This document shows, in pieces, positions 1 through 64,000 of a stretch of 64,000 bases of DNA. How positions within the stretch are numbered: position 1 is the stretch's first letter; each line of letters opens with the position of its first letter. Source of the stretch: an uncultured Candidatus Binatia bacterium (GTDB lineage Bacteria > Desulfobacterota > Binatia > UBA9968 > JAJDTQ01); the NCBI GenBank assembly GCA_965213675.1, contig OZ243916.1, positions 2,272,001 through 2,336,000 of the forward strand, read 5' to 3'. The notes beneath the pieces are model-generated. The model searched no databases and was not told where the DNA came from. It saw only the letters and a list, made by a program, of their open reading frames with translations. The position numbers and the translations under genes are program-made.

Positions 1-59
1 CGCTGCTGGATACCGTGCACCGGAAGTTCGGCGCCCGCATCCGGGGCAGAACCGCTTGA
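1..59 (+). CDS. 3' end of an unidentified upstream CDS (partial)
   Basis: Frame from nt 3 reads LLDTVHRKFGARIRGRTA* with GC-rich codons and stops (TGA 57-59) just before hflX. Confidence 0.4.
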   Translation, partial: LLDTVHRKFGARIRGRTA

Positions 60-62
60 TCC

Positions 63-1382
63 ATGTCGAACGAAGGCAGCGAGGGGATGATCGAGGGAGT
101 CCACGGCCGGCGGGACCCTGTGGGCGGTGAGACCGAGCGCGCGGTGCTGGTGGGCGTGGAGACGCCGGCATCCACGACGGACGTGGCGCTGGAGGACAGC
201 CTTGAAGAGTTGCGCAGCCTCGCGGCCACCGCGGGCGCCCGGGTCGTCGAAGTGTTCCGCCAACACTCGGCACGGGTGCGCAGCGCCACCCTGCTGGGCA
301 CGGGCAAGGTGGAGGAGGTCCGGGAATTCGTCGGCGAGCACCGCCCCGACCTCGTCATCGTCGACAACGACCTGACTCCGGCGCAGCAGCGAAACCTGGA
401 ATCAGCCCTGAACCTCCGGGTGATCGACCGCACGCAACTCATCCTGGACATCTTCGCCCAGCGCGCCCAGAGCCGCGAAGGCAAGCTGCAGGTGGAGCTG
501 GCGCAACTCGAATACCTGCTGCCGCGGCTCACCCGCCTGTGGTCCCACCTGTCCCGGCTCGGCGGCGGCATCGGCACGCGCGGACCGGGCGAGACCCAGC
601 TCGAGGTGGACCGCCGGCGCATCCGCGAGCGCATCCGGCGGCTCAAGCGGCGCTTGGGAGGAGTCGCCAACACCCGTGCGTTGCAGCGCAAGGAACGTGA
701 GTCGGTGCCCTACCCCACGGTGGCGCTGGTGGGCTATACCAACTCCGGCAAGTCCACGCTGATGAACCACCTCACCCGCGCCGGTGTGCTGGCCGAGGAC
801 AAGCTGTTCGCCACCCTCGACCCGCGCACGCGCGCGCTGCGCCTGCCCAACGGCGAGCGCGTGATGCTGGTGGACACGGTGGGTTTCATCAACAAGATCC
901 CCCACGCGCTGGTGGACGCATTCAAGGCCACGCTGGAAGAAGTCCACCAGGCGGACCTGCTGCTGTGCGTGATGGATCCCACGAGCCCCCTCGCGGACCA
1001 GCAACTCGCCATCGTCGACTCCGTGCTCAAGGACATCGGCGCGGCCGAGACCCCGCGGCTCATCGTGCCCAACAAGATCGATGTCGCCGAGCGCGTGCCC
1101 GCCTTCCCCGCCGGCGGCAACGAGGGCGTTTGCCCGATCTCGGCCCGGACCGGCGCCGGCATCGAGCCCCTGCTGGAGCTCATCGGCCGGGTGCTGGACC
1201 GGGGCAAGCAGCGCATCCGGCTCACCCTGCCCCAGTCCGAGAGCGCCATCATTCCCTTTCTCCGGGCACGAGGACGGATACTGGCGGAGGAATACGGCGA
1301 GCGTGACGTGCGCGTCACCGCGCTGGTGAGCGCCAAGGTCTCGGGACAGCTCAAGAAACTCGCCGCGGCTTGGCGGCATTGA
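63..1382 (+). CDS. hflX: GTPase HflX
   Basis: [14 protein letters not shown]1 [19 protein letters not shown] and NKID motifs. Confidence 0.96.
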
Positions 1383-1408
1383 CAGAAACCCCATTACTTT
1401 GCTAATAA
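1379..1408 (+). promoter_or_regulatory. Putative sigma70 promoter for tRNA-Val
   Basis: TTGACA at 1379-1384 followed by TGC-TAATAA (extended -10-like) in an AT-rich patch upstream of the tRNA. Confidence 0.5.
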
Positions 1409-1434
1409 AATCAAACCTTTGCAGAGGTCCCTGG

Positions 1435-1509
1435 AGGCACGTAGCTCAGTGGGAGAGCGCTTCCTTGACGCGGAAGAGGTCGGCGGTTCAATCCCGCCCG
1501 TGCCTACCA
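1435..1509 (+). tRNA. tRNA-Val(GAC)
   Basis: Cloverleaf: AGGCACG/CGTGCCT acceptor stem, anticodon arm CTTCC-TT-GAC-GC-GGAAG, GGTTCAATCC T-loop, CCA end. Confidence 0.97.
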
Positions 1510-1528
1510 TCTCCCTGACTGTCCACTC

Positions 1529-1667
1529 CCGGTAGCAGCCAGCCCCGGTAGTAGCCAGCCCTTTCCCGCGAGACAGACGACCGTGGGGCAGAGACCCTGG
1601 GACAAGAGACCTTGGGATAATTTACCCTGGGACGCGAGACTTTCCCGCGAGACAGACGACCACGGTC
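1529..1667. repeat. Mosaic of short direct repeats in the thrS leader
   Basis: 16-bp-period tandem (1529-1561); exact 22-bp repeat CTTTCCCGCGAGACAGACGACC at 1561 and 1640; three ACC(C/T)TGGGA units. Confidence 0.7.
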
Positions 1668-1705
1668 CGGAAAAAAGTTACAGACAAGTTTGACAGGCCA
1701 CCGGC

Positions 1706-3631
1706 ATGGAGAAGATTCAAGTCAGCTTGCCCGGGGGTGAGACCCTCCAGGTGAGTCCGGGCACCCAGGCCCGCGATGTCGGCGCGCTGCCGCCGGGCCG
1801 GCGCATCGTGGCGGCCAGCGTCGACGGCAGGGCGGTGGACCTCGCCCGGCCCCTGGCGCAAAGCTGCGACGTCGAATGGATCGCCCTCGACAGCGCCAAG
1901 GGCATCGACATCCTGCGCCACTCCACGGCGCACCTCATGGCACAGGCGGTGCAAAGCCTGTTCCCCGGCACCCAGGTGACCATCGGCCCCACCACCCAGG
2001 ACGGGTTCTACTACGACTTCAAGCGCGACCAACCGTTCACGCTCGAAGAGTTGGAGACAATCGAAAACCGGATGCGTGAGCTGGCGGGGCAGGATCTGCC
2101 CGTCACCCGCCAGGAACTGCCCCGGGACGAGGCCGTCGAGCTTTTCCGCGGGATGGGCGAGAACTACAAGGTGGAGATTATCGCGGGAATCCCCGACGAG
2201 ACGGTATCGCTCTACCGCCAGGGCGACTGGGTCGACCTGTGCCGCGGCCCCCACTTGCCCAGCACCGGCTTCATCCAGGCCTTCAAGCTCACCTCGGTGG
2301 CCGGCGCCTATTGGCGCGGCGACGAGCGCAACGAGATGCTCCAGCGCATTTACGGCACCTCGTTCCCCACGCGCAAGCAGTTGAAGGAGCATTTGGCCCT
2401 GCTGGAGGAGGCGCGCAAGCGCGACCACCGCAAGCTGGGCAAGGAGCTGGACCTCTTCAGCTTCCACCCGTCGGCGCCGGCGAGCCCGTTTTTCCATCCC
2501 AAGGGCGCCTTCGTCTACAACGCCTTGGTGGAGTACATGCGCGACCTTTACCGGCGCTACGGCTACCAGGAGGTGATCACGCCGCAGATCTTCGACGCGG
2601 GGCTGTGGCGCCGTTCCGGGCACTACGAACACTACAAGGACAACATGTACTTCACCCACATCGACGAACGCGAGTTCGGAGTGAAGCCCATGAACTGCCC
2701 GAGCCACACGTTCATCTACGCTTCGAGGAAGCGCTCGTATCGCGACCTGCCCATCCGGCTGGCCGACTTCGGGCGGCTGCACCGCTACGAGAAATCCGGC
2801 GTCACCGCGGGGCTCACCCGGGTACGCAGCTTCTCGCAGGACGACGCCCACATCTTCTGTGCCCCGGCGCAAATCGAGAGCGAGATCGCCTCGCTGCTTG
2901 ACATGCTCCGCGAGGTATATCATAGGTTCAAGTTCCAGGATCTGGAGGTCTACCTCTCCACCAGGCCGGATCAGTACCTGGGCGCTCTGGAGACTTGGGA
3001 ACGTGCCGAAGCGGCCTTGGCCGCATCATTGGAGACGCGGAACGTAGACTATGAGATCAGCAAGGGCGACGGTGCCTTCTACGGTCCGAAGATCGATTTC
3101 GTCGTCAAGGACGCGATGAAGCGCGGCTGGCAGCTAGGCACGGTCCAGCTCGATTTCTCCATGCCCGAACGATTCGACCTCGGCTTCGTCTCGGCCTCCG
3201 GGACGGAAGAACGGCCCGTCATGATCCACCGGGCCATTCTCGGCTCCATTGAACGCTTCATGGCCGTGTTGATCGAGCACACGGGCGGTGCGTTTCCGTT
3301 GTGGCTGGCGCCGGAGCAGGCGCGCCTCGTCACGGTGACGGATGAGCAGAAGCCGTACGCCGCCGGCGTGTGCGGCCGCTTGCGCGACCAGGGCTGGCGC
3401 GTGGAGTTGGACGAACGCAACGAGAAGCTTGGATTCAAGATCCGCGAGGCCCAAGTGGCCAAGATCCCCTACGCGCTGGTCATCGGCGGCAAGGAAGTGC
3501 AGAACGGCACCTTGTCCGCGCGGAAACGGGGCGGTGAAAACCTTCCACCGATGTCGGTGGAAGCCTTCGCCGAACGGCTCCGGGAAGATCTGCGCCAGGA
3601 GACGGAGCCCGGTCCAATGACGGTCCAATGA
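1706..3631 (+). CDS. thrS: Threonyl-tRNA synthetase
   Basis: TGS domain, RHSTAH, DLCRGPH, KPMNCP, GAFYGPKID, HRAILGSIERF. Confidence 0.98.
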   Translation: MEKIQVSLPGGETLQVSPGTQARDVGALPPGRRIVAASVDGRAVDLARPLAQSCDVEWIALDSAKGIDILRHSTAHLMAQAVQSLFPGTQVTIGPTTQDGFYYDFKRDQPFTLEELETIENRMRELAGQDLPVTRQELPRDEAVELFRGMGENYKVEIIAGIPDETVSLYRQGDWVDLCRGPHLPSTGFIQAFKLTSVAGAYWRGDERNEMLQRIYGTSFPTRKQLKEHLALLEEARKRDHRKLGKELDLFSFHPSAPASPFFHPKGAFVYNALVEYMRDLYRRYGYQEVITPQIFDAGLWRRSGHYEHYKDNMYFTHIDEREFGVKPMNCPSHTFIYASRKRSYRDLPIRLADFGRLHRYEKSGVTAGLTRVRSFSQDDAHIFCAPAQIESEIASLLDMLREVYHRFKFQDLEVYLSTRPDQYLGALETWERAEAALAASLETRNVDYEISKGDGAFYGPKIDFVVKDAMKRGWQLGTVQLDFSMPERFDLGFVSASGTEERPVMIHRAILGSIERFMAVLIEHTGGAFPLWLAPEQARLVTVTDEQKPYAAGVCGRLRDQGWRVELDERNEKLGFKIREAQVAKIPYALVIGGKEVQNGTLSARKRGGENLPPMSVEAFAERLREDLRQETEPGPMTVQ

Positions 3632-3665
3632 ATATGGCAGTGCACAGCCATGCAGGAGGTGCGTT

Positions 3666-4181
3666 ATAGCGCGGCCTACAAGAATCAACCAGCAGATCCG
3701 GGCTCGCGAGGTCCGCGTCATCGACGCCGACAGCGAACAGCTCGGCGTCATGCCGTTGCACGAGGCCTTGGGCATCGCCGAGCAACGGGAGCTGGACTTG
3801 GTAGAGGTGGCACCGGACGCACAGCCTCCGGTATGTCGCCTGCTGGACTACGGAAAGTTTCGCTACCTGGAGAAGAAGAAGACGCAGGAAGCGAAACGCA
3901 AAGCCACCTTTGTCGCCGTCAAGGAAGTCAAGATGGGCGCCCGGACCAACGTGCACGACCTGGAGTTCAAGGTGCGCAACATCCGGCGCTTCCTCGAAAA
4001 GGGGCAACGGGTCAAGGTGTCGGTCTTCTTCCGTGGCCGTGAGATCACGCACCCGGAGTTGGGCCGGGCGATGCTCAACGGGGTCTTCGACGAGGTTCAG
4101 GACATGGCCAAGCTGGACGTGTCGCCCAAGCTCGAGGGACGCAGCATGGCCATGCTGTTGACGCCGAAGACGAGCGCATAG
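3666..4181 (+). CDS. infC: Translation initiation factor IF-3 (non-canonical ATA start)
   Basis: GGAGGT SD at 3655-3660, then ATA 3666 in frame: [20 protein letters not shown]...; [23 protein letters not shown]. Confidence 0.93.
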
Positions 4182-4219
4182 AGAAGTTACCGGAACCGAA
4201 CGGGACGGGGAAACCAGGG

Positions 4220-4417
4220 ATGCCGAAGATAAAGACGAACAGGGGAGCCGCCAAGCGGTTCAAGATCAGCAAGAGCGGCAAGATCATGCGGCGGCGCGGC
4301 TTCAAGAGCCACATCCTGTCCACCAAGAGCCGCAAGCGGAAACGCCGCCTGAGACAGGCCGCTTCGGTGTCGAGCTACGAAACCACGAGCATGCGGCGCC
4401 TCATTCCGTATCTGTAG
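4220..4417 (+). CDS. rpmI: 50S ribosomal protein L35
   Basis: [28 protein letters not shown]; position after infC. Confidence 0.97.
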
Positions 4418-4545
4418 GAGCGGCTCGCTCCCGTATACGGGCGGGCACCGGCATCCATCGGCATACCATTCACTGATACGAGGCGCGGGCGGGCGACGGT
4501 TGCCCGGATGCGCCTCCGTTGACGTTCGTTCAAGGAGCACACGCG

Positions 4546-5013
4546 ATGCCCAGAGTCAAGGGCGGACCGGCCTCACGCCGGCGCCGCAGAAAGATCATGA
4601 AGCTGGCCAAGGGGTACGTCGGCGGGCGCCGGCGGCTCTACCGCACCGCCAGGGAAACCGTGGAGCGCGGGTTGGCCTATGCCTACCGGGACCGGCGTGT
4701 GCGCAAACGCACGTTCCGGGGCCTGTGGAACATCCGCATCAGCGCCGGCGCGCGGGTCAACGGATTGTCCTACAGCCGTCTGATCCACGGCCTCAAGCTT
4801 GCCGGAGTGACCCTGGACAGGAAAATCCTGGCGGATCTCGCGGCCACCGACGCCCACGTGTTCGACCAACTCGCCCAGCGCGCCAAACATGCCCTCGATC
4901 CGGATCGGGAAGCAGCCGTCGCTTCCGATCAGGAGAACGCTCCCGACGCCCCGGAACCCGACCCTGAGCGGGAGTCCACGGCGGACGCCGGCGGGGAGGC
5001 TCCCGAAGCCTGA
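4546..5013 (+). CDS. rplT: 50S ribosomal protein L20 with acidic C-terminal extension
   Basis: AAGGAG RBS; [34 protein letters not shown]. Confidence 0.96.
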
Positions 5014-5027
5014 GCCCCGGGTCCGTC

Positions 5028-6059
<1,032 letters not shown>

Positions 6060-6150
6060 GAGTGTCGCGCCGTGGCACGAGGACGCGCGGGCTTGTCATT
6101 CGCGCCTCGCGCCTCGCATCGTGCCGGCGCGGGCCCCCGATTCCAAGATC

Positions 6151-8559
6151 ATGAAGCTGACCTACAACTGGCTGATGGAGATGGTGGAGTTGCCTGCGGA
6201 TGCGGCTTCCCTCGGACCTGACGAAGTGGCCGGCCGTCTGACGCAGGCGGGCCTTGAGGTGGAAGCGGTCAGGCCGCTTGCCACCGACCTGGGGGCTGTC
6301 ATCGTCGAGATCAAGCAGGTCGAACCTCACCCCAACGCCGACCGGCTCTTGGTGTGCGAGGTCCATGCCGGCGGCGCGCCGCTTCACGTGGTGTGCGGCG
6401 CGCCCAATGTCCGCCCGGGCATGAAGTCCGCGTTCCTGCGCGCCGGCTCGGTATTGCCGTCGGGCCAGGCCATCGAGCGGCGCGCCATCCGCGGCGTTGC
6501 CTCCGAGGGAATGCTCTGCTCCGAGCGGGAGTTGGGGTTTTCCGACGACCACCAGGGCATCATGGATTTGCCCGCGGATGCGCCCGAGGGTGAGCCGGTG
6601 CGCGCGTACCTGGGGCTGGACGACTGGATGCTGGAGGTGGGCGTGACGCCCAATCGCGGCGACTGCCTGAGCATCCTGGGAATGGCGCGGGAAATCGCCG
6701 CCCTCACCGGCGGCCGGGTCAGGACTCCGGTCATTCCCGATCATCTGCGCGGGCACCCGGCGGAGTTGCCGGTGGCGGTGGAGATCGTCGATCCGGCTCG
6801 GTGTCCGCGCTATTCGGCCCGTCTCATCGAGGGCCTGCGGCCCGCGCCGTCGCCGCCGTGGCTGCGTTTCCGGTTGGAGGCCTGCGGCATCCGTTCCATC
6901 AACCACATCGTCGACGTCACCAACTACGTGATGCTGGAGACCGGCCAGCCGCTCCATGCCTTCGACGCGCGGCAGATCGCCAGCCGGCGGATCGTGGTGC
7001 GCACCGCTGGCCCGGCGCGCACGCTCACGACCCTGGACGGCTCCGAGCGAACGCTCCATCCCGACGATCTGCTCATCTGCGACGGGGACACCCCCGCCGC
7101 CCTGGCCGGTGTCATGGGTGGCGCAGGCTCGGAGGTCACCGAGGAGACCGAGTCGGTGCTGCTGGAAAGCGCCCACTTCGACCCACTGACCATCCGGCGC
7201 ACGGCCAAGCGCATGGGCATGCACACCGAGGCGTCCCATCGCTTCGAGCGCGGCGTGGACCCGGAAGGGACGCGGCGCGCCATGGACCGGGCGGTGGCGC
7301 TGTGGGAAGCCATGGGCGAGGCGCGGGTGGCGCCGGGGTACGCCGACGTGTATCCAGGGGCGCGGGCGCCGGCGGTGATCACGCTGCGTCATGCCAGCGT
7401 CGGGCGCGCCCTGGGGATGGAGCTGGCGCCGGAGCGCATCCGCGCCATCCTCGAGTCTCTCGGCATCAAGATCCACAGCGCCACGGCCGGCGCCCTGGAG
7501 GTGTCCGCACCCTCCTTTCGCTTCGACCTGACGCGGGAAGCCGACCTCGTGGAGGAACTGGCGCGCATCCACGGGTACGACAAGATGCCCGCAACGCTGC
7601 CCGCGGTGCGCATGGACGCGGGAGCGGACGACCCGTTGCTGCGCCTGATGCGCAAGACCCGAACGCTGCTCACCACCCAGGGGCTGAGCGAGGTGGTGAC
7701 CCTGCCCTTCTGCGCGCCGCGGATGAACGAAACGTTCACCGGCCTCTGGGACGGCGACGGCAGACCCGTGCGCATTGCCAATCCGTTGCGCCAGGAAACC
7801 GACGAGATGCGCCTCAGCCTGCTGCCAGGGCTGATCGGCAACCTGCGCGCCCATGCCGAACGCCGGAGCCAGAGCTCCATGATCTTCGAATTGAGCAAGG
7901 TATTCTCCCGCGGGCGTGACGGCGGCTACGCCGAGCGTTTGAACGTGGCCGGGCTCATACGCGGCCACCGGCCGCGACGCGGGCTCAGGGCGGAAAGCCC
8001 GGAGTTCGCGTTCGCCGACGCGAAGGGAATCGTCGAGGACCTGATCGAAGGCACCGGTGGCGCGGGTATTCGCTGGGGGGCCGCGGAACCACCGGCGAGC
8101 CTGCACCCGGAACGGTTCGCCAAGGTCATTGCGGAAGACATCCGCCTGGGTCACGTTGGGGAGCTAAGTCCGCGAGTTCGCGAGGAATTGGACCTGCCTC
8201 CCTGCTTCCTCTTCGAACTTGACTTCGCCCCGATGGTTCACTATGCTCGTGCGGATTTTCGCGTGAGGCCCATCCCTCGGTTTCCTTCGGTGGAGCGCGA
8301 CCTCGCCATCGTCGTGACTCGGAACTTTCCAAGTCAGACCGTGATCGACTGGGTCCACGGGCTGGCTCAGAAGCTCATCGAACGCGTGGAGGTGTTCGAC
8401 GAATACACGGGCGCGCCCATCGAAGAGGGCAGGAAGAGCTTGGCATACAAGGTCTTCTACCGGTCCGCAGAGAGAACCCTGACGGACGAGGAGGTCAACG
8501 GCGTGCACGAGGACCTCACCCGGACGCTGTGTTCCGAATTCGACGCCACGTTGCGCTGA
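6151..8559 (+). CDS. pheT: Phenylalanyl-tRNA synthetase beta subunit
   Basis: MKLTYNWL start; HPNADRL, VCGAPNV, TPNRGDCLS, RFERGVD, FDX-ACB C-terminus. Confidence 0.97.
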   Translation: MKLTYNWLMEMVELPADAASLGPDEVAGRLTQAGLEVEAVRPLATDLGAVIVEIKQVEPHPNADRLLVCEVHAGGAPLHVVCGAPNVRPGMKSAFLRAGSVLPSGQAIERRAIRGVASEGMLCSERELGFSDDHQGIMDLPADAPEGEPVRAYLGLDDWMLEVGVTPNRGDCLSILGMAREIAALTGGRVRTPVIPDHLRGHPAELPVAVEIVDPARCPRYSARLIEGLRPAPSPPWLRFRLEACGIRSINHIVDVTNYVMLETGQPLHAFDARQIASRRIVVRTAGPARTLTTLDGSERTLHPDDLLICDGDTPAALAGVMGGAGSEVTEETESVLLESAHFDPLTIRRTAKRMGMHTEASHRFERGVDPEGTRRAMDRAVALWEAMGEARVAPGYADVYPGARAPAVITLRHASVGRALGMELAPERIRAILESLGIKIHSATAGALEVSAPSFRFDLTREADLVEELARIHGYDKMPATLPAVRMDAGADDPLLRLMRKTRTLLTTQGLSEVVTLPFCAPRMNETFTGLWDGDGRPVRIANPLRQETDEMRLSLLPGLIGNLRAHAERRSQSSMIFELSKVFSRGRDGGYAERLNVAGLIRGHRPRRGLRAESPEFAFADAKGIVEDLIEGTGGAGIRWGAAEPPASLHPERFAKVIAEDIRLGHVGELSPRVREELDLPPCFLFELDFAPMVHYARADFRVRPIPRFPSVERDLAIVVTRNFPSQTVIDWVHGLAQKLIERVEVFDEYTGAPIEEGRKSLAYKVFYRSAERTLTDEEVNGVHEDLTRTLCSEFDATLR

Positions 8560-8593
8560 ACTGCTGACCCGCTCCGGCCGGCAGAGGATAGGG

Positions 8594-8911
8594 ATGACCA
8601 AGGCGGATATCATCAACCGGATTTACGAGAAGGTGGGTTTCTCCAAGAAGGAGGCCACCGATGTCGTCGAGGCCACGTTCGAAGTCATCAAGTCCCGGCT
8701 CGAGAAAGGGGACAAGGTCAAGATCTCCGGCTTCGGGAACTTCGTCATCCACGGCAAACAGCCGCGCAAGGGCCGCAACCCCCAGACCGGCGAGGAGATC
8801 ACCATCGCGGGCCGCCGGGTGCTCACCTTCAAACCCAGTCAGACCCTGAAGAAGAACATGAACACCGTTGCCGGCGACGACCCAGACCCGGACGACTCCA
8901 CCTGTTCGTGA
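8594..8911 (+). CDS. ihfA: Integration host factor alpha subunit
   Basis: MTKADI, VKISGFGNF, GRNPQTGEEI; canonical position after pheT. Confidence 0.93.
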   Translation: MTKADIINRIYEKVGFSKKEATDVVEATFEVIKSRLEKGDKVKISGFGNFVIHGKQPRKGRNPQTGEEITIAGRRVLTFKPSQTLKKNMNTVAGDDPDPDDSTCS

Positions 8912-8925
8912 TATGATCCGGTGTG

Positions 8926-9267
8926 ATGGCCGTCTTGATCCCGGACAAGCACTACTTCAAGATCGGCGAGGTCAGTTCCCTGCTGGACCTCAAGCCGTAC
9001 GTGTTGCGCTATTGGGAAACCGAGTTCGACATCCTGAATCCCACCAAGGCGAAGTCCCGTCATCGTCTTTACCGGCGCAAGGACGTGGAATTGCTGCTGG
9101 AGATCAAGCGGCTCCTGCACGGCGAAGGCTACACCATCGAAGGCGCGCGCAAGAAACTCGGGCAGCGCGAAGGCGGCGAGCGCCAGCCAGAGCCGAACCC
9201 CGGCCAGAGACAGCAGCTTCTCCAGATCCGCGACGAACTCGTTTCACTCCGAGACATGATTTCCTGA
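8926..9267 (+). CDS. MerR-family HTH regulator (ihfA-linked)
   Basis: YFKIGEVS, VLRYWETEF, GYTIEGA; conserved ihfA-merR-tRNA-Pro synteny. Confidence 0.9.
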   Translation: MAVLIPDKHYFKIGEVSSLLDLKPYVLRYWETEFDILNPTKAKSRHRLYRRKDVELLLEIKRLLHGEGYTIEGARKKLGQREGGERQPEPNPGQRQQLLQIRDELVSLRDMIS

Positions 9268-9363
9268 GGGCCGTCCGTGGCCCATTCCCTCGACGCCAGT
9301 GTCCTGATGAACCGTAGAATTGACCCGTTGACGCTTCAATGTTAAGAAAACTCGCAGCCGTGT

Positions 9364-9440
9364 CGGGGCGTAGCGCAGCCTGGTAGCGCACACGCTTGGG
9401 GTGCGTGTGGTCGCTGGTTCAAATCCAGTCGCCCCGACCA
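9364..9440 (+). tRNA. tRNA-Pro(GGG)
   Basis: CGGGGCG/CGCCCCG acceptor stem, CACGC-TT-GGG-GT-GCGTG anticodon arm, GGTTCAAATCC, CCA. Confidence 0.97.
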
Positions 9441-9496
9441 TCCTTTCCGGGAACCTTGCAACCCGTGCCTTCACTTCAGTTCGATCCATGCGCTCA

Positions 9497-10168
9497 ATGG
9501 CCTTGAGTTCCAACAACCGTAGCGTCACCGCACTGGAGGGCGCCAGGGAGCGGATGGTACAGACCCAACTGCTTGACCGCGGCGTGAAGGACCCGCGCGT
9601 GATCCACGCCATGCGCAAGGTGCCGCGCCACTTGTTTGTGGAGCCGGCACTGGTGAACCGGGCCTACGACGACGACCCCTTGCCCATCGGCGCCAAACAG
9701 ACCATCTCGCAGCCCTATATCGTCGGGTACATGCTGCAGGCATTGAGTCTCAAGGGCACCGAGCGCGTCCTGGAGATCGGCACGGGATCAGCGTACCAGA
9801 CCGCCCTGCTGGCGGAGTTGTGCGCCAACGTGTTCTCCGTGGAGAAGCTGCGCGGCCTGGCAGTGCAGGGTCGCGCCGTGCTCGACGAGCTACGGTACTA
9901 CAACGTGGCCATCCACGTGGGCGACGGCACCCTCGGATGGTCCGAGCACGCCCCCTACGATGCCATCGTGGTAGCCGCGGGCGCACCCCGTGTGCCGGAG
10001 CCACTGGCCCAGCAACTCGCGTCCAGCGGCCGGCTCATTATTCCCATCGGCAGCCAAGCCTCCCAGGTCCTGAGGCTCGCAAGCCGCACGCCCAGCGGGC
10101 TCGACGAGAAGAGCCTTGGCGAGTGTCGCTTCGTCAAGCTTCTCGGGAAGTACGGCTGGCCTGGTTAG
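9497..10168 (+). CDS. pcm: Protein-L-isoaspartate O-methyltransferase
   Basis: VPRHLFV, QTISQPY, VLEIGTGSAY, GDGTLGW, APYDAI; start uncertain (9488/9497). Confidence 0.93.
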   Translation: MALSSNNRSVTALEGARERMVQTQLLDRGVKDPRVIHAMRKVPRHLFVEPALVNRAYDDDPLPIGAKQTISQPYIVGYMLQALSLKGTERVLEIGTGSAYQTALLAELCANVFSVEKLRGLAVQGRAVLDELRYYNVAIHVGDGTLGWSEHAPYDAIVVAAGAPRVPEPLAQQLASSGRLIIPIGSQASQVLRLASRTPSGLDEKSLGECRFVKLLGKYGWPG

Positions 10169-10195
10169 CGCGACGTGTTTGAAGTTCGTGTGCGA

Positions 10196-11116
10196 ATGTT
10201 CGTAGACGACTCCGCTGGTTCCTGCCGCGCTCGTATCCGGGGCGCCGGCGCACTTCTTTGCCTCTACGCCATCCTGGCGGTCACGGGTTGCGCCTATTTC
10301 GACAAACCGGCCGGCGACCGCGGCGCTTACGGCAACCGTGCCGGGAACCTGCACGGTGCGGGGCGGACGCCACGCACCGGCGTCTTCCATGTCGTGAAAA
10401 AGGGCGAGAATCTCTACCGCATCGGCAAGGCCTACGGCGTGGACCACAAGACGCTGGCGCGCATCAACCACGTCACGGACACGCGCGACATCCAGATCGG
10501 GAGGCGGCTGTTCATCCCCGGCGCCCACCGGCTGCTGCCGGTGAAGATCATTACGCCCATCAAGGAGGCCGCTCCCGCCAGGGCCGCGGCGGCTCGGACG
10601 GCCGCCCCCTCCCAACCGGCGAGACCGGGCACGGCTCAGGCCATGGCCGTTCCGGCCAAGCCGTCTCACGCCCCGGCGGTTCGCCCGAAGGCCCAGCGAC
10701 CCAAGGCCGCCCCCACCACAGCGCGCCAACCGTCGAGGGCGTCCAGCCGGCAAGGCTTCGCGTGGCCCGTCAAGGGCAGGGTCACCGGCAAGTTCGATTC
10801 ACGACCCGACAGTCTCAACGACGGCATCAACATCGCCGCGCCACCGGGAACGCCGGTGCGAGCGACGCTGGCGGGACGAGTGATCTACAGCGACCAGTTG
10901 CGCGGCTACGGCAACCTGATCATCGTGCGTCACCCACGCGGCTACGCGTCGGTCTACGCTCACAACCGGAAAAACCTCGTGCGACAGGGCCAGAAGGTGA
11001 ACCGGCGGCAGGTCATCGCCGAGGTGGGCGCCACCGGCCGGGCCGCCACGTCCTACCTCCACTTCGAGATCCGCAGGAACAACGTGGCGCGGGACCCGCT
11101 TCCCTATTTGCCGTGA
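10196..11116 (+). CDS. LysM/M23 lipoprotein (NlpD-like)
   Basis: Lipobox-like AVTGC, LysM (HVVKKGENLYRI), Pro/Ala linker, M23 (WPVKG, GYGNLIIVRH, YAHN, LHFEIR); follows pcm. Confidence 0.9.
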   Translation: MFVDDSAGSCRARIRGAGALLCLYAILAVTGCAYFDKPAGDRGAYGNRAGNLHGAGRTPRTGVFHVVKKGENLYRIGKAYGVDHKTLARINHVTDTRDIQIGRRLFIPGAHRLLPVKIITPIKEAAPARAAAARTAAPSQPARPGTAQAMAVPAKPSHAPAVRPKAQRPKAAPTTARQPSRASSRQGFAWPVKGRVTGKFDSRPDSLNDGINIAAPPGTPVRATLAGRVIYSDQLRGYGNLIIVRHPRGYASVYAHNRKNLVRQGQKVNRRQVIAEVGATGRAATSYLHFEIRRNNVARDPLPYLP

Positions 11117-11135
11117 CTGTGCTAGCCAAACCCGC

Positions 11136-11675
11136 ATGACCGCCCAGGAGAGCATCGCCGGGATCCGCGCCGCCATTCGCGACATTCATGACTTCCCCAA
11201 ACCCGGTATCGTCTTCAAGGACATCACTCCGCTGCTGAGCGACGGCGCCCTGTTTCGCAAGACCATCGACCTCTTTGCCGAACGCTATGAAGCCGCGCCC
11301 GTGGACACCATCGTGGGCGTGGAGTCCCGCGGTTTCATCATCGGCGCGGCGCTGGCCTACCGGCTGGGCAAGGGACTGTGCGTCATCCGCAAGCCCGGCA
11401 AGCTCCCTTACGACACGTTGCAGACCACCTACGAGCTGGAATACGGCACCGACACCCTGGAGGTGCACAGGGACGCGCTGGCGCCCGGCGCGCGCGCGCT
11501 GCTGGTGGACGACCTCGTCGCCACCGGGGGCACCGCCGTGGCCGCCACCGCCCTTGTGGCGCAACTCGGCGCCACGGTCTTCGAGCACGCGTGCATCATC
11601 GAACTGAGCTTCCTGAACCCACGCGAAAAGCTGGACCAGGAGCTGTTCTCGCTCGTCCGCTACGACTCGGACTAG
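11136..11675 (+). CDS. apt: Adenine phosphoribosyltransferase
   Basis: DFPKPGIVFKDITPLL, ESRGF, RKPGKLP, YELEYG, VDDLVATGGT. Confidence 0.97.
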   Translation: MTAQESIAGIRAAIRDIHDFPKPGIVFKDITPLLSDGALFRKTIDLFAERYEAAPVDTIVGVESRGFIIGAALAYRLGKGLCVIRKPGKLPYDTLQTTYELEYGTDTLEVHRDALAPGARALLVDDLVATGGTAVAATALVAQLGATVFEHACIIELSFLNPREKLDQELFSLVRYDSD

Positions 11676-11736
11676 CGCTCAAGACACCGCACATCCCCAC
11701 GCAACCCACCGTGATCCCCGCTTCCCGTTTCCTTGA

Positions 11737-13734
<1,998 letters not shown>

Positions 13735-13878
13735 ACAAGAACGGCGGGGGGACTGGCGCTCCGCCCGCACCGTGGCAGAATCGGAACGGGGGCAGGGGCC
13801 GAACTCATGACCCGCCCTTGCCCCGCATCACGTTATCGGCCGACGCAGCGCCGTGGCTGCCATCGGGATCGGCCCGCC

Positions 13879-14217
13879 TCAGAACAGCCTGCCGCCGTTG
13901 GGCACCGGGCGGTTGGGTTCGATCATCACCACCTCACCGTCGGCGTCGGGGAAGCCCAGCACGAGGATCTCGGAGCGGAACGGACCGATCTGCCTGGGCG
14001 GGAAGTTGACCACGGCGGCAACCTGCCGGCCCACCAATTCTTCCATGGTGTAGTGGTGGGTCACCTGGGCGGAACTCTTGCGCTCCCCGATGTCGGGGCC
14101 GAAATCCACGTACAGCTTGTAGGCCGGCTTGCGCGCCTCCGGAAAGGGCTCGACCCGCGTGATGGTGCCGGCGCGCACGTCAACCTTCAGAAAGTCATCG
14201 TAGCTGATCTGTCCCAT
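13879..14217 (-). CDS. csaA: tRNA-binding protein/chaperone CsaA
   Basis: DFLKVDVRAG, FPEARKPAYKL, VVNFPPRQIG, SEILVLG, VPNGGRLF. Confidence 0.9.
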   Translation of the reverse strand: MGQISYDDFLKVDVRAGTITRVEPFPEARKPAYKLYVDFGPDIGERKSSAQVTHHYTMEELVGRQVAAVVNFPPRQIGPFRSEILVLGFPDADGEVVMIEPNRPVPNGGRLF

Positions 14218-14221
14218 GGGA

Positions 14222-14566
14222 TCAGAGGAGCGCCCGGAGGGCTGCCTCGTCGAAGCCGGCAACCTTGCGCTTGCCCTTGATGGTCACCGGGCGCCGCAAC
14301 AGGTTCTGGTCCTCCACCATCAAACGGATGGCCTCCTCCCGGCTTGGAGGGTTGGCCTTCATCTTCCGCTCCCGATAGAGCGCGGTCCGTGTGTTGAGAA
14401 AGTCCGTCACCGGCCCGGCACCGATGATGGCCTCCAACTCCTTCTCGGTCAACGGCTGCTTGCCGTACTCCCGCTCCTCCAACTCCGCCCCTTGTGATTG
14501 CAAGAAACTTCTTGCCTTGCGACAGGTGGTTCAGGTGTTCTTGTAATAGAATTTCAGCTTGGCCAT
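14222..14566 (-). CDS. ArsC/Spx-family thioredoxin-fold protein, probable selenoprotein (UxxC)
   Basis: ATG 14566 after AAAGGGA; MAKLKFYYKNT-UGA-TTCRKARSFL..., continuing in frame into FLNTR and NLLRRPV (ArsC/YffB motifs); hairpin GCAAGA-AGTT-TCTTGC 3' of the UGA. Confidence 0.82.
14500..14515 (-). promoter_or_regulatory. Candidate bacterial SECIS element
   Basis: 6-bp stem GCAAGA/TCTTGC with a GU-containing loop, starting 15 nt 3' of the in-frame UGA (14531-14533). Confidence 0.6.
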
Positions 14567-14687
14567 GGCCGTTTCCCTTTCTACCCGTCTCCCCGATTAC
14601 CTCGTATCCCGTGGGGAGGTCGTCCGTAAGGAAGTGGTTCCCTTTGGGTCTCCGTAGCAGCTTGGAAAGCGTACTCGAACCGGAGCT

Positions 14688-15197
14688 TCATGGTCCAATT
14701 TCCGCTTGGAGCCCGGGGGCAAGTTCGCCGGGGTTGATCCGCCCTTGTTGAACGGCCGCAACCAGAAGCCCCTTGACGCGTGCCCTCGTAAGGCGACGCC
14801 ACCGCTGGTCCTTGATCGCCGTCACGATGCGCTGAGCTACTTTACCGAGCCGGACGAGATCGAGCTTGCAGATATCGACATGCTGTTCGGATAAACCTGC
14901 GACCGGCGTTCGCCCTTCCGTAACCCTCAAGGTCTGGCCATCCGCCTCCAACTCCTCATCTACAAGCCACACGATATCCAGCTTATCGAGACGTTCTCCG
15001 GCAGCGGCGATGGCCAACGCGGCATCCCATATGTCCTTGTCCGAACCCGTGCGGCATCGCCAGAAGGACAGTGTGTCCCTTTGCGTTCGCAGGTCGCCGG
15101 TCACCGCGTCCGCCGCTATTTCTCCCGGTTCCAAACCTCGCTCGATATTCCGTTTCGCATCCCATTTCGCGAGAGCGATCTTCCGGACCAGGAACAT
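14688..15197 (-). CDS. Hypothetical protein, possible ART/RES-like toxin
   Basis: 169-aa ORF starting 9 nt after the upstream stop; N-terminal LVRK, LSFW and HVDI pattern. Confidence 0.6.
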   Translation of the reverse strand: MFLVRKIALAKWDAKRNIERGLEPGEIAADAVTGDLRTQRDTLSFWRCRTGSDKDIWDAALAIAAAGERLDKLDIVWLVDEELEADGQTLRVTEGRTPVAGLSEQHVDICKLDLVRLGKVAQRIVTAIKDQRWRRLTRARVKGLLVAAVQQGRINPGELAPGLQAEIGP

Positions 15198-15206
15198 CGC
15201 CGCTGC

Positions 15207-15905
15207 CTACTCTACCAAGTCCTCGACGACATCCTCGATATAGGCGCGTAGCCAGGATACCTGCTCGACATGGCTAGACAGCACTGCTGGCATTTCCGGT
15301 CCCCCCCACGACTCCGCCGCCTGAACCGCGGCGTCTCTCATCTCCACATCGTCGGCTAAGAGCGCTGACTGCACGATTCCAACGCGCCACACGGAAGTCC
15401 CTGGCCGCCGTCTGCCCAAACACCGCAGAACCGACGCTGCCAAGACGGGACGCTCGACATCCACAGCCAACGACCCGAGCCATGCCAAGACACGCCCACC
15501 CTGTTCTGACTCTAATGCATCGCCGATGATCCGCTCCGCTGGATGATCGATTCCGTCTTCGAGTGGCTCGGCCTCAAACGCCATCGTCAGTCGGTCAACA
15601 AGGCGCGTCTGTTCGTGTATCTCTTCTTCAAGACACGCAAGATCAATGACAGCCGGGAACAGGCTCATCCCCAGCTTCGTGTGGAACAACTCGGAATCTG
15701 AGCGATCAACGACCAGTCGAAACCCAAACTCGGACAAGGCCCTTACTAGACGAGCTGGTTCCAACGATACGGCCATGGACTCTCTGCCGCCGCTTACCAC
15801 ATGCATCGACCCTTGTTTCCCTCCCGACGGATCCGCGTTCCGAACCAATTCAGGAAGAGACGGACGGCATGTGGACAACTCCGGCTCGTGGGATTCAACC
15901 AGCAT
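15207..15905 (-). CDS. Hypothetical protein with C-terminal HEAT-like helices
   Basis: ATG 15905 overlaps the upstream stop; C-terminus DDVEMRDAAVQAAESWGG; start uncertain. Confidence 0.55.
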   Translation of the reverse strand: MLVESHEPELSTCRPSLPELVRNADPSGGKQGSMHVVSGGRESMAVSLEPARLVRALSEFGFRLVVDRSDSELFHTKLGMSLFPAVIDLACLEEEIHEQTRLVDRLTMAFEAEPLEDGIDHPAERIIGDALESEQGGRVLAWLGSLAVDVERPVLAASVLRCLGRRRPGTSVWRVGIVQSALLADDVEMRDAAVQAAESWGGPEMPAVLSSHVEQVSWLRAYIEDVVEDLVE

Positions 15906-16680
15906 CAAACAGTTCCCTGGCTTTGTCAGTGACCACCGCCTCAAATGCCGATCCTGCCCGTTCATGCAGGTCATTGGCGATTTCCAACGTTCGCTCAGAT
16001 TCAATCTGCGCATCACCCCGCCAAATGACATCCAGATCGAGAAGGCATTTCACGGCGTCCGCCGGGGCTCCAATCAATCCAAGGGCCAACACAAGCCGCA
16101 CTCCATCGTCATACACGTACTCCACCCGGCTCAGGAAATTCGTGTAATCCTGTGGCAAGCCGCTCATCTCCAGATGCGCGCACTTGAGATACTCCTCGAC
16201 CCTGACTTGACTCCCTGGAATCGCGATCTGGTTAATGTAACGAACGCCGACCCGATTAATCCCGCTGGGTTCTGCCACCTTTCGGTACGCTTCCAACGCG
16301 GCTGTAATGCGAGGCGCAAACTCTTGCCATCCGCCTCCCTCCGTGTTCGACGGATCCTGGTAGGGGCGGAGCATATGAACGCTAAGGACGTCACGCCCGA
16401 CACCGACCAACCTCGTCCCATCTTTCGTCAAAAGTTGGACCTTCGCCAAACCTTCGTCATACTCCAAGTTGGCAGGCTTGCCTTCCTGGACTTGCAAACC
16501 CAACTGAACCATTTTCTGCTCTCTGGGTTTGCCGGAATACTCCTCGCCCAGCGCGGCCTGGAGCTTCCCGGGAATCGTGAGGTCCCAATCCGGTCCGGGC
16601 ACGAAGCGGAATTCACAGAGCGCCTCATTGACAGGCGGGTTCCGATAGCGTCGCCGTTGATTCACCGGTCCACTTCCCAA
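15895..16680 (-). CDS. TIGR04255-family protein
   Basis: N-terminal YRNPPVNEALCEFRF, central RVGVRYINQI, LLDLD, about 255 aa. Confidence 0.8.
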   Translation of the reverse strand: MGSGPVNQRRRYRNPPVNEALCEFRFVPGPDWDLTIPGKLQAALGEEYSGKPREQKMVQLGLQVQEGKPANLEYDEGLAKVQLLTKDGTRLVGVGRDVLSVHMLRPYQDPSNTEGGGWQEFAPRITAALEAYRKVAEPSGINRVGVRYINQIAIPGSQVRVEEYLKCAHLEMSGLPQDYTNFLSRVEYVYDDGVRLVLALGLIGAPADAVKCLLDLDVIWRGDAQIESERTLEIANDLHERAGSAFEAVVTDKARELFDAG

Positions 16681-16809
16681 ATCGATTGCCGTGACTGAAG
16701 GATTCGGCCGTCCGCATGGCCGCGTCCGTCCCGAATAGCAGCCACCCCGTCACCGAGTGTCGGAAGGTCGCCCCTCGTTTGACACATGTGTCGAAGTGAC
16801 CCCGACCCA

Positions 16810-18186
16810 TCAGACGTATTTGCTTACGTCCACCCGCTTCATGGCCTCCAGCGGCACTTCGTTCTTGATGGGGAATTCGCCTTCCAGGGGGCGGGTGGCG
16901 TCCACCACGGCGACGCTGTCGCCGAGCCAGCCGCGGAAGTTCTGGACCTCGCGGATGACGTCGAGGTCCCGGTCCCAGTGGGTGCGGGTGCCCACCGCCC
17001 ACATCACCTCGCGCTCGTTGAAAACGTCCACGTCGTCATCCACCACCACGCAGAGCTTGAGGTTGGGCATGTCGGCGAATGCCTGCATGGCGGCCTTCTT
17101 GGGTTCGTTGGGGAACTTCTTGTCGATGGAGATGTAGCAGATCACGCGGCCGCAGCCGGAGTGGGGCAGGTGGATGGCCTTGATGCCCGGGATGTTGCGC
17201 TTGATGGAGTTGTAGACGCTGCCTTCCTTGGTGATGCCGCCCAGGTTCCAGTGGTCCTTCTGGCCCGCCCAGATATCCTGCATCACCGCGTTCCTGCGGT
17301 GGGTGACCGCGGTGACCTCGACAATCGGCACGTCCATGGTCACCTGGTAGTAACGCAGCACCTCGCCGAAGGGGTTCTGGGAGCGGCGCACGTTGGGCGG
17401 CACCTCGCCCTCGATGATCATCTCGGCGTCCGCGGGCACGAGGAAGTCTTCGCCCCAGGTCACCGACGGGGTCAACCGCAACGGCTCGCGCATGAACGCC
17501 GCGGCGCTCTGGTAGTCGTCGTTGCCGTAGGGGGTCATGCAACACGACGAGAAATAGAAGGCCGGATGGTGACCCATCACGATGATCACCGGCGCCCGCT
17601 GCTCCTTGGCCTCGTTCTCGCTGACGATGGCTTCCAGGTGATGGTGCTTGTGGGCCGAGAAGCTCATGGTGCGACCGTCGTAGTAGAGATTCTTGGTGAA
17701 AGTGATGTCGTAGAACGGCTCCGCCTCGCCTTTCATGACGCAGGCCATGGTCCAGTAGGGACCCACGTCGAGATCGTGGTGCATGGGGATGGGATACCGG
17801 GCCAGGTCCACGTCCGACCCGCGCACCACCACCTCACGGCACGGCGCGGCGTCAGGCGCGATGACCTCGGTCTCGCCCTTCTCCTTCTCCAACCGCGACA
17901 CCTCCAGGCTCAACTCCATGTTGGACTTGAGGTCACCCATGCCCATGCCGTCGGCGCAGAACTGCCGGCTCACCCAAGGGTTGTAGAAGAGCGGAAACGG
18001 AGACGGCTTCCCCTCCAGCGTGGTCACGTTCTCGAACAGCACCATCTTGTCCAGACCGCGGTCGTCCAGGTGCTTCAGGAACGCGATGGTCTCGCACTTG
18101 TTGGGATCGATGGGGTCCTTCACCCGGATCAGGTCGCCCGGGCGGCGCTCTTCCTCGGTGGCGATGAATTCCTGTAGGTCTCTCAT
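16810..18186 (-). CDS. UbiD-family (prFMN-dependent) decarboxylase, atypical
   Basis: MRDLQEFI, VPADAEMIIEG, PFGE, VVVDDDVDVFN, VMWAVGTR, DATRP. Confidence 0.9.
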   Translation of the reverse strand: MRDLQEFIATEEERRPGDLIRVKDPIDPNKCETIAFLKHLDDRGLDKMVLFENVTTLEGKPSPFPLFYNPWVSRQFCADGMGMGDLKSNMELSLEVSRLEKEKGETEVIAPDAAPCREVVVRGSDVDLARYPIPMHHDLDVGPYWTMACVMKGEAEPFYDITFTKNLYYDGRTMSFSAHKHHHLEAIVSENEAKEQRAPVIIVMGHHPAFYFSSCCMTPYGNDDYQSAAAFMREPLRLTPSVTWGEDFLVPADAEMIIEGEVPPNVRRSQNPFGEVLRYYQVTMDVPIVEVTAVTHRRNAVMQDIWAGQKDHWNLGGITKEGSVYNSIKRNIPGIKAIHLPHSGCGRVICYISIDKKFPNEPKKAAMQAFADMPNLKLCVVVDDDVDVFNEREVMWAVGTRTHWDRDLDVIREVQNFRGWLGDSVAVVDATRPLEGEFPIKNEVPLEAMKRVDVSKYV

Positions 18187-18435
18187 GGTCGATTCTCCCT
18201 GGATGAAACTGGTTCGTGCGAAGTTCAGCCGTCCCAGTCGTTCGACTTAGCTTACTGTTCGGTAGGCGCTGGACTCGCTGCGCCTGTCCTGACATCGTCG
18301 TAGAACCCGGGACCAGCGGTACTGGGAAATGGTCCCCCCGTTCGTCCTGGGCGTAGCGAAGTCAAAGGAGTGCACGTTGGCCAATGGCGAGTGTCAACGC
18401 TTCCTTAGACAATCGCCGCTACAAGCGCAAGGTTC

Positions 18436-18756
18436 TCAGGCTTCGGCCAGCACCGACCCCATCCACGCCAGGTAGCTCTCGTTGCCCTCGATCATGGGCA
18501 CGGCGATGATCTCCGGGACGTCGTAGTCGTGGAGTTGCCGCACTCTCACCTTGAGCCGGTCGAAGAGGTCGGCCCGGGTCTTGACGATGAGGAGGTCCTC
18601 GGCGTCGCGCTCGATTCGCCCTTCCCACGTATAGGTGGACTCGATCCCGGGAATACGGTTGACGCAGGCGGCGAGTTTCTCCCGCACCAGCGCGGCGGCC
18701 AGGTCCCGCGCGTTTTCCGCGGATGCCGTGATGTAGACCACGAGGAATTCCTTCAT
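18436..18756 (-). CDS. cutA: Divalent-cation tolerance protein CutA
   Basis: LVREKLAACVN, STYTWEG, HDYDVPEII, YLAW. Confidence 0.95.
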   Translation of the reverse strand: MKEFLVVYITASAENARDLAAALVREKLAACVNRIPGIESTYTWEGRIERDAEDLLIVKTRADLFDRLKVRVRQLHDYDVPEIIAVPMIEGNESYLAWMGSVLAEA

Positions 18757-18967
18757 TTCAGCGACCCCCAATCTTTGAAAAACGGCCCGCCGCGCGTCCG
18801 TTTGCGCGGCCCACCCCAGTATGATTTATTTCGTGTCTGCACAGTCCGCGCTTGTCAATCCAGCCGCCCGTCCGGCGTCCCGCTGGCGTGCGTTCGGTTC
18901 ATAGAGTTCTGGAGCCATCCTGTAAACCGTTCCCGAAGACAGCCTTGAGAAGGGGGTAGAAACCCGA

Positions 18968-19345
18968 ATGGAAGCCATCGATTTTGCCAAGGGCGGAGGC
19001 ATCGTCCCGGTGGTGGTGCAGGACCACGAGACGCTGGACGTGCTCATGCTCGCCTACATGAACGAACAAGCCTTCAACCTCACCCGCGAAACCGGCAAGG
19101 CCCACTACTACAGCCGTTCGCGGGACAAGCTGTGGCTCAAGGGCGAGGAGTCCGGGCATTTCCAGGTCGTCAAGGATATCCTTGTGGATTGCGACAACGA
19201 CACGGTGATCCTCAAGATCGTCCAGCAGGGCGGCGGCGCCTGCCACCTGGGCTACCGCACCTGCTTCTTCCGACACGACGCCGGCGAAGACTGGGAGGTG
19301 TGCGAGGAGAAGGTGTTCAACCCCGAGGAGGTCTACAACAAGTGA
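18968..19345 (+). CDS. hisI: Phosphoribosyl-AMP cyclohydrolase
   Basis: VLMLAYMN, YYSRSR, LWLKGEESG, DCDND, ACHLGYRTCF. Confidence 0.96.
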   Translation: MEAIDFAKGGGIVPVVVQDHETLDVLMLAYMNEQAFNLTRETGKAHYYSRSRDKLWLKGEESGHFQVVKDILVDCDNDTVILKIVQQGGGACHLGYRTCFFRHDAGEDWEVCEEKVFNPEEVYNK

Positions 19346-20232
19346 AGCAACTCAAGCTGGGGCTTCCCAAGGGGAGCTTGGAAAACTCCACCATCGAACT
19401 TTTCCGCAAGTCGGGCTGGAAGATCACCGGCATGAACCGGAGTTATTTTCCTTCCATCGACGACGACTCGCTGACGTGCAGCGTGGTGCGCGCCCAGGAG
19501 ATGTCCCGCTACGTGGAGGACGGCACCCTGGACGCGGGCATTACCGGCAAGGACTGGATCCAGGAGAACGACTCCCAGGTCGAGTACATCACGGAACTGA
19601 TCTACGCCAAGACCAGCTTCCGCCCGACCCGCTGGGTGCTGGCGGTGCCCCATGACTCGCCGGTGCAGAAGATCGAAGACCTCAAGGGCAAGAAGGTGGC
19701 CACCGAGATGGTGAACTTCACCCGGCGGCTGTTCGAATCGCACAACACGCCGGTGGACGTGGAGTTTTCCTGGGGCGCCACCGAGGCCAAGGCCGCCGAA
19801 GGGCTGGCCGACGCCATCGTCGAGGTCACCGAGACCGGCGGCACCATCCGCGCCCACGGCCTGCGCATCGTCACCGACCTGCTGGAATCCGCGCCCCAGC
19901 TCATCGCCAACAAGGCCGCTTGGCAGGACTCCTGGAAGCGCTCCAAGATCGAGCAGATCAGCACGCTGCTCAAGGGCGCCCTGGCCGCCGAACACAAGGT
20001 GGGCATCAAGATGAATGTGAAGGAGGAAGACCTCCAGAAGATCGTCGACCTGATCCCCAGCCTCACCGCCCCCACCGTCGCGACCCTCTACGACACCCCG
20101 GCCCTGGGCGGCAAGAAGTGGTTCTCCGTGGAAAGCGTCATCGCCGAGGACGTGGTGCGCGAACTCATACCGGAGCTCATGCGCAACGGCGCCGTGGGAA
20201 TCCTGGAGTACCCGCTGAACAAGGTGGTCTGA
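19342..20232 (+). CDS. hisG: ATP phosphoribosyltransferase (long form)
   Basis: GTG start overlapping the hisI stop; LGLPKGSL, DAGITGKDW, SWGATE, TETGGT, HisG_C tail. Confidence 0.95.
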   Translation: MKQLKLGLPKGSLENSTIELFRKSGWKITGMNRSYFPSIDDDSLTCSVVRAQEMSRYVEDGTLDAGITGKDWIQENDSQVEYITELIYAKTSFRPTRWVLAVPHDSPVQKIEDLKGKKVATEMVNFTRRLFESHNTPVDVEFSWGATEAKAAEGLADAIVEVTETGGTIRAHGLRIVTDLLESAPQLIANKAAWQDSWKRSKIEQISTLLKGALAAEHKVGIKMNVKEEDLQKIVDLIPSLTAPTVATLYDTPALGGKKWFSVESVIAEDVVRELIPELMRNGAVGILEYPLNKVV

Positions 20233-20316
20233 GCGGAACCCGGCCGCGCCCCGGAAAAGTCCACCGGGACGGCGATAACGAACTTTCGCTTTCGCGAATT
20301 CCTGCGGCGCAGGCTC

Positions 20317-20859
20317 CTAGAACCCCTCCATCTGCCGGTCCTCCAGCTCTTCCTTGCCCTTGTCGTCGATGGAGTAGACGCCGCCTTCGGATGAGATGAG
20401 CTCGGGGTCGTAGTAGAGCTTGGAGACTTCGAGGCCGTCGTCGAATTCGACCATGCGGATGGCGTCCCAAGGGCAGATCTTCTTGTCGAGGCGATCCTCG
20501 GAGTCGGTGCCGATGAGCTGGAGATCGCTCTTCTTGGGTTCCTGCTCCTTCTCCAGGGGCTTCTTGTCGGCATCGTAGAGGCGGTTGCCGTATTCGAAGA
20601 AGATCTGACCGGTGTTCTTGTGCTCGTGAATCTTGGTGAGGTCGTCGCTGTAGCACATCTGGCAGCCAATGCACTTCTCGTTGTCCACCCACACCCGGTA
20701 GGGCTTGAGGCCACCGCCGGGCATCTCTTCGTAAAGGAGGTTGATGCAGTCGTCCACCGGGCAATGCACCTCGCACAACGGCGCGCCGGCGCAACTGGTA
20801 CAGTTCTCGTTCATCACGGCCAGGAGCGCCGTGCCCTTGCGTTTCTTGGCTTCAGCCAT
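20317..20859 (-). CDS. 4Fe-4S ferredoxin-like protein with a large insertion
   Basis: CTSC....LCEVHCP and CIGCQMC...ICPWDAI cysteine motifs. Confidence 0.8.
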   Translation of the reverse strand: MAEAKKRKGTALLAVMNENCTSCAGAPLCEVHCPVDDCINLLYEEMPGGGLKPYRVWVDNEKCIGCQMCYSDDLTKIHEHKNTGQIFFEYGNRLYDADKKPLEKEQEPKKSDLQLIGTDSEDRLDKKICPWDAIRMVEFDDGLEVSKLYYDPELISSEGGVYSIDDKGKEELEDRQMEGF

Positions 20860-21718
20860 CGACCTTCACCCTTCTCCTCGCCTTGTACCGGAAATAGAAG
20901 AACAGCCCCAAAACCAGCAGCAGGAAAACCCAATAGTATCGGACCAGACCGACCACGGCCCATTCGAGCCAGTAGACGAAGTTTCCCGACTGTCCGCTGA
21001 GCCGGGTGAGTGCTTCCTGAGCCCCGGAATAGTCCCGCAGTTCCTTGCGCACCCGGGCGAGACCGTACAGGGCGGCCTCATCGTTCGGCTGACGGGCCAG
21101 ACTCCTTTCGAAGTCGGTCCTGGCTTCCCGCCACTTGCCCAAGTCCACGTAGGCCCAGCCGCGGTTGCTGGCGGCCTGCGCGAACTCCGGGTTCAACTCC
21201 AGAGCGCGCGAGAAGCTTTGGACGGCCGGCTCCAGGTCGCCCTTGCGCTTGAGCGCGACACCCAGGTTGTTGTGAACCTCCGGGACATCAGGCTTGAGCG
21301 CGGCCACCTTGCGGTACGACTCGATGGCCGCCTCGACGTCGCCCGCGGCTTCCATGTCGAGCCAGCCCAGCAGCGTCAATGCCTCGGCGTCCTCCGGCGC
21401 CAAGGCCACGGCCTTCCTCACATGCGCCAAGGCCTCCTCGCGCTCGCCGCGCTTGAGAGCCGCCAAGCCCAACACCTGCAGGAGCTGAGGCTCGTCCGGA
21501 TACCGTTCAAGCAGCTTCTGGAACTTGTCCCAAGCGTCCGCGACCTTGCCCGCGGCCAGATCCCGTCGTCCTTCACGCCAGGACTCTTCGTCCACCAAGG
21601 CGGAGCGGACTTCTCCGCAAATGCCCAGAACCGCAACGAGGGCCAGCGCCGCCAAGGACGCCAAGCCCCGGCATCTACTTCCACATCTTGTCAGGGATTT
21701 CGTCCTCTCGGCCCTCAT
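20852..21718 (-). CDS. TPR-repeat membrane protein
   Basis: Several TPRs (VHNNLGVAL, ALELNP, NRGWAY), N-terminal hydrophobic signal, C-terminal TM helix; start uncertain. Confidence 0.8.
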   Translation of the reverse strand: MRAERTKSLTRCGSRCRGLASLAALALVAVLGICGEVRSALVDEESWREGRRDLAAGKVADAWDKFQKLLERYPDEPQLLQVLGLAALKRGEREEALAHVRKAVALAPEDAEALTLLGWLDMEAAGDVEAAIESYRKVAALKPDVPEVHNNLGVALKRKGDLEPAVQSFSRALELNPEFAQAASNRGWAYVDLGKWREARTDFERSLARQPNDEAALYGLARVRKELRDYSGAQEALTRLSGQSGNFVYWLEWAVVGLVRYYWVFLLLVLGLFFYFRYKARRRVKVDG

Positions 21719-21860
21719 CGATCAGCCTGTCATTCTTCAGAGCTTGCTTAAGGCCGACCCAGGTGAAGAACAGGACGAGAATCAGCATGCCCACGATGGG
21801 AATGTTGTCGGGCTTGGTCACGATCTCCATGAAATAGTACAAGCCGGATTGCTCTTCCAT
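21675..21860 (-). CDS. Small single-TM membrane protein (KPDNIPIV motif)
   Basis: AGGTGG RBS; 61 aa, hydrophobic core IVGMLILVLFFTWVGL; GC-typical codons. Confidence 0.7.
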   Translation of the reverse strand: MEEQSGLYYFMEIVTKPDNIPIVGMLILVLFFTWVGLKQALKNDRLIDEGREDEIPDKMWK

Positions 21861-22010
21861 ACGAACTCGACCACCTTTAGCGAAGTACGGTAAGAGTTAT
21901 TGGAAAATCACGTGCTTGTCAATGTACGGGCCGGTTTCCACAGGCTGGTTCCGAGGTCACCCGGACGCTCTGGCGGGCGACCTTCCCTTGGGCTATAGTT
22001 TGTCCTGCCT

Positions 22011-23399
22011 ATGCGGGACCTTGGCGTCATCGTCCTGGCCGCCGGCCAAGGCAAGCGGATGCGATCCACCGTGCCCAAGGTGCTGCATTCCCTGGGCGGC
22101 AGGCCGTTGCTGGCCCATGTGCTGGAAGCGTGCGCCGGGCTTGAGCCGGACGTGGTGCGCGTCGTGGTGGGACACGGGTTCGAGCGCATCCACACAGCCT
22201 TTCCGGACATGGACCCGGCCACCTGGGTGCTCCAGCCCGAGCCATTGGGCACCGGCCATGCCGCCCGTTGCGCAACCGGGGCGCTGGGCGGCTTCCGCGG
22301 CGACCTGCTCATTCTCAACGGCGACGTGCCGCTGTTGTCGCGCCAGAGCCTTTTTCGCATGTTGGCGGCGCACCGATCCGGCGGCCACGACCTGACCTTG
22401 GCCGTGGCCACGATGTCGGACCCCGCGGGCTACGGCCGCGTCCTGCGCGACCCCGGCGGCCACATCACCGGGGTGGTGGAAGAGCGCGACGCCAACAAGA
22501 CGCAACGGGCCCTTCAGGAAATCAACGTCGGCATCTACCTGGCATCGGGCGATTTCCTGGGCGCGGCTCTCGCGTCCCTGGACAACCGCAACGACCAGGG
22601 AGAATACTATCTCCCGGACATCACTGGCTTCGCCGCGCAGACGGAGTCCCGCATCGGCAGCGTGACCCTTGACGATGCGCGTGAATTCCGCGGCGTGAAC
22701 AACCGGGAGGAACTCGCCTGGATGGAAAAGGCATTGCAGCGGGACATCAACCGCAAGTGGATGGAGCGTGGCGTCACTCTGAAGGACCCGGACAGCACCT
22801 ACATCGACGCCGAGGCCGTCATCGGCGCGGACACGTTCATCGGCCCCAACAGCCACCTGCTGGGCCGCACCGTGGTGGGCGCCGGCTGCCGGATCGATGG
22901 CAACGCCTACCTCACCCGCGCGCGTCTCGCCGACGCGGTCCATTTGCGCTTCTCGGTGGTGCTGGAGGACTGCGACGTCGGGGAGGGAGTGAGCATCGGC
23001 CCGTTCGCGCACCTGCGCCCCGGCGCCGACTTGAAACGTGACGTCCACATCGGCAACTTCGTGGAAGTGAAGAACTCGACGGTGGGGGAAGGCACCAAGG
23101 CCAGTCACCTGAGCTACATCGGCGACACCGATCTCGGACGGGAGTCCAACATCGGCGCCGGCGCCATTACCTGCAACTACGACGGCTTCGCCAAGCATCG
23201 CACCACCATCGGCGACCGCGTACAGGTGGGCAGCGACACCCAGCTTGTGGCCCCGGTGACGGTGGGCGACGACGCCTACATCGGCGCCGGGTCCACCATT
23301 ACCCGGGACGTACCCGCTGGCGCCCTGGCAGTGAGCCGCACCCCCCAGCAGCACAAAGAGGGGTGGGTGGCCAGTTTCCGTGCGAGGAAGAGCAAGTAG
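22011..23399 (+). CDS. glmU: Bifunctional GlmU
   Basis: LAAGQGKRM, LGTGHA, GYGR, EYYL, GPFAHLRP, GNFVEVK, HLSYIGD, NYDG. Confidence 0.97.
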   Translation: MRDLGVIVLAAGQGKRMRSTVPKVLHSLGGRPLLAHVLEACAGLEPDVVRVVVGHGFERIHTAFPDMDPATWVLQPEPLGTGHAARCATGALGGFRGDLLILNGDVPLLSRQSLFRMLAAHRSGGHDLTLAVATMSDPAGYGRVLRDPGGHITGVVEERDANKTQRALQEINVGIYLASGDFLGAALASLDNRNDQGEYYLPDITGFAAQTESRIGSVTLDDAREFRGVNNREELAWMEKALQRDINRKWMERGVTLKDPDSTYIDAEAVIGADTFIGPNSHLLGRTVVGAGCRIDGNAYLTRARLADAVHLRFSVVLEDCDVGEGVSIGPFAHLRPGADLKRDVHIGNFVEVKNSTVGEGTKASHLSYIGDTDLGRESNIGAGAITCNYDGFAKHRTTIGDRVQVGSDTQLVAPVTVGDDAYIGAGSTITRDVPAGALAVSRTPQQHKEGWVASFRARKSK

Positions 23400-23491
23400 A
23401 GGAATGGCAGCGACATCGCAATGTGCCATTCCAGCGGAACAGACTGTGTCAACACTCATCTTGGCCAAGAGATGGCACCGCCCTCCGAATC

Positions 23492-23718
23492 GTCATTCCC
23501 ACGAAAGCGGGAATGCAGGCGGGGTGAGGCGGAGAAACACGCCGTTTTGCCCCACGCCACCCCTGGATTCCCGCTTTCGCGGGAATGACATGGATGCGGG
23601 TTCTGCGGAAAGCTGACCGCTCATGTGTGACATCGCCGGATGTATCCGCAGACGTGACGCCGCCCCCGTGCTCATTTGCCCCACGCCTCCCATGGATTCC
23701 CGCTTTCGCGGGAATGAC
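23492..23718. repeat. REP/RPE-like palindromes GTCATTCCCGCGAAAGCGGGAATCCA (3 copies)
   Basis: Copies at 23492-23517 (+), 23564-23589 (-) and 23693-23718 (-); related copies at 30150-30175 and 43596-43621. Confidence 0.85.
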
Positions 23719-23803
23719 GTGGATACGGGGTCTGCGGAAAGCTGACCGCTCATGTGTGGCATCGTCGGATATATCGGCGGGCGCGACGCCGCCCCCGTGC
23801 TCA
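23546..23803 (+). repeat. 129-bp tandem duplication including the glmS start
   Basis: Units begin 23546 and 23675; ATGTGTGACATCGCCGGA (23623) vs ATGTGTGGCATCGTCGGA (23752). Confidence 0.85.
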
Positions 23804-25575
23804 TCGACAGCCTGAGGAAGCTGGAATACCGGGGCTACGACTCGGCCGGTATCGCGGTGTTGAACGGCGGCGGGATCGCGCTGCGTCGCGCGGAGGGCAA
23901 GCTCGCCCGGCTCGAGACGCTTCTCGCCAGCGCCCCCATCGACGGGCATGCCGGCGTCGGCCACACCCGATGGGCCACCCACGGCGGACCCTCCGAGGCC
24001 AACGCCCACCCGCACCGGGCAGGCGACACGGTGGTGGTGCACAACGGCATCATCGAGAACTACCTGGAGCTCAGGCAGGCCCTGCTCGGGCGCGGCGCGG
24101 CGCTGACCTCGGATACGGACACCGAGCTGGTCGCCCACCTGGTCGAGGAAAAGACCGCGCGGGGAATGGACCTGCTCGACGCGGTGCGTGGGACCATCCG
24201 GGAAATCCACGGTTCTTACGCTCTGGTGTTCCTCAGCCAGCGCGAGCCACAACGGCTCATCGTCGCCAAGAACGCCTCGCCCATCGTCGTGGGCGCGGGC
24301 GACGGCGAGACCTTCATCGCCTCGGACATCCCGGCTCTGCTGGAGTACACGCGTAACGTCGCCTTCCTGGAAGACGGCGAGATCGCCGAGGTCCGGGTCG
24401 ACGGATTCCGCATCCTCGACTCCAGGGCGCGCACGGTCGCCCGTCCCACCAAGCGGATCACCTGGGACGCCGTGGCCGCCCAGAAGGGCGGCTACCGCCA
24501 CTTCATGCTGAAGGAAATCCACGAGCAGCCCCAGGCCGTCACCGATACCCTGCGCGGGCGCATCGCCCTCGAATCCGGCGCCGTCGAGGTGGCCGAACTG
24601 AACCTCACCGAGGACCAGTTGGCGCGTACGCGCAAGATCCACCTGGTGGGCTGCGGCACGGCGTGGCACGCCGCGTTGGTGGGCAAGTTCCTGATCGAGG
24701 AGCTGGCGCGGATCCCGGCCGAGGTGGACTACGGCTCGGAATTTCGCCACCGCACCCCGCTCCTGGGAGCGGATTCGCTGCTCGTGCCAGTGAGCCAGTC
24801 CGGCGAGACCGCGGACACCCTGGCGTCCCTGGAGGTAGGGCGGCGGCAGGGCGCCCGCGCCGTTTCGATCTGCAACGTGGTGGACTCGTCCCTCGCGCGC
24901 AAGTCCGACGGCGTCTTCTACACCCACGCGGGCCCGGAAATCAGCGTGGCCAGCACCAAGGCCTTCACCACCCAACTCACCGCGCTGTACCTGCTGGCCG
25001 TCCGGTTGGGACGCCGCAACGGCCAGATCACGCCCGGAGAGGCGACACGGCTCCTGGAAGACGCCATGCGGCTACCCGGCTGGCTCGAAGCGGCGCTCAA
25101 GCTTGAAGAATCCGTCGCCGAGCTGGCCCACGGGCTGAGTCACGCGAACGACATGCTCTACCTGGGCCGGGGCATCAATTACCCCATCGCCCTGGAAGGG
25201 GCGCTCAAGCTGAAGGAAATCTCCTATATCCACGCCGAGGGGTATCCCGCGGGGGAGATGAAGCACGGGCCCATCGCGCTCATCGACGAAGACATGCCGG
25301 TGGTGATGATCCTGCCCAAGGATCACCACTACCCCAAGACGCTGGGCAACCTCAAAGAAGTGGAAGCGCGGGGCGGCAAACTCATCATCGTCACCGACGA
25401 ACCCGACGCCACTCTGCGGCCCGAGTCCACCCTCGTGATCCCCAAGGTCCCCTACCATCTGGCGCCAGTCGTGCTGACCATTCCCATGCAGCTCCTGGCC
25501 TATCACATCGCGGTGCAGCGCGGCACCGACGTGGACCAGCCGCGGAACCTCGCCAAGAGTGTCACGGTGGAGTGA
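23752..25575 (+). CDS. glmS: Glutamine-fructose-6-phosphate aminotransferase
   Basis: MCGIVG, LEYRGYDSAG, GHTRWATHG, SQSGETAD, QPRNLAKSVTVE. Confidence 0.98.
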   Translation: MCGIVGYIGGRDAAPVLIDSLRKLEYRGYDSAGIAVLNGGGIALRRAEGKLARLETLLASAPIDGHAGVGHTRWATHGGPSEANAHPHRAGDTVVVHNGIIENYLELRQALLGRGAALTSDTDTELVAHLVEEKTARGMDLLDAVRGTIREIHGSYALVFLSQREPQRLIVAKNASPIVVGAGDGETFIASDIPALLEYTRNVAFLEDGEIAEVRVDGFRILDSRARTVARPTKRITWDAVAAQKGGYRHFMLKEIHEQPQAVTDTLRGRIALESGAVEVAELNLTEDQLARTRKIHLVGCGTAWHAALVGKFLIEELARIPAEVDYGSEFRHRTPLLGADSLLVPVSQSGETADTLASLEVGRRQGARAVSICNVVDSSLARKSDGVFYTHAGPEISVASTKAFTTQLTALYLLAVRLGRRNGQITPGEATRLLEDAMRLPGWLEAALKLEESVAELAHGLSHANDMLYLGRGINYPIALEGALKLKEISYIHAEGYPAGEMKHGPIALIDEDMPVVMILPKDHHYPKTLGNLKEVEARGGKLIIVTDEPDATLRPESTLVIPKVPYHLAPVVLTIPMQLLAYHIAVQRGTDVDQPRNLAKSVTVE

Positions 25576-25606
25576 CGCGGCGCGGCCCGCGATGCCAGAC
25601 ACCACA

Positions 25607-26257
25607 CTAGCCCACCGTGGCATCGTCGTCGGGCGGGCCGGCGACCTCCGCTCCTGCCCGCGCCACGCCCTTGAACCCGCGGGCCACCACGTAGACCTCG
25701 GACGAGCCCTTGCGCGTGGCCACGGCACGGACGCGTTGCACGCTCCGAAATGCCTCCGACATGGCTTTCAAAAGCGTTTCCAGCTCGACCCCGGTGAAGG
25801 TCTTGAAGAGAAACGCCCCGCGCGGCTTCAGGATGGCCTGGGCCACGTCATGGGCCTTGGCGGCAAGATCAAGAGCGCGCCGGAGATCGGCATCGCGGAT
25901 GCCGGACAAACGCGGCGCCATGTCGGAGAGAACACAGTCCACCGCTCCGCCGGCCGCGTCGCGGATGCGCGCCGCCGCATCCCCCGCCAGCACGTCCAGC
26001 TCGAAGGCGGCGGCATTGTTCGCGGACAGCGGCTGGATCCGCTGCAGGTCGAAGCCCAGCACCCTTCCGCGCGCGCCCACCCGCTGCGCCGCCACCTGGA
26101 GCCACCCGCCGGGCGCCGCTCCCAGGTCCACGACGACGTGGCCGTCGCGAATCACTCCGAAGCGCTGGTTGATCTCCAGTAGTTTGTACGCCGCGCGCGA
26201 GCGGTAACCCTCGCGCCGGGCCTTGCGGAAGAACCCGTCCTGGGGACGATACGGCAT
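25607..26257 (-). CDS. rlmE: 23S rRNA Um2552 methyltransferase RlmE/FtsJ
   Basis: GYRSRAAYKL, VVDLGAAPGGW, VLSDMAP, SSEVY. Confidence 0.95.
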   Translation of the reverse strand: MPYRPQDGFFRKARREGYRSRAAYKLLEINQRFGVIRDGHVVVDLGAAPGGWLQVAAQRVGARGRVLGFDLQRIQPLSANNAAAFELDVLAGDAAARIRDAAGGAVDCVLSDMAPRLSGIRDADLRRALDLAAKAHDVAQAILKPRGAFLFKTFTGVELETLLKAMSEAFRSVQRVRAVATRKGSSEVYVVARGFKGVARAGAEVAGPPDDDATVG

Positions 26258-26533
26258 GAGTTGACGAACCCTTGAAACTTAGCGCCGCAATGCCGGGCGC
26301 TCTCTGATGGACCGGCGTACATTTCCATATCCTTGTCATCGCTCGTTGGCAAGTCGTATCCGAACGCCACGGCGCCGGGCCGGGCGCGGAGGATGCCGCG
26401 GAGAACCACCGACATGCCAGCCTGCAGGTTGCTCGATTGCGCACGAGCCATACCTGTCGTGTAATGCAACACCCGTGACACTTGACGAGACCGCGCAAGC
26501 AATGTTAATGGCGAATGCATGGACCGACAGCGC

Positions 26534-28588
26534 ATGAGTACGGATATAGTGCGTTCAATATCGGCAATGGTCATCGGTCTCGTGTTGTGGACAGGCCATG
26601 CCGGTGCGATGGACCTGAGTTCGGGAGAGGTCGAGGCCAGTTTCGATACCACGGTCTCCTACGGCGTCACATTTCGGGTTGCCGAGCGCGACGAGCAATT
26701 GAGCGCCGCGGCCAACGACAACGACGGCAACCTCAACTACGAACGCGGCGTCGCAGGCAACGCCACCAAATTCACCAGCGAACTCGATGTCGGCTACCGC
26801 AACTTTGGAATGTTCGTTCGCGCCAGCGGGCTATACGACATCGAGAACGAGGACGGCGACCGGGAACGCACGCCCCTGTCGGCGGACGCCAAGCGACTGA
26901 TCGGGAAAGACATCAACCTGCTTGATGCCTACGTTTCCGGAACGTTTGATATCGGCGACGCTGGTCTGGACGTGCGTATTGGCAAGCACGTGCTCAACTG
27001 GGGCGAGAGCACGTTCATCCAGAATGGCATCAACGCCGTCAATCCGTTCGACGTGAGCAAGCTCCGGGTTCCGGGAGCGGAATTGCGCGAGGCGTTGCTG
27101 GCGGTGCCGCTGGTTTCGGCATCCGTAGCGCCCACGGCCAACCTCTCCATGGAGAGCTTCTACCAGATCGCTTGGGAGAAGACCGAGATCGACCCGGTAG
27201 GCAGCTACTTCTCGGTCACCGACTATGTCGGTCCCGGCGCGCACAAGGCCGTGATCACCCTCCCCGGACTGGACCTTGGTGACATGGGATTGACCGCCGG
27301 CCACAATCCCTTCGCCATCTTTGCCGGCACTTCCGTGGCCGGCGCCTTCAGCCCCGTCACCCAGCCCGATCCCGACTTTCTCATCGCGCCCCGCAAAGCC
27401 GACCGCGAGCCTCGCGATTCCGGTCAATGGGGATTCGCGTTCCACTACCTCGCGGAGAATCTGAACAACACCGAGTTCGGTTTCTATTTCATGAACTACC
27501 ACAGCCGCCTGCCGGTGGTGAACGCGCACACCGGAACCGCGGCGGACGCAGGGAAAGGCTTGGCCGCGGGCGGGGCCATCAGCGCCGCCGGGCCAACGGC
27601 CGTCGGGGAGATCGTCGGTGGCGCCGTCCAGCAGGCCTTGGCTCAAGCTCGCTGTCCTTCGCCGAGTCACAGCCCGGATTGCGCCGCCCTGGCGAGCGCT
27701 GTGCAAGCGGAAACGACAGCCAGGGCGAGCGCCCTCGCCGGAGCCGCCGGCCAGGCCGCCAGCATCGACGCCTACGCAGACAGTGGCCACTACTTCCTCC
27801 AGTATCCAGAGGACATCCAGCTCTACGGCATCAGCTTCAACACGACGCTCGGCGCCATCGGGTGGGCTTTGCAAGGCGAATATGCCTATCGCCGCGACGC
27901 GCCGCTGCAGTTCGCCGAACGCAAGGTGTTCGCCGATGCCCTTGTACCGTTCACCGGACTGCCGGGATGTATCGGACAGGCGGTACAGAGCGGCGTCCCG
28001 CCGGATCAGGCGGGTCCGCAATGCATCGGCCAGAATGCCATGCGCGGCCTGTACGACGCCGACACCACCGGTTTTGTGCGGCGCGACGTGAGCCAGGCCC
28101 AGGCCACCGCCACCAAGGTCTTCGGACCGTTGCTGGGGGCGGATGGGGGCGCGTTCGTCGCGGAAGTGGCGGTGATGCACGTACACGACATGCCGCCCGG
28201 CAACGGCGTGGCAACCGCCGATTTGACCGCGCGCGACATGCCGCTGGAGAGCACCGCCGGCTCGGTCGGGGCAAATCCGATGGGAGACGACTTGAGCGAC
28301 GCCGACGCCACCTCCTGGGGTTACCGGTTGGCCGCTCGGCTGGACTACAACGGCGCCATCGGAGCGGTGAACCTGTTCCCGTATACACGGTTCGGGCATG
28401 ACGTCGGCGGCAACAGCCCTGCGCCCAGCGGTCCGTTCGTGGAAGGCCGGACCGCCCTCACCTTCGGCCTTGCCGCCGACTATCTCAGCCGCTGGCAGTT
28501 CGATCTCGGCTACACCCTCTTTGCCGGCAAAAGGAACACATTGAGGGACCGCGACTTCCTTGCCGCGACCGTGAAATACTCCTTCTAG
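26534..28588 (+). CDS. DUF1302-family outer-membrane beta-barrel protein
   Basis: Signal peptide; NDNDGNLNY, NWGESTFIQNGIN, NYHSRLP, YPEDI, C-terminal DRDF...KYSF. Confidence 0.88.
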   Translation: MSTDIVRSISAMVIGLVLWTGHAGAMDLSSGEVEASFDTTVSYGVTFRVAERDEQLSAAANDNDGNLNYERGVAGNATKFTSELDVGYRNFGMFVRASGLYDIENEDGDRERTPLSADAKRLIGKDINLLDAYVSGTFDIGDAGLDVRIGKHVLNWGESTFIQNGINAVNPFDVSKLRVPGAELREALLAVPLVSASVAPTANLSMESFYQIAWEKTEIDPVGSYFSVTDYVGPGAHKAVITLPGLDLGDMGLTAGHNPFAIFAGTSVAGAFSPVTQPDPDFLIAPRKADREPRDSGQWGFAFHYLAENLNNTEFGFYFMNYHSRLPVVNAHTGTAADAGKGLAAGGAISAAGPTAVGEIVGGAVQQALAQARCPSPSHSPDCAALASAVQAETTARASALAGAAGQAASIDAYADSGHYFLQYPEDIQLYGISFNTTLGAIGWALQGEYAYRRDAPLQFAERKVFADALVPFTGLPGCIGQAVQSGVPPDQAGPQCIGQNAMRGLYDADTTGFVRRDVSQAQATATKVFGPLLGADGGAFVAEVAVMHVHDMPPGNGVATADLTARDMPLESTAGSVGANPMGDDLSDADATSWGYRLAARLDYNGAIGAVNLFPYTRFGHDVGGNSPAPSGPFVEGRTALTFGLAADYLSRWQFDLGYTLFAGKRNTLRDRDFLAATVKYSF

Positions 28589-28771
28589 CGTTGCGCTTCA
28601 TGAATACGTTCAGAAAGAGGCGCAGGAATCCTTGTCGCCGGCGTGGCGCGACGACTTGCGGGAGCGACCGGCGGCCGCCTGTGGCGGGTACCACGCGAGG
28701 AAAAACAACGCAGCCGACGACGAAATGGACAAGCATTGATGTCCTGTCTGGTTCATTCGAGGCGCCATGCA
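28585..28771. mobile_element. MITE-like element, diverged copy
   Basis: Begins at CTAG in the DUF1302 stop; core GCGAGGAAAAACAACGCAGCCGACGACGAAA shared with the 43041 and 48641 copies. Confidence 0.55.
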
Positions 28772-28772
28772 T

Positions 28773-30134
28773 ATGAAAGCATTTACGATTCGATTGGCCA
28801 CCGCGCTTCTCCTGACCTGTGCGCTCGCCGCTCCCGTTTCCGCTGAACTTGCCGCGGACGACGTCGCGCGCCTCGGCAAGGACCTGACCCCCCTCGGGGG
28901 CGAACGAGCCGGCAATGCCGGCGGCACCATCCCCGAGTGGAGCGGGGGCATCACCAAGCCACCGCAAGGCTACCAGCCCGGTGAGCACCATCGTGATCCG
29001 TACGCGGCCGACAAGCCGCTTTTCGTCATCGACGCGTCCAATGTCGACAAGTATCGGGACAGGCTCACCACCGGGCACCAGCGCATGCTGGAGCTCTATC
29101 CGAGCTTCAAGCTGACGGTCTACCCGACCCGGCGCAGCGCCTCGGTACCGCAGCGCATCTACGACGCCACCCGCAGGATCGCCGCGGTCACCCGGCTGGT
29201 GGACGACGGCAACGGCGTGGACGGCGCTGTCATCGGCATTCCGTTTCCCATTCCCAAGAACGGGCAGGAGGTGATCTGGAACCACCTGCTGCGCTACCGC
29301 GGCGAAGCGGTGTCGTGCACGCTGGGACAGGCGGCGGTGACGCGCGGCGGCAGCTACACCCTCGTCAAGTACGCGGTGGACGTGAGCGTGCGCTACTCGT
29401 TGCCGGGCATGACCGTCGAGAAGCTCGGCAACACCATGATCCTTTTCAAACAGCGGGTGACCGCGCCCGCGCGGCTGGCGGGAGACATCGTGCTGGTGCA
29501 CGAGACCATGAACCAGGCGCAGGAGCCGCGCAGCGCCTGGACCTACAACCCGGGTCAACGGCGTGTGCGGCGCGCGCCCAACATCGCTTACGACAATCCC
29601 GGCACCACCTCGGACGGGCTGCGCACCGCAGACCAGTTCGACATGTTCAACGGCGCCATCGACCGCTATGACTGGAAGCTCGTGGGCAAACGCGAGATGA
29701 TCGTGCCCTACAACGCCTACCGGGCGCACAGCGACAGGCTCTCCTTCAGCGACATCATCCGGCCACTACATGCCAACCCGGAGCATATGCGCTACGAGTT
29801 GCACCGGGTATGGATCGTGGACGCCACGCTCAAGGAAGGCGCAAGCCACATCTACAAGCGCCGGACCTTCTACATCGACGAGGACTCGTGGCAGATTCTG
29901 CTGGTGGACATCTACGACAACCGCGACCAGCTCTGGCGCGTGTCCGAGGGGCACGTCATCAACTTCTACGAGAAGCCGCTGATATGGCCCACGCTGGAGA
30001 TCCATCACGACCTGCAAGCCGGACGCTACCTCGCCCTTGGACTCGACAACGAGTTTCCCATGTGCACCTACGACATCACGTTCAAGGAGAGGGACTTCAA
30101 GCCGTCATCCCTGCGTCGCGCGGGAAGGCGGTGA
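28773..30134 (+). CDS. DUF1329-family periplasmic protein (LolA-like fold family)
   Basis: LTPLGGERAGN, PFPIPKNGQE, YNPGQRRVRRAP, RYELHRVW, DEDSWQI. Confidence 0.9.
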   Translation: MKAFTIRLATALLLTCALAAPVSAELAADDVARLGKDLTPLGGERAGNAGGTIPEWSGGITKPPQGYQPGEHHRDPYAADKPLFVIDASNVDKYRDRLTTGHQRMLELYPSFKLTVYPTRRSASVPQRIYDATRRIAAVTRLVDDGNGVDGAVIGIPFPIPKNGQEVIWNHLLRYRGEAVSCTLGQAAVTRGGSYTLVKYAVDVSVRYSLPGMTVEKLGNTMILFKQRVTAPARLAGDIVLVHETMNQAQEPRSAWTYNPGQRRVRRAPNIAYDNPGTTSDGLRTADQFDMFNGAIDRYDWKLVGKREMIVPYNAYRAHSDRLSFSDIIRPLHANPEHMRYELHRVWIVDATLKEGASHIYKRRTFYIDEDSWQILLVDIYDNRDQLWRVSEGHVINFYEKPLIWPTLEIHHDLQAGRYLALGLDNEFPMCTYDITFKERDFKPSSLRRAGRR

Positions 30135-30209
30135 TATGGTTGCCACCCCTGGGTTACCGCTTCCGCAGGAATGACGATGCGGGGGCCCGTGCCCACGCGT
30201 TCCGGGATC

Positions 30210-31214
30210 ATGAAAGAACTCCGCCAGCGTCTGTCCCTGCTTCGCGATCGCATACATCATCTCCGTTGCAGCCCGGGGGCCCTGCTGCCGGCTCTGTTCC
30301 TGTGCCTGACCGCTCACGCCGCCGGTGACACCAAACCAGCCGTCCAGGCGCCCTTGGCCGAGACCACCCTGCTGCTGGACGCGGCCGCCGCCGGTGACCG
30401 CGTCATCGCGGTGGGCCAGCGCGGCCATATCCTCGTCTCCCGCAACGGCGCGGATTGGCAACAGGCCCAGGTGCCCGTGCGCGCGCTGCTCACCGCGGTG
30501 CACATGCACGACGCGGCCACCGGCTGGGCGGTGGGGCACGATGCGGTGATCCTCCGCACCGATGACGCCGGCGACACCTGGCGGCTGGCGCACCGGGCGC
30601 CGGAGGAAGAGCTGCCCCTGCTGGACGTCTGGTTCCGGGACAAGGAGACGGGATTTGCCGTGGGCGCCTACGGCTATTTCCTGGCCACCCGGGACGGCGG
30701 CGCCACATGGGTCGCCCGCGCCATCAGCGCGGACGACTTTCACCTGAACGAGATCGTGCCCGCGGGTCCGCGGCGGCTCTTCATCGCCGCCGAAGCCGGC
30801 GTCGTATACCGGTCCGACGACGATGGCGCCACATGGCGCGAGACGCCCTCGCCCTACACCGGCTCCTGGTACGGCGCGCTGGCGCTCGACGCGGACCAGC
30901 TCCTCCTCTTCGGGCTCCGCGGCCATCTCTTCCGCTCCGAGGACGCGGGCGAGGGCTGGACGCGGGTGACCACTCACACCAATGCGACCCTCACGGACGC
31001 CATCCGGTTGCAATCCGGCGACGTGGTCTTCACCGGGCTCGAAGGCATCATCCTCACCAGCCGGGACAACGGCCGCAGCGTATCCGCCGCGCGTCTGCGC
31101 TCGCGCCAGGGCATCACGTCGGCGCTGGCGCTGCCCGACGGCGACGTACTGTTGACCGGCGAGTTCGGCGTCCAGCGCCTTTCCCGCCTGGACCCGATCC
31201 CCAGTTCCGAATAG
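30210..31214 (+). CDS. YCF48-like/BNR-repeat beta-propeller protein
   Basis: AVGQRGHIL, WAVGHDAVILRTDD.G.TW, repeated SxDxGxxW; start uncertain. Confidence 0.87.
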   Translation: MKELRQRLSLLRDRIHHLRCSPGALLPALFLCLTAHAAGDTKPAVQAPLAETTLLLDAAAAGDRVIAVGQRGHILVSRNGADWQQAQVPVRALLTAVHMHDAATGWAVGHDAVILRTDDAGDTWRLAHRAPEEELPLLDVWFRDKETGFAVGAYGYFLATRDGGATWVARAISADDFHLNEIVPAGPRRLFIAAEAGVVYRSDDDGATWRETPSPYTGSWYGALALDADQLLLFGLRGHLFRSEDAGEGWTRVTTHTNATLTDAIRLQSGDVVFTGLEGIILTSRDNGRSVSAARLRSRQGITSALALPDGDVLLTGEFGVQRLSRLDPIPSSE

Positions 31215-31220
31215 CCATCC

Positions 31221-33581
31221 ATGACCGAAGCGCGCGACAACTCCCCGGCCAACCCCTTCGCCGCGTTCCTCGAGCGCAGCCTGTTCACCCGGCGCGGCCT
31301 CGTCATCGCCGTCTTCGCGCTCGTGACCCTCGTCATGGGCTGGTTCGCCGCGCAATTGCGCGTGGACGCCGGTTTCTTCAAGCTCGTGCCCCTCAAGCAC
31401 GCCTACATGCAGACCTTCCTCAAGCACCAGCCGCAGTTCGGCAGTGCCGACCAGGTGGTGGTCGCCATCACGGCGGAGCAGGGGGACATGTTCACCCCCG
31501 GTTTCTTCGACGTGCTGAAGCAAGTCACCGACGCGATGTTCTTCCTGCCGGGCATCGACCGCACCCAAGTCTACTCTATCCTCACGCCCAACGTGCGCTA
31601 CATCGAGGTGGTGGAGGACGGGGTGATTGCCGGCAATGTGCTGCCCGCGAGCTTCAAGCCCACGAAGGCTGGCCTGGCCCAGGTGCGCGAGAACGCCATC
31701 AAGGCCGGTGTGGTCGGCAGGCTGGTGGCCAACGACTTCACCGGCGCCATCGTCAGCGGCCGCCTGCAGGAGTTCGACCCCAACAGCGGCAAGCGGCTCG
31801 ACTACCTCGACGTCGCGCGTCAATTGGAAGAAATCCGCGCCCGGGCGCAGGCCAGCGCTCCAGTGCGCGTGCATATCATCGGCTTTGCCAAGCTCGTGGG
31901 TGATATCGCCGCGGGCGCCGCGCGGGTCATCGCGTTTTTCGGCATCACCTTCCTGATCACCGCCCTGTTCGTGTATCTCTACACTCGGTCTGTGCGGCTG
32001 ACCATCCCGCCGCTGGTGTGCTCGCTGGTGGCGGTGGTATGGCAGCTCGGCACGGTCACCGCCCTGGGTTTCGGCATCGATCCCATGTCCATCCTGGTGC
32101 CGTTCCTGGTATTCGCGGTGGGGGTCAGCCACGGCGTGCAGATGGTGAGCGCGGTGCGCGCCGAGGTGGTGGCCGGGGCCGCCGGCCTGGACGCGGCGCG
32201 GGCGAGTTTCCGGCGTCTGCTGCTGCCCGGCGCGGTGGCGCTGGCGTCGGACTCCGTGGGTTTCATCAGCATCTCGTTCATCGAGGTGCAGGTCATCCGG
32301 GAGACGGCCATCACCGCCAGCCTCGGCATCGTGGCCATCATTCTTACCAACCTGGCGCTGCTGCCGGTGCTGCTCTCATATTTCCGCATGAGCGAAGCCG
32401 AGCGGCGGGCCGCGGCCGGGCGCGACAGCGTTCTGCGGCCGCTATGGTCCCGCGTGGCGCGGTTGGCGCACCGGGGTCCCGCGGCCGTGACCGTGGGCCT
32501 TGCCGCGGCGCTGGTGACCGTGGGGGCCTTATACGCGGTCCAGGTCCAGGTGGGCGACAGCCACCAGGGCGTGCCCGAACTGCGCGCCGAATCCGTGTAC
32601 AACCGTGACATCGCCACCATCACCGAACGCTTCAAGATCGGCGTGGACGTGCTCACGGTGTTCGCGGAGACGGTGCCGGACGGGTGCATCGACTACGACG
32701 TGCTTGCTACCCTGGACGCGTTCACCTGGCACGTGCGCAACGTGGAGGGAGTCCAATCCGTGATGAGCCTGGCCAGCGTCGCGCGCAACATCAACGCCGG
32801 CTGGAACGAGGGCAACCTCAAGTGGCGCACGCTGCCGCGAAACCGCCACAGCCTGGTGCAGTCGGTTGCGCCGGTACCCACCAGCAGCGGCCTCATCAAC
32901 AACGATTGCAGCGTGCTCCCGGTGCGCATCTACACCGTCGATCACAAGGCGGAGACCATCCAGCGCGTGGTCGACGCCACCCGGGAGTTCCAGCGCCCGA
33001 ACACCGTGGAACGCATTCGCTTTCATCTGGCGGGGGGCAACGTCGGCGTGATGGCCGCCACCAACGAAGAAGTGGATGCTTCCCAGTTCCCGATCCTGGG
33101 CTACGTCTTCGCCGGGATCATCCTGCTGTGCCTGCTCTCGTTCCGCTCCGTGGCCGCCACGGTGTGCATCATCGTGCCGCTGGCCGCGGTATCCATCCTG
33201 GCCTACGGGCTCATGGCGATCCTGGAGATCGGGCTCAAGATCTCGACCCTGCCGGTGGTCGCCCTGGGGGTGGGAATCGGCGTGGACTACGCCATCTACA
33301 TCTATGGCCGGCTGCGCGCCCATCTGGAAGAAGGGCTGGACTTCGCCGACGCCTACGAACGCACCCTCAACATCACCGGCGCCGGCGTGGTGCTCACCGG
33401 ACTCACCCTGGCCGCGGGCGTGGCCACCTGGATCGTCGCCCCGCTCAAGTTCCAGGCCGACATGGGCACGGTGCTGATGTTCATGTTCCTGGTCAACATG
33501 ATCGCCGCCGTGGTGCTGCTGCCGGCCCTCGGCGCGTGGCTCGTGCGCCCGAGGCCGGCGGAACGCGTAAAAGGGACGTAG
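31221..33581 (+). CDS. MMPL/RND-family transporter
   Basis: Two repeated halves; GVSHGVQ, GVGIGVDY, LKFQADMG; last gene of the DUF1302 operon. Confidence 0.92.
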   Translation: MTEARDNSPANPFAAFLERSLFTRRGLVIAVFALVTLVMGWFAAQLRVDAGFFKLVPLKHAYMQTFLKHQPQFGSADQVVVAITAEQGDMFTPGFFDVLKQVTDAMFFLPGIDRTQVYSILTPNVRYIEVVEDGVIAGNVLPASFKPTKAGLAQVRENAIKAGVVGRLVANDFTGAIVSGRLQEFDPNSGKRLDYLDVARQLEEIRARAQASAPVRVHIIGFAKLVGDIAAGAARVIAFFGITFLITALFVYLYTRSVRLTIPPLVCSLVAVVWQLGTVTALGFGIDPMSILVPFLVFAVGVSHGVQMVSAVRAEVVAGAAGLDAARASFRRLLLPGAVALASDSVGFISISFIEVQVIRETAITASLGIVAIILTNLALLPVLLSYFRMSEAERRAAAGRDSVLRPLWSRVARLAHRGPAAVTVGLAAALVTVGALYAVQVQVGDSHQGVPELRAESVYNRDIATITERFKIGVDVLTVFAETVPDGCIDYDVLATLDAFTWHVRNVEGVQSVMSLASVARNINAGWNEGNLKWRTLPRNRHSLVQSVAPVPTSSGLINNDCSVLPVRIYTVDHKAETIQRVVDATREFQRPNTVERIRFHLAGGNVGVMAATNEEVDASQFPILGYVFAGIILLCLLSFRSVAATVCIIVPLAAVSILAYGLMAILEIGLKISTLPVVALGVGIGVDYAIYIYGRLRAHLEEGLDFADAYERTLNITGAGVVLTGLTLAAGVATWIVAPLKFQADMGTVLMFMFLVNMIAAVVLLPALGAWLVRPRPAERVKGT

Positions 33582-33772
33582 GGGCGCGTCTGAAACCCTC
33601 CCATCATTCAACCGCGGCCATTCAAGCCTACGCCGCACCGGCGAAAACCCAACCTCTCATAAAAGAGTGGCGGCCATGGGCATGAAGCCATACAATAGAA
33701 GCCGGATCTCATGGAGGTAGAAGGAAAAGATTTCCGGAAGCCGCAGGAGTCGGCATCGAAAGCGCACAGAAC

Positions 33773-36091
33773 ATGACTTCCAAGTCGAAGCCCGGTTTTT
33801 TCGATCTGATAGTGGATCGATACTTCTGGACGATAGCCGTCACTTTCCTGTTGACCGCCGTGCTCGCCACGGGAGTACAGCACCTCATTACCGTCAATGT
33901 AGGCATCCGAAATCACTTCGATGACAATGACCCGCATTTGATCAACCTCGACGATTTCGAAACGACCTACGCAGTGTCGGACAGCGTCCTCGTCATTGTC
34001 GCCCCGCCGAACGACACCGTTTTCACGCGCAAAGCACTCGTTGCGATTGAGCAACTGACGGACGTGTTGTGGCAAACGCCTTATTCTGTCCGTGTCGATT
34101 CGATAACCAATTACCTGCACACCGAGGGAATCGAGGACACCCTGATTGTCGAGCAACTGGTCGACGACGCGGCTTCGCTGGGCGACGTCAACCTCGCCCG
34201 CATTCGAGACATCGCCCTCACCGCACAGGAAACGGCCGGCCGTTTCGTCTCTCGCGACGGTCGTGTGGCCGGCCTGATCGTGAGCCTGGCCATCCCCGCT
34301 GAACAACGCAAACAGCGCAAAATCGAAGTGGTCGACGGTCTCTACGGTCTGGTCAACAAACAGCGCGCGGCCAACCCCGACATCGAATATCACATCTATG
34401 GTGAACTGTTGTTGAATCGGGCGGTTCGCGACGCGCTGACAGACGATATGTCCTTTTTGGCGCCAATCGCGCTTGCGATGATGGTTCTGGTCGCGATGCT
34501 GTTGTTGCGTTCGGTTTGGAGCGTTTGCGGGATTTTTGCGATGATAATTGCGGTGATGGCATCGAGTTTCGGCCTAACCGGCTGGTTCGGTTTGAAATTC
34601 TATGCGGAAAGCGGCGCCGCGGTATTCGTTCTGATGGCGATTGCCATCGCACACTCCGTCCACCTGATCGAAGGAGTGACCGTTGGAATGCTTCGTGGAA
34701 TGGAACGTAAAGCCGCCGTTGTTCACTCCCTGACAATCAATGCCCATCCGATCTTCCTTACTTCGCTCACCACCATGATCGGTTTTCTGAGCCTGAATTT
34801 TTCGGAAATGCCGCCGTTTCGAGTGATGGGTAATATCGTTGCGTTCGGCGCCATGTGCGCCTTCGTCTACGCGGTCACGCTTTTGCCCGCATTGTTGGCG
34901 ATGATGCCCATCCGGGCACCCGCCGAAACGAGACACGGAACGACACCTTTCAAGCGTTTGGGAGATTTCGTCGTTTCCAAAAGCATTTTCTTGCTATGGA
35001 CTTTCGTCATCCTCGTTCTGGTGAGCGCATATGGCATCTCGCGAATCAGCCTGAATGACAACAACAACGCCAAGCTCCTTAACGAAAGCTACGACTTGCG
35101 CCGATCGGGTGATTTCATCAACGAGCACTTTGCCGGGCTGGATTCCTTTGAGTATTCACTGAATTCCGGGCGCGCGGGGGGAATCACCGACATTGAGTAC
35201 CTGCGTCGGGTGGATTCGTTCGCCAACTGGCTTCGCGAACAGCCTGAAGTTTCTCACGTCACCTCGATTGCCGATATCATGAAGCGGATTAATCAAAATC
35301 TTCATAATGACGCAAAAGGCACCTATGCCCTCCCGGCAAACTCCGACCTTGCGGCGCAATACCTGCTTTTATACCAGTTCTCCCTACCGGTCGGCCGCGA
35401 CATAGACAATCTCATCAACTTTGAGCGGTCGGCGACCCGGATGACCGTCGTGATCGGGGGAATGTCGGTCAAAAAGCAAATCGAGCTGGACAATCGCGCT
35501 TCTGCCTGGCTGGGACACAATGCTCCGCAAATGCGGACCGGAGCGACCGGCGTCGCCATTGTGGGCGCTTACTCGGTGATGAGAAACATCGTGAACATGT
35601 TACTCGGCACCTTCATCGCGATCTCGACCGTGTCGCTGCTGTTGATCCTTGCATTCAAAAGCCTTCGCTTGGGGCTTCTAAGCCTGATACCCAATTTCGT
35701 GCCGGCAATCATATCCTTGGGGGCATGGGGTTACGCTGTGGGAACCGTGAATATTGCGGCGTCAATCGTTACCGCGATAGCGTTTGCCATCGTTGTGGAC
35801 GATACCATCCATCTCCTGTCGAAATACCTGACTTCACGCGCAGAGGGCAAATCACCTTCCGAAGCCATCCCGCCGACTTTCGAGCTCGTGGGACAACCGC
35901 TGCTGAGCACCACGTTGATTTTTGCGGTGGCATTTTTCGTCTTTGGCGCATCGGGGCTAGTGACCAATCAGACGCTCGGTTTGCTGGTCGGAATGACGGT
36001 CATCATTGCGCTCGTTGCGGACCTCTTTTTGTTACCGCCGCTTCTGCTGGCCCTCGACAGGACGAAACACCGGCAAACGCTCGACGACTAG
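33773..36091 (+). CDS. Second MMPL/RND-family transporter (AT-richer codon usage)
   Basis: Duplicated TM architecture; LTSLTTMIGFLSL, SLIPNFVP, AIVVDDTIH. Confidence 0.9.
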   Translation: MTSKSKPGFFDLIVDRYFWTIAVTFLLTAVLATGVQHLITVNVGIRNHFDDNDPHLINLDDFETTYAVSDSVLVIVAPPNDTVFTRKALVAIEQLTDVLWQTPYSVRVDSITNYLHTEGIEDTLIVEQLVDDAASLGDVNLARIRDIALTAQETAGRFVSRDGRVAGLIVSLAIPAEQRKQRKIEVVDGLYGLVNKQRAANPDIEYHIYGELLLNRAVRDALTDDMSFLAPIALAMMVLVAMLLLRSVWSVCGIFAMIIAVMASSFGLTGWFGLKFYAESGAAVFVLMAIAIAHSVHLIEGVTVGMLRGMERKAAVVHSLTINAHPIFLTSLTTMIGFLSLNFSEMPPFRVMGNIVAFGAMCAFVYAVTLLPALLAMMPIRAPAETRHGTTPFKRLGDFVVSKSIFLLWTFVILVLVSAYGISRISLNDNNNAKLLNESYDLRRSGDFINEHFAGLDSFEYSLNSGRAGGITDIEYLRRVDSFANWLREQPEVSHVTSIADIMKRINQNLHNDAKGTYALPANSDLAAQYLLLYQFSLPVGRDIDNLINFERSATRMTVVIGGMSVKKQIELDNRASAWLGHNAPQMRTGATGVAIVGAYSVMRNIVNMLLGTFIAISTVSLLLILAFKSLRLGLLSLIPNFVPAIISLGAWGYAVGTVNIAASIVTAIAFAIVVDDTIHLLSKYLTSRAEGKSPSEAIPPTFELVGQPLLSTTLIFAVAFFVFGASGLVTNQTLGLLVGMTVIIALVADLFLLPPLLLALDRTKHRQTLDD

Positions 36092-36259
36092 CTTTCGGGA
36101 CGTCTCGTGATGGCCGAAACCATGAGGTCCTGGACGCGCCGATGACCCCGGTTCCGCCGGCGTCTCGCGAGCAAACTTCCGCCCGTCCGCGTCCACGTTC
36201 GCGCCATGCCGTCATTCTCGACAGCGTCCGTATCGCCGGTCACGAGCGCAGGAGCACCT

Positions 36260-38290
36260 TCAGGCCGAAATGTCGCGCAACTGGCTTGCGATGCGCAGCC
36301 GAAGTTTCTTCGTAACCGACAATGCCGGGAATGGGTTGATTTTCAGTTTATAGTCTTTGGGCGGCGGCGCAAAGTCGAAATGGTGCGCTATAACCAACAC
36401 GGTAACCGTCGCCTGCAAATGCATCCATGCCCATCCCGCGCACGAGTGGGTATCCAAGCCGTTCGGAGCGTATCCAGGACCTTGATGCTCATTGCGCGGC
36501 GGCAGGTAACGGTCTATATCGAAGTCGTAGGGGTCTGCGAAGCAATCACTCATGTAGTGGGCCGCGGTTTGCACAATGTACAACCGTTCCCGGAGCGGCA
36601 GTGAATAATTTTCCACCACGCAAGAATTTGCGACATCGCGAAGATGTGTGCTGATAATCGGATACATTCGCAAGCATTCCATGAGAAAGCGCCTGGTAAC
36701 GTCATATTTGTCCGGCGTAAACGCTTCTTTATTCGGATCGCCGCCATCGAACAGCGCGTTTGCCTCTTCACGAATTCTCGCCGCAATATCCGGGTGCCTG
36801 GCCAACTCATAAAGTGCGAAACCCAACATGTCCCCTAGATAAATACTTTGAAACACGGGCGTTACCGCCATCATGAACATCAGGTTTTGCTCCGGGATAA
36901 ACTGCGGATCGCTGGTGTGCAAAGAAATCAGCTCGTCCGCCAGCTCCCGGGCAGCGCCTGCACGGTGAATGGGAATGTGGTTCTGTTCGATGCGCCGCAG
37001 GAGTTTCTCGTAAAGCTGGAAGCGATACTTCATGCCGGGAGTGCGCGTCAGGAATTTCGGGAGAAAATCCGCAACGTAGCAAAGGATTGCTTTTTCATTC
37101 CATTTGACCAGGTCTTCAAATACATCTTGCGAATTCGTACTAATAAGAACCTGAGACATTTGAAAATTGGTCATCGACCGGGTATCGCGCTGTACTTCCA
37201 GTGTCGAGCCGGCCTGCCACTTTTGAGTTATCATGAATTGGCGGCTCAGTCGGAACATGTCATCCAGCCGCTCGTGGAAACTGGCCTTCGAGTAAATTTT
37301 CCCCATCAGCTTGCGCAATCGAAAATGATCAGCTCCGTCCGTCGACGGCAGTAAATTGTTTGCGCCGCAAACCGTCTCCATCTTGCGAAAAAAATTGCCG
37401 GAAGTCAAAAACCTTCGGGAATTTCGACGCATCCAATGATTGATGTCAGGTCCTGCCAAAAATGTTCGCGGTCTTTGAAACGGCGGACAGATTTGAAAGA
37501 CGGGACCATATCGGGCGGCCAGATTCCCGAACAGGGCTGGCAGGTTGCCGTCCCACAAATGCCGATTTGCGAACAAGCTCCTTAGGGGAATCTTCGGAAT
37601 TGGTTTTGTGAGGGGTGAGTGTTGCAATACAGGCGTAATGGCGACCTGCTTGACAGCAGTGGAGATGACCCGGTTGATCAGTTCCGTTTTACAAACCTGG
37701 TCAATTCGCTTTTTCTCGTCCTCGCCCAGCTCGAAAATGAATTTGATGATATCGCACGCGCTCAAAAGACCGATTATCAGGGAATCCCTCGGGTCTGGAA
37801 TGATATCCGTGAAAATTACCTTCGCGATTCGCGATTTGATGTACTTTCCAACGGTCTCGCTTTGAGGATATCGTTCCAATTCCGCATGCCAGGCGCAGTG
37901 GTTCGTTGTATAAAACTCACCATCATGGCGCGTCAGAATTTCGGAGTTGATCAACTGCTTCAATGTAGCATCGATGATGTCTTCCGAATGAACTGCAAGC
38001 CGCTCAATCCAGTATCGCGGTTCTTCCAGATTGGGATGAGATGCGAACTCTTCCAGACATAAATCCAGTGCCGGGTCGCCTGTTTTGGTCGAGTCCAGGA
38101 GAAAGAGCGATTCTTCGTCGGTATCAATGCGTGATTTCAGGGAGAGATCGGCCAGAACTGCGCCGATGGTGGCGCAGTTCAACGTCCAGCCCTCCACTTG
38201 GTGGAAATAACCGTTCTGCTCGTTGAGAATCGTCAGGATGAATTCTTGCGGGATATTCAACGATTGCTTCGTTATCATGTTACACGCCAT
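36260..38290 (-). CDS. GPP34(GOLPH3)-domain plus cytochrome P450 fusion
   Basis: N-terminal LNIPQEFILTIL..GAVLADLSL..RI..TGDPALD (GPP34-like); P450 motifs ECLRMYP, FDIDRY, GLDTHSCAG; start 38290 or 38278. Confidence 0.85.
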   Translation of the reverse strand: MACNMITKQSLNIPQEFILTILNEQNGYFHQVEGWTLNCATIGAVLADLSLKSRIDTDEESLFLLDSTKTGDPALDLCLEEFASHPNLEEPRYWIERLAVHSEDIIDATLKQLINSEILTRHDGEFYTTNHCAWHAELERYPQSETVGKYIKSRIAKVIFTDIIPDPRDSLIIGLLSACDIIKFIFELGEDEKKRIDQVCKTELINRVISTAVKQVAITPVLQHSPLTKPIPKIPLRSLFANRHLWDGNLPALFGNLAARYGPVFQICPPFQRPRTFLAGPDINHWMRRNSRRFLTSGNFFRKMETVCGANNLLPSTDGADHFRLRKLMGKIYSKASFHERLDDMFRLSRQFMITQKWQAGSTLEVQRDTRSMTNFQMSQVLISTNSQDVFEDLVKWNEKAILCYVADFLPKFLTRTPGMKYRFQLYEKLLRRIEQNHIPIHRAGAARELADELISLHTSDPQFIPEQNLMFMMAVTPVFQSIYLGDMLGFALYELARHPDIAARIREEANALFDGGDPNKEAFTPDKYDVTRRFLMECLRMYPIISTHLRDVANSCVVENYSLPLRERLYIVQTAAHYMSDCFADPYDFDIDRYLPPRNEHQGPGYAPNGLDTHSCAGWAWMHLQATVTVLVIAHHFDFAPPPKDYKLKINPFPALSVTKKLRLRIASQLRDISA

Positions 38291-38358
38291 TCCTCGTGAT
38301 TTGATTCTTTCTCGTGATGCCGATGCCTGCGGCTTCCGGTCCCCTTTTTTCCATCCCT

Positions 38359-41300
38359 CTACGAGATCTTCTTTGCCGTTCCGGTTCCGCCGTCCGGCGT
38401 CATGTCCACAGCCGCCACTCTTCCAGCCATGACGCGTTGACTTCTCGCCGGTAATATCATGTTCATTCGTTGGTTCCGGCGACGCTGCTCGTAGAGGGCA
38501 AGCGCGTGCAGGGGGAAATACTGGCGGTAGAGCACGTAATCCAGGAGGGCCGTTCGAAAAAAAACGCCGGCCATGTCCTGCTTGGGCCAAGTCCCGTCTG
38601 CTTCCTGCGTATCAAGCAGGAAGCCGGCACCCCGGGAAATCGCGGCCCAGTCTGTTGTGCCCGCCTCGAGGAGCGCTATCAGCGCCCACGCGGTCTGTAT
38701 GACCTGGCTTTCCTGATGCGGGACGTAGCGACCGGTCAGGCAGCCGCTGTGGTGTTCGCCCCATCCCCCGTCTGGCTGCTGGCGCTCCAGCAGCCAGCGG
38801 CAAGACGCGCGCAGCGCCGGATCGCTTGGACCGGCCCGGTCCGAAACAAGGCCCCTGATGCCGAAAAGGGTGCCGTAGATGTACTGTACCCCCCATACGC
38901 CGCGCCAACTGCCGTCAGCCATCTGGTGCCGTCGCAACCACAAGACGCCCCGGGCGATGGAGTCGGCAACCACCGACCTGTCGCCAATTTCGGGAAATCG
39001 ATCCCGGCAGACAGCCAGCGCCGCGATACAAGACGCGGTACACTCGACAAAAGAACGCTCGGTCATCGATTCGCCGAACATCTCTGCAGGATTCAAACGC
39101 TCCAGATCAATTGCCGAGCGCCTGGCCTCATAACTGCCGAAGCCCCCGTCGGGGTTCTGGCTTCGCAACATAAAGCCAATCGCTTCGCTGAGGACGGACG
39201 GGTCCGTGTCGTCTCCGTGGGCGGCGACGAGTCCGAGCACCGCCTCCGCCGTGCAGTCACTCACCGGCCAGCCATGCCACCCGCCGGCGAAGCACCAGCC
39301 GCCTTTGGGGTCAGCGCGGTAGGCTTCACGAAACCGCTCAAAGCTGGTCTTGATCTGTTCGCCGAGCAGAAAATCGGCGCCGCGCCGGAGCGCATCCCGA
39401 ACACGGTCCGTCTCAGGCATGGTAGCCAGAGCCTGCAGCGCGAACCCGGTATCCCACGAAGCGCTTCTTGCTCCGCTGACCCGCAAGCCGTCGTCTTCGT
39501 CTTCCCATATCCAGGAACCCATTTTCGATAGCGCCCGTCGGCAATCGGTATCGTCCGGATCGTGCAGCCACAGCGCCAGAATGTTGAGAATGCCGCTGAC
39601 CGGAGAGATGCTCGTATGGCCGGTGGTCTGCAGTTCCCATCTGATCTGCCCGAGAATTGTATCCATGCACCGTGTGCGCAGGTGTTTGCTGTGGAACCGC
39701 TCGACCAGCCGTGCAAATCCATATCCGAGCCTGAGCCAGACGGACGGCCTTGCAAAAAGATCGGCGTCCCGAAGCCGGTTCCTGGCGGCGAGAAAGTCGG
39801 CCCTGGCAAAACCTTGCGGATAAAGCTCTTCCCGCAACGCGGCGATAACTGGTGTGACGGGCGCCTGGAACCGGCGGGCATAAATCGACGCCATCGCCAT
39901 ATAGATGAGCCGTGTATGGCAGTACCAGTTGGAAGGATGCAGCGGTATCTTCCGCGGCAGGCTCCACAATTCCGGCAGAACAGCGTTCACGCCGTTCCAA
40001 TCATAAAGATTAAGGAGCGCCAGCCATAATTTTCCCCAGCTCGGAATGCCGAGAATCCCCTCGGCCTGAATGAACCGCCGGGCCGGCGCGATCAGGGGGT
40101 CATCCGGCAATACACCGAGCAGCCGCGCCGCGACATAAACGAGGGCGGTGACGAACAGATGGGGCGACGAATGCTCGTGCAGGCCCCATGAACCGTCCTG
40201 GAGACGAGTCCTCTCAAACGAGCGCAGCACCCGGCGCCGCTTTCCCGGATCGAGCGGCTGGCCGATGATGTGGTGGAGCAGTACGTATTGCGCCGTGAGC
40301 ATGGGACACCAGACCATCTCGCCTTCCCAGTCGCCGTCCTCTCTCTGCAGTTGCACGAGGCATTGGGCGGCGCTGTCCAGCGCCGGGCCGGCATCGGGCG
40401 AATCGACCGCTCCCGCGCGGGCGGGCCGCTCCGATTCGGTTTTCGAAGGGATGGAATAGGGGAATGCCCGTCGTAGGTGCTCTCGCGTATTCGCGCTTTC
40501 CTCCCTTCCTTCCCTGGTCGCCGCCCTCAACTGGCGGATGCCGAGCAGCAACCACCAAAGGCGAGCAGCCAACGCGCGAAAGTTCACCAACATCCGACGC
40601 CATGAAAGCCTGCGGATGGAGAAGGTTATCTCCCGGCTCATTGCCCGCGCGACAGTTTCGCAAAAGGAGAAAACCGTCATTGACATGGACAAGTCTTCGC
40701 AGGCAAGTATCCGCATGGTCCGGTCCCGATACCCCGAATTCGCTCGCCAGCCTTGGTAAACGGCCTTTCTGAGCATAGCCGATTCGGTGCGGTAATCGCC
40801 CAACACCTCATAAAGCCCCATGGCAAGGAACTCGGGAACACGGGTCGCCTGGAACCGCTCTGCGGTGAATTGCTGGAAGTCCTCGCTTTCGGAGAGCGCC
40901 AGCGCATCGCCGAAGCCGAGAGTCATGCCGACTGCCGTCATGGGATGATAGTGTCCGGCGGCATCGCCGATAAGCACCCGGCGCGGGTTCCCGTACGTGA
41001 CACGCGGTCTCAATTGGTTGGGGGCGGCATGGAATCGCCTGACGTCCAGCGCTTCGACGAAGGCCGGCCCGAGATATCCCGGAAGCAGCTTGCCATAGGA
41101 TTCAGACAAGAAACTTATCCAGTCCTTGGAATGCCAGCAGTCCAATGGGACATCCACGTTGACCCGGACGGAGCCGTTCGCAAGTCCGTAAATGAAAATT
41201 GGACCCGGCCCGCCCAGAACCACATGTCCGTATCCTTCAAACGGCAGGTCGGCGTCGTGTAACGTCACCCCGAGCATCCGCGAACAGAGCATCGGGTCCA

Positions 41301-41799
41301 TGGAATACCCCAAGGATCTGCGCACGATCGAAGCGCGGCCGTCGGCGCCGATAATTCGGTCGACATTTATGGCGCAGTCCGAGCGGTCTTTCGAGAAGGT
41401 GATCCGTTCGTCTTCAACGACATTGACCCGCGCGTGGGAAATGAAATCGACATTGGCCTCGTTCTCTATGACCTCGCGGAGGCTTGAAACGAGCAGCGCG
41501 TGGTCGCATACCAGACCCCGTGAACCGTCTGGATAAGGAAGCAGGATCGGGTCGGAGTCGTCGTCGGGCAGCACCACGAAGCCGACGCCCGACTTGCTGC
41601 CGGAAAGCGTGTCGACATCAATCCCGATGTCACGCAACAAATTCACTGCCGGCGGATGCAACCATTCGCCTGCAAGGCGTTTAGACGCTTTCGGATTCGC
41701 TTCGAGCAGGGCCACCTTAACGCCCTTGCGCGCAAGGACAATTGCGCACACGCTTCCCACCGGTCCCGCGCCGACAATGGCGGTATCATACTTCGGCAC
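38359..41799 (-). CDS. Squalene epoxidase-oxidosqualene cyclase fusion
   Basis: GTG 41799 after GAGGAGG. N-half: GAGPVG, RLAGEWLHP, ADG, GDAAGHYHPMTAVGMT. C-half: QxxDGxW repeats, WYCHTR, GWPVSDCTAE, GVWG.QYIYGT, GVFF..ALLDY..YRQYFP. Confidence 0.92.
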   Translation of the reverse strand: MPKYDTAIVGAGPVGSVCAIVLARKGVKVALLEANPKASKRLAGEWLHPPAVNLLRDIGIDVDTLSGSKSGVGFVVLPDDDSDPILLPYPDGSRGLVCDHALLVSSLREVIENEANVDFISHARVNVVEDERITFSKDRSDCAINVDRIIGADGRASIVRRSLGYSMDPMLCSRMLGVTLHDADLPFEGYGHVVLGGPGPIFIYGLANGSVRVNVDVPLDCWHSKDWISFLSESYGKLLPGYLGPAFVEALDVRRFHAAPNQLRPRVTYGNPRRVLIGDAAGHYHPMTAVGMTLGFGDALALSESEDFQQFTAERFQATRVPEFLAMGLYEVLGDYRTESAMLRKAVYQGWRANSGYRDRTMRILACEDLSMSMTVFSFCETVARAMSREITFSIRRLSWRRMLVNFRALAARLWWLLLGIRQLRAATREGREESANTREHLRRAFPYSIPSKTESERPARAGAVDSPDAGPALDSAAQCLVQLQREDGDWEGEMVWCPMLTAQYVLLHHIIGQPLDPGKRRRVLRSFERTRLQDGSWGLHEHSSPHLFVTALVYVAARLLGVLPDDPLIAPARRFIQAEGILGIPSWGKLWLALLNLYDWNGVNAVLPELWSLPRKIPLHPSNWYCHTRLIYMAMASIYARRFQAPVTPVIAALREELYPQGFARADFLAARNRLRDADLFARPSVWLRLGYGFARLVERFHSKHLRTRCMDTILGQIRWELQTTGHTSISPVSGILNILALWLHDPDDTDCRRALSKMGSWIWEDEDDGLRVSGARSASWDTGFALQALATMPETDRVRDALRRGADFLLGEQIKTSFERFREAYRADPKGGWCFAGGWHGWPVSDCTAEAVLGLVAAHGDDTDPSVLSEAIGFMLRSQNPDGGFGSYEARRSAIDLERLNPAEMFGESMTERSFVECTASCIAALAVCRDRFPEIGDRSVVADSIARGVLWLRRHQMADGSWRGVWGVQYIYGTLFGIRGLVSDRAGPSDPALRASCRWLLERQQPDGGWGEHHSGCLTGRYVPHQESQVIQTAWALIALLEAGTTDWAAISRGAGFLLDTQEADGTWPKQDMAGVFFRTALLDYVLYRQYFPLHALALYEQRRRNQRMNMILPARSQRVMAGRVAAVDMTPDGGTGTAKKIS

Positions 41800-42103
41800 C
41801 GAGTCAGCCCTCCTCAAAGGGCGCTGGGTATAGCGCGGCGGCGGTTGTGGAGGGCAGGTCTTCCAGGTTCGCCACTGGGGTAGGCATGACGAGCGCCTCC
41901 TGCACCACGTTCGTGGCGAGGCCGGTGAAGGTCAGAGTCGGGTCACTTCCCGCACCGTGTTTGCGAGCGAATCATCTTGTCTTTCAAGGGACGAGTTGTA
42001 TTTCTTTGTTTTCAGCCAATTGCGGGCGGCAGGACAAACCTTACACGGCCAAGTTTCAAACCCGCCAGTGTCCAATCGCGCCGAGACGTGTCTCCAACCC
42101 CCC

Positions 42104-42742
42104 CTACGCCGCGAACGACGCCTGTGTTTCCTTCTCGAAGGCCAGTAGCTTCTGGACGCTGGGGCGGGTCTGCATGCGCGCGAAATGCGCGCGCACGTTG
42201 GGATAGGGCTCCAGGTCGATGTCGAACTGGGTGCTGCGGCGTACGCACCAGAAGAAATGCGCGTCCGGCGCGGTGAAGTGATCGAAGAAGTACTCGCGCC
42301 CGTCCAGCATGGACTCGGCGATTCCGTTGGTCTCGGCCAGGAACTCGGCGGCGATGCGGGACACGCTCTCCACGCTGTCCGCCGCGTCGCACACCTTGGC
42401 CGGCGAGTTGATGCGGCTCAGATAAGGGTGGATGCCCGATGCGCACCACGACATGATCGAGATCGCCCTGACCTCATCCCAAGGATCCGACGGCAGCAGC
42501 CTGGCCTCCGGGAAGCGCCGCGCGATCCACACCTGAATGGCCACGTTCTCCGTCAGGGTTTTCCCGTCCACCATCAGAAGCGGCACCTTGTGCTTGGGAT
42601 TGAGCTTCATGTACTCCTCGGTGCGGTTCTGCCCCGCCCGGAAGTTCAACGCCTTGACTTCGAAGTCCGCCCCCGCCTCGGTCAACGTGATGTAGGGCGC
42701 CATCGCGCAGGTGATGGGCGCGTAATACAACTGGATGCTCAT
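42104..42742 (-). CDS. Glutathione S-transferase family protein
   Basis: LYYAP, LNPKHKVP, LTENVAI, FTAPD, RPSVQ; GGAGGT RBS. Confidence 0.92.
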   Translation of the reverse strand: MSIQLYYAPITCAMAPYITLTEAGADFEVKALNFRAGQNRTEEYMKLNPKHKVPLLMVDGKTLTENVAIQVWIARRFPEARLLPSDPWDEVRAISIMSWCASGIHPYLSRINSPAKVCDAADSVESVSRIAAEFLAETNGIAESMLDGREYFFDHFTAPDAHFFWCVRRSTQFDIDLEPYPNVRAHFARMQTRPSVQKLLAFEKETQASFAA

Positions 42743-42779
42743 GGGTACCTCCGTGTGGTTGGCGACGAGGGTAAGTGCG

Positions 42780-42866
42780 TGGTGCCGGAGGGGGGACTCG
42801 AACCCCCACAGGGTTGCCCCTACTGGATTTTGAGTCCAGCGCGTCTACCAATTCCACCACTCCGGC
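42780..42866 (-). tRNA. tRNA-Leu(CAA)
   Basis: GCCGGAG/CTCCGGC acceptor stem, CTGGA-CT-CAA-AA-TCCAG anticodon arm, long variable arm, GGTTCGAGTCC, CCA. Confidence 0.97.
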
Positions 42867-43040
42867 ACGGAGTGAACCTGACCAGGAGCTTGCGCCGCAG
42901 GACTTCACGGCTGCAAATCCGCTCTCATCCGTCCCTTCGGCCGCTCGATCTCGTCAAACATGACCTGATATTCTCCTCGATCGGCCGAAGGGACGGCGAT
43001 AGCGAATTTTCGCCTTCGCCAATTACTGCGGAGCAGGCTC

Positions 43041-43205
43041 CTGGTGTCGTGTCCCACGTAAATCTTGACAAGGATGCACAGGATTTTTCGTTGCCGGCAA
43101 GGCGCGATGACGAGCCATGGCTGTTACCAAGCGAGGAAGAGCAACGCAGCCGACGACGAAAAAGACCCGCAGATTTGCCAACATTTACGCGGGACACGAC
43201 ACTAG
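43041..43205. mobile_element. MITE-like element (165 bp, about 23-bp terminal inverted repeats)
   Basis: CTGGTGTCGTGTCCCACGTAAAT ... ATTTACGCGGGACACGACACTAG; homologous to 48641-48806. Confidence 0.75.
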
Positions 43206-43233
43206 CTTATGGCGGAAGTGACGTCAAGGTGCG

Positions 43234-43497
43234 TCACGCCTCGGCAAGTCCCGCCAATGGTATCGCCTGCTCCACCAACATGACGGGGATGTCCTCGCGG
43301 ACGGCGTAGAGGTAGCGGCCGTCCGCGCGAACGAGACCGCCGTCGATGGGTTCGGTCACCCTGTCGCCGGCGCGGTTGCGCAGTTGCCCGCCTTCGATCT
43401 TCCGATTGACGGTAGCGACGAGCGCCTCGTCCGCCAGCGAAACCGCCTCGTGGGTTTCGGGACATGCCAGGATGTTGAGCAATTTCTCATCAATCAC
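43234..43497 (-). CDS. Trm112-like (YcaR) protein
   Basis: MIDEKLLNILACPET, LYAVREDIPVML. Confidence 0.88.
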   Translation of the reverse strand: MIDEKLLNILACPETHEAVSLADEALVATVNRKIEGGQLRNRAGDRVTEPIDGGLVRADGRYLYAVREDIPVMLVEQAIPLAGLAEA

Positions 43498-43785
43498 GCC
43501 TGCCTCCAGTCACGCCCGGTTGGACGCTCAATTAATATTTCTCGCCGGCCCGCGGGTGTCAAACAGATCGCCGGCGCCCGCTGCCCCCGCCTGCCTGGAT
43601 TCCCGCTTCCGCGGGAATGACACATCCGTGGGACCGATTTCGTCCCCGCCCATGTCGCCCGAAAGCCGACATGGACGATTCCCCCTTTCGCGGCAACGAC
43701 GGTTCGGCCCGTGGACGCGCGCGCCGTCCACGCGTTTGATGCGACGGGGCCCCTTGGCTATGTTGCCGTGTGGAGGTGGCCAACC

Positions 43786-45363
43786 ATGAACGGGACTTTC
43801 AGGGAGTACATCGAACTGCTGCGGGAGCACGACGAGCTGCTTGACATTCGCAAGCCGGTGGATCTGCGGGACGTCGCAGCGCTCACCGCGCAGAGCGACC
43901 CGGCGCTGCTGTTTCACAATCCCGTGGGCTACTCCATCCCGGTGGCCTGCGGGCTGCTGCAGAAGCGGGAACGGCTGGGCCTCGCCATGGACGCTCCCTA
44001 CCCGGAGATCCACAAGCGCTTCCAGTTCGCCATGTCCAACTCCATCGACCCGGTGATGGTGGACGACGCTCCAGCCAAGGAATGCATCCGGCAAGGCGAC
44101 GACGTGGACCTGTTCAAGCTGCCGGTGCCGATCTTCTCCACCCTGGACGGCGCGCCCATGATCACGGCCGCGGTCGTCATCGCCCAAGACCCCGAGTACG
44201 GCATGAACGCCGGCGTCTACCGGCTCATGCTCAAGGAGCGGAACGTCACCGGCATCGACATCGTGACACCCAACAACCTGCACCGCTTCGTGCAGCGGGC
44301 GCTGGCCGAGAACCGGCCGCTGCCCATCTCCATGTCCATCGGGGTGCATCCGAGGGAGCTCATGGGGGCGCTCTTCAAGGCATCCCTGGGTACCAACGAA
44401 CTGGGTTTCGCTGGCGGCCTCGGCGGGCGGCCGGTGGAGCTGACCCCCGGCGTGGCTACACCGGTTCCGTTCATCGCGGGCTCGGAGATCGTCCTGGAAG
44501 GCGAGATCCCGCCCGAGGGCTGGATTCATCCCGAAGGCCCCTTCGGCGAGTTCTCGCGCCTGGTGGGAGGCACCCACCGCAACCCCAACGTCCACGTGAA
44601 GTCGGTGCTGCACCGGCGCGATCCGATCTATTACGCCTTGCACATGCCATGGGAGAACCTGTGGATGAGCGCGCCCATCTACGAGGCCGCGGCCTGGCGC
44701 GTGCTGGCAGAGACGGGCGTACAGGTCACCGCCATCAACGTCACGCCCGGCGGCTGCTGCCACTGGCACATCGTGGCGTCCATCAAGAAGAGCCCGGGGG
44801 ACGGCAAGAACGCCATCGCCGCGCTGCTGTCCATCGCCGATATCAAGTACGTGGTGGTCACCGACGACGACATCGACATCTTCGACCCCGTGGAAGTGGA
44901 GTGGGCCATCGCCACCCGCGTGCAGGCGGACCGGGACACCGTGATCCTCTCCAACGCCCGCTCCAAGCCCCTGGACCCATCCATTCCGCCCAGCGCCAAC
45001 GGGGTCCCCACCACCGCCAAGATGGGCATCGACGCCACCATACCCGAGAACGTGCCGCGCTACCGCTACAACCGCATCATCTACCACAACCAGGGCAAGG
45101 CCGTGCTTGACGACTACCTGAGCGAATCCCCGGCCGCGCCGCAGCCGGCGGCGGCGGACGACGACGCCATCCAACGGCTGGCGCAACGAACCCTGGACAT
45201 GCTGCGCGAAAAGCGGCTTACCTTCAGCGAGTTGCTGGACGCCTTCCCGGATCAGGCATTCGCCACGGTCATGGCGCTGGTGGGACGCCTCAACGAAGGC
45301 AGGCAGATCACCCTGGACGAAGAGGGGAAGTACATGCCGGCGGAGGATGCACCAGAGGCCTGA
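43786..45363 (+). CDS. UbiD-family decarboxylase with C-terminal extension
   Basis: GGAGGT RBS; NAGVYR, EGPFGE, DDDIDIFD, EWAIATR, LDPS, KMGIDAT. Confidence 0.92.
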   Translation: MNGTFREYIELLREHDELLDIRKPVDLRDVAALTAQSDPALLFHNPVGYSIPVACGLLQKRERLGLAMDAPYPEIHKRFQFAMSNSIDPVMVDDAPAKECIRQGDDVDLFKLPVPIFSTLDGAPMITAAVVIAQDPEYGMNAGVYRLMLKERNVTGIDIVTPNNLHRFVQRALAENRPLPISMSIGVHPRELMGALFKASLGTNELGFAGGLGGRPVELTPGVATPVPFIAGSEIVLEGEIPPEGWIHPEGPFGEFSRLVGGTHRNPNVHVKSVLHRRDPIYYALHMPWENLWMSAPIYEAAAWRVLAETGVQVTAINVTPGGCCHWHIVASIKKSPGDGKNAIAALLSIADIKYVVVTDDDIDIFDPVEVEWAIATRVQADRDTVILSNARSKPLDPSIPPSANGVPTTAKMGIDATIPENVPRYRYNRIIYHNQGKAVLDDYLSESPAAPQPAAADDDAIQRLAQRTLDMLREKRLTFSELLDAFPDQAFATVMALVGRLNEGRQITLDEEGKYMPAEDAPEA

Positions 45364-45516
45364 GCCGGAAGACAGTCCAAGAGCCTGGCGGGATCACGAG
45401 GTCTCTGCGGGGACCCGTGCAGGGAGACGCCACACCCGGGCGCGCATACCGGTTCCAGACGGATCCGTGTCCGGTTGCGCGGGCGCTTGTGGATCGGGAC
45501 CGAAAGGAGAAGGATC

Positions 45517-46140
45517 GTGTCGGCAGAACTCGTTTTCTACACCCACCCCATGTCGCGCGGGCGCATCGTGCGCTGGATGCTGGAGGAGTTGCGCGTCCCC
45601 TACCGCACCGAGAGGGTGGAGTACGGCCCGATGATGAAGGCGCCGGAGTACCTGGCCATCAACCCCATGGGCAAGGTGCCCGCCATCCGCCATGGCGACA
45701 CCGTGGTCACCGAGTGCGCCGGCATCTGCGCCTATCTCGCCGATGCCTTCCCCGACGCCGGGCTGGCGCCTCCGGCCGGACAGCGCGGTGCCTACTTCCG
45801 CTGGCTGTTCTTCGCCGCCGGCCCGTTGGAGGCGGCGGTCACCGGCCGCATGTTCGGTTTCGCGGTGCCAGCGGACAAGGAATCCATGGTGGGCTACGGC
45901 AACTACGCCACGGTGATGAACGCGCTGGAGACGGCGGTGGCGGGCGACGGTTATGTCGCGGGCCATGCCTTTTCGGCCGCCGACGTGTACGTCGGATCGC
46001 ACATCGGTTGGGGCATGCAGTACGACACCGTCGAGAAACGCCCGGCCTTCGAAGCGTACTGGTCGCGGCTCAGCGCGCGCGAGGCCTATCAGCGCGCCAA
46101 CGCCATCGACGATGCGGCGGCTTCGGCCGACAACGCGTAA
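45517..46140 (+). CDS. Glutathione S-transferase family protein
   Basis: GTG start after AAAGGAG; SRGRIVRWMLEE, INPMGKVP, VTECAGI, FSAADVY. Confidence 0.92.
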   Translation: MSAELVFYTHPMSRGRIVRWMLEELRVPYRTERVEYGPMMKAPEYLAINPMGKVPAIRHGDTVVTECAGICAYLADAFPDAGLAPPAGQRGAYFRWLFFAAGPLEAAVTGRMFGFAVPADKESMVGYGNYATVMNALETAVAGDGYVAGHAFSAADVYVGSHIGWGMQYDTVEKRPAFEAYWSRLSAREAYQRANAIDDAAASADNA

Positions 46141-46244
46141 CGCCGGGGGTACCGCCCCACACTCACACGAGCAGCCCGTCACGTCCGCGCCCGCGCCGTC
46201 AGCATCGAGACGGGCAGGCTCATGGGCCCCTCCTGAATCCGGTT

Positions 46245-46895
46245 CTAATGGATGCCCGTGATCTTCACGCTGGCGTGCTTCGACTTGTAGCGACGATTGA
46301 GGGCGATGAGCACGCCGGTCAACCCCTCCACCACGTAGGCGTTGGAAGCCGGTCCGGCGTCCAGGCCGGTGGCGCCGATGCGCTCCAACAGCTCGATGAC
46401 GCGCCCCTTGGCTTCCCGATTGTCGCCGCACACCAGCACGTCGCCCAGGGGCTCGTCCGGGGCGCTGAGGTCCAGCGCCGAGATGTTGTGCAGCGCGCCG
46501 ATGACCGGGGTGTCGTCGCCCAGGATCTTCTGCGCCTCCAGCAGCGCCGAACCCGCTTCCGGCACGAACGGCCGACCCTTGAGCAGCGGCACCACCGCGT
46601 CGATGACGATCTTGCCGCGCAGTTCGTCCGCCAGATCGGCCACCATCTTCTCCTGTCCCTCGTAGGGGACCGAGATGACCGCCAGCTCCGCTTCGCGGAC
46701 TGCGTCGGCGTTGAGCATGCCTTCGACAAAGGAAGTGCCCAGCCTCTCGTTCAAATCCCGGGCTGCATCCGCGCCGCGCTGGGCGTCGCGTGAGCCGATC
46801 AGAACCCGCACACCGGGCCGCGCCAAGCGTCCCGCCAAGCCCATTCCGAGACTTCCGGTCCCTCCAACGATTGCAATTGAAATGGAATCTTGCAT
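46245..46895 (-). CDS. npdG: F420H2:NADP+ oxidoreductase
   Basis: GGTGSLG, IGSRD, VPL, HNISA, DVLVCGD, LIALNRRYK; within the cof cluster. Confidence 0.9.
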   Translation of the reverse strand: MQDSISIAIVGGTGSLGMGLAGRLARPGVRVLIGSRDAQRGADAARDLNERLGTSFVEGMLNADAVREAELAVISVPYEGQEKMVADLADELRGKIVIDAVVPLLKGRPFVPEAGSALLEAQKILGDDTPVIGALHNISALDLSAPDEPLGDVLVCGDNREAKGRVIELLERIGATGLDAGPASNAYVVEGLTGVLIALNRRYKSKHASVKITGIH

Positions 46896-47147
46896 GGGGT
46901 GGCTCATAGCATGTTCGCGCCGGATGCGACAAATCCGCTCTGGACAGGTTCACTTGCAAGGCTGCCTTCCGACTTCGCTCGGCGGACGCGGAGTTGTGCC
47001 CGGGAGCCTGCGCCGCAGGCTCCCGGCGCGAACGGACGGGGAGCGCTCCCCTGAAGGCTTCGGCAAGCTCAAGACAGGCTTTGGGGAACGCGGGGAGCGC
47101 GGGGGGGCGCGGGCGCAGCGCCGGTCCCATGCACTTCCGCTGAAGTG

Positions 47148-47909
47148 CTACGGGCCGCCGCGGAACAGATCGTCTTCCGCCGGACGAATCAGCTCCCGCG
47201 CCGAGCCCTCGCCGGGCGGCAAATCCAGGCCGCGGACGACGACGGCGGGCACCCCGCTCGTCTTTCCCATGACCAGCTCAGCGGCGCTGGCGATCTGGTC
47301 GGCCACGGCGGTGACCGAGGCCTTGAGCTCGTATCCGTACGGGTCCGTGCCGCCGCGGTAGTCGATCAACGGGCCGAAGCCGGCAACGCCAATGGCCACA
47401 TCGGTGGTGCCCAAGCGCCAGGGGCGTCCGAAGGTGTCCGTGATGACGACGCCCACGGTCTTCCCGGCGAGCCGCCGCACTTCCTCACGGATGCGGTGGG
47501 CGGAGCCGTCCGGATCCTCGGGCAGCAGTAGCGCACGGCCCGCGCCCACGTTGGACAGGTCGATGCCCGCGTTGGCGCAAACGAAGCCGTGGTGGGTTTC
47601 AACAACGATGGTGCTGCGTCCCTTGGCGACGATGCGGCGGCTCTCTCCCAGGATCAGTTCCACCAGGCGCGGGTCCTTGCCGTCGAGCTCCGCGGAGAGC
47701 CGCAGGGCCTCCGCCGACGGTGTCACCGCCTGCAGATCCACCACGCGTCCTTCCGACTTGGACACGATCTTCTGCGCCAGTACCAGCACGTCGCCGTCCA
47801 GCAGCGACAGTACGCGGCGCGCGCACGCATCCAACACCAACCGCCCCAACGGGTCGCCTGGTCCGACCTCGCCCAGTCCCTCCACAGCGATGATATCGAG
47901 GTGGCGCAT
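47148..47909 (-). CDS. cofE: F420-0:gamma-glutamyl ligase
   Basis: QKIVSKSEG, CANAGIDLSN, LLPEDPD, DTFGRPWR, ELVMGK. Confidence 0.93.
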   Translation of the reverse strand: MRHLDIIAVEGLGEVGPGDPLGRLVLDACARRVLSLLDGDVLVLAQKIVSKSEGRVVDLQAVTPSAEALRLSAELDGKDPRLVELILGESRRIVAKGRSTIVVETHHGFVCANAGIDLSNVGAGRALLLPEDPDGSAHRIREEVRRLAGKTVGVVITDTFGRPWRLGTTDVAIGVAGFGPLIDYRGGTDPYGYELKASVTAVADQIASAAELVMGKTSGVPAVVVRGLDLPPGEGSARELIRPAEDDLFRGGP

Positions 47910-47946
47910 CACGTTCTGCCGCGCGCGGCCCTACGAAACGGACAAC

Positions 47947-48624
47947 TCAACTGGCTCGGGCGAAGAAGCCACTGCCGCTGTCCCGCATGGCGGCGAGGCG
48001 GTCACGGGTGCGACCGCGCCCCAGGCAGGGGATGAGTTTCTGCAGATCGACGGGTTCGTCGACATCCAGCGCGATGCGCGTGTTCTCCAGGACGTTGACC
48101 GAGGCCCCGCGGGCGGCAGCCTCGTTCAAGTGGTAGCGGAAACTGTCGTAACCGAAGCGGAGCCGCAGGATGTCGGGCGGCGACAGCAACAGCGCGTTGG
48201 TGCCCATGCGGTCGTGGGAGGGGACCAGCACGGCGAACGCGGAAGCGGGACCCGCGGGCGCGGCGTGGACCACGGACTCCACGTCCGCGGCGCGCAACAG
48301 CGGAATGTCCCCCGGTATGACCAGGGCGGCGTCCATGCCCGCCTCCTTCATGACGTCCAGCGCGAAGTGTACCGCATCGGTCTCACCGGTCTCATTCTGT
48401 TCCCGGATCACCGCTACGTCGAAGGGCGAAACCCAGCGCGCCACCTCGGCGGAGCCCGTGACCACGTAGGTCCGGTGAATGCCGTCGGCCTGAGTCACAC
48501 CGGTCAGCACGTCGTGCACCATGGCCTTCATCAACTCCGAGCGTTCGAACAGGCTGAGCCGCGGCGACAGCCGTTGCTTGGCCCCGTGGAACCCCTTGAC
48601 CGGAATGAGCGCGCCAATCTTCAT
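47947..48624 (-). CDS. cofC: 2-phospho-L-lactate/PEP guanylyltransferase
   Basis: IPVK...AKQRL, GDIPL, GTNAL, FG.DSF..H, DVDEP.DL. Confidence 0.92.
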   Translation of the reverse strand: MKIGALIPVKGFHGAKQRLSPRLSLFERSELMKAMVHDVLTGVTQADGIHRTYVVTGSAEVARWVSPFDVAVIREQNETGETDAVHFALDVMKEAGMDAALVIPGDIPLLRAADVESVVHAAPAGPASAFAVLVPSHDRMGTNALLLSPPDILRLRFGYDSFRYHLNEAAARGASVNVLENTRIALDVDEPVDLQKLIPCLGRGRTRDRLAAMRDSGSGFFARAS

Positions 48625-48640
48625 GATGGAGTAGAAGTGC

Positions 48641-48806
48641 CTGGTGTCGTGTCCCGTAAATTCCTGCGACAAGTTGCGCAGGATTTTTTTGTTGCCGGCA
48701 AGGCGCGATGACGAGCAGTGGCGGGCACCCCGCGAGGAAGGTCCACGCAGCCGACGGCGAAAAAGATCCGCAGATTATGACACGAATTAACCAGACACCA
48801 CACTAG
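48641..48806. mobile_element. MITE-like element copy between cofD and cofC
   Basis: CTGGTGTCGTGTCCCGTAAAT ... GACACCACACTAG; core GTTGCCGGCAAGGCGCGATGACGAG identical to the 43041 copy. Confidence 0.75.
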
Positions 48807-49785
48807 ACAGCAGTTCCCGTGCCAGCCGCTTCTTGTCTTCCAGGGTGTCCATGCGGATGGACGTGGCAAGCATGTGGACGCCAAGGCGCTCGATGGCGGG
48901 CTGCAATTTCCGGTCTTCGGTATCGACCACCAGCACATCGACAAAATCCCGATAGGCCTCCGCGAGCCCGGTGACGGACGCCTCCACGCCCAGCGTCGCC
49001 ATGAGCTTGTGTGCCGGGCCGCTAAAGGAGCGGCCCTGCACCATGGGACTCACGGCCACCACCTTGCCAGGCGTATCGCGCAGGGCCTGGCGCACGCCGG
49101 GCACCGCCAGAATGGGGCCGATGCTGGTGGCGGGGTTGCTGGGGCAAACCACCACCAGGGTGGCATGGCCGATGGCTTCGAGCATGCCCGGCGCGGGGCG
49201 GCTTTCCTCGATCCCCTGGTAGCGCAGGCTCAGGACCTCCGGCTGCCAGCGCGCCTTGACGAAGTATTCCTGAAAGGAGACCTCCCCGGCCGGCGTGGCC
49301 AGCCGCGTCTCCACCCGCTGGTCGGACATGGGCAGCACGGCGGCGCGCACCCCCAGCGCGCGGCACAGCATGGCGGTGACTTGGGACAACGGCTGACCCT
49401 GGGACAGGAGGCGCGTGCGCGTCAGGTGGGTGGCGATGTCCCGGTCGCCCAGATGGAACCAGGTTTCGTTGCCAAGCCGTTGGAGCTGGTCCAGCACGGT
49501 GAAAGTATCGTCCCGCACGCCCCAGCCCTTGGCCGGGTCGATGAGGCCGGCGAGGGTGTAGACGATAGTATCGACGTCGGGGGATACGTGGAGGCCATGC
49601 ACTAGCGCGTCGTCACCGGTGTTGCACAGCACCACCAGGTCTTCGGCGGCCGCCTCCTCGTGAAAGCCCAGCACGAGCTTGGCCCCACCGGTGCCTCCGG
49701 TAAGAAGCACATGTGTTCCGGCGCTGGGTTTCGTGGACAATTCCGGCGGTCTCTCCCGAGCGTCCCGCTCTTCCTGGTGCGGCAC
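48787..49785 (-). CDS. cofD: 2-phospho-L-lactate transferase
   Basis: GGTGGAK, NTGDD, SPDVDT, WFHLGDRD, FQEYFV, PSNP..SIGPIL; start uncertain. Confidence 0.93.
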   Translation of the reverse strand: MPHQEERDARERPPELSTKPSAGTHVLLTGGTGGAKLVLGFHEEAAAEDLVVLCNTGDDALVHGLHVSPDVDTIVYTLAGLIDPAKGWGVRDDTFTVLDQLQRLGNETWFHLGDRDIATHLTRTRLLSQGQPLSQVTAMLCRALGVRAAVLPMSDQRVETRLATPAGEVSFQEYFVKARWQPEVLSLRYQGIEESRPAPGMLEAIGHATLVVVCPSNPATSIGPILAVPGVRQALRDTPGKVVAVSPMVQGRSFSGPAHKLMATLGVEASVTGLAEAYRDFVDVLVVDTEDRKLQPAIERLGVHMLATSIRMDTLEDKKRLARELLSSVVSG

Positions 49786-49848
49786 TCGGCGGCGGCTTCG
49801 AAGCCGGCCGTGCCCGGCGCCACCCCCGCAAGGGACGGCGGGTATCCG

Positions 49849-51093
49849 TTACAGACCCACGACCTTCTGATCCGCTGCGCCGGCGGCGGCCGCGAACTCG
49901 CCCGCCAGGATCTCCGACTCGTCCTCCCAGGCGCGCAGGACCTCATAGCCCGTGGAACGCTCGGCCGGAATGCGGTCGATCTCGCGGATGAGCGAACGGA
50001 ACTCGTGGGGCCGGATCATCTGCCCTTCGGTGGAACCCGCCAGCCGCGAGATGCTTTCCTCCATGAGCGTGCCGCCAAAGTCGTTGGCGCCGGAGCGCAG
50101 GCAGTGTTGCGACATGCGCCGGCCCATCTTCACCCACGACACCTGCACGTTGGGAATGGTGTCGTTGAGCAGCACCCGCGCCAGCGCGTGTACGCGGATG
50201 TCCTCCTCCTCGGTGGGGCCGGGACGCGCCAAGCCCTGCTGAAAGAGCGCGGTGTTCTCGTGTACGAACCCCAGCGGGACGAATTCGGTGAACCCGCCCG
50301 TCTCCTTCTGGATGTCGCGCAGCAGCAGCATGTGGTTCACCCAGTGGCTGCCGTTTTCCCGGTGGCCGTACATCATGGTGGAGGTGGTGAAGATGCCCAC
50401 CTCGTGGGCGGTGCGGATGACCCGGAGCCACTGCTCGGTGCTGACCTTGTTCTTGGACAGCACCATGCGCACCTCGTCGTCGAGGATCTCCGCGGCCGTG
50501 CCCGGCACGCTGTCCAGACCCGCGTCCCTTAGCATGCGCAGGTAATCGGCCAGCTCCATGCCGGTGAGTTCCACCCCGTAGGTGATCTCCATGGGCGAGT
50601 AGGCGTGGATGTGGATGCCGGGAACGCGGGAGCGGATGGCCTGAAGCAGGTCGCGGTAGTAGAAGGGCGTCATGCCCCGGGGCAGGCCGCCCTGCATGCA
50701 GATCTCGGTGGCGCCGCGGTTCCACGCATCCTCGGCCTTGTCCGCCACGTCTTCCAGCGAGTGGTCCCAGCTTCCGGCCTTGTTGGGGCCGGTGTGAAAC
50801 GCGCAGAACTTGCAGCCGACGTAACAGACGTTGGTGAAGTTGATATTGCGGCACACCACGTAAGTGATCTGGTCGCCGACCTTGGCCTGGCGCATGAGAT
50901 CGGCGGTCGCCGCAAGGGCCGCCAGTTCGTCGCCGCTCACCTCTGACAGAACGAGCCCTTCCTCCCGCGTGACCTCGTGGCCCGCCAGGGCGCGCTCCAG
51001 AATCTGCGCGACGCGGCCCTCCACGCGGGGCAACAGCCGGTTCAGACGTCCAACCTCGTCGTCATGGTCGAACATCGCTTCGATGTGGCTCAT
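49849..51093 (-). CDS. cofH: FO synthase subunit CofH (radical SAM)
   Basis: RNINFTNVCYVGCKFCAF, PGTAAEILDD, TGGFTEFVPL, DFGGTLMEESISR. Confidence 0.92.
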   Translation of the reverse strand: MSHIEAMFDHDDEVGRLNRLLPRVEGRVAQILERALAGHEVTREEGLVLSEVSGDELAALAATADLMRQAKVGDQITYVVCRNINFTNVCYVGCKFCAFHTGPNKAGSWDHSLEDVADKAEDAWNRGATEICMQGGLPRGMTPFYYRDLLQAIRSRVPGIHIHAYSPMEITYGVELTGMELADYLRMLRDAGLDSVPGTAAEILDDEVRMVLSKNKVSTEQWLRVIRTAHEVGIFTTSTMMYGHRENGSHWVNHMLLLRDIQKETGGFTEFVPLGFVHENTALFQQGLARPGPTEEEDIRVHALARVLLNDTIPNVQVSWVKMGRRMSQHCLRSGANDFGGTLMEESISRLAGSTEGQMIRPHEFRSLIREIDRIPAERSTGYEVLRAWEDESEILAGEFAAAAGAADQKVVGL

Positions 51094-52294
51094 GGTGTCC
51101 TCCGACGGCGCCTGATGTCGTGTCCCACGACACCAGGCCGTCCTCGTCGCAAAGTCTCTCGATGCAGGGGATCAACCCGGGCGCGATGAACCGCTGCCCT
51201 TGCGCGATGTATTCCGGGTAGATGGGAAGGCGGGGCCGCAAACGGAAACCAGCGGCCGCGGTGCGCTCCGCCAGTTCCACAAGCTCGGGCCAGGGCGCCT
51301 CCGGGTTGATGAAGTCGCGAGTGACGGGCGACACCCCGCCCCAGTCGTTGATGCCGGCGTTCAGGTACCACTCGTAACACTCCGGCGTCAGGTTGGGCGG
51401 CGCCTGGATGTTCATGTCGCCCCCCAGAATCAGCCGTGCCAGGGCGATGGTCCTGGCCTCGTCGTCGTAGTCCGCATCAGGCTGATCGTTCATGGGGATC
51501 TCGGGCTTCACGCGGAAGTTCTGCACGATCACTTCCTGGATGTGGCCGTAACGTTCATGCAACTCGCGAATGGCGTACAGCGACGCGATGCGCTCTTCCC
51601 AGGTCTCGCCAATGCCGATGAGGATACCCGTGGTGAACGGGATGCCCAGCCGGCCGGCCTCGGCCAGGGTCCGAAGCCGCGCCGCCGGCTTCTTGTCGGG
51701 AGCGTCGGCATGGGCGCCGCCCGGCTCCATGAGGCGCTCGCTGACGCTCTCCAGCATGAGCCCCATGCTGACGTTTACCCGCCGGAGCCGCTCCAGATCG
51801 GCGCGCGCCATGAGCCCGGGGTTGGCGTGGGGCAGGAGCCCGGTCTCCTCCAGCACCACGCGACACGCTTCGTACAGGTACTCCAGCGTCCGGCGGTAAC
51901 CCGCCTGGCGGAGGAACTCCCGCATCTCCGGGTAGATGGCCTCGGGCTTGTCCCCCAGGCTGAACAGCGCCTCGGTACAGCCCATCCCCTTCGCCCGCCG
52001 CGCCGTTTCCAACACTTCATCCAGGGACAGGGTCCTGGCCCCTGCGTCTTCGGGCGCCTTGCGAAACGTGCAATAGCCGCAGAAATCGCGACACAGGTTG
52101 GTCAGCGGGATGAAGACCTTGGGGGAGAAGGTAATGGTGCGGCCCTTGTGGCGGTCGCGCAACGCGGCAGCCGCTCGGAGCAGCGCCGTGAACTCATCTC
52201 CCTCGACACCGGCAAGCAGGAGGGCGTCGCCCGGCGCCAAGGAACCCCGGTCGAGACATTCCTGCAGCAGTCGTGGGACTTGTCGAGTCGTCAT
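51062..52294 (-). CDS. cofG: FO synthase subunit CofG (radical SAM)
   Basis: FIPLTNLCRDFCGYCTF, PHANPG, SMGLMLE, QAPPNL, DWGGVSP, PEAPWP. Confidence 0.93.
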   Translation of the reverse strand: MTTRQVPRLLQECLDRGSLAPGDALLLAGVEGDEFTALLRAAAALRDRHKGRTITFSPKVFIPLTNLCRDFCGYCTFRKAPEDAGARTLSLDEVLETARRAKGMGCTEALFSLGDKPEAIYPEMREFLRQAGYRRTLEYLYEACRVVLEETGLLPHANPGLMARADLERLRRVNVSMGLMLESVSERLMEPGGAHADAPDKKPAARLRTLAEAGRLGIPFTTGILIGIGETWEERIASLYAIRELHERYGHIQEVIVQNFRVKPEIPMNDQPDADYDDEARTIALARLILGGDMNIQAPPNLTPECYEWYLNAGINDWGGVSPVTRDFINPEAPWPELVELAERTAAAGFRLRPRLPIYPEYIAQGQRFIAPGLIPCIERLCDEDGLVSWDTTSGAVGGHHEPHRSDVRP

Positions 52295-52760
52295 TGCCAA
52301 ACGCTCAAAGTGGCTTGCATAACGGATAAGGGGGTCCGGGTCAACAAGGATCCCGTCCGGGCGGCGCGCCGGGAGGAAGCGCAGGACTCCCCATCTCGCC
52401 AACAGTTCGCCGGCCGGACCCTTGGTTTCCTTCCCGGTTTTCGGTAATGCAAAGGGCTTGCATTTCTGCCACGTTTGAAGGAGATAGTCTGGCAGAAGTT
52501 CGGCCGTCTCCCGGCACGGGAGACAAGGAGTTCCATCGATGTCCGACGACCCACAAGACGACGGCAAACCGCCGTCGCGCATTCCGGCCCTGAAGGCTTC
52601 CGCCACCCTCCCCCGCTTCTCCAACGTCTTGATTGCCCCATCGGGACAAATGCGCTGCTAGGAGCTAGCGCGCGTCCGTCGGGAACGCCCGCGTCCGGCT
52701 CGAGCCGGAGCGGAGTTCCTGTCCCTTTACGTCCCGGCATTCCGGATGGGAGATGTTTCG

Positions 52761-54086
52761 ATGTTCGAAAGTTTATGGTTGGGCGCCACGGTCATCCTGC
52801 TGTTGATCCTGGCCAACGGCTTCTTCGCCGCCGCCGAGATCGCCGTGATTGCCACGCGCCGGACGCGCATCGACCAGATGCAGGGCAAGGGCACGCGCTC
52901 CGCCGCGGCCTTGGGCCGGCTCAAGGACGAGCCGGACCGGTTCCTGGCCACCGTGCAGATCGGCATCACCTTCGTCGGCACCCTGGCCTCCGCCATCGGC
53001 GGCGCCGGCGCCATCCAGCTCCTCCAGCCGCCGCTCCAGTCGCTGCCGCTCCCGTACGCCGAAACCTGGGGCAACTACGCCGCCATCCTCATCGTGGTCC
53101 TGCCCATCGCCTACCTGACACTGGTACTGGGTGAGCTGGTCCCCAAGTCCCTGGCGCTGCGCTTCTCCGAGCGCATCGCGTCCTTCGTGGCGCTTCCCAT
53201 CGATGCCATTTCCAGGTGCACGTCGTTCCTCGTGGCGTTCCTGACCCGATCCAGCAATGTGGTGCTGCGGCTGTTCGGCGGCAAGGAGACCGGCTCCGCA
53301 AGCTTCATTTCCGAGGAGGAAGTCAAGTCGCTCATCCGGGAAGGCACAGCCAAGGGGATCTTCGACGAGACCGAGAAGGAGTTGATCCACAGCGTCTTCG
53401 ACTTCGTGGACACTCCGGTCCGGGCCGTGATGGTGCCGCGCACGGAGATCCACGCCGTGGACATCGCGTCCGAGTCCGACGATATTCTACGGAACTTCGT
53501 CGAAAGCGGCTTCTCGCGCCTGCCCGTGTACGAGGACGAACTGGACGAGATTCTGGGAATCGCCTACAACAAGGACCTTCTGCGCGCCATGCAGGCTGGC
53601 GAGCCCATCGACCTGCGCGCCATGCTGCACCCACCCTTCTTCGTGCCCAGCTCGCTGCCCATCAGCCAGCTCCTGAAAGACCTGCAACGCCGGCGCATGG
53701 CGCTGGCGCTGGTGGTGAACGAGTACGGCGAAGTGGAAGGACTGGCCAGCCTGGAGGACATCATCGAGGAGATCGTCGGCGAGATCCGCGACGAATACGA
53801 CTCCGAGGAGCGGGGGCCCGTGGAGCGCCTCCCTGACGGCTCGATGGTGGTGTCGGGCTCTGCCCTGCTGAAGGAGCTGCAGTCGGACTACGACCTGCCC
53901 TTCGAAGAGTCGGTGGACTACCACACCCTGGCCGGTTTCGTGCTTGCCAAGCTGAAGCGCATTCCCCGTGGCGGCGAAAAGATCGAGACCGACGGCCACC
54001 GCCTCACCATCGCCGACATGGAAGGCCGCCGGATCATCAAGATTCGGGTGGAAGAGAACCGCCGCGCGAACGGCGACGCGGCGTAG
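52761..54086 (+). CDS. HlyC/CorC (CNNM-CBS-CorC) family membrane protein
   Basis: NGFFAAAEIA, VQIGIT, GELVPK, MVPR, FSRLPVY, EDIIEEIVGEI.DEYD. Confidence 0.93.
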   Translation: MFESLWLGATVILLLILANGFFAAAEIAVIATRRTRIDQMQGKGTRSAAALGRLKDEPDRFLATVQIGITFVGTLASAIGGAGAIQLLQPPLQSLPLPYAETWGNYAAILIVVLPIAYLTLVLGELVPKSLALRFSERIASFVALPIDAISRCTSFLVAFLTRSSNVVLRLFGGKETGSASFISEEEVKSLIREGTAKGIFDETEKELIHSVFDFVDTPVRAVMVPRTEIHAVDIASESDDILRNFVESGFSRLPVYEDELDEILGIAYNKDLLRAMQAGEPIDLRAMLHPPFFVPSSLPISQLLKDLQRRRMALALVVNEYGEVEGLASLEDIIEEIVGEIRDEYDSEERGPVERLPDGSMVVSGSALLKELQSDYDLPFEESVDYHTLAGFVLAKLKRIPRGGEKIETDGHRLTIADMEGRRIIKIRVEENRRANGDAA

Positions 54087-54116
54087 AAACCGCGACGAAC
54101 CCGCCCGCACCCCGCG

Positions 54117-55196
54117 CTACGACGCCCTCTGCGTGGCCTCGCGGCCCTGAAGCAGGGACTCCGTTTCCCGGAGCAGCGCCTGGATCTCGTTGGGCTTGCC
54201 CACGGTCACCCGCATCATGTGGCACAGGGCCGGGGTATCGAAGAAGCGCACCAGGATACCCTTCGCGCTCAACCCTTCGTACAGCCAGCGAATGCTGTCG
54301 CGGCCGAGACGGGCCATGACGAAGTTGGTCTGGGACGTGTGCACGTCGAAACCCAGCCGGCGCAGTCCCCGGACCAGGGTCTTGCGCGTGCGCTGGATGC
54401 GCGCCACGTTCCGGCGCATCCACTCCACGTCCTCCAGGGCCGCGACGGCCGCCGCCAGGCTCAGACGGCACAGGTTGTAGGAATCCTTCACCTTCATCAG
54501 GCTGCGCACGATGTCTTCGCTGCCGAAGGCCAGGCCCACGCGCATTCCCGCCAGCGAAAACGCCTTGGAGAAGGTGCGCAGCACGACCAGGTTGGGGAAA
54601 CGCTTGACCAGCGCGATGGCGCTTTCGTCGTTGTCGGCGAAGTCGATGTAGGCCTCGTCCACCACCAACAGGCCGGCCACGGAGCGCGCCAGCCGCGCGA
54701 TCTCGCTCACCGGCTCCAGCGTCCCGGACGGGGCGTTGGGGTTGCACAGAATGGTGACCTTGCTGGACTGGAAGTAGAGCGGCGCCGGGACCGTGAAGTC
54801 GTCGGCGTAGGGCACGGTCACGCTCTCGCCGCCCTGGATGGCGACGAGGGTTTCGTACAGCGAGTAGGTGGGAACCGGGTAGGCCACGCTGTCGCCTTCG
54901 CCCACGTAGCAGCGCATGAGGATGGACAGCAGCTCGTCCGAGCCATTGCCCGCCATGACATTTTCCGGACCGACGTTGTAGAGGGCCGCGGCGCGCTGGC
55001 GCAATTCCAGAGCCGCGGGATCGGGATAGAGGCGCAGCGACGAAGAGATTTCGCGGCGCACCGCGGCCAGTACCTTCGGGGACGGCGGGTAGGGGTTCTC
55101 GTTGGTGTTGAGCTTGATCAGGTCCGCTCGCCTGGGCTGCGCACCAGGCGTGTAACCCTCCATATCTTCGATGTTTTTTCTCAGGATGGACTGCAT
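54117..55196 (-). CDS. hisC: Histidinol-phosphate aminotransferase
   Basis: KLNTNENPY, YPD, GNGSDE, NPNAPSG, DEAY, RTFSKAFSLAGMR. Confidence 0.93.
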   Translation of the reverse strand: MQSILRKNIEDMEGYTPGAQPRRADLIKLNTNENPYPPSPKVLAAVRREISSSLRLYPDPAALELRQRAAALYNVGPENVMAGNGSDELLSILMRCYVGEGDSVAYPVPTYSLYETLVAIQGGESVTVPYADDFTVPAPLYFQSSKVTILCNPNAPSGTLEPVSEIARLARSVAGLLVVDEAYIDFADNDESAIALVKRFPNLVVLRTFSKAFSLAGMRVGLAFGSEDIVRSLMKVKDSYNLCRLSLAAAVAALEDVEWMRRNVARIQRTRKTLVRGLRRLGFDVHTSQTNFVMARLGRDSIRWLYEGLSAKGILVRFFDTPALCHMMRVTVGKPNEIQALLRETESLLQGREATQRAS

Positions 55197-55326
55197 CCGA
55201 AAAGTCTAGCCAGCCCCCGCGGGCAATGCAAATGACGCGCGGCAAGCGTCACGGCGCCTCAACGTGCTCCCTTGATCCGCAATCTTGACTGACATCCTGT
55301 CTCGAACGGCTTGCGTTTGTCCGCCG

Positions 55327-57945
55327 CTACGCCGCATCCGACACCGCCGACACCGTCAACTCGCGGCCGTCGTGGTCCACCACCACGCGGCTGTGGTCCT
55401 TGACCTCGCCGGCCAGGAGCTTCCGCGCCAGCGCCGTCTCCAGTTCTTTCTGGATCAACCGCTTGAGCGGCCGGGCGCCGTAGGCGGGGTCGTAGCCCAC
55501 GGCCGCGAAATGGTCCGTGGCCTTCCGGGTCAGCTCCATGCGGATGTGACGTTCGGCCAGGCGCTCGCGCAGATGGCCGAGCTGAATCTCGACGATCTCC
55601 CGGAGGTTGTCCCGGGTGAGGCCGTGAAACACCACGATGTCGTCCACCCGGTTCAGGAACTCGGGCCGGAACTCCCGTCGGAGCACGTCGAGCACCTCCC
55701 GCTTCATGGCATCGTAACCGCTGTCGTCGGCGCGTCCGCTGTAGTTCAGGACAAGCTGACTGCCGGCGTTGGAGGTCATGATCACCACCGTGTTCCTGAA
55801 GTCCACGGTGCGGCCGTGGCCGTCGGTGAGGCGACCGTCATCGAGTAACTGCAGCATGACGTTGAACACGTCGGGATGAGCCTTCTCGACCTCGTCGAAC
55901 AGGACCACCGAGTAGGGGTGGCGGCGCACCGCCTCGGTAAGCTGTCCCCCCTCGTCATAGCCCACGTATCCCGGAGGGGCGCCCAGGAGCCGCGCCACGG
56001 TGTGCTTCTCCATGTACTCCGACATGTCGAGGCGCACCATGTTGGCCTCGTCGTCGAACAGAAACTCCGCCAGCGCCCGCCCCAACTCGGTCTTGCCCAC
56101 GCCCGTGGGACCCAGAAAGATGAACGAGCCGATGGGCCGGTGGGGGTCCTTGAGCCCGGACCGGGCGCGCACCACCGCGTCGGCCACCGCGGACACGGCT
56201 TCGTCCTGGCCGATAAGGCGCTTGTGCAGGTGGTCGCCCAGGTGCAGCAGCTTGTCCCGTTCGCCCTCCAGGAGCTTCGACACCGGCACCCCGGTCCAGC
56301 GCGACACCACCTCGGCGATGTCGTCCTCGTCCACTTCCTCCTTGAGCAGCACACCGCCGTCGTCGGTCTTGAGGCTCTCCTGCTGTCTGCCCAGTGCGTT
56401 CTCCAACTCGGTGAGCTTGCCGTACTTGAGTTCGGCCACGCGGTTCAGGTCGTACTCGCGCTCGGCCTGCTCCATGGCCCGCCGGGTCTCGTCGATCTCC
56501 TCCTTGAGCTGGCGCAGCTTCGCGATGGCGCCCTTCTCCATCTCCCAGCGCGCCTTGAGCTTGTTGGCCTCTTCCTTGAGGTTGGCGAGCTCGTTCTCGA
56601 GCTTGGTCAGGCGCTCCCGCGAGGCGTCGTCGCTCTCCTTGCGCAGGGCCTCGCGCTCGATCTCGAGCTGCATCACCTGGCGCGAGGCCTGGTCCAGCTC
56701 CGCGGGCATGGAGTCGATCTCGGTGCGCAGCTTGGAGGCGGCCTCGTCCACCAGATCGATGGCCTTGTCGGGCAGAAAACGATCACTGATGTAGCGGTGC
56801 GACAGCACCGCCGCGGTCACCAGCGCCGAGTCCTTGATGCGCACCCCGTGGTGCAGCTCGTAACGCTCCCGCAGCCCCCGCAGGATGGAGACCGTGTCCT
56901 CCACCGTGGGCTGGTCCACGGTCACCGGCTGGAACCGCCGCTCCAGCGCGCGATCCTTCTCCACGTACTTGCGGTACTCGTCCAGGGTGGTGGCGCCGAT
57001 GCAGTGCAGCTCGCCCCGGGCCAGCATCGGCTTCAGCAGGTTGCTGGCGTCCATGGCGCCTTCGGCGGCGCCGGCCCCCACCACGGTGTGCATCTCGTCA
57101 ATGAACAGGATCACCTCGCCCGAGGACTCCTGCACCTCCTTGAGCACGGCCTTGAGGCGTTCCTCGAACTCGCCCCGGTACTTGGCGCCGGCGATGAGCA
57201 GACCCATGTCCAGCACCACGATGCGCTTGCGCTTGAGCCCCTCGGGCACGTCCCCCGCCACGATGCGCAGCGCCAGCCCCTCCACGATGGCGGTCTTGCC
57301 CACGCCCGGATCGCCGATGAGCACCGGATTGTTCTTGGTGCGGCGCGACAGTACCTGCACCACCCGCCGGATCTCCTCGTCCCGGCCGATGACCGGATCG
57401 AGCTTGCCCTGGGACGCGAGTTGGGTGAGGTCCCGGCCGTAACGTTCCAGCGCCTGGTAGGTGCCCTCCGGGTTCTGGCTGGTGACCCGCTGGTGCCCGC
57501 GCACCTTCCGGAGCGCCTCCATCAGCTTGTCCCGGCTGACGCCCTTGGCGCGCAGCACCCCGCTCGCCCTGCCCCCCTCCTCGAGGATTGCCAGCAACAG
57601 GTGCTCGACGCTGATGTATTCGTCCTTGAGCTGCCCGGCCTCATCCTCGGCCCGAGCGAGCATGCGCGACAACCGCTGGGTGACGTAGACCTGCTCCGGG
57701 CCGGCCGCGGCGCCCGCACCCGTCACTTGCGGGATGCGGTCGAGTTCCGCTTCGAGCCCCTGTTTCACCTCCGGCACGGAAACGCCGGTCTGGGTGAGCA
57801 ACGCCGTAACCACCCCGTCCGAGGGCTCCAGCAACGCCGCCAGCAGATGCTCGACGTCCACCCCCTGATGATTGCGCCGCGACGCCAGCGTCTGGGCCTG
57901 GCGCAACGCTTCCTGCGACTTCTCGGTCAAACGATTGATGTCCAT
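55327..57945 (-). CDS. clpB: ATP-dependent chaperone ClpB
   Basis: Two AAA+ modules ([16 protein letters not shown]) with a coiled-coil middle domain; 872 aa. Confidence 0.97.
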
Positions 57946-58189
57946 GAGTTCCCCCGATTCCCCGGTTGTCCATGGAAAAATCTAGGCACGGATTCGTCAA
58001 AGTCAACGCGGCCCCGTCAGCCCGCAGGGTGACCCCACGCTGACCGGGCAACCGCGTCGACGGGCGGATGCCCGGTCAACGTGGGATCGTCCTGGTCCTG
58101 GTTCGCGGATCATGGTTCGGCGGCAGCATTTCTGGTAACAACTCAAACCGGATCGCATCCGTGTGGATCCGTGTGGTTTGGACCGTGCC

Positions 58190-59368
58190 ATGGCCGATTT
58201 CATCGAACAGAGGCTGGAGGAGATCCGGAGCCGCAACCTCTACCGCGAGTTGAAACTCGTCGACGGCGAGCAGGGTCCTGCGGTGATGCTCGACGGCCGG
58301 GAAGTGTTGAATCTGTCCTCCAACAACTACCTTGGGTTGGCCAACCACCCCGAGTTGAAGGAGGCGGCCCGGCAGGCGCTGGAGCGTTACGGCTGCGGTT
58401 CCGGCGCTTCGCGGCTGATCTCCGGCAACATGACGGCCCACGAAGAGTTGGAAGAGCGCCTTGCACGCTTCAAGGGTACCGAGGCGGCGCTGGTGTTCAA
58501 CAGTGGCTATCAGGCCAACGTGGGCATCATCGCCACGCTGGTGGAGAAGGGCGACGCGGTGCTGAGCGACGAGTTGAACCACGCCAGCATCATCGACGGC
58601 TGCCGGCTGTCGCGGGCGGCGGTGTCGGTGTACCGCCACGGCGACATGGACCACCTGGAGAGCCTTCTGAAAGAGGCGCCGGCACGGGCTCGCAAGCTCA
58701 TCGCCACCGAATCCGTGTTCAGCATGGACGGCGACATCGCGCCTCTTGGGGAACTGATGGGGTTGGCGGAGCGTTACGGCGCCATGGTGATGGTGGACGA
58801 GGCCCACGCCACCGGCGTTCGGGGGGCCAACGGCGCCGGCGTGGTGGCGGAAATGGGGCTCGGCGACCGTGTCCTGGTGCAGATGGGCACCCTGGGCAAG
58901 GCGCTGGGAGCCTTCGGCGCCTATGTCGCCGGCAGCGCCAGGTTGAAGGAACTGCTCATCAACCGCGCCCGCAGCTTCATCTTCACCACGTCGCTGCCGC
59001 CGGTGGTGCTGGCCATGGCGGCCGCGGCCGTGGACCTGGTGGAGCGGGAGCCGGAGCGGCGGTGCGCACTGCGGCGCAACACCGAGCGGCTGCGAAACGG
59101 CCTTGCGGGGCTCGGCTTCACGGTGGGCGGGAGCACCCAGATCATTCCCGTCCTGGCGGGAGACGAGCGTCCCTGCATGGAGCTTGCGGCGCGCCTCATG
59201 GAATCGGGATTCTACGTGCAGGGCATCCGCCCGCCCACGGTACCGCCGGGAACGTCACGGCTGCGGGTCACCACCATGGCAACCCACACGGCCGGCCAAT
59301 TGGACCGCGCTCTCGACGCTTTCGCACGGGCCGGGTCGAGTATCGCGTCCTGGAAATTCCTGCGATAA
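58190..59368 (+). CDS. bioF: 8-amino-7-oxononanoate synthase
   Basis: SNNYLGLA, GSGASRLISG, NHASIIDG, FSMDGD, DEAH, TLGKA, IRPPTVP. Confidence 0.93.
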   Translation: MADFIEQRLEEIRSRNLYRELKLVDGEQGPAVMLDGREVLNLSSNNYLGLANHPELKEAARQALERYGCGSGASRLISGNMTAHEELEERLARFKGTEAALVFNSGYQANVGIIATLVEKGDAVLSDELNHASIIDGCRLSRAAVSVYRHGDMDHLESLLKEAPARARKLIATESVFSMDGDIAPLGELMGLAERYGAMVMVDEAHATGVRGANGAGVVAEMGLGDRVLVQMGTLGKALGAFGAYVAGSARLKELLINRARSFIFTTSLPPVVLAMAAAAVDLVEREPERRCALRRNTERLRNGLAGLGFTVGGSTQIIPVLAGDERPCMELAARLMESGFYVQGIRPPTVPPGTSRLRVTTMATHTAGQLDRALDAFARAGSSIASWKFLR

Positions 59369-59541
59369 TTTGCGCAGGCAGTCTGGTTGCCGGCAAGGCG
59401 CGATGGCTTGCAGGGGCGACCGGTGGTCGCCCCACGTGACAGGCGCCAAGCGGGGAAGACCCTGGGTCGAACCCAGGATGACGTGACCTGGCCGACCGCA
59501 AACCAGCAAGTTTTCGCAGGAACTTTCGGGATACGACACGG
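59337..59541. mobile_element. MITE-like element copy overlapping the bioF 3' end
   Basis: Degenerate TIRs (GTATCGCGTCC..AATTCCTGCGA / TCGCAGGAACT..GGGATACGACAC); core GTTGCCGGCAAGGCGCGATG; nested GGGGCGACC..GGTCGCCCC hairpin. Confidence 0.6.
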
Positions 59542-59577
59542 CCTGGAACGCCGGCAACGCCTCACCAACGGAGAACC

Positions 59578-62874
<3,297 letters not shown>

Positions 62875-62964
62875 GGTGACGGCAGGCGTACGAAACTCGC
62901 GGGTGGGGTGTCAAGAGTACGGATGAGGCATCCGCCCGGAAACGAGAGCGCCCCGCACCGTTCA

Positions 62965-62993
62965 TTTACATGGGCGCTGGGGAATGCTAGCTT
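62965..62993 (+). promoter_or_regulatory. Putative sigma70 promoter of tRNA-Ala
   Basis: TTTACA-17 nt-TAGCTT with TG extension, 19 nt before the tRNA. Confidence 0.55.
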
Positions 62994-63012
62994 ATAGGGA
63001 CTGCACGAATGT

Positions 63013-63088
63013 GGGGCCGTAGCTCAGCTGGGAGAGCGCTAGGTTCGCAATCTAGAGGTCGTGGGTTCGATCCCCATCGGCTCCACCA
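63013..63088 (+). tRNA. tRNA-Ala(CGC)
   Basis: GGGGCCG/CGGCTCC acceptor stem with G3:U70, CTAGG-TT-CGC-AA-TCTAG anticodon arm, CCA. Confidence 0.97.
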
Positions 63089-63238
63089 TCCCCACTCCCC
63101 GGGGGTCCACCGTGACAAGTTCTGATACTCAGCGTTCCCGTTGAGAAGGACAGCCGGTTTTGGTAAACGCTCCAGAATGATGGCTGGTCAGACGCAGCAT
63201 CTGGCTCGTCCGGCCCATATCCAAGGAAGGAGCGGCGT

Positions 63239-63421
63239 ATGGCGAAGGACTTGAATATCAAAGACGGCCCGAAATTTCACGTCACACGGCGTGGTGAACT
63301 CTACGTCAAGGGCGGTGAGCTTCTCCGTAGCGAAGCTGGACGTGAAGCGATTCGAGAGGCTGCCACGGCAATAGGGCACTGGCAAAAGAAGCCGCACGAG
63401 GAGTCGTCGTCCGAAGAGTAA
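63239..63421 (+). CDS. Small hypothetical protein (60 aa)
   Basis: Strong AAGGAAGGAG RBS; stop 12 nt before the next ORF. Confidence 0.65.
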   Translation: MAKDLNIKDGPKFHVTRRGELYVKGGELLRSEAGREAIREAATAIGHWQKKPHEESSSEE

Positions 63422-63433
63422 GAAAACGCTCCG

Positions 63434-64000
63434 GTGACCCTTAGCCTGATAATCCTCCCAGCTCTGCTTGGCTACGGGTTCCTAAACAGGTGCCGCGTGA
63501 CCCGGTTCTTCATTGTGAGGCTATCGGGTTACCATCTGGTCTTCCAATCCGCGATTGTTGGTCTGTTGTTCCCGACGGCGGGGTACCTACTCACACTCGG
63601 AGTCACCGCTCTTTGTCCACGGCTTGCAGTATGGTCGATCGGCAAGATCCCGTTCGAGCATTGGGGGACTGGTGTATCGGCAATTCTGTGGTCAGAAGCA
63701 TCCGTATGGATCCTTAACTATAGGTTAGATGAAGAGAAGGCGGCGCGATTCAACGCCAACTATCACGGTGATCTCATCGAGCTACGACTGGTGGAGGCAA
63801 TGGAGCGCTCGGCCCATGTAGAATTGTCCCTCAGGAGCGGCAAGTCTTATGTGGGCATGGTACTCAACAGCGGCATCACAACCGGCGGAGAATCCGACGT
63901 TAGTCTGATCCCCACCGTAAGCGGGTACAGAGACGAACACACACGCGAACTGGTTTTCACCACTTTCTACGGTGACGTCTTCGACGATTGGCTCAGCAGT
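63434..64000 (+). CDS. Membrane protein with C-terminal Sm/Hfq-like region (partial, runs off the window)
   Basis: GTG 63434 open to the window end: MTLSLIILPALLGYGF...(about 3 TM)...VELSLRSGKSYVG...PTVSGYRDEHTRELVFTTFY. Confidence 0.7.
   Translation, partial: MTLSLIILPALLGYGFLNRCRVTRFFIVRLSGYHLVFQSAIVGLLFPTAGYLLTLGVTALCPRLAVWSIGKIPFEHWGTGVSAILWSEASVWILNYRLDEEKAARFNANYHGDLIELRLVEAMERSAHVELSLRSGKSYVGMVLNSGITTGGESDVSLIPTVSGYRDEHTRELVFTTFYGDVFDDWLSS

Follow-up and report, generated by a model that had tools for sequence, protein, structure and literature searches.

Does this locus encode a compact sterol system that can be passed between bacteria, and do its three genes serve the same lipid? 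The initial annotation of the window (the whole 64,000-nucleotide stretch of DNA that was analysed) proposed that an epoxidase-cyclase fusion, a GPP34-P450 fusion and an MMPL exporter could make, oxidise, membrane-target and export a sterol-like lipid. The three open reading frames lie where they had been placed, and all five modules scored above the Pfam cut-offs (Table 1). The layout was also described correctly. On the minus strand the epoxidase-cyclase gene is followed after 68-80 nt by the GPP34-P450 gene, and the two run towards the RND gene of the plus strand, with the stop codons of GPP34-P450 and RND 168 nt apart. The MMPL gene had been called an extra one, and another MMPL gene, similar in composition to the host genome, indeed ends at 33581. 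The GPP34-P450 protein has 676 aa if it starts at 38290 and 672 aa if it starts at 38278, and its reading frame is open to 38590. The 100%-identical representative of its database cluster has 672 aa, which points to the start at 38278. A leader of about 120-150 nt occurs twice, ahead of the RND and of the GPP34-P450 genes. Six leaders from three islands were aligned (A2); covariation gave no support for an RNA structure.

Table 1. Features of the island, with window positions.
Feature	Position	Strand	Basis
Island, putatively acquired horizontally; three-gene cassette	33635..41860	none	blastn sharing and low GC/GC3
First leader copy, 5' of the RND gene	33654..33772	+	inverted repeats I1, I2; alignment A2
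RND permease, MMPL/HAE3 kind, with a sterol-sensing-like stretch; 772 aa	33773..36091	+	Pfam
GPP34-cytochrome P450 fusion; GPP34 ~1-215, P450 ~230-676	36260..38290	-	Pfam, invariant residues, AlphaFold2
Second leader copy, 5' of the GPP34-P450 gene, overlapping the fusion gene's end	38291..38452	-	inverted repeats I1, I2; alignment A2
Squalene epoxidase ~1-400, linker, oxidosqualene cyclase ~480-1112; 1152 aa	38359..41817	-	Pfam, NCBIfam, PDB matches

The block had been reported to be richer in A/T-ending codons than its flanks, and both the GC plot and the GC3 of single genes bore this shift out. GC in a sliding window was 0.49-0.58 at 33.5-38.5 kb, compared with 0.64-0.70 in the flanks. GC3 was 0.68 for RND, 0.58 for GPP34-P450 and 0.72 for the fusion, while the flanking genes listed had 0.80-0.90. 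The limits of this three-gene low-GC3 island were set by the stretch common to other genomes. Positions 9958-18219 of the related locus L004 matched window 41860-33635 with 94.2% identity over 8262 bp (blastn), and another locus, L005, matched the island with 91.2% and 88.4% identity. Nothing besides the island matched in the 10-kb flanks compared between the window and these two loci. The 16S sequences of the L004 genome and the window's genome are only 84% identical. Such a high identity over 8.26 kb, together with the distant 16S and the unlike flanks, indicates recent horizontal transfer. In sequencing run X5, the match of one contig begins at 33635 and that of another ends at 41860, and both continue unlike the window. 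In a contig of run X1, 33586 and 42068 are joined through 16 other letters; this may be an empty site. We consider it fairly likely that the island is a mobile cassette of three genes, of a kind typical for sponge-associated bacteria.

It is highly improbable that the island is an artefact of assembly or binning, or a functionless decaying relic. The genome bin was rated 8.03% contaminated, and higher-depth variant contigs of other organisms cover the island in run X1; however, the island sits inside a contig of 3.97 Mb. Broken relatives do exist: the fusion of locus L059 contains a TAG, and the GPP34-P450 copies of genomes G008 and G027 contain stops. Against decay, all three reading frames of the island are intact, the catalytic residues are invariant, and 79 of the 80 related fusions are uninterrupted.

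The epoxidase half of the fusion matched SE (PF08491) with 78.6 bits (cut-off 20.1) and FAD_binding_3 with 75.3, and human squalene monooxygenase (SQLE, 6C6N) at E 8e-28. Its FAD-binding GxGxxG motif reads GAGPVG at residues 16-21; 67 of the 81 fusions have GAGPVG and most of the others have near variants. The cyclase half matched SQHop_cyclase_N (177.5 bits), SQHop_cyclase_C (187.8) and human lanosterol synthase 1W6K (E 4e-135). It passed the TIGR01787 model of squalene/oxidosqualene cyclases with 507.4 bits (cut-off 322.7), and stayed under the cut-offs of the narrower osq_cycl model (733.8 against 851) and of the hopene cyclase model (267 against 431.1). The cyclase motif reads VSDCTAE, and D455, C456, C533, H232 and Y503 (human OSC 1W6K numbering) are all conserved, being invariant in 81/81 fusions. 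We take D455 to be the catalytic acid of DCTAE in human OSC, with C456 and C533 as its partners and H232 and Y503 in a deprotonating role.

The product can be judged partly from positions 381/449/453, which are A/H/V in all 81 fusions. In the accessible text of Wei (2016, PMC4919349), every bacterium tested had V453 if it made lanosterol and I453 if it made cycloartenol. However, A381 and H449 depart from both patterns quoted there, that for lanosterol and that for cycloartenol, and the product could thus be another protosterol.

As the initial annotation noted, the window contains no squalene synthase, and a source elsewhere in the genome had been suggested. HpnC (269.4, cut-off 250.45), HpnD (314.5, cut-off 278.6) and HpnE (399.8, cut-off 283.05) were found on the same contig about 840 kb away, adjoined by ispH and dxs. 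The oxidosqualene cyclase is the sole cyclase of the genome, in which SHC, CYP51, ERG24, SdmA/B and a sterol methyltransferase (Sterol_MT_C) were not found; its two other P450s are closest to CYP184A1 and 3dbg and not to CYP51. Without a hit for CYP51, ERG24, SdmA/B or SHC, the product should be a lanosterol-type protosterol, and as the first three and a sterol methyltransferase all gave no hit, demethylation of the sterol is not expected. In the first step of the proposed mechanism, the N-terminal flavoprotein domain of the fusion would epoxidise squalene from HpnC/D/E, and the C-terminal domain would cyclise 2,3-oxidosqualene. Judging from the sequences, the fusion very probably turns the cell's own squalene into such a protosterol and leaves it undemethylated.

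The GPP34-P450 protein matched GPP34 (PF05719) with 81.7 bits, covering positions 1-198 of 201, and p450 (PF00067) with 78.4. Both domains are present in 118 of its 120 best database relatives. Its AlphaFold2 model had a pLDDT of 88 and a pTM of 0.81, and Foldseek matched it to P450 structures with probability 1.00. All 41 homologues share the heme cysteine C617, H615, G611 and E538/R541 of the ExxR motif. In P450s, the acid-alcohol pair of the I-helix (AGxD/ET-T) serves oxygen activation. This pair is absent here: it aligns to I483/Y484 (alignment to 7f3w), and the Thr is missing in all 41 homologues, in which the segment reads QSIYLGD, ASMYLGD or AGHYLGS. The protein may therefore differ from ordinary monooxygenases. 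The island encodes no redox partner. We also considered a CYP51 identity and rejected it, because the best CYP51 match reached only about E 1e-13 (51-54 bits), compared with E 1.7e-105 (356.8 bits) for the match of a true CYP51, that of locus L025, to solved CYP51s.

The GPP34 half raises the question of what it binds. Its profile matched human GOLPH3 (3kn1) at E 1.4e-13 and Vps74 at E 3e-11. GPP34_L, a protein with GPP34 and cytochrome P450, was described as specific to sponge symbionts, with proposed PtdIns4P binding and control of phagocytosis, in the part of Nguyen et al. (2025, PMC11706023) available to us. The reported exclusiveness of the family and the GOLPH3 and Vps74 matches would suit a host-directed effector, which binds PtdIns4P on sponge phagosomes and blocks digestion, a role that those authors suggested for GPP34 proteins, with sterol genes nearby only as members of a 'symbiosis island'. 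The PtdIns4P pocket of GOLPH3 comprises W81, R90, R171 and R174, as given in the section consulted of Wood (2009, PMC2806290). These residues align to V32, I42, E103 and I106, none of them basic, in a low-identity alignment that could shift by a few residues. The position of R90 is I/A/V in 40 of 42 sequences and that of R171 is E/D in 36 of 42; all 42 lack K and R at the R90 position and up to 3 residues away from it. In addition, GOLPH3 159-168, just ahead of R171/R174, has no counterpart in the GPP34 profile. An effector role is therefore improbable in our judgement. In the second step that we propose instead, GPP34-P450, as a heme-thiolate enzyme whose I-helix is non-canonical, would act on or handle the sterol, and its GPP34 domain would be a lipid- or membrane-facing adaptor and not a PtdIns4P reader. 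From neighbourhood and conservation, we give this role in sterol handling about even chances.

The RND protein matched MMPL with 107 bits (cut-off 20.5) and Sterol-sensing with 27.5 (22.3); Patched SSD stayed at 22.2, under 23, and the NCBIfam HAE3 model at 169.4, also under its cut-off. Orthology with HpnN was rejected (TIGR03480, 91.9 against 751.85), as was orthology with BstA (17.8 bits; cut-off 1400). NF052374 gave 29.7 against a cut-off of 1100. PDB matches were weak (MmpL5 4e-7, HpnN 1e-4). In the third step, the permease would shift the sterol or its oxidised product from the inner membrane to the envelope or the surroundings. Its place beside the other two genes makes sterol transport by this protein about as probable as its opposite. 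It seems that the five-module sterol reading holds for its first part, with domains, foreign make-up, a cyclase with its catalytic residues and genomic squalene in its favour. The tailoring by P450, the targeting by GPP34 and the export by RND are suggested by the gene neighbourhood.

The neighbourhoods of related genes bear on whether the three genes belong together. Of 80 related loci, 16 had all three genes no more than about 14 kb apart, across several higher taxa and in several differing gene orders; the initial annotation had regarded the trio as doubtful if it never co-occurred in related genomes. A full-length GPP34-P450 was present in 48 of 50 fusion-bearing genomes. In an even sample of Alphaproteobacteria, GPP34-P450 occurred in 2 of 401 genomes, both with the fusion. 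This genome-level co-occurrence is confounded by common habitat, as both genes are traits of sponge symbionts. In chromosome-scale genomes, the nearest GPP34-P450 lay less than 15 kb from the fusion in 16 of 24 and at least 140 kb away in the other 8. The link with RND was closer among GPP34-P450 genes at least 57% identical to that of the window: RND lay within 6 kb in 12 of 13 genome loci, and at 80-92 bp in 3 of 3 metagenome loci. The identities of GPP34-P450 and RND co-vary (Spearman 0.95, n=14). At the Nitrospira locus L037, RND and GPP34-P450 flank a cluster of SdmB-like, SdmA-like, ERG24, CYP51 and fusion genes.

We also surveyed 80 metagenome contigs centred on GPP34-P450, 33 of which extend 5 kb or more to each side. 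RND was near GPP34-P450 in 13/80 (7/33 when both flanks were long), and the fusion was near it in 3/80 (2/33). The commonest neighbour was a Rieske oxygenase of the KshA type, with the C-terminal domain of 3-ketosteroid-9alpha-hydroxylase (KshA_C), which was present in 38/80 (25/33). At locus L014, GC3 was 0.42 and 0.51 for the GPP34-P450/RND pair and 0.83 for the fusion, which suggests that they were acquired separately there. Together with the eight genomes in which the pair is far from the fusion, these counts speak for a separate module. In this alternative, GPP34-P450 and RND, elsewhere with the KshA-type oxygenase, alter, detoxify or degrade steroids or other lipids acquired from the sponge host and merely travel with the fusion. 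However, the trio moves between distant hosts as one 8.26-kb unit with 94% identity and is kept together in several orders, most chromosome-scale genomes have GPP34-P450 close to the fusion, and a KshA_C gene was not found in the window's genome. We regard a separate module as rather unlikely.

A more far-reaching reading, less likely than not, has GPP34-P450 as the signature enzyme of a steroid system found only in sponge symbionts. Its GPP34 domain might have been re-purposed as a sterol or membrane adaptor, the protein being no phosphoinositide effector, and together with a dedicated RND pump it might convert bacterial lanosterol (elsewhere, with KshA-type oxygenases, other steroids) into an oxidised sterol for the envelope or the sponge. 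The cassette could then be a single-transfer plug-in for bacteria that already make squalene.

Novelty and rarity had been overstated. Relatives of the fusion turned up in 281 stretches of species-representative genomes, both fusions are already known from publications, and all parts have been described before in sponge-associated bacteria. The linkage of the three genes as one travelling unit appears to have been undescribed until now. In the literature searched, we did not find the proximity of GPP34-P450 to the fusion in chromosome-scale genomes, the nearly constant adjoining of RND to the closest GPP34-P450 subclade, the KshA-type oxygenase as the commonest metagenomic neighbour, or the non-basic residues at the aligned GOLPH3 PtdIns4P pocket. 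Bacterial sterols in sponges bear on the reading of sterane biomarkers and on how symbionts survive in a host that eats bacteria. If linkage reflects function, a family proposed to evade phagocytosis would belong to steroid metabolism, and bacteria would need no more than a very small set of transferable genes for sterol synthesis and trafficking. If the more far-reaching reading were true, oxysterol-like lipids from bacteria would act as a currency between symbiont and sponge. The cassette is small enough for direct expression in E. coli.

Several known systems resemble parts of this locus. GPP34_L of Nguyen et al. (2025, PMC11706023), as far as the available text describes it, has the same architecture as the window's GPP34-P450 and belongs to the same family. 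That main text, in its accessible portion, contains no mention of sterol, steroid, squalene, terpen-, RND or MMPL, whereas GPP34-P450 is tied here to sterol synthesis, to an RND protein and to oxygenases of the KshA type, and does not conserve the PtdIns4P residues. CYP51, including the CYP51-ferredoxin fusion of Methylococcus capsulatus, shares the P450 fold and the same broad group, and 6mcw ranked first by target TM-score (0.83) among the Foldseek matches listed; however, the I-helix motif of GPP34-P450 differs and its fused partner is GPP34, not ferredoxin. In BstA/BstB/BstC of M. capsulatus and in HpnN (passages of Zhai et al. 2024, PMC10942540), an RND protein likewise lies beside sterol-synthesis genes with a polycyclic triterpenoid as the expected cargo. 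The RND of the window is not an orthologue of BstA or HpnN, and no BstB or BstC genes occur in the island. The steroid clusters of sponge symbionts ('CSGs'), with ERG24, CYP51 and LSS as the only cluster genes listed, were found in sponge-associated MAGs of many phyla and have lanosterol synthases of the same clade, according to the parts seen of Kelly et al. (2022, PMC9531527). At related loci such as L025 and L037, SdmB-like, SdmA-like, ERG24 and CYP51 genes immediately precede the fusion. In contrast, the cassette of the window is without the ERG24, CYP51 and SdmA/B of such clusters and carries GPP34-P450 and RND instead. Finally, a fused SMO/OSC was mentioned in the available sections of Brown et al. 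(2023, PMC10070321), where the N-termini were trimmed for the tree. It is likewise one polypeptide with an N-terminal squalene monooxygenase and a C-terminal OSC; here, the fusion is uniform (A/H/V in 81/81, 79/80 intact) and sits in a probably mobile cassette.

The initial annotation had described a block of three genes here, and all three long ORFs were recovered in that place together with every domain call. Its layout also proved right once it was read on the minus strand: the epoxidase-cyclase fusion comes first, then GPP34-P450, and this pair converges on the RND gene. GPP34-P450 starts 68-80 nt beyond the end of the fusion, and its shorter form is the same as a database cluster representative at 100% identity. 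No further long ORF was found within the island, and none of its three genes has an integrase or transposase domain in a Pfam search.

Features of the island and of its flanks (window coordinates)
Feature	Position	Strand	Description
RND/MMPL permease	33773-36091	+	Long ORF, 772 aa; Pfam MMPL and a sterol-sensing-like stretch
Epoxidase-cyclase fusion	41817-38359	-	1152 aa; Pfam squalene-epoxidase and both squalene/oxidosqualene-cyclase domains
GPP34-P450	38290/38278-36260	-	About 672-676 aa; Pfam GPP34 and cytochrome P450
Host cluster just upstream of the island	second MMPL ending at 33581		DUF1302, DUF1329, BNR/YCF48-like gene, second MMPL
Downstream of the island	tRNA-Leu at 42780-42866		GST gene, tRNA-Leu(CAA)

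The block had been noticed for a composition unlike that of its flanks, and both measures bear this out. GC in the window is 0.49-0.58 inside the block and 0.64-0.70 outside, and GC3 is 0.58-0.72 in the island genes compared with 0.80-0.90 in the flanking genes. The decisive result for a foreign origin came from comparison with two loci elsewhere, L004 and L005. The match of L004 to the window was confined to 41860-33635 (94.2% over 8262 bp), L005 matched the island at 91.2% and 88.4%, and neither locus showed any match in its 10-kb flanks. The 16S sequences of the window genome and the L004 genome are 84% identical; among the 37 matching fusion-bearing genomes (40 searched), none exceeded 84%. 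Near-identical DNA thus lies at different places in two distant bacteria. The cassette is demonstrably mobile.

Contigs from sequencing runs agree with these ends. In run X5, the match of one contig begins at 33635 and that of another ends at 41860, and both continue unlike the window, which agrees with the island ends from the L004 comparison. Run X1 contained flank contigs with zero differences to the window, so the organism was present there. Another X1 contig (depth 13.2) passes from 33586 to 42068 through 16 other letters, which look like 42047-42062 in reverse complement. It would represent a site free of the island, lying exactly in the gap that separates the host MMPL stop codon from that of GST. 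This is taken only as a hint, since the likeness at the joint was 88% and a related strain may be its source. The sponge-metagenome runs X8 and X12 held contigs about 90-95% like the island, in X12 like its flanks too, and several related records carry sponge names. We found no convincing direct or inverted repeats at the island ends. L004 has a fragment of a DDE transposase at 19158-19940 (Pfam DDE_Tnp_1_4, profile positions 188-433 of 435), about 1 kb past the RND end of the island; neither the window nor L005 showed one. Downstream of the island, the summed contig depth of 42726-43627 was very high in all four runs compared (maximum 7614 in X1; X8 and X12 reached about 4200-4500). This stretch, presumably a widely shared sequence, spans the tRNA-Leu and a neighboring region without a Pfam or Rfam match.

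Two copies of a leader, each about 120-150 nt long, lie in the island, one before RND (33654-33772, plus strand) and one before GPP34-P450 (38291-38452, minus strand). The islands of the window, L004 and L005, which are closely related, all conserve it, with blocks that do not vary as far as the start codon; it may be a shared regulatory site. We rejected a structured RNA: there were zero compensatory changes among 19 predicted pairs, and the sole family match in an Rfam scan was a tRNA outside the island. Nor did blastn-short detect the leader 5′ of RND or GPP34-P450 genes at more distant loci. Scans showed no enrichment of promoter-like sites (2, shuffled mean 3.7) or terminator-like sites (11, with 9.5 in shuffled sequence).

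The fusion carries the features of a sterol entry enzyme in both halves. The cyclase half matches human lanosterol synthase (E 4e-135), has the VSDCTAE motif and keeps H232, Y503, C456 and C533 in alignment with the human enzyme. The epoxidase half matches human squalene monooxygenase (8e-28) and has the FAD motif GAGPVG at its start. We aligned the window protein with its best 80 genome relatives, and all 81 sequences shared the catalytic residues as well as A381, H449 and V453 (human numbering). In the bacteria analysed by Wei et al. (2016, PMC4919349), V453 goes with lanosterol and I453 with cycloartenol; by this rule a lanosterol-type product is predicted, with the reservation that A381 and H449 fit neither classical pattern.

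The fusion is common. Relatives are encoded in 281 stretches of species-representative genomes. The best 80 of these are 62-94% identical, and their record titles name Alpha- and Gammaproteobacteria, Nitrospirales, Binatia, Thermodesulfobacteriota, Bryobacterales, Chloroflexota, Acidimicrobiaceae and Rhodothermales. The fused ORF was uninterrupted in 79 of 80 related loci; the exception, L059, has an in-frame TAG (11948-11950) at a Gln position. The best 120 protein clusters were all 1044-1184 aa long with both domain sets.

The cyclase of the fusion is the only one in the whole genome, which therefore has no squalene-hopene cyclase. The initial annotation had left squalene to come from elsewhere in the genome or from a host. 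HpnC, HpnD and HpnE, all above curated cut-offs, are encoded at C1:3153149-3156287 of the same genome, with ispH directly after them and dxs close by, which answers the question of the source. The surrounding triterpenoid supply neighborhood (C1:3151988-3164935) runs hpnC-hpnD-hpnE-ispH, a 417-aa protein of no family, a LolA-like protein, an RND paralogue, an MpaB/Lcp-like oxygenase and dxs. The paralogue (541 aa) is 50% identical to the island RND over residues 272-770 and looks N-terminally short. Divergent from hpnC lies a gene for a periplasmic binding protein of the PhnD family, which according to Zhai et al. (2024, PMC10942540) also includes BstB; NCBIfam revealed no BstB/BstC-like partners among the proteins near hpnCDE.

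Typical fusion-bearing relatives have SdmB-like, SdmA-like, ERG24 and true CYP51 genes directly upstream of the fusion, the CYP51 matching 6mcw at E 1.7e-105. The window genome differs from them. ERG24 was not found by tblastn and Pfam search, the best matches to SdmA/B were partial and 28-30% identical and gave no orthologue, and the two other P450s of the genome are not CYP51. The sterol methyltransferase C-terminal domain and the KshA_C domain were not found there either. As the genome is rated 97.7% complete, the missing sterol genes are likely, though not proven, to be truly absent.

The AlphaFold2 model of GPP34-P450 (41 homologues) was confident, with pLDDT 88 and pTM 0.81. Its P450 part resembles P450 BM3, CYP3A4 and Methylococcus CYP51 (target TM-score 0.83), and the solved P450 relatives are distant by sequence (about E 1e-13). 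Across the homologues, ExxR and the loop with the heme cysteine do not vary; the I-helix acid-alcohol pair is replaced family-wide, with a nearly invariant Tyr at the expected Thr position. Judged from these residues, the protein is a real heme-thiolate enzyme with predicted unusual oxygen chemistry. Its identification as CYP51 was rejected on the distant sequence and the replaced I-helix pair.

Nguyen et al. (2025, PMC11706023) propose PtdIns4P binding and control of phagocytosis for the GPP34 and P450 combination. The profile of the GPP34 domain matches GOLPH3 (E 1.4e-13); a profile search was required, as the domain alone found just Vps74 in the PDB at E 0.2. The pocket residues of GOLPH3 are W81, R90, R171 and R174 (Wood et al. 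2009, PMC2806290). In a low-identity alignment they fall on V, I, E and I in the window protein, and a large majority of 42 sequences has hydrophobic or acidic residues at these positions. Within the limits of such an alignment, the non-basic positions argue against simple inheritance of PtdIns4P binding. Modelling of the GPP34 domain in complex with RND scored 0.00 and 0.00, which counts neither for nor against binding. The genome also has a second, short GPP34-only gene (C1:220018-220710; 230 aa, Pfam 149.8 bits), which has a host-like GC3 of 0.84 and adjoins a UbiD-family gene. Two other genomes have GPP34-P450 copies broken by stops or split (G008 C1:2429958-2432773 and G027 C1:568576-570561).

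A search for homologous neighborhoods found the three genes together elsewhere, in several orders and orientations; in Nitrospira the whole sterol cluster is bracketed by RND and GPP34-P450. Full-length GPP34-P450 was present in 48 of 50 fusion-bearing genomes and in 2 of 401 evenly drawn Alphaproteobacteria, both of which carry the fusion. Contigs were of chromosome scale in 24 fusion-bearing genomes; here the copy closest to the fusion lay <15 kb from it in 16 (two of these copies interrupted by stops) and >140 kb away in 8. Of the loci in the window's GPP34-P450 subclade (at least 57% identity), 12 of 13 from genomes and 3 of 3 from metagenomes have RND no more than 6 kb away. RND lay within 8 kb of 19 of 29 copies at least 40% identical, and of 1 of 13 more distant ones. 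The identities of the GPP34-P450 and RND proteins co-vary (rho 0.95, n = 14).

We also sampled 80 metagenome loci, each centred on GPP34-P450 and together the best of 163 relatives. Of these, 13 had RND and 3 had the fusion nearby; where both flanks reached at least 5 kb (33 loci), the numbers were 7 and 2. The commonest neighbor was a Rieske oxygenase with a 3-ketosteroid-9alpha-hydroxylase C-terminal domain, at 38 of the 80 loci and at 25 of the long-flank 33, in many cases no further than 100-400 bp away, and all seven Rieske ORFs scanned carry KshA_C and Rieske domains. Such neighbors, often immediately next to GPP34-P450, occur at L084, L085, L088, L090, L094, L097 and L100, and at 38 of L110-L189. 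In the most general terms, GPP34-P450 thus accompanies steroid-type genes, and it is mainly within the window's subclade that it is strongly tied to RND and to lanosterol synthesis de novo. At the alphaproteobacterial locus L014, the GPP34-P450/RND pair (3937-8723) has GC3 of 0.42 and 0.51, and the adjoining fusion (9977-13405) resembles its flanks with 0.83. The pair can evidently be gained independently of the fusion.

The compact sterol system first suggested is partly supported: the entry enzyme and squalene supply are well founded and mobility has been added, and the putative roles of the P450 and the pump are reasonable inferences from the conserved neighborhood. Several parts have been reported before. 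'Fused SMO/OSC homologs' are mentioned in the methods of Brown et al. (2023, PMC10070321), and ERG24-CYP51-LSS clusters occur in 115 of 537 Ircinia MAGs (Kelly et al. 2022, PMC9531527). GPP34 with P450 was described as exclusive to sponge symbionts by Nguyen et al. (2025), whose main text has zero mention of sterol, steroid, squalene, terpen-, RND or MMPL. The literature covered, partial and without supplements, held no link between GPP34-P450, sterol genes and RND in sponge bacteria. In Methylococcus, sterols are transported by the RND protein BstA with BstB and BstC (Zhai et al. 2024); the window RND scores far below the cut-offs for both BstA and HpnN. The components were therefore already known. 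What is new is that they are linked, that there is evidence of transfer and that the PtdIns4P reading is called into doubt.

What the first reader, a model, noticed from the sequence alone, without database searches (positions are those of the whole stretch)
36260..38290. GPP34/GOLPH3 domain fused to an atypical cytochrome P450
The first ~215 aa resemble the GPP34 family, whose eukaryotic members (GOLPH3/Vps74) bind PI4P; bacterial members are poorly characterised. The P450 part keeps ExxR (ECLR), a PERF-like FDIDRY and the heme Cys, but the heme loop is degenerate (PNGLDTHSCAG instead of FGxGxHxCxG). The I-helix (PVFQSIYLGD) lacks the AGxxT acid-alcohol pair. Inference: a membrane-docking module replaces the TM anchor of eukaryotic sterol P450s, and the chemistry may be non-standard (isomerase/peroxide-type), or the enzyme may be decaying.
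Basis: partly seen in the sequence, partly recalled or inferred. Interest (0 to 1): 0.78.

Follow-up and report, generated by a model that had tools for sequence, protein, structure and literature searches.

The report
GPP34–P450 fusion in sterol gene cluster
This gene encodes a Golgi-protein-like domain joined to an unusual cytochrome P450, an architecture already described in sponge-symbiont bacteria, and here it sits among sterol-making and sterol-transport genes, which points to a role in sterol chemistry.

Summary
Window 36260-38278(-) encodes a 672-aa protein with a GPP34 domain and a complete P450 fold. It keeps ExxR, a PERF-like motif and the heme Cys. It has QSIYLGD where P450s carry the acid-alcohol pair, and an odd heme loop, YAPNGLDTHSCAG.

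It is not decaying. dN/dS against a 90%-identical relative is 0.14. The I-helix motif is present in 116 of 120 nearest protein clusters. Asn at Cys-7 occurs in only 3 of 119 loops.

The architecture is already published as "GPP34_L", reported only from sponge symbionts and proposed to be a secreted PI4P-binding effector (PMC11706023).

My evidence points elsewhere:
- 69 of 77 related loci carry sterol-linked neighbours: an RND/MMPL transporter with sterol-sensing domain, sterol methyltransferase, fused squalene epoxidase-oxidosqualene cyclase, ERG24, SdmA-like and KshA-like Rieske oxygenases.
- A canonical CYP51 lies in 9 of these loci, so the fusion is an extra P450.
- Its P450 part is closest to bacterial CYP51.
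- Only 1 of 4 GOLPH3 PI4P-pocket residues is kept.

Best reading: a membrane-peripheral, sterol-acting heme-thiolate enzyme with altered oxygen activation. Its substrate and reaction are unknown. My literature searches found no paper making the sterol link.

The parts
36260..38278 (-). GPP34-P450 fusion gene: 672 aa plus stop. An alternative in-frame ATG lies at 38290.
   Evidence: ORF list and translation. Pfam. A 672-aa identical database protein and homologues that start at this Met. dN/dS 0.14.
37652..38254 (-). GPP34 (GOLPH3/Vps74-like) domain
   Evidence: Pfam PF05719, E=7.4e-23. A profile of 21 N-domains hits GOLPH3 3kn1 at E=7.3e-6 and Vps74 at 9.2e-5. Coordinates checked.
36263..37573 (-). 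Complete cytochrome P450 domain, CYP51-related
   Evidence: Profile against PDB: CYP51 of M. capsulatus, E=1.7e-24 over 246-645. Foldseek top hit 6mcw, TM 0.81. A distant canonical relative, P0142, hits the same CYP51 at 4e-41, with the next family at 1.4e-28.
36830..36850 (-). I-helix motif QSIYLGD, in the place of the AGxxT acid-alcohol pair
   Evidence: Translation. S478, Y480, G482 and D483 are invariant in 19 sequences. The motif is found in 116 of 120 nearest clusters. Distant relatives have AG(L/I)DT at this position. It lies in the middle of model helix 463-494.
36668..36679 (-). ExxR (ECLR) of the K-helix
   Evidence: E534 and R537 are invariant.
36497..36523 (-). PERF-like motif FDIDRY
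   Evidence: F586, D587, R590 and Y591 are invariant.
36434..36472 (-). Heme-thiolate loop YAPNGLDTHSCAG (Cys613), with lineage-specific Asn at Cys-7 and Asp at Cys-4
   Evidence: C613, H611 and G615 are invariant. N occurs in 3 of 119 loops and D in 47 of 119. L001 shares the same loop.
38359..41817 (-). Fused squalene epoxidase + oxidosqualene cyclase (1152 aa), directly upstream on the same strand; probably co-transcribed
   Evidence: Pfam: SE, FAD_binding_3, SQHop_cyclase_N and SQHop_cyclase_C. NCBIfam TIGR03463, E=1.4e-220. No terminator-like site in the 80-nt gap. The same fusion lies near the P450 gene in 17 of 77 loci.
33773..36091 (+). RND/MMPL (HAE3) transporter with sterol-sensing domain, convergent with the fusion gene
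   Evidence: Pfam MMPL 1.2e-30 and Sterol-sensing 3.2e-6. NCBIfam HAE3 and HpnN-like. A homologue cluster is present in 55 of 77 loci, and within two ORFs of the fusion gene in 45.
26519..33581 (+). DUF1302, DUF1329 (LolA-like), BNR/Ycf48-like and a second MMPL transporter; possibly an envelope lipid-export set. Its link to the finding is uncertain.
   Evidence: Pfam. LolA_like proteins accompany the MMPL-SSD gene in 10 of 77 loci.

Best explanation
The gene encodes a cytoplasmic, membrane-peripheral heme-thiolate enzyme that belongs to a sterol synthesis, modification and export module of host-associated bacteria.

Shown:
- It is an intact fusion of a GPP34 domain and a CYP51-related P450 domain, under purifying selection.
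- It keeps every heme-binding determinant.
- It has replaced the acid-alcohol pair by an invariant S-x-Y-x-G-D.
- In this genome it follows a fused squalene epoxidase-oxidosqualene cyclase and faces an RND transporter with a sterol-sensing domain.
- In related genomes it lies among sterol methyltransferase, CYP51, ERG24, SdmA-like, KshA-like Rieske and FAD-oxidase genes.

Inferred:
- The P450 domain binds a sterol. In this genome that would be the cyclase product. In genomes whose ±10 kb flank holds no cyclase it would probably be a host sterol.
- It carries out a step other than 14-demethylation.
- It activates oxygen unusually (substrate- or Tyr-assisted) or does not need it (peroxide-driven or rearranging).
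- The GPP34 domain acts as an adaptor that holds the enzyme at the inner face of the membrane, or at a membrane partner, where sterols are made and handed to the exporter.
For: Architecture and integrity. dN/dS is 0.14-0.16 for the whole gene and at most 0.24 in either domain.

Heme determinants are invariant in 19 sequences from several phyla: ExxR, F586/D587/R590/Y591, H611, C613, G615, and H318/R322 of the C-helix.

The I-helix change is derived and fixed:
- Distant fusions and stand-alone relatives have AG(L/I)DT and PFGxGxHxCLG.
- Intermediates have AGIHT, AGHYTGS and AAIYLGS.
- This subfamily has (Q/A)S(I/V)YLGD, found in 116 of 120 clusters.

Sterol context:
- In this window the gene lies next to the SE-OSC fusion and the MMPL-SSD transporter.
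- Of the 77 loci kept from 545 genomic relatives, 69 have at least one sterol-linked neighbour within 10 kb, and 66 have SMT, SE-OSC, ERG4/24, CYP51 or MMPL-SSD.
- Cluster counts: MMPL-SSD 55, SMT 35, Rieske-KshA_C 29, FAD amine-oxidase-like 20, SE-OSC 16 (17 by tblastn), ERG4/24 7, SdmA-like 8.

Not the 14-demethylase: a canonical CYP51 (E=4.8e-107 to 6mcw) lies in the same cluster in 9 loci.

CYP51 kinship of the P450 part.

Adaptor idea: the published long forms also include GPP34 fused to a Rieske domain and to an ABC ATPase (PMC11706023, passages). Both partner types are neighbours in my loci (Rieske-KshA_C in 29 loci, ABC_tran in 11).

No signal peptide or transmembrane segment: the highest 19-residue Kyte-Doolittle mean is 1.85, in a core helix at 166-185.

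The gene orders SMT-x-SMT-(SMO-OSC)-ERG11-ERG24-sdmA and SMT...SMT-sdmB-sdmA-ERG24-ERG11-(SMO-OSC), published for sponge-symbiont clusters with tested SMTs (Brown et al., Suppl. Data 1), match L076/L022 and L039/L044. In those loci the fusion gene is the next gene.
Against: - No biochemical datum exists for any member. Substrate and reaction are guesses.
- The transporter is convergent with the fusion gene, not in one operon with it.
- I examined only the 77 loci closest to this protein out of 545 matches. The more distant, canonical-motif fusions have no context here.
- Neighbour families were named from one representative per blastp cluster, using my own crude ORF caller. That caller first missed CYP51 because of over-long ORFs.
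- 8 of 77 loci show no sterol-linked neighbour. Two of these are contigs of 1-5 kb; three have an AcrB pump next door instead.
- According to PMC11706023 (Table 1, passage), the long form is present in most symbiont genomes of many phyla. In my flanks a cyclase is seen in only 17 of 77 loci, so for most carriers a sterol role requires host sterols.
- No ferredoxin-type partner gene was seen (a crude motif scan). That fits either reading.
- The kept Trp of the PI4P pocket, and the restriction to symbionts, also fit a host-directed role.
Confidence: 0.55

Rival explanations
1. Published hypothesis: GPP34 proteins of sponge symbionts, including the long GPP34-P450 form, are secreted effectors. 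They bind host PI4P on the phagosome and block its maturation, so that the bacterium persists in the sponge.
For: - The GPP34 domain is homologous to GOLPH3 and Vps74.
- The long form is reported only from sponge symbionts, and is expressed in A. aerophoba (PMC11706023, abstract and passages).
- My relatives come from MAGs of many phyla, some named Candidatus Poriferihabitaceae.
- The pocket Trp (W81 of GOLPH3) is invariant.
Against: - In the HMMER alignment to full-length GOLPH3 (9qpq_A), R90, R171 and R174 align with I38, E99 and I102. The 10 residues before R171 are missing. The pocket residues are as defined in PMC2806290 (passages). The alignment is remote (E about 1e-5).
- No signal peptide. 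The paper presents secretion as a proposal, and the term "signal peptide" does not occur in its main text.
- A heme enzyme fused to the domain, and 69 of 77 loci with sterol-linked neighbours, are not explained by this model.
- The word "sterol" does not occur in that paper's main text.
Confidence: 0.12
2. The protein belongs to uptake and catabolism, or detoxification, of host steroids rather than to making or tailoring membrane sterols. In this reading the P450 is a side-chain or ring hydroxylase working with the KshA-like Rieske oxygenase.
For: - The commonest Rieske neighbour is closest to 3-ketosteroid 9alpha-hydroxylase KshA (E=2.9e-23; Pfam KshA_C).
- MFS and LppX/LprG-like lipoprotein genes lie alongside in 7 loci each.
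- Most clade-B loci show no cyclase within 10 kb (3 of 54).
- Steroid catabolism genes are reported from sponge metagenomes (PMC5790920; search listing and abstract only).
Against: - The most frequent enzymatic neighbour is a sterol C-24 methyltransferase (35 of 77 loci), which is an anabolic tailoring enzyme. SE-OSC, CYP51, ERG24 and SdmA-like genes are biosynthetic.
- No cluster present in 4 or more loci matched a typical ring-cleavage or beta-oxidation family.
- The RND/MMPL partner resembles the exporters HpnN and BstA (PMC10942540 passages).
Confidence: 0.15
3. The fusion is the sterol 14alpha-demethylase of these bacteria, a divergent CYP51 with a docking domain.
For: - CYP51 is the best PDB match by sequence profile and by fold.
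- The window's 64 kb holds no other P450.
- L010 and L011 keep only C-terminal fragments of CYP51 beside the cyclase gene.
Against: - 9 related loci carry an intact or edge-cut canonical CYP51 next to ERG24 and the cyclase, in addition to the fusion.
- The CYP51 I-helix (AGQHT in L012's CYP51) and the B' signature (PVFGRGVAYD there) are absent from the fusion family.
- Identity to CYP51 is 17-19%.
- Three-step oxidative demethylation needs efficient oxygen activation, and the motif for that is lost.
Confidence: 0.05
4. This copy is a decaying gene whose heme site no longer works.
For: - Asn replaces the aromatic residue at Cys-7 and Asp the Gly at Cys-4. Asn is seen in only 3 of 119 loops.
- Pfam matches only the C-terminal 40% of the P450 profile.
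- The model is uncertain at the heme loop.
Against: - The frame is open over 672 codons.
- dN/dS is 0.14 against L001, which shares the same loop at dS 0.35. The variant has therefore persisted under constraint.
- All other heme determinants are intact.
- A control model of a relative with the canonical loop is equally uncertain there (pLDDT below 50 at 612-618), so the low confidence is not diagnostic.
Confidence: 0.03

Closest known systems
GPP34_L: long GPP34 + cytochrome P450 proteins of sponge symbionts (Microbiome 2025;13:4, PMC11706023; I read the abstract, section 25 and passages)
   Same: Same two-domain order and size. The paper reports 656 of 663 long forms as GPP34+P450, across many phyla, only in sponge symbionts, and expressed. 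My relatives come from the same kinds of MAGs.
   Different: The paper gives no motif analysis of the P450. It analyses flanks only for the short form in Actinobacteriota. Its main text does not mention sterol, squalene, MMPL or methyltransferase. Its functional proposal is a secreted PI4P binder, which my data do not favour. I could not read its PDF supplements, including Fig. S11.
CYP51, sterol 14alpha-demethylase, in particular the CYP51-ferredoxin fusion of Methylococcus capsulatus (PDB 6mcw, 6mi0, 7snm)
   Same: Best sequence and fold match of the P450 part. Same genomic company: cyclase, ERG24 and SdmA.
   Different: 17-19% identity. The I-helix AGxHT and the B' signature are absent. The fusion partner is N-terminal GPP34 rather than a C-terminal ferredoxin. 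It co-occurs with a true CYP51.
GOLPH3 / Vps74, eukaryotic Golgi PI4P effectors (PDB 3kn1, 2zii; PMC2806290)
   Same: Pfam family PF05719. The helical core and a beta-hairpin are predicted. The pocket Trp is kept.
   Different: Three of the four PI4P-pocket residues are replaced and a 10-residue segment is missing. The setting is bacterial and cytoplasmic. The domain is fused to an enzyme.
Sterol gene clusters of sponge-symbiont bacteria with tested sterol methyltransferases (Brown et al. 2023, PMC10070321), and the sterol/hopanoid RND exporters BstA and HpnN (PMC10942540)
   Same: Same gene set and order: SMT, fused SMO-OSC, ERG11, ERG24, sdmA/B. The MMPL-family RND next to sterol genes resembles bstA beside sdmAB.
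   Different: Those papers do not list the GPP34-P450 gene. P450, cytochrome and GPP34 are absent from the main text and the readable supplements of Brown et al.; only ERG11 appears. The transporter here is only distantly HpnN-like (91.9 bits against a cut-off of 751.85).
P450s that lack the acid-alcohol pair and do not run the usual O2/NAD(P)H cycle: CYP74 allene oxide synthase, CYP8A1, CYP5A1, CYP152 peroxygenases (recalled from general knowledge; no call)
   Same: The conserved I-helix acid-alcohol pair is lost while ExxR and the Cys ligand are kept.
   Different: No sequence kinship was shown. The heme loop has no CYP74-type insertion. The replacing motif, S-x-Y-x-G-D, is different. The chemistry here is unknown.

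Membership tests
GPP34 / GOLPH3 / Vps74 (Pfam PF05719) | Significant match to the family profile over the whole domain | tested here: met
   E=7.4e-23, 82.1 bits (cut-off 29.1), profile 1-198 of 201. An N-domain profile hits GOLPH3 at E=7.3e-6.
GPP34 / GOLPH3 / Vps74 (Pfam PF05719) | PI4P pocket: W81, R90, R171, R174 of human GOLPH3 (PMC2806290) | tested here: not met
   W81 aligns with the invariant W31. R90, R171 and R174 align with I38, E99 and I102. Residues 161-170 have no counterpart (counted on chain 9qpq_A; residues). The alignment is remote.
GPP34 / GOLPH3 / Vps74 (Pfam PF05719) | Projecting beta-hairpin needed for oligomerisation and membrane binding | tested here: inconclusive
   The model has strands 115-118 and 122-125, with H118, G120, F122 and T124 invariant. 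Equivalence to the beta3/beta4 hairpin was not checked, because no coordinates were available.
Cytochrome P450 superfamily (PF00067) | P450 fold with Cys-ligand loop, ExxR and PERF-type motif | tested here: met
Cytochrome P450 superfamily (PF00067) | I-helix (A/G)Gx(D/E)T acid-alcohol pair for oxygen activation | tested here: not met
   QSIYLGD in its place. Relatives with AG(L/I)DT align there. 116 of 120 clusters share the derived motif.
Cytochrome P450 superfamily (PF00067) | Heme-thiolate spectrum (450 nm CO complex) | not testable with these tools
   Needs purified protein.
CYP51 sterol 14alpha-demethylase | I-helix AG(Q/H)HT(S) and B'-helix signature ...P.FG.GV.YD | tested here: not met
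   L012's CYP51 shows FAGQHTS and PVFGRGVAYD. The fusion family shows neither.
CYP51 sterol 14alpha-demethylase | High-scoring full-length similarity to known CYP51 | tested here: not met
   1.7e-24 (profile) and 17-19% identity, against 4.8e-107 for the true CYP51 of L012.
GPP34_L of sponge symbionts (PMC11706023) | N-terminal GPP34 plus C-terminal cytochrome P450 in one protein | tested here: met
   118 of the 120 nearest clusters have the same architecture.
GPP34_L of sponge symbionts (PMC11706023) | Carried by a sponge-associated bacterium | not tested
   The window's origin is not given and I did not try to trace it. Relatives include MAGs titled Candidatus Poriferihabitaceae and Candidatus Poriferihabitans.

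The most novel reading that the evidence does not exclude
GPP34-P450 is a missing enzyme of symbiont sterol metabolism. It would be a CYP51-derived heme-thiolate protein that has given up classical oxygen activation. It would carry out a redox-neutral or peroxide-driven transformation of sterols, either the symbiont's own cyclase product or host sterols, at the membrane. The GPP34 domain would be a prokaryotic adaptor that tethers sterol enzymes (P450, Rieske, ABC ATPase) to the sterol export machinery. If so, the most widespread 'symbiosis gene' of sponge bacteria would be about sterols, not phagosomes. Bacterial symbionts could then shape the unusual sterol inventories of sponges that are used as biomarkers.
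Probability: 0.2. Interest if true: 0.8.

Novelty: new member of a known kind. Interest (0 to 1): 0.55.

Why it matters
The long GPP34-P450 protein is reported as one of the most prevalent genes that set sponge symbionts apart from free-living relatives (PMC11706023), yet its function is unknown. Sponge-symbiont sterol clusters matter for interpreting sterane biomarkers (PMC10070321). By my searches, these two lines of work have not been connected.

Placing the fusion inside the sterol clusters does three things:
- It gives a concrete, testable function for the family.
- It adds a candidate new step to bacterial sterol pathways.
- It offers a natural series, from AGxDT to SxYxGD, for studying how a P450 loses its proton-relay pair.

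It also raises the question of whether the eukaryotic Golgi adaptor GOLPH3 has bacterial relatives that work at sterol-handling membranes.

Tried and rejected
- **Complex prediction**, GPP34 domain (A2) against the MMPL-SSD transporter (A3). The verdict was "no answer", score 0.00 against a mark of 0.32. This is no evidence either way.
- **Low pLDDT of the heme loop as a sign of degeneracy.** Rejected, because a control relative with the canonical loop is equally low there.
- **First neighbourhood pass.** It missed CYP51 because over-long ORFs of the cyclase gene masked it, leaving opposite-strand shadow ORFs ("c23"). I found this by comparing with the published gene order and fixed it.
- **CYP51 remnant in the window.** None found by tblastn at E up to 10.
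- **Ferredoxin genes near the fusion.** No 50-140-aa ORF with CxxCxxCxxxCP in 78 sequences. This is a crude scan, and 2Fe-2S types were not scored.
- **Promoter and terminator scan of 33500-42300.** Counts were at the shuffle expectation.
- **Single-sequence PDB search with the N-domain.** Only E=0.2; a profile was needed.
- **ESM Atlas.** It returned only generic P450 clusters.
- **NCBIfam for the fusion.** Only weak hits far below cut-offs, for example pentalenene oxygenase at 69.5 bits against 800.
- **The listing of cluster members**, to get source names of the distant canonical-motif fusions. The query could not be made because the database was switched off, so their taxa and habitats stay unknown.

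Literature searches that found no paper linking GPP34 or GPP34-P450 with sterols:
- 0 papers.
- 5 papers, only one relevant.
- nothing relevant.

Not available or not seen:
- PDF supplements of both key papers were not seen.
- bioRxiv supplements were closed.
Full report
**1. What is there**

The minus-strand ORF ending at 36260 is open up to 38590, but that extension overlaps the end of the upstream gene. Homologues and the database copy of this protein begin at the Met encoded at 38278, giving 672 aa. I take 36260-38278 as the gene.

Pfam finds GPP34 (aa 13-213 of the 676-aa reading, E=7.4e-23) and p450 (aa 489-661 only, E=3.8e-22). The partial P450 hit reflects divergence, not truncation:
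- A profile of 19 family members aligns positions 246-645 with residues 28-427 of Methylococcus capsulatus CYP51 (E=1.7e-24).
- An AlphaFold model built on that alignment has mean pLDDT 82.6 and pTM 0.74, with all the P450 helices.
- Its best Foldseek match in the PDB is the same CYP51, 6mcw (target TM 0.81, 17% identity), followed by P450 BM3.

**2. Is it decaying?**

No. The word-index search returned 601 relatives with E at most 0.001. Of the 120 best clusters (about 47-100% identity), 118 carry both Pfam domains. The two exceptions are short proteins of 530 and 482 aa.

These positions are invariant in 19 sequences spanning several phyla:
- ExxR (E534, R537).
- The PERF-like FD.DRY (F586, D587, R590, Y591).
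- The C-helix H318 and R322.
- The heme loop H611, C613 and G615.
- The I-helix residues S478, Y480, G482 and D483.

Nei-Gojobori dN/dS between the window and L001 is 0.14 (dS 0.35). L001 is a different species' MAG with 90% amino-acid identity. Against L002, L021 and L027 the ratio is 0.12-0.16. Both domains are at or below 0.24.

**3. The odd motifs, sorted by level**

*I-helix.* A motif of the form x-x-(S/A)-x-Y-x-G-D is found in 116 of the 120 nearest clusters. The four misses are two truncated proteins and two that my pattern did not catch.

A HMMER search of 1.84 billion representatives with the P450 part alone gave 5448 hits at E at most 0.001 and 151 at E at most 1e-30. They include:
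- Fusions of 650-690 aa, down to 24% identity.
- Stand-alone P450s of 440-490 aa.
- One GPP34-GPP34-P450.
- Four P450s fused to two cNMP-binding domains (Pfam on 22 of them).

I aligned these together (25 proteins plus a true CYP51):
- The distant fusions and stand-alone relatives have the canonical AG(L/I)DT and PFG.G.H.CLG.
- Three intermediates read AGIHT, AGHYTGS and AAIYLGS.
- The window's subfamily reads (Q/A)S(I/V)YLGD.

So the acid-alcohol pair was lost within the fusion family and the replacement then froze. That is the signature of a changed function rather than a lost one. The motif lies in the middle of the 32-residue I-helix of the model (463-494).

*Heme loop.* In 119 loops, the residue at Cys-7 is Y in 98, F in 18 and N in 3. 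The residue at Cys-4 is G in 72 and D in 47. The family consensus, YAPYGLGTH.C.G, is therefore nearly canonical. The Gly-to-Asp change marks the proteobacterial clade. The Asn is confined to this protein, its two relatives at 88% identity or more, and L001.

The low model confidence at 607-613 is not informative. A control model of a clade-B protein with the canonical loop is equally poor at 612-618.

**4. Surroundings in the window**

- Eighty nucleotides upstream on the same strand lies a 1152-aa fusion of squalene epoxidase (aa 10-357) and oxidosqualene cyclase (aa 481-1110). NCBIfam TIGR03463 gives E=1.4e-220. No terminator-like site lies in the gap.
- Converging on the fusion gene's 3' end is a 772-aa MMPL/HAE3 RND transporter with a sterol-sensing domain. 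Its nearest solved relatives are MmpL4/5 and, weakly, HpnN.
- Further upstream lie DUF1302, DUF1329, a BNR protein and a second MMPL transporter.
- The rest of the window is housekeeping: thrS, infC, pheT, thiC, hisG, glmS, clpB and F420 genes.
- G+C falls to 0.52-0.55 over 34-38 kb, against about 0.65 around it. This fits acquisition by transfer.
- No other P450 and no CYP51 remnant is present in the 64 kb.

**5. Surroundings elsewhere**

A scan of one genome per species found 545 stretches that encode relatives. The best 80 gave 77 loci with up to 10 kb on each side. Nearly all are MAGs. Their titles name Dehalococcoidia/Chloroflexota, Alpha- and Gammaproteobacteria (including Candidatus Poriferihabitaceae), Nitrospirales, Latescibacterota, Binatia, Opitutia, Longimicrobiales and Rhodothermales.

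I called ORFs with a simple greedy script, giving 1226 proteins. I clustered them by blastp and named one representative per cluster with Pfam or NCBIfam.

| Neighbour cluster | Loci of 77 |
|---|---|
| MMPL/RND (sterol-sensing domain confirmed for the window's and L001's copies) | 55 |
| Sterol methyltransferase with the Sterol_MT_C domain | 35 |
| Rieske oxygenase with KshA_C domain (nearest solved: KshA, E=2.9e-23) | 29 |
| FAD amine-oxidase-like protein | 20 |
| Fused SE-OSC (17 by tblastn) | 16 |
| ABC ATPase | 11 |
| LolA-like | 10 |
| SdmA-like Rieske (NCBIfam 4beta-methylsterol monooxygenase, E=9.6e-118) | 8 |
| ERG4/ERG24 | 7 |
| AcrB | 7 |
| MFS | 7 |
| LppX/LprG-like | 7 |
| 3beta-HSD-like | 5 |

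Sixty-nine of 77 loci have at least one of the sterol-linked families. Sixty-six have SMT, SE-OSC, ERG4/24, CYP51 or MMPL-SSD. Within two ORFs of the fusion gene, MMPL-SSD occurs in 45 loci and SMT in 32.

The eight loci without sterol-linked neighbours are:
- Two contigs of 1-5 kb.
- Three with an AcrB pump beside the gene.
- Two with LolA-like genes.
- One other locus (L019), with only an ABC ATPase nearby.

A FastTree of 75 full-length proteins splits the family in two. I left out four proteins under 600 aa.
- The proteobacterial clade has 24 rows, including the window, and the QSIY motif. Of its 23 loci, 19 have MMPL-SSD, 14 have SE-OSC and none has SMT.
- The multi-phylum clade has 51 rows and the ASVY motif. 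Counted together with the four short, unplaced ones, it has 54 loci. Of these, 36 have MMPL-SSD, 35 SMT, 29 the KshA-like Rieske, 20 the FAD oxidase and 3 SE-OSC.

**6. Not the 14-demethylase**

My first maps showed opposite-strand "no-Pfam" ORFs exactly where published clusters have ERG11. Reading both strands revealed 490-517-aa P450s (Pfam E about 1e-58 to 1e-61). These match M. capsulatus CYP51 at E=4.8e-107.

By tblastn such a CYP51 is present in 9 loci, intact or cut by the locus end: L004, L012, L015, L022, L044, L050, L061, L065 and L076. It is present only as a C-terminal fragment beside the cyclase in L010 and L011.

The fusion family lacks the I-helix AGQHT and the B' signature of CYP51. 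It is an additional, CYP51-related P450. The least derived fusion I tested, P0142, hits CYP51 at 4e-41, with the next family at 1.4e-28.

**7. The GPP34 domain**

A profile of 21 N-domains matches human GOLPH3 (3kn1 at E=7.3e-6; 9qpq at 1.3e-5) and yeast Vps74 (9.2e-5).

The PI4P pocket of GOLPH3 is W81, R90, R171 and R174. Mutating these residues pairwise abolishes binding (PMC2806290, passages). I counted along the full-length chain in the printed alignment:
- W81 aligns with the invariant W31.
- R90 aligns with I38.
- R171 aligns with E99.
- R174 aligns with I102.
- The ten residues before R171 have no counterpart.

The alignment is remote, so this is an indication rather than proof. Still, one residue of four does not support a GOLPH3-type PI4P site.

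The protein has no signal peptide or membrane span.

**8. What is already known**

The architecture is published. Microbiome 2025;13:4 (PMC11706023; I read the abstract, section 25 and passages) makes these points:
- It names the architecture GPP34_L.
- It counts 656 GPP34+P450 proteins among 663 long forms.
- It finds them only in sponge symbionts of many phyla.
- It shows expression in Aplysina aerophoba.
- It proposes that GPP34 proteins are secreted PI4P binders that stall phagosome maturation.
- It notes rarer fusions of GPP34 with a Rieske domain and with an ABC ATPase.

Its main text does not contain the words sterol, squalene, MMPL, methyltransferase or "signal peptide". Its flank analysis concerns the short form.

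Independently, Brown et al. 2023 (PMC10070321; passages and Supplementary Data 1) describe sponge-symbiont sterol clusters with biochemically tested methyltransferases. In three of their clusters ERG1 and ERG7 hit the same gene, which means the fused SE-OSC. Their gene orders match my loci L076/L022 and L039/L044, where the fusion gene is the next gene. That paper does not mention P450, cytochrome or GPP34 apart from ERG11.

BstA, the sterol exporter candidate of M. capsulatus, is an MMPL-family RND encoded beside sdmAB (PMC10942540, passages).

Searches for papers joining GPP34 or this fusion with sterols found none. I could not see PDF supplements or preprint supplements.

**9. Interpretation**

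The best-supported reading is that this protein works on sterols at the cytoplasmic face of the membrane, as part of a transferable module of sterol synthesis, tailoring and export.

- The context and the CYP51 kinship are shown.
- Sterol binding, the reaction and the adaptor role of GPP34 are inferred.
- The fixed loss of the proton-relay pair, with heme ligation kept, makes ordinary monooxygenase turnover doubtful. It leaves substrate- or Tyr-assisted oxygen activation, peroxide use or rearrangement as options. I cannot choose among them.
- GPP34 is also found fused to a Rieske domain and to an ABC ATPase, both of which are neighbour types in these loci. This fits a docking module better than an effector.

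The published effector model, a catabolic role and a CYP51 replacement are kept as rivals with lower weight. Decay is rejected.

A test of direct binding between the GPP34 domain and the transporter gave no verdict. It counts neither for nor against.

Noticed in passing
window 38359-41817 (-): Squalene epoxidase and oxidosqualene cyclase are fused into one 1152-aa protein. The same fusion lies near the P450 gene in 17 of 77 related loci. It is implicit, but not discussed, in Brown et al. 2023 Supplementary Data 1, where ERG1 and ERG7 hit one gene id in three clusters.
   Followed up: partly
window 26519-33581 (+): A four-gene set (DUF1302, DUF1329/LolA-like, BNR/Ycf48-like, MMPL RND transporter) lies directly upstream of the sterol-sensing-domain transporter. 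In other loci a LolA-like gene and a 420-aa protein without a Pfam family follow the MMPL-SSD gene. This may be an envelope-spanning lipid export route.
   Followed up: partly
L010:9052-9381 and L011:15548-16029: Only C-terminal fragments of CYP51 remain next to the cyclase gene, while the GPP34-P450 gene is intact. This suggests that 14-demethylation has been lost in some proteobacterial carriers. The window has no CYP51 trace at all.
   Followed up: partly
window 34000-38000: G+C drops to 0.52-0.55 over the transporter and the fusion gene, against about 0.65 in the flanks. This is consistent with horizontal acquisition of the pair.
   Followed up: no
L053:8407-10524 and L053:11315-13342: Two GPP34-P450 genes lie in tandem in one Dehalococcoidia genome. 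They carry different I-helix variants, IASVYLGD and LASMYLGD.
   Followed up: no
proteins P0192, P0203, P0210, P0266 and P0184: Relatives of the P450 part occur fused to two C-terminal cyclic-nucleotide-binding domains (711-739 aa). One occurs behind two GPP34 domains (872 aa). Their genomic context and taxa could not be looked up.
   Followed up: no
window 48787-52624 (-): CofD and two radical-SAM CofH/CofG-like genes, for F420/FO biosynthesis, lie in an otherwise housekeeping stretch. They appear unrelated to the finding.
   Followed up: no
L024, L029, L052, L059, L073 and others: Dehalococcoidia loci share a fixed block: GPP34-P450, SMT, MMPL, KshA-like Rieske, MFS and an LppX/LprG-like lipoprotein, with no cyclase within 10 kb. 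It looks like a module for handling sterols that the cell does not make itself.
   Followed up: partly

Follow-up and report, generated by a model that had tools for sequence, protein, structure and literature searches.

In Methylococcus capsulatus and Gemmata, SQMO and oxidosqualene cyclase (OSC) are encoded by separate genes. They represent the same enzyme families and pathway steps as the two halves of the protein described here, on two polypeptides instead of one, and both organisms are named in work on bacterial sterol cyclases (PMC4919349). The human counterparts, lanosterol synthase and SQLE, are likewise separate, as proteins of the eukaryotic ER. Methylococcus capsulatus also has a natural CYP51-ferredoxin fusion (PMC7947880), which is a domain fusion in a bacterial sterol pathway as well, but joins a P450 to its redox partner and not two consecutive enzymes.

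Closer to the present case are genes of sponge-associated bacteria. MsbE (MT026193.1), from the msb locus of a gammaproteobacterial symbiont of the sponge Melophlus sarasinorum, is annotated as a fusion and, in the accessible part of its description, is not assayed (PMC7074536, Mar Drugs 2020). Going by that description, its domain order (squalene epoxidase, SE, then OSC) and its specificity valine are the same as in our protein; the msbA-D genes of its cluster (NAD(P) oxidoreductase, Rieske oxygenase, sterol reductase and C-14 demethylase), by contrast, were all four not found in the window (the whole stretch of 64,000 nucleotides analysed) or in the genome. Clusters of steroid genes (CSGs) that include 'LSS/ERG7' have been reported in MAGs from Ircinia sponges, across 10 phyla and with HGT inferred (PMC9531527, Microbiome 2022). 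The CSG LSS alignment spans 3765 nucleotide positions (PMC9531527), a length that fits a protein of about 1150 aa, i.e. the fused form, although the accessible text does not state a fusion. The CSG order ERG24-CYP51-LSS is also that of 66 of the 80 loci related to our fusion, in which CYP51, ERG24 and SdmA/B-like genes flank the fused gene; at the locus studied here both ERG24 and CYP51 are missing, and the neighbours are a GPP34-P450 gene and an RND gene. Finally, the Methods of a further paper mention 'fused SMO/OSC homologs' (PMC10070321).

From the evidence below we consider it highly probable (about 0.85) that a single polypeptide carries out the first two oxygen-dependent sterol steps in this bacterium, as an MsbE-type fusion that was gained horizontally with its cassette and that yields a lanosterol-type product.

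The reading frame and its two domains

Evidence from sequence, profiles, fold and comparison with relatives supports the two-domain identity and the fusion of both domains in one polypeptide. The original prediction had described one uninterrupted frame of about 1146 aa, and this is what the minus strand holds, with 1146 aa from an in-frame GTG at 41799 and 1152 aa from the first TTG (Table 1). The start codon is ambiguous, because the closest database homologue (P0002) begins at the GTG, whereas most other homologues have 13-14 residues ahead of GAGP, a better fit to the TTG; the ambiguity does not matter to the reading of the gene as a fusion. All motifs that had been quoted are present: GAGPVG at residue 16 (41755-41772), RLAGEWLHP at 47, GDAAGHYHPMTAVGMT at 284 and DCTAE at 854 (39244-39258). 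The protein has no predicted transmembrane helix, and its AF2 model has a mean pLDDT of 84.4 and a pTM of 0.77.

Table 1. Coordinates of the SE-OSC fusion, its parts and the neighbouring features in the window
Feature	Position	Strand	Remarks
Whole SE-OSC fusion ORF	38359..41817	minus	1152 aa from first TTG, stop codon counted
Squalene epoxidase part, residues 8-451	40465..41796	minus	Pfam SE and FAD_binding_3, PDB match, Foldseek
Inter-domain linker, residues 452-476	40390..40464	minus	poorly conserved; pLDDT below 50 at 460-470
Oxidosqualene cyclase part, residues 477-1121	38455..40389	minus	Pfam, PDB match, Foldseek, TIGR01787
C-terminal tail, residues 1122-1152	38362..38454	minus	non-conserved, pLDDT below 50
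Low-GC island, exactly three genes	33600..41800	.	GC 49-64% vs 65-68% in flanks
GPP34 (GOLPH3-like)-cytochrome P450 fusion gene, 672 aa	36260..38278	minus	Pfam; P0275
RND/MMPL (HAE3-type) transporter with sterol-sensing domain, 772 aa	33773..36091	plus (convergent)	Pfam, NCBIfam HAE3
GST gene	42104-42742		between island and tRNA-Leu
tRNA-Leu (CAA)	42780..42866	minus	about 1 kb past island edge

Such a frame could also arise if two adjacent genes had been merged through a mistake of assembly or sequencing within the linker. The source is a MAG with an estimated contamination of 8%, and the Logan contigs over the region (likeness threshold 90%) are short and have joints, both of which leave room for an error of this kind. 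Against it, of 80 related loci, which are independent and come from various assemblies and phyla, 79 keep the frame uninterrupted through both domains, and all 120 protein clusters among the matches listed in the database search are full-length fusions. A check of read support across the linker, as had been suggested, turned up no insertions or deletions in contigs from four of four runs (all 30 bins covered): one contig of 2530 nt covers 40301-40900 gap-free, and one of 177 nt matches 40309-40485 exactly. The window itself sits within a contig of 3.97 Mb. Given the open frame in the related loci and the indel-free contigs, the fusion is not an assembly artefact, and that explanation is already effectively refuted.

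The profile check proposed for the two halves gave Pfam SE and both SQHop_cyclase domains above their curated cut-offs, and the domain matches, as scored on the sequence, lie far beyond chance. In the N-terminal half, SE (PF08491) scores 78.6 bits (5.3e-22) against a cut-off of 20.1, and FAD_binding_3 (7e-21) also exceeds its curated cut-off. The PF08491 match alone is non-specific, since the E. coli and Caulobacter control genomes contain matches above the cut-off too. The best solved relative of this half is human SQLE (6c6n, 8e-28), and the flavin monooxygenase that ranks after it reaches 7e-9; Foldseek aligns it to 6c6r with a TM of 0.80 and an E of 8e-20 over 435-438 columns (435 of 451 residues for 6c6r), including the C-terminal helices, compared with E about 1e-15 and TM 0.72-0.77 for generic or PHBH-type hydroxylases. 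The expected SQLE-type identity therefore stands, as SQLE is nearer to this half, in both sequence and fold, than the other group-A flavin monooxygenases are. The Rossmann GxGxxG (G16, G18, G21), GEWLHP (50-55) and the GD motif (G284, D285) are in place, the five Gly and Asp residues are invariant among 50 fused sequences, and in the same set the key residues of the fusion as a whole show either no variation or a conservation of at least 90%. In the model, the half ends in three helices (378-403, 406-436 and 442-451) that resemble the membrane-binding helices of human SQLE.

One feature of the human active site differs. In human SQLE, Y195 is paired with Q168 by a hydrogen bond, and the change Y195F costs more than 90% of activity (PMC6327030); in the alignment, these positions are F80 and H54 in the fusion. 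Among related bacterial SE homologues, fused or unfused, Phe is found in 62 of 64 and His in 63 of 64, and the bacterial-type active-site residues W52, H54 and F80 are common to the fusion and unfused bacterial SEs. Because Phe and His are shared by nearly all bacterial relatives, the active site of this SE lineage is unlike the eukaryotic one, and we read F80 and H54 in this alignment as a lineage difference and no defect of this gene.

The linker had been described as Pro/Ala-rich and placed at about 40400-40460. Its position was right, in that a poorly conserved stretch modelled with low confidence lies there, but its composition is only mildly rich (5 Pro and 6 Ala in the 35 residues of the linker region).

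In the C-terminal half, the two alpha/alpha-barrel domains SQHop_cyclase_N and SQHop_cyclase_C (PF13249 and PF13243) match at 4.4e-52 and 3.4e-55, and a loose QW pattern has four matches. As anticipated, the catalytic motif is DCTAE and not DXDD: D854, C855 and C926 align with human D455, C456 and C533, and H634 and Y896 with H232 and Y503, such that the cyclase catalytic residues of human lanosterol synthase are conserved. Across the 50 fused sequences A857 does not vary, and D854, C855, T856 and E858 each reach a conservation of at least 90%. Human lanosterol synthase 1w6k is the best match in the PDB (4e-135, against 1e-52 for hopene cyclase) and by Foldseek (TM 0.84, rmsd 2.3, 3e-44, against 4e-30 and rmsd 3.6), and, as human SQLE is for the N-terminal half, it is the solved structure nearest to its half in sequence and fold. 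NCBIfam models agree in scoring 2,3-oxidosqualene cyclase above hopene cyclase (733.8 vs 267 bits); the 733.8 bits for TIGR03463 (2,3-oxidosqualene cyclase) lie below its strict cut-off of 851, and the 507.4 bits for the broader TIGR01787 lie above its cut-off of 322.7.

Distribution and phylogeny of the fusion

That the fusion might be exceptional or unknown was not borne out. Fused homologues of full length are plentiful: they make up 120 of 120 clusters among the matches listed, species-representative genomes contain 281 SE-OSC loci, and the fusion is already in print. Since it is common in sponge-associated bacteria and has been noted in published work, the fusion is of a known kind and no discovery; it will be no news to those who work on bacterial sterols, yet it is widespread. 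As to whether fused homologues have been characterised, they have been annotated in print, and our literature search, which covered papers without their supplements, turned up no study in which a natural SE-OSC fusion was characterised biochemically. The matter has a bearing beyond enzymology, as bacterial sterol genes of sponge symbionts affect how sponge sterane biomarkers are read, a concern stated in PMC10070321.

The trees place this fusion in a large MsbE-type clade, represented mainly by MAGs of sponge-associated bacteria from many phyla. All 16 fused sequences fall in one clade of the OSC tree (SH-aLRT 99), as do 15 of 16 in the SE tree (SH-aLRT 99), and the OSC group that holds this fusion consists of fused sequences throughout (8 of 8, support 100). 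Six unfused sequences sit inside the fused OSC clade, and the SE clade includes 12 sequences not classed as full fusions, three of which are truncated fusions. Among the representatives, unfused OSCs and unfused SEs are at most 52% identical to the fusion.

Rampant transfer between phyla was considered and rejected: on a tree of 81 sequences the phylum labels change 7 times, the minimum possible. Class labels change 9 times on this tree against a minimum of 7. The pattern fits a few old inter-phylum transfers followed by descent within lineages.

Predicted product and possible benefits of fusion

The chemical steps, the product, its export and any kinetic benefit of fusion we infer to be as follows. 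Squalene would come from an HpnC/HpnD/HpnE-like route, and such a trio of genes, together with IspH, is present elsewhere on the chromosome. The N-terminal FAD-dependent epoxidase would convert squalene to 2,3-oxidosqualene; past a flexible linker some 25 residues long, the C-terminal class II cyclase would protonate the epoxide through D854 of DCTAE, and cyclisation would give a lanosterol-type protosterol, as suggested by the Val at the human V453 position. The likely product is thus predicted to be a lanosterol-type protosterol, possibly modified by the P450 and exported. If so, the gene would be a single-gene module from squalene to lanosterol and a convenient part for metabolic engineering.

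The residues that bear on the product are not uniform. A bacterial OSC that makes arborane triterpenols is reportedly on record from one study, and the enzyme might instead form such a triterpenol, cycloartenol, parkeol or a precursor of a specialised glycoside as in the msb cluster, which is tied to sarasinoside biosynthesis (PMC7074536). The lanosterol triad is T381, C or Q449, and V453, with His at 449 being of the cycloartenol type (PMC4919349); the fusion has A783, H848 and V852, of which V852 alone fits. With two of three specificity positions departing from the canonical residues (Ala in place of T381, His in place of C449), lanosterol can be named only as the most likely product. In the bacteria tested, however, Val at position 453 correlated with lanosterol and Ile with cycloartenol, completely and by that position alone (PMC4919349), conservation of V852 across the fused family (50 sequences) is at least 90%, and the same valine was used to call MsbE a lanosterol cyclase (PMC7074536). 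A product other than lanosterol-type thus seems to us distinctly unlikely.

The simplest benefits of the fusion would be a 1:1 stoichiometry, two membrane-surface enzymes brought to the same place, and their joint inheritance. A more demanding proposal, which takes up the channelling raised in the original prediction, is that the fusion arose for, and achieves, channelling, with the domains docked in a fixed arrangement that hands 2,3-oxidosqualene over from the pocket of the epoxidase to the channel of the cyclase with no equilibration in the membrane. The conservation of the fusion over a large clade, its frame intact in all but one of the 80 loci, is in keeping with this, as are the three long SE helices, which in the model directly precede the short linker and keep the membrane-facing sides close. 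The pTM given above, for 1152 residues in two domains, is in our judgement above that expected for random placement, as a global value that carries no inter-domain error estimate. A fixed docking, however, sits poorly with a linker that is little conserved and partly disordered in the model. In both the OSC and SE trees unfused genes are nested in the fused clade, and the two activities accordingly work apart in close relatives; moreover, the proteins of both families sit at the membrane surface, and the bilayer already confines their lipid substrate. We regard channelling as unlikely.

The low-GC island and the probable pathway in this genome

The fusion was probably acquired horizontally within the three-gene, low-GC cassette (Table 1), judging from composition and distribution. 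Only 2 of 24 other genomes of the same genus carry an SE-OSC fusion (at 98% and 65% identity), both in the identical three-gene layout, and this patchiness, together with the GC island, supports at least local and recent transfer. The GPP34-P450 gene starts 80 nt downstream of the SE-OSC stop on the same strand and has the lowest GC of the island (49-50%); a homologue lies at most 8 kb from the fusion in 20 of 80 loci. The RND gene, whose product matches Pfam MMPL at 1.2e-30 and Sterol-sensing at 27.5 bits (cut-off 22.3), adjoins the fusion in 13 of 80. A search for att-like direct repeats between the tRNA-Leu and the island's far edge gave only short two-copy matches at chance level, and predicted promoters and terminators were about as numerous as in shuffled sequence.

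A single cyclase and a single SE are encoded in the genome, each as part of the fusion frame. Searches of this one MAG (97.7% complete, 8% contamination) did not find CYP51, ERG24 or SdmA/B-like genes: ERG24 and SdmB-like proteins had no match, Rieske and P450 matches are weak (at most 33% and 25% identity), and CYP51 is not the best solved relative of either of the genome's two other P450s. The partners that are usual in the related loci, namely an NAD(P) oxidoreductase (61 of 80), a Rieske oxygenase (65 of 80), a sterol reductase (67 of 80) and CYP51 (68 of 80), were found neither in the window nor in the genome. As these downstream enzymes were not found, the pathway probably ends at the protosterol or a P450-oxidised derivative, which the RND protein would move. 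The reduced cassette suggests that some symbionts stop at the protosterol or modify it by an undescribed route.

More tentatively, and with more doubt than confidence, the three genes may be seen as a minimal mobile sterol cassette that is independent of CYP51, ERG24 and C-4 demethylases. The GPP34-P450, which combines a membrane-lipid-binding domain with a distantly CYP51-like P450, would then oxidise the undemethylated protosterol, and the RND protein with its sterol-sensing domain would bring the sterol to the envelope or pass it to the sponge host. Literature searches found neither GPP34, cytochrome P450, bacteria and sterol together, nor the trio of SE-OSC, GPP34-P450 and RND, nor the GPP34-P450 architecture in a sterol context. 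As a strict marker of a sterol pathway, the GPP34-P450 gene was rejected: matches to it occur in 16 of the 24 same-genus genomes, against 2 of 24 for the fusion, and many of these matches are full-length paralogues at 48-50% identity.

A fused epoxidase and cyclase in one open frame

The best-supported reading of the SE-OSC gene is that it encodes a bifunctional enzyme, with an N-terminal half that would act as a squalene epoxidase (SE) and a C-terminal half that would act as an oxidosqualene cyclase (OSC), so that HpnCDE-derived squalene would be converted to a lanosterol-type protosterol. On the same reading the gene belongs to a pared-down cassette gained by horizontal transfer (see table), in which the neighbouring P450 and RND proteins may alter the product and transport it. 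The analyses show directly which domains the ORF encodes, which residues it keeps, that its frame is open, and how the gene is distributed and placed; we infer the reactions, what they yield and any advantage of joining the two enzymes, such as a possible channelling of 2,3-oxidosqualene.

Features in and beside the low-GC cassette
Feature	Position	Strand	Remark
DUF1302, DUF1329, MMPL-RND gene set	26519-33581	plus	native GC, directly beside the island
RND/MMPL (HAE3-type) transporter with sterol-sensing domain	33773-36091	plus	convergent with the P450 gene, within the island
GPP34-P450 fusion gene	36260-38278	minus	672 aa; downstream, 80 nt past the SE-OSC stop
SE-OSC ORF	38359-41817	minus	uninterrupted; 1152 aa from the first TTG
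GST gene and tRNA-Leu (CAA)	42104-42866	minus	just beyond the island edge

The original prediction of an uninterrupted ORF of about 1146 aa holds, and the motifs it quoted were all found at their expected places. That length is obtained from an in-frame GTG at 41799, which is also where the nearest homologue in the database, P0002 (1146 aa, 94% identity), has its called start; the GAGP motif is preceded by 13-14 residues in most other homologues, so that the TTG start, giving 1152 aa, fits better. In this single ORF four Pfam domains, the families sought (PF08491 and PF13249/PF13243) among them, match above their cut-offs: FAD_binding_3 at residues 10-309, SE/PF08491 at 156-357 (78.6 bits), SQHop_cyclase_N at 481-774 and SQHop_cyclase_C at 785-1110. 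PF08491 is of limited specificity, being above cut-off also in E. coli and Caulobacter control genomes.

Read support across the linker likewise shows an intact frame. The window's contig is 3.97 Mb long, and across 39900-40900 each of the 30 bins is covered by Logan contigs from 4/4 runs, with zero insertions or deletions listed; one contig of 2530 nt spans 40301-40900 without a gap, and another of 177 nt matches 40309-40485 exactly. Because the joints in the Logan contigs were called at a threshold of 90% likeness and the metagenomes contain many related copies, they are not taken as evidence of a split gene. Among the best 80 of 281 loci from species-representative genomes, 79 align in a single piece over at least 1090 query residues; a stop falls within the alignment in eight loci, seven of them natural stops overrun in the non-conserved tail, and the sole internal stop in the fused gene (locus L060, at about residue 641) may reflect a pseudogene or a sequencing error.

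Assignment of the N-terminal half to the SQLE type is borne out by both sequence and fold. Human squalene epoxidase ranks first among its solved relatives (8e-28), followed by a flavin monooxygenase at 7e-9, and the fold match to SQLE (TM 0.80) extends over 435-438 columns of the roughly 450-residue construct, C-terminal helical domain included, with an E-value of 8e-20 versus about 1e-15 for p-hydroxybenzoate-hydroxylase-type enzymes; the domain thus does not group with non-SQLE monooxygenases. A passage of PMC6327030 reports that the Y195/Q168 pair is necessary for human SQLE activity and that Y195F cripples the enzyme. These residues align to F80 and H54 of the window's protein, and among related bacterial SE homologues, fused and unfused, F is present in 62/64 rows and H in 63/64. 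The bacterial lineage, fused and unfused alike, carries W/H/F (residues 52, 54 and 80) where human SQLE has F166/Q168/Y195, and the F/H state is a mark of that lineage, not a peculiarity of this gene. Given the reported effect of Y195F, the bacterial active site would have to work differently.

The C-terminal half had been predicted to be an oxidosqualene-type cyclase with DCTAE, and residue alignment, profiles and fold agree on this over a hopene cyclase. Against solved structures it scores 4e-135 with human lanosterol synthase versus about 1e-52 with squalene-hopene cyclase, and its AF2 model can be overlaid on 1w6k at an rmsd of 2.3 Å (TM 0.84). Human D455 and C456 (of DCTAE) align to D854 and C855, and human H232, Y503 and C533 to H634, Y896 and C926, all five being invariant or at least 90% conserved in 50 fused sequences. 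The half passes the NCBIfam general squalene/oxidosqualene cyclase model, scores 733.8 bits with the 2,3-oxidosqualene cyclase model (under its strict cut-off of 851) and fails the hopene cyclase model (267). Least secure is the assignment of the product, because the specificity triad reads A/H/V, of which, according to a section of PMC4919349, only the valine fits lanosterol.

Both halves are confidently modelled by AF2 (mean pLDDT 84.4, pTM 0.77). The SE part closes with three long helices (378-403, 406-436 and 442-451), the linker (452-476) is poorly conserved with pLDDT below 50 at 460-470, and the final 32 residues are disordered. Outside the Rossmann core and a single buried helix of the barrel, no 19-residue stretch reaches the hydrophobicity that a transmembrane helix needs, which fits a predicted membrane-surface protein, like both parent families.

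A reduced cassette and its genome

The published layout, as in the related locus L031, has an SdmB-like NAD(P) oxidoreductase, a Rieske oxygenase, ERG24 and CYP51 preceding the fusion, and an RND gene with a sterol-sensing domain further on after it. Of the best 80 of 281 loci, 68 have CYP51, 67 have ERG24, 65 the Rieske gene and 61 the oxidoreductase; CYP51 and ERG24 occur together in 66. By contrast, only the GST gene and tRNA-Leu lie upstream of the window's copy, and neither an att-like repeat nor an integrase gene turned up near them. A layout with GPP34-P450 and without CYP51 or ERG24 is shared by 8/80 loci (L005, L006, L009, L010, L015, L023, L039 and L042), all among the window's closer relatives and six also with the RND gene.

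The island has sharp edges in GC content, the RND gene being at about 54-58%, GPP34-P450 at 49-50% and SE-OSC at 58-64%, against 65-68% in the flanks. The adjoining DUF1302/DUF1329/MMPL-RND set has the look of a native system for exporting lipids or hydrophobes that lies alongside the acquired one. RND paralogues also occur elsewhere in the genome (C1:3159569-3161047 and C1:3518444-3520191).

The pairing of GPP34 with a P450 is a widespread one, the two domains being found together in 118/120 homologue clusters among the matches listed (49-100% identity), whose source names, where given, are only 'cytochrome P450', and in 100% of members of two Atlas clusters (164 and 55 members). The P450 part is distant from solved P450s, with CYP51 entries among the best (about 1e-13) beside CYP102-type entries, and a literature search found no paper joining GPP34, cytochrome P450, bacteria and sterol. 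As a strict sterol marker the gene was rejected, having a match in 16/24 same-genus genomes whereas the SE-OSC fusion occurs in only 2/24; many of these matches are full-length paralogues at 48-50% identity, and the copies at 75-99% are those adjoining SE-OSC.

In the source genome (97.7% complete, 8% contamination), the one cyclase and the one SE both lie within the SE-OSC ORF, and no hopene cyclase was found. With L031 proteins as queries, ERG24 and the SdmB-like protein had no match there, Rieske matches were partial with at most 33% identity, and P450 matches reached only 23-27%; CYP51 is not the best solved relative of either of the genome's two other P450 genes. Squalene supply is represented by an HpnCDE-like row with ispH at C1:3.153-3.157 Mb (two adjoining SQS_PSY genes and an amine-oxidase gene, then ispH), SE-OSC being the sole predicted consumer of its squalene; an RND fragment and a LolA-like lipoprotein gene lie nearby (C1:3148000-3164000).

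The two same-genus species with the fusion (G012, 98% identity; G001, 65%) have the same three-gene layout. In the G001 cassette (G001:C3:68500-88000), SE-OSC is 77% identical to a Nitrospirales copy versus 65% to the window's, and the GPP34-P450 and RND partners share about 75% identity with their counterparts in the window, which suggests a mosaic origin of the cassette. The G001 SE-OSC genome match contains one in-frame TGA within an 1821-aa read-through.

Spread and history of the fusion

The expectation that such a fusion is unusual among sterol producers was not sustained, full-length fused homologues being abundant. A word-indexed protein search gave 1133 matches from 8000 scored candidates, and 120/120 among the matches listed combine PF08491, PF13249 and PF13243 in 1044-1184 aa at 66-94% identity; the best 80 of 281 loci are likewise all fused (62-94%). 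These 80 comprise Gammaproteobacteria (28), Alphaproteobacteria (27), Nitrospiria (7), Chloroflexota (5), Binatia (3), Terriglobia (2), Thermodesulfobacteriota, Acidimicrobiia and Rhodothermia (1 each), and five without a phylum label. Overtly sponge-related titles (Spongia_Bin9, lac_sponge, Porisulfidus, Poriferihabitaceae) occur in 6/80, several further bin prefixes presumably denote sponge MAG sets, and related contigs are present in runs labelled 'sponge metagenome'.

The window's gene is a further member of the MsbE-type family already noted in print; a passage of PMC7074536 calls the MsbE cyclase lanosterol-type from its key valine. Sections of PMC9531527 (Microbiome 2022) describe ERG24-CYP51-LSS clusters in 115/537 Ircinia MAGs of 10 phyla, with HGT inferred, and an LSS alignment of 3765 nucleotide positions, a length that agrees with the fused form, although these sections do not say fused. 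The passages searched in PMC8237579 and PMC12324236 do not mention a fusion, and literature searches found no assay of a natural SE-OSC fusion.

Among 157 classified sequences, 16 were full fusions, 77 OSC only, 42 SE only and 22 partial. In quick tree searches without bootstraps, 16/16 fused rows fall in one OSC-domain clade (SH-aLRT 99) with six unfused rows, 15/16 in one SE-domain clade (SH-aLRT 99) with 12 other rows, and the window's group is monophyletic in both (support 100). These trees make the fusion old and its bearers clustered, and they imply that genes have at times split or fused anew or that some gene calls are truncated. Phylum labels on an 81-row FastTree need seven changes, the minimum, which counts against constant inter-phylum exchange.

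An exhaustive search of representatives brought in fused clusters of greater divergence (35-49% identity). Other fusions of early sterol enzymes were also observed among the representative matches: all five long 'SE-only' proteins tested (P0199, P0210, P0216, P0244 and P0263; 1082-1200 aa) have an N-terminal squalene epoxidase and a C-terminal squalene/phytoene synthase, separated by about 400 residues without domain assignment, and P0191 is an SQS fused to an OSC.
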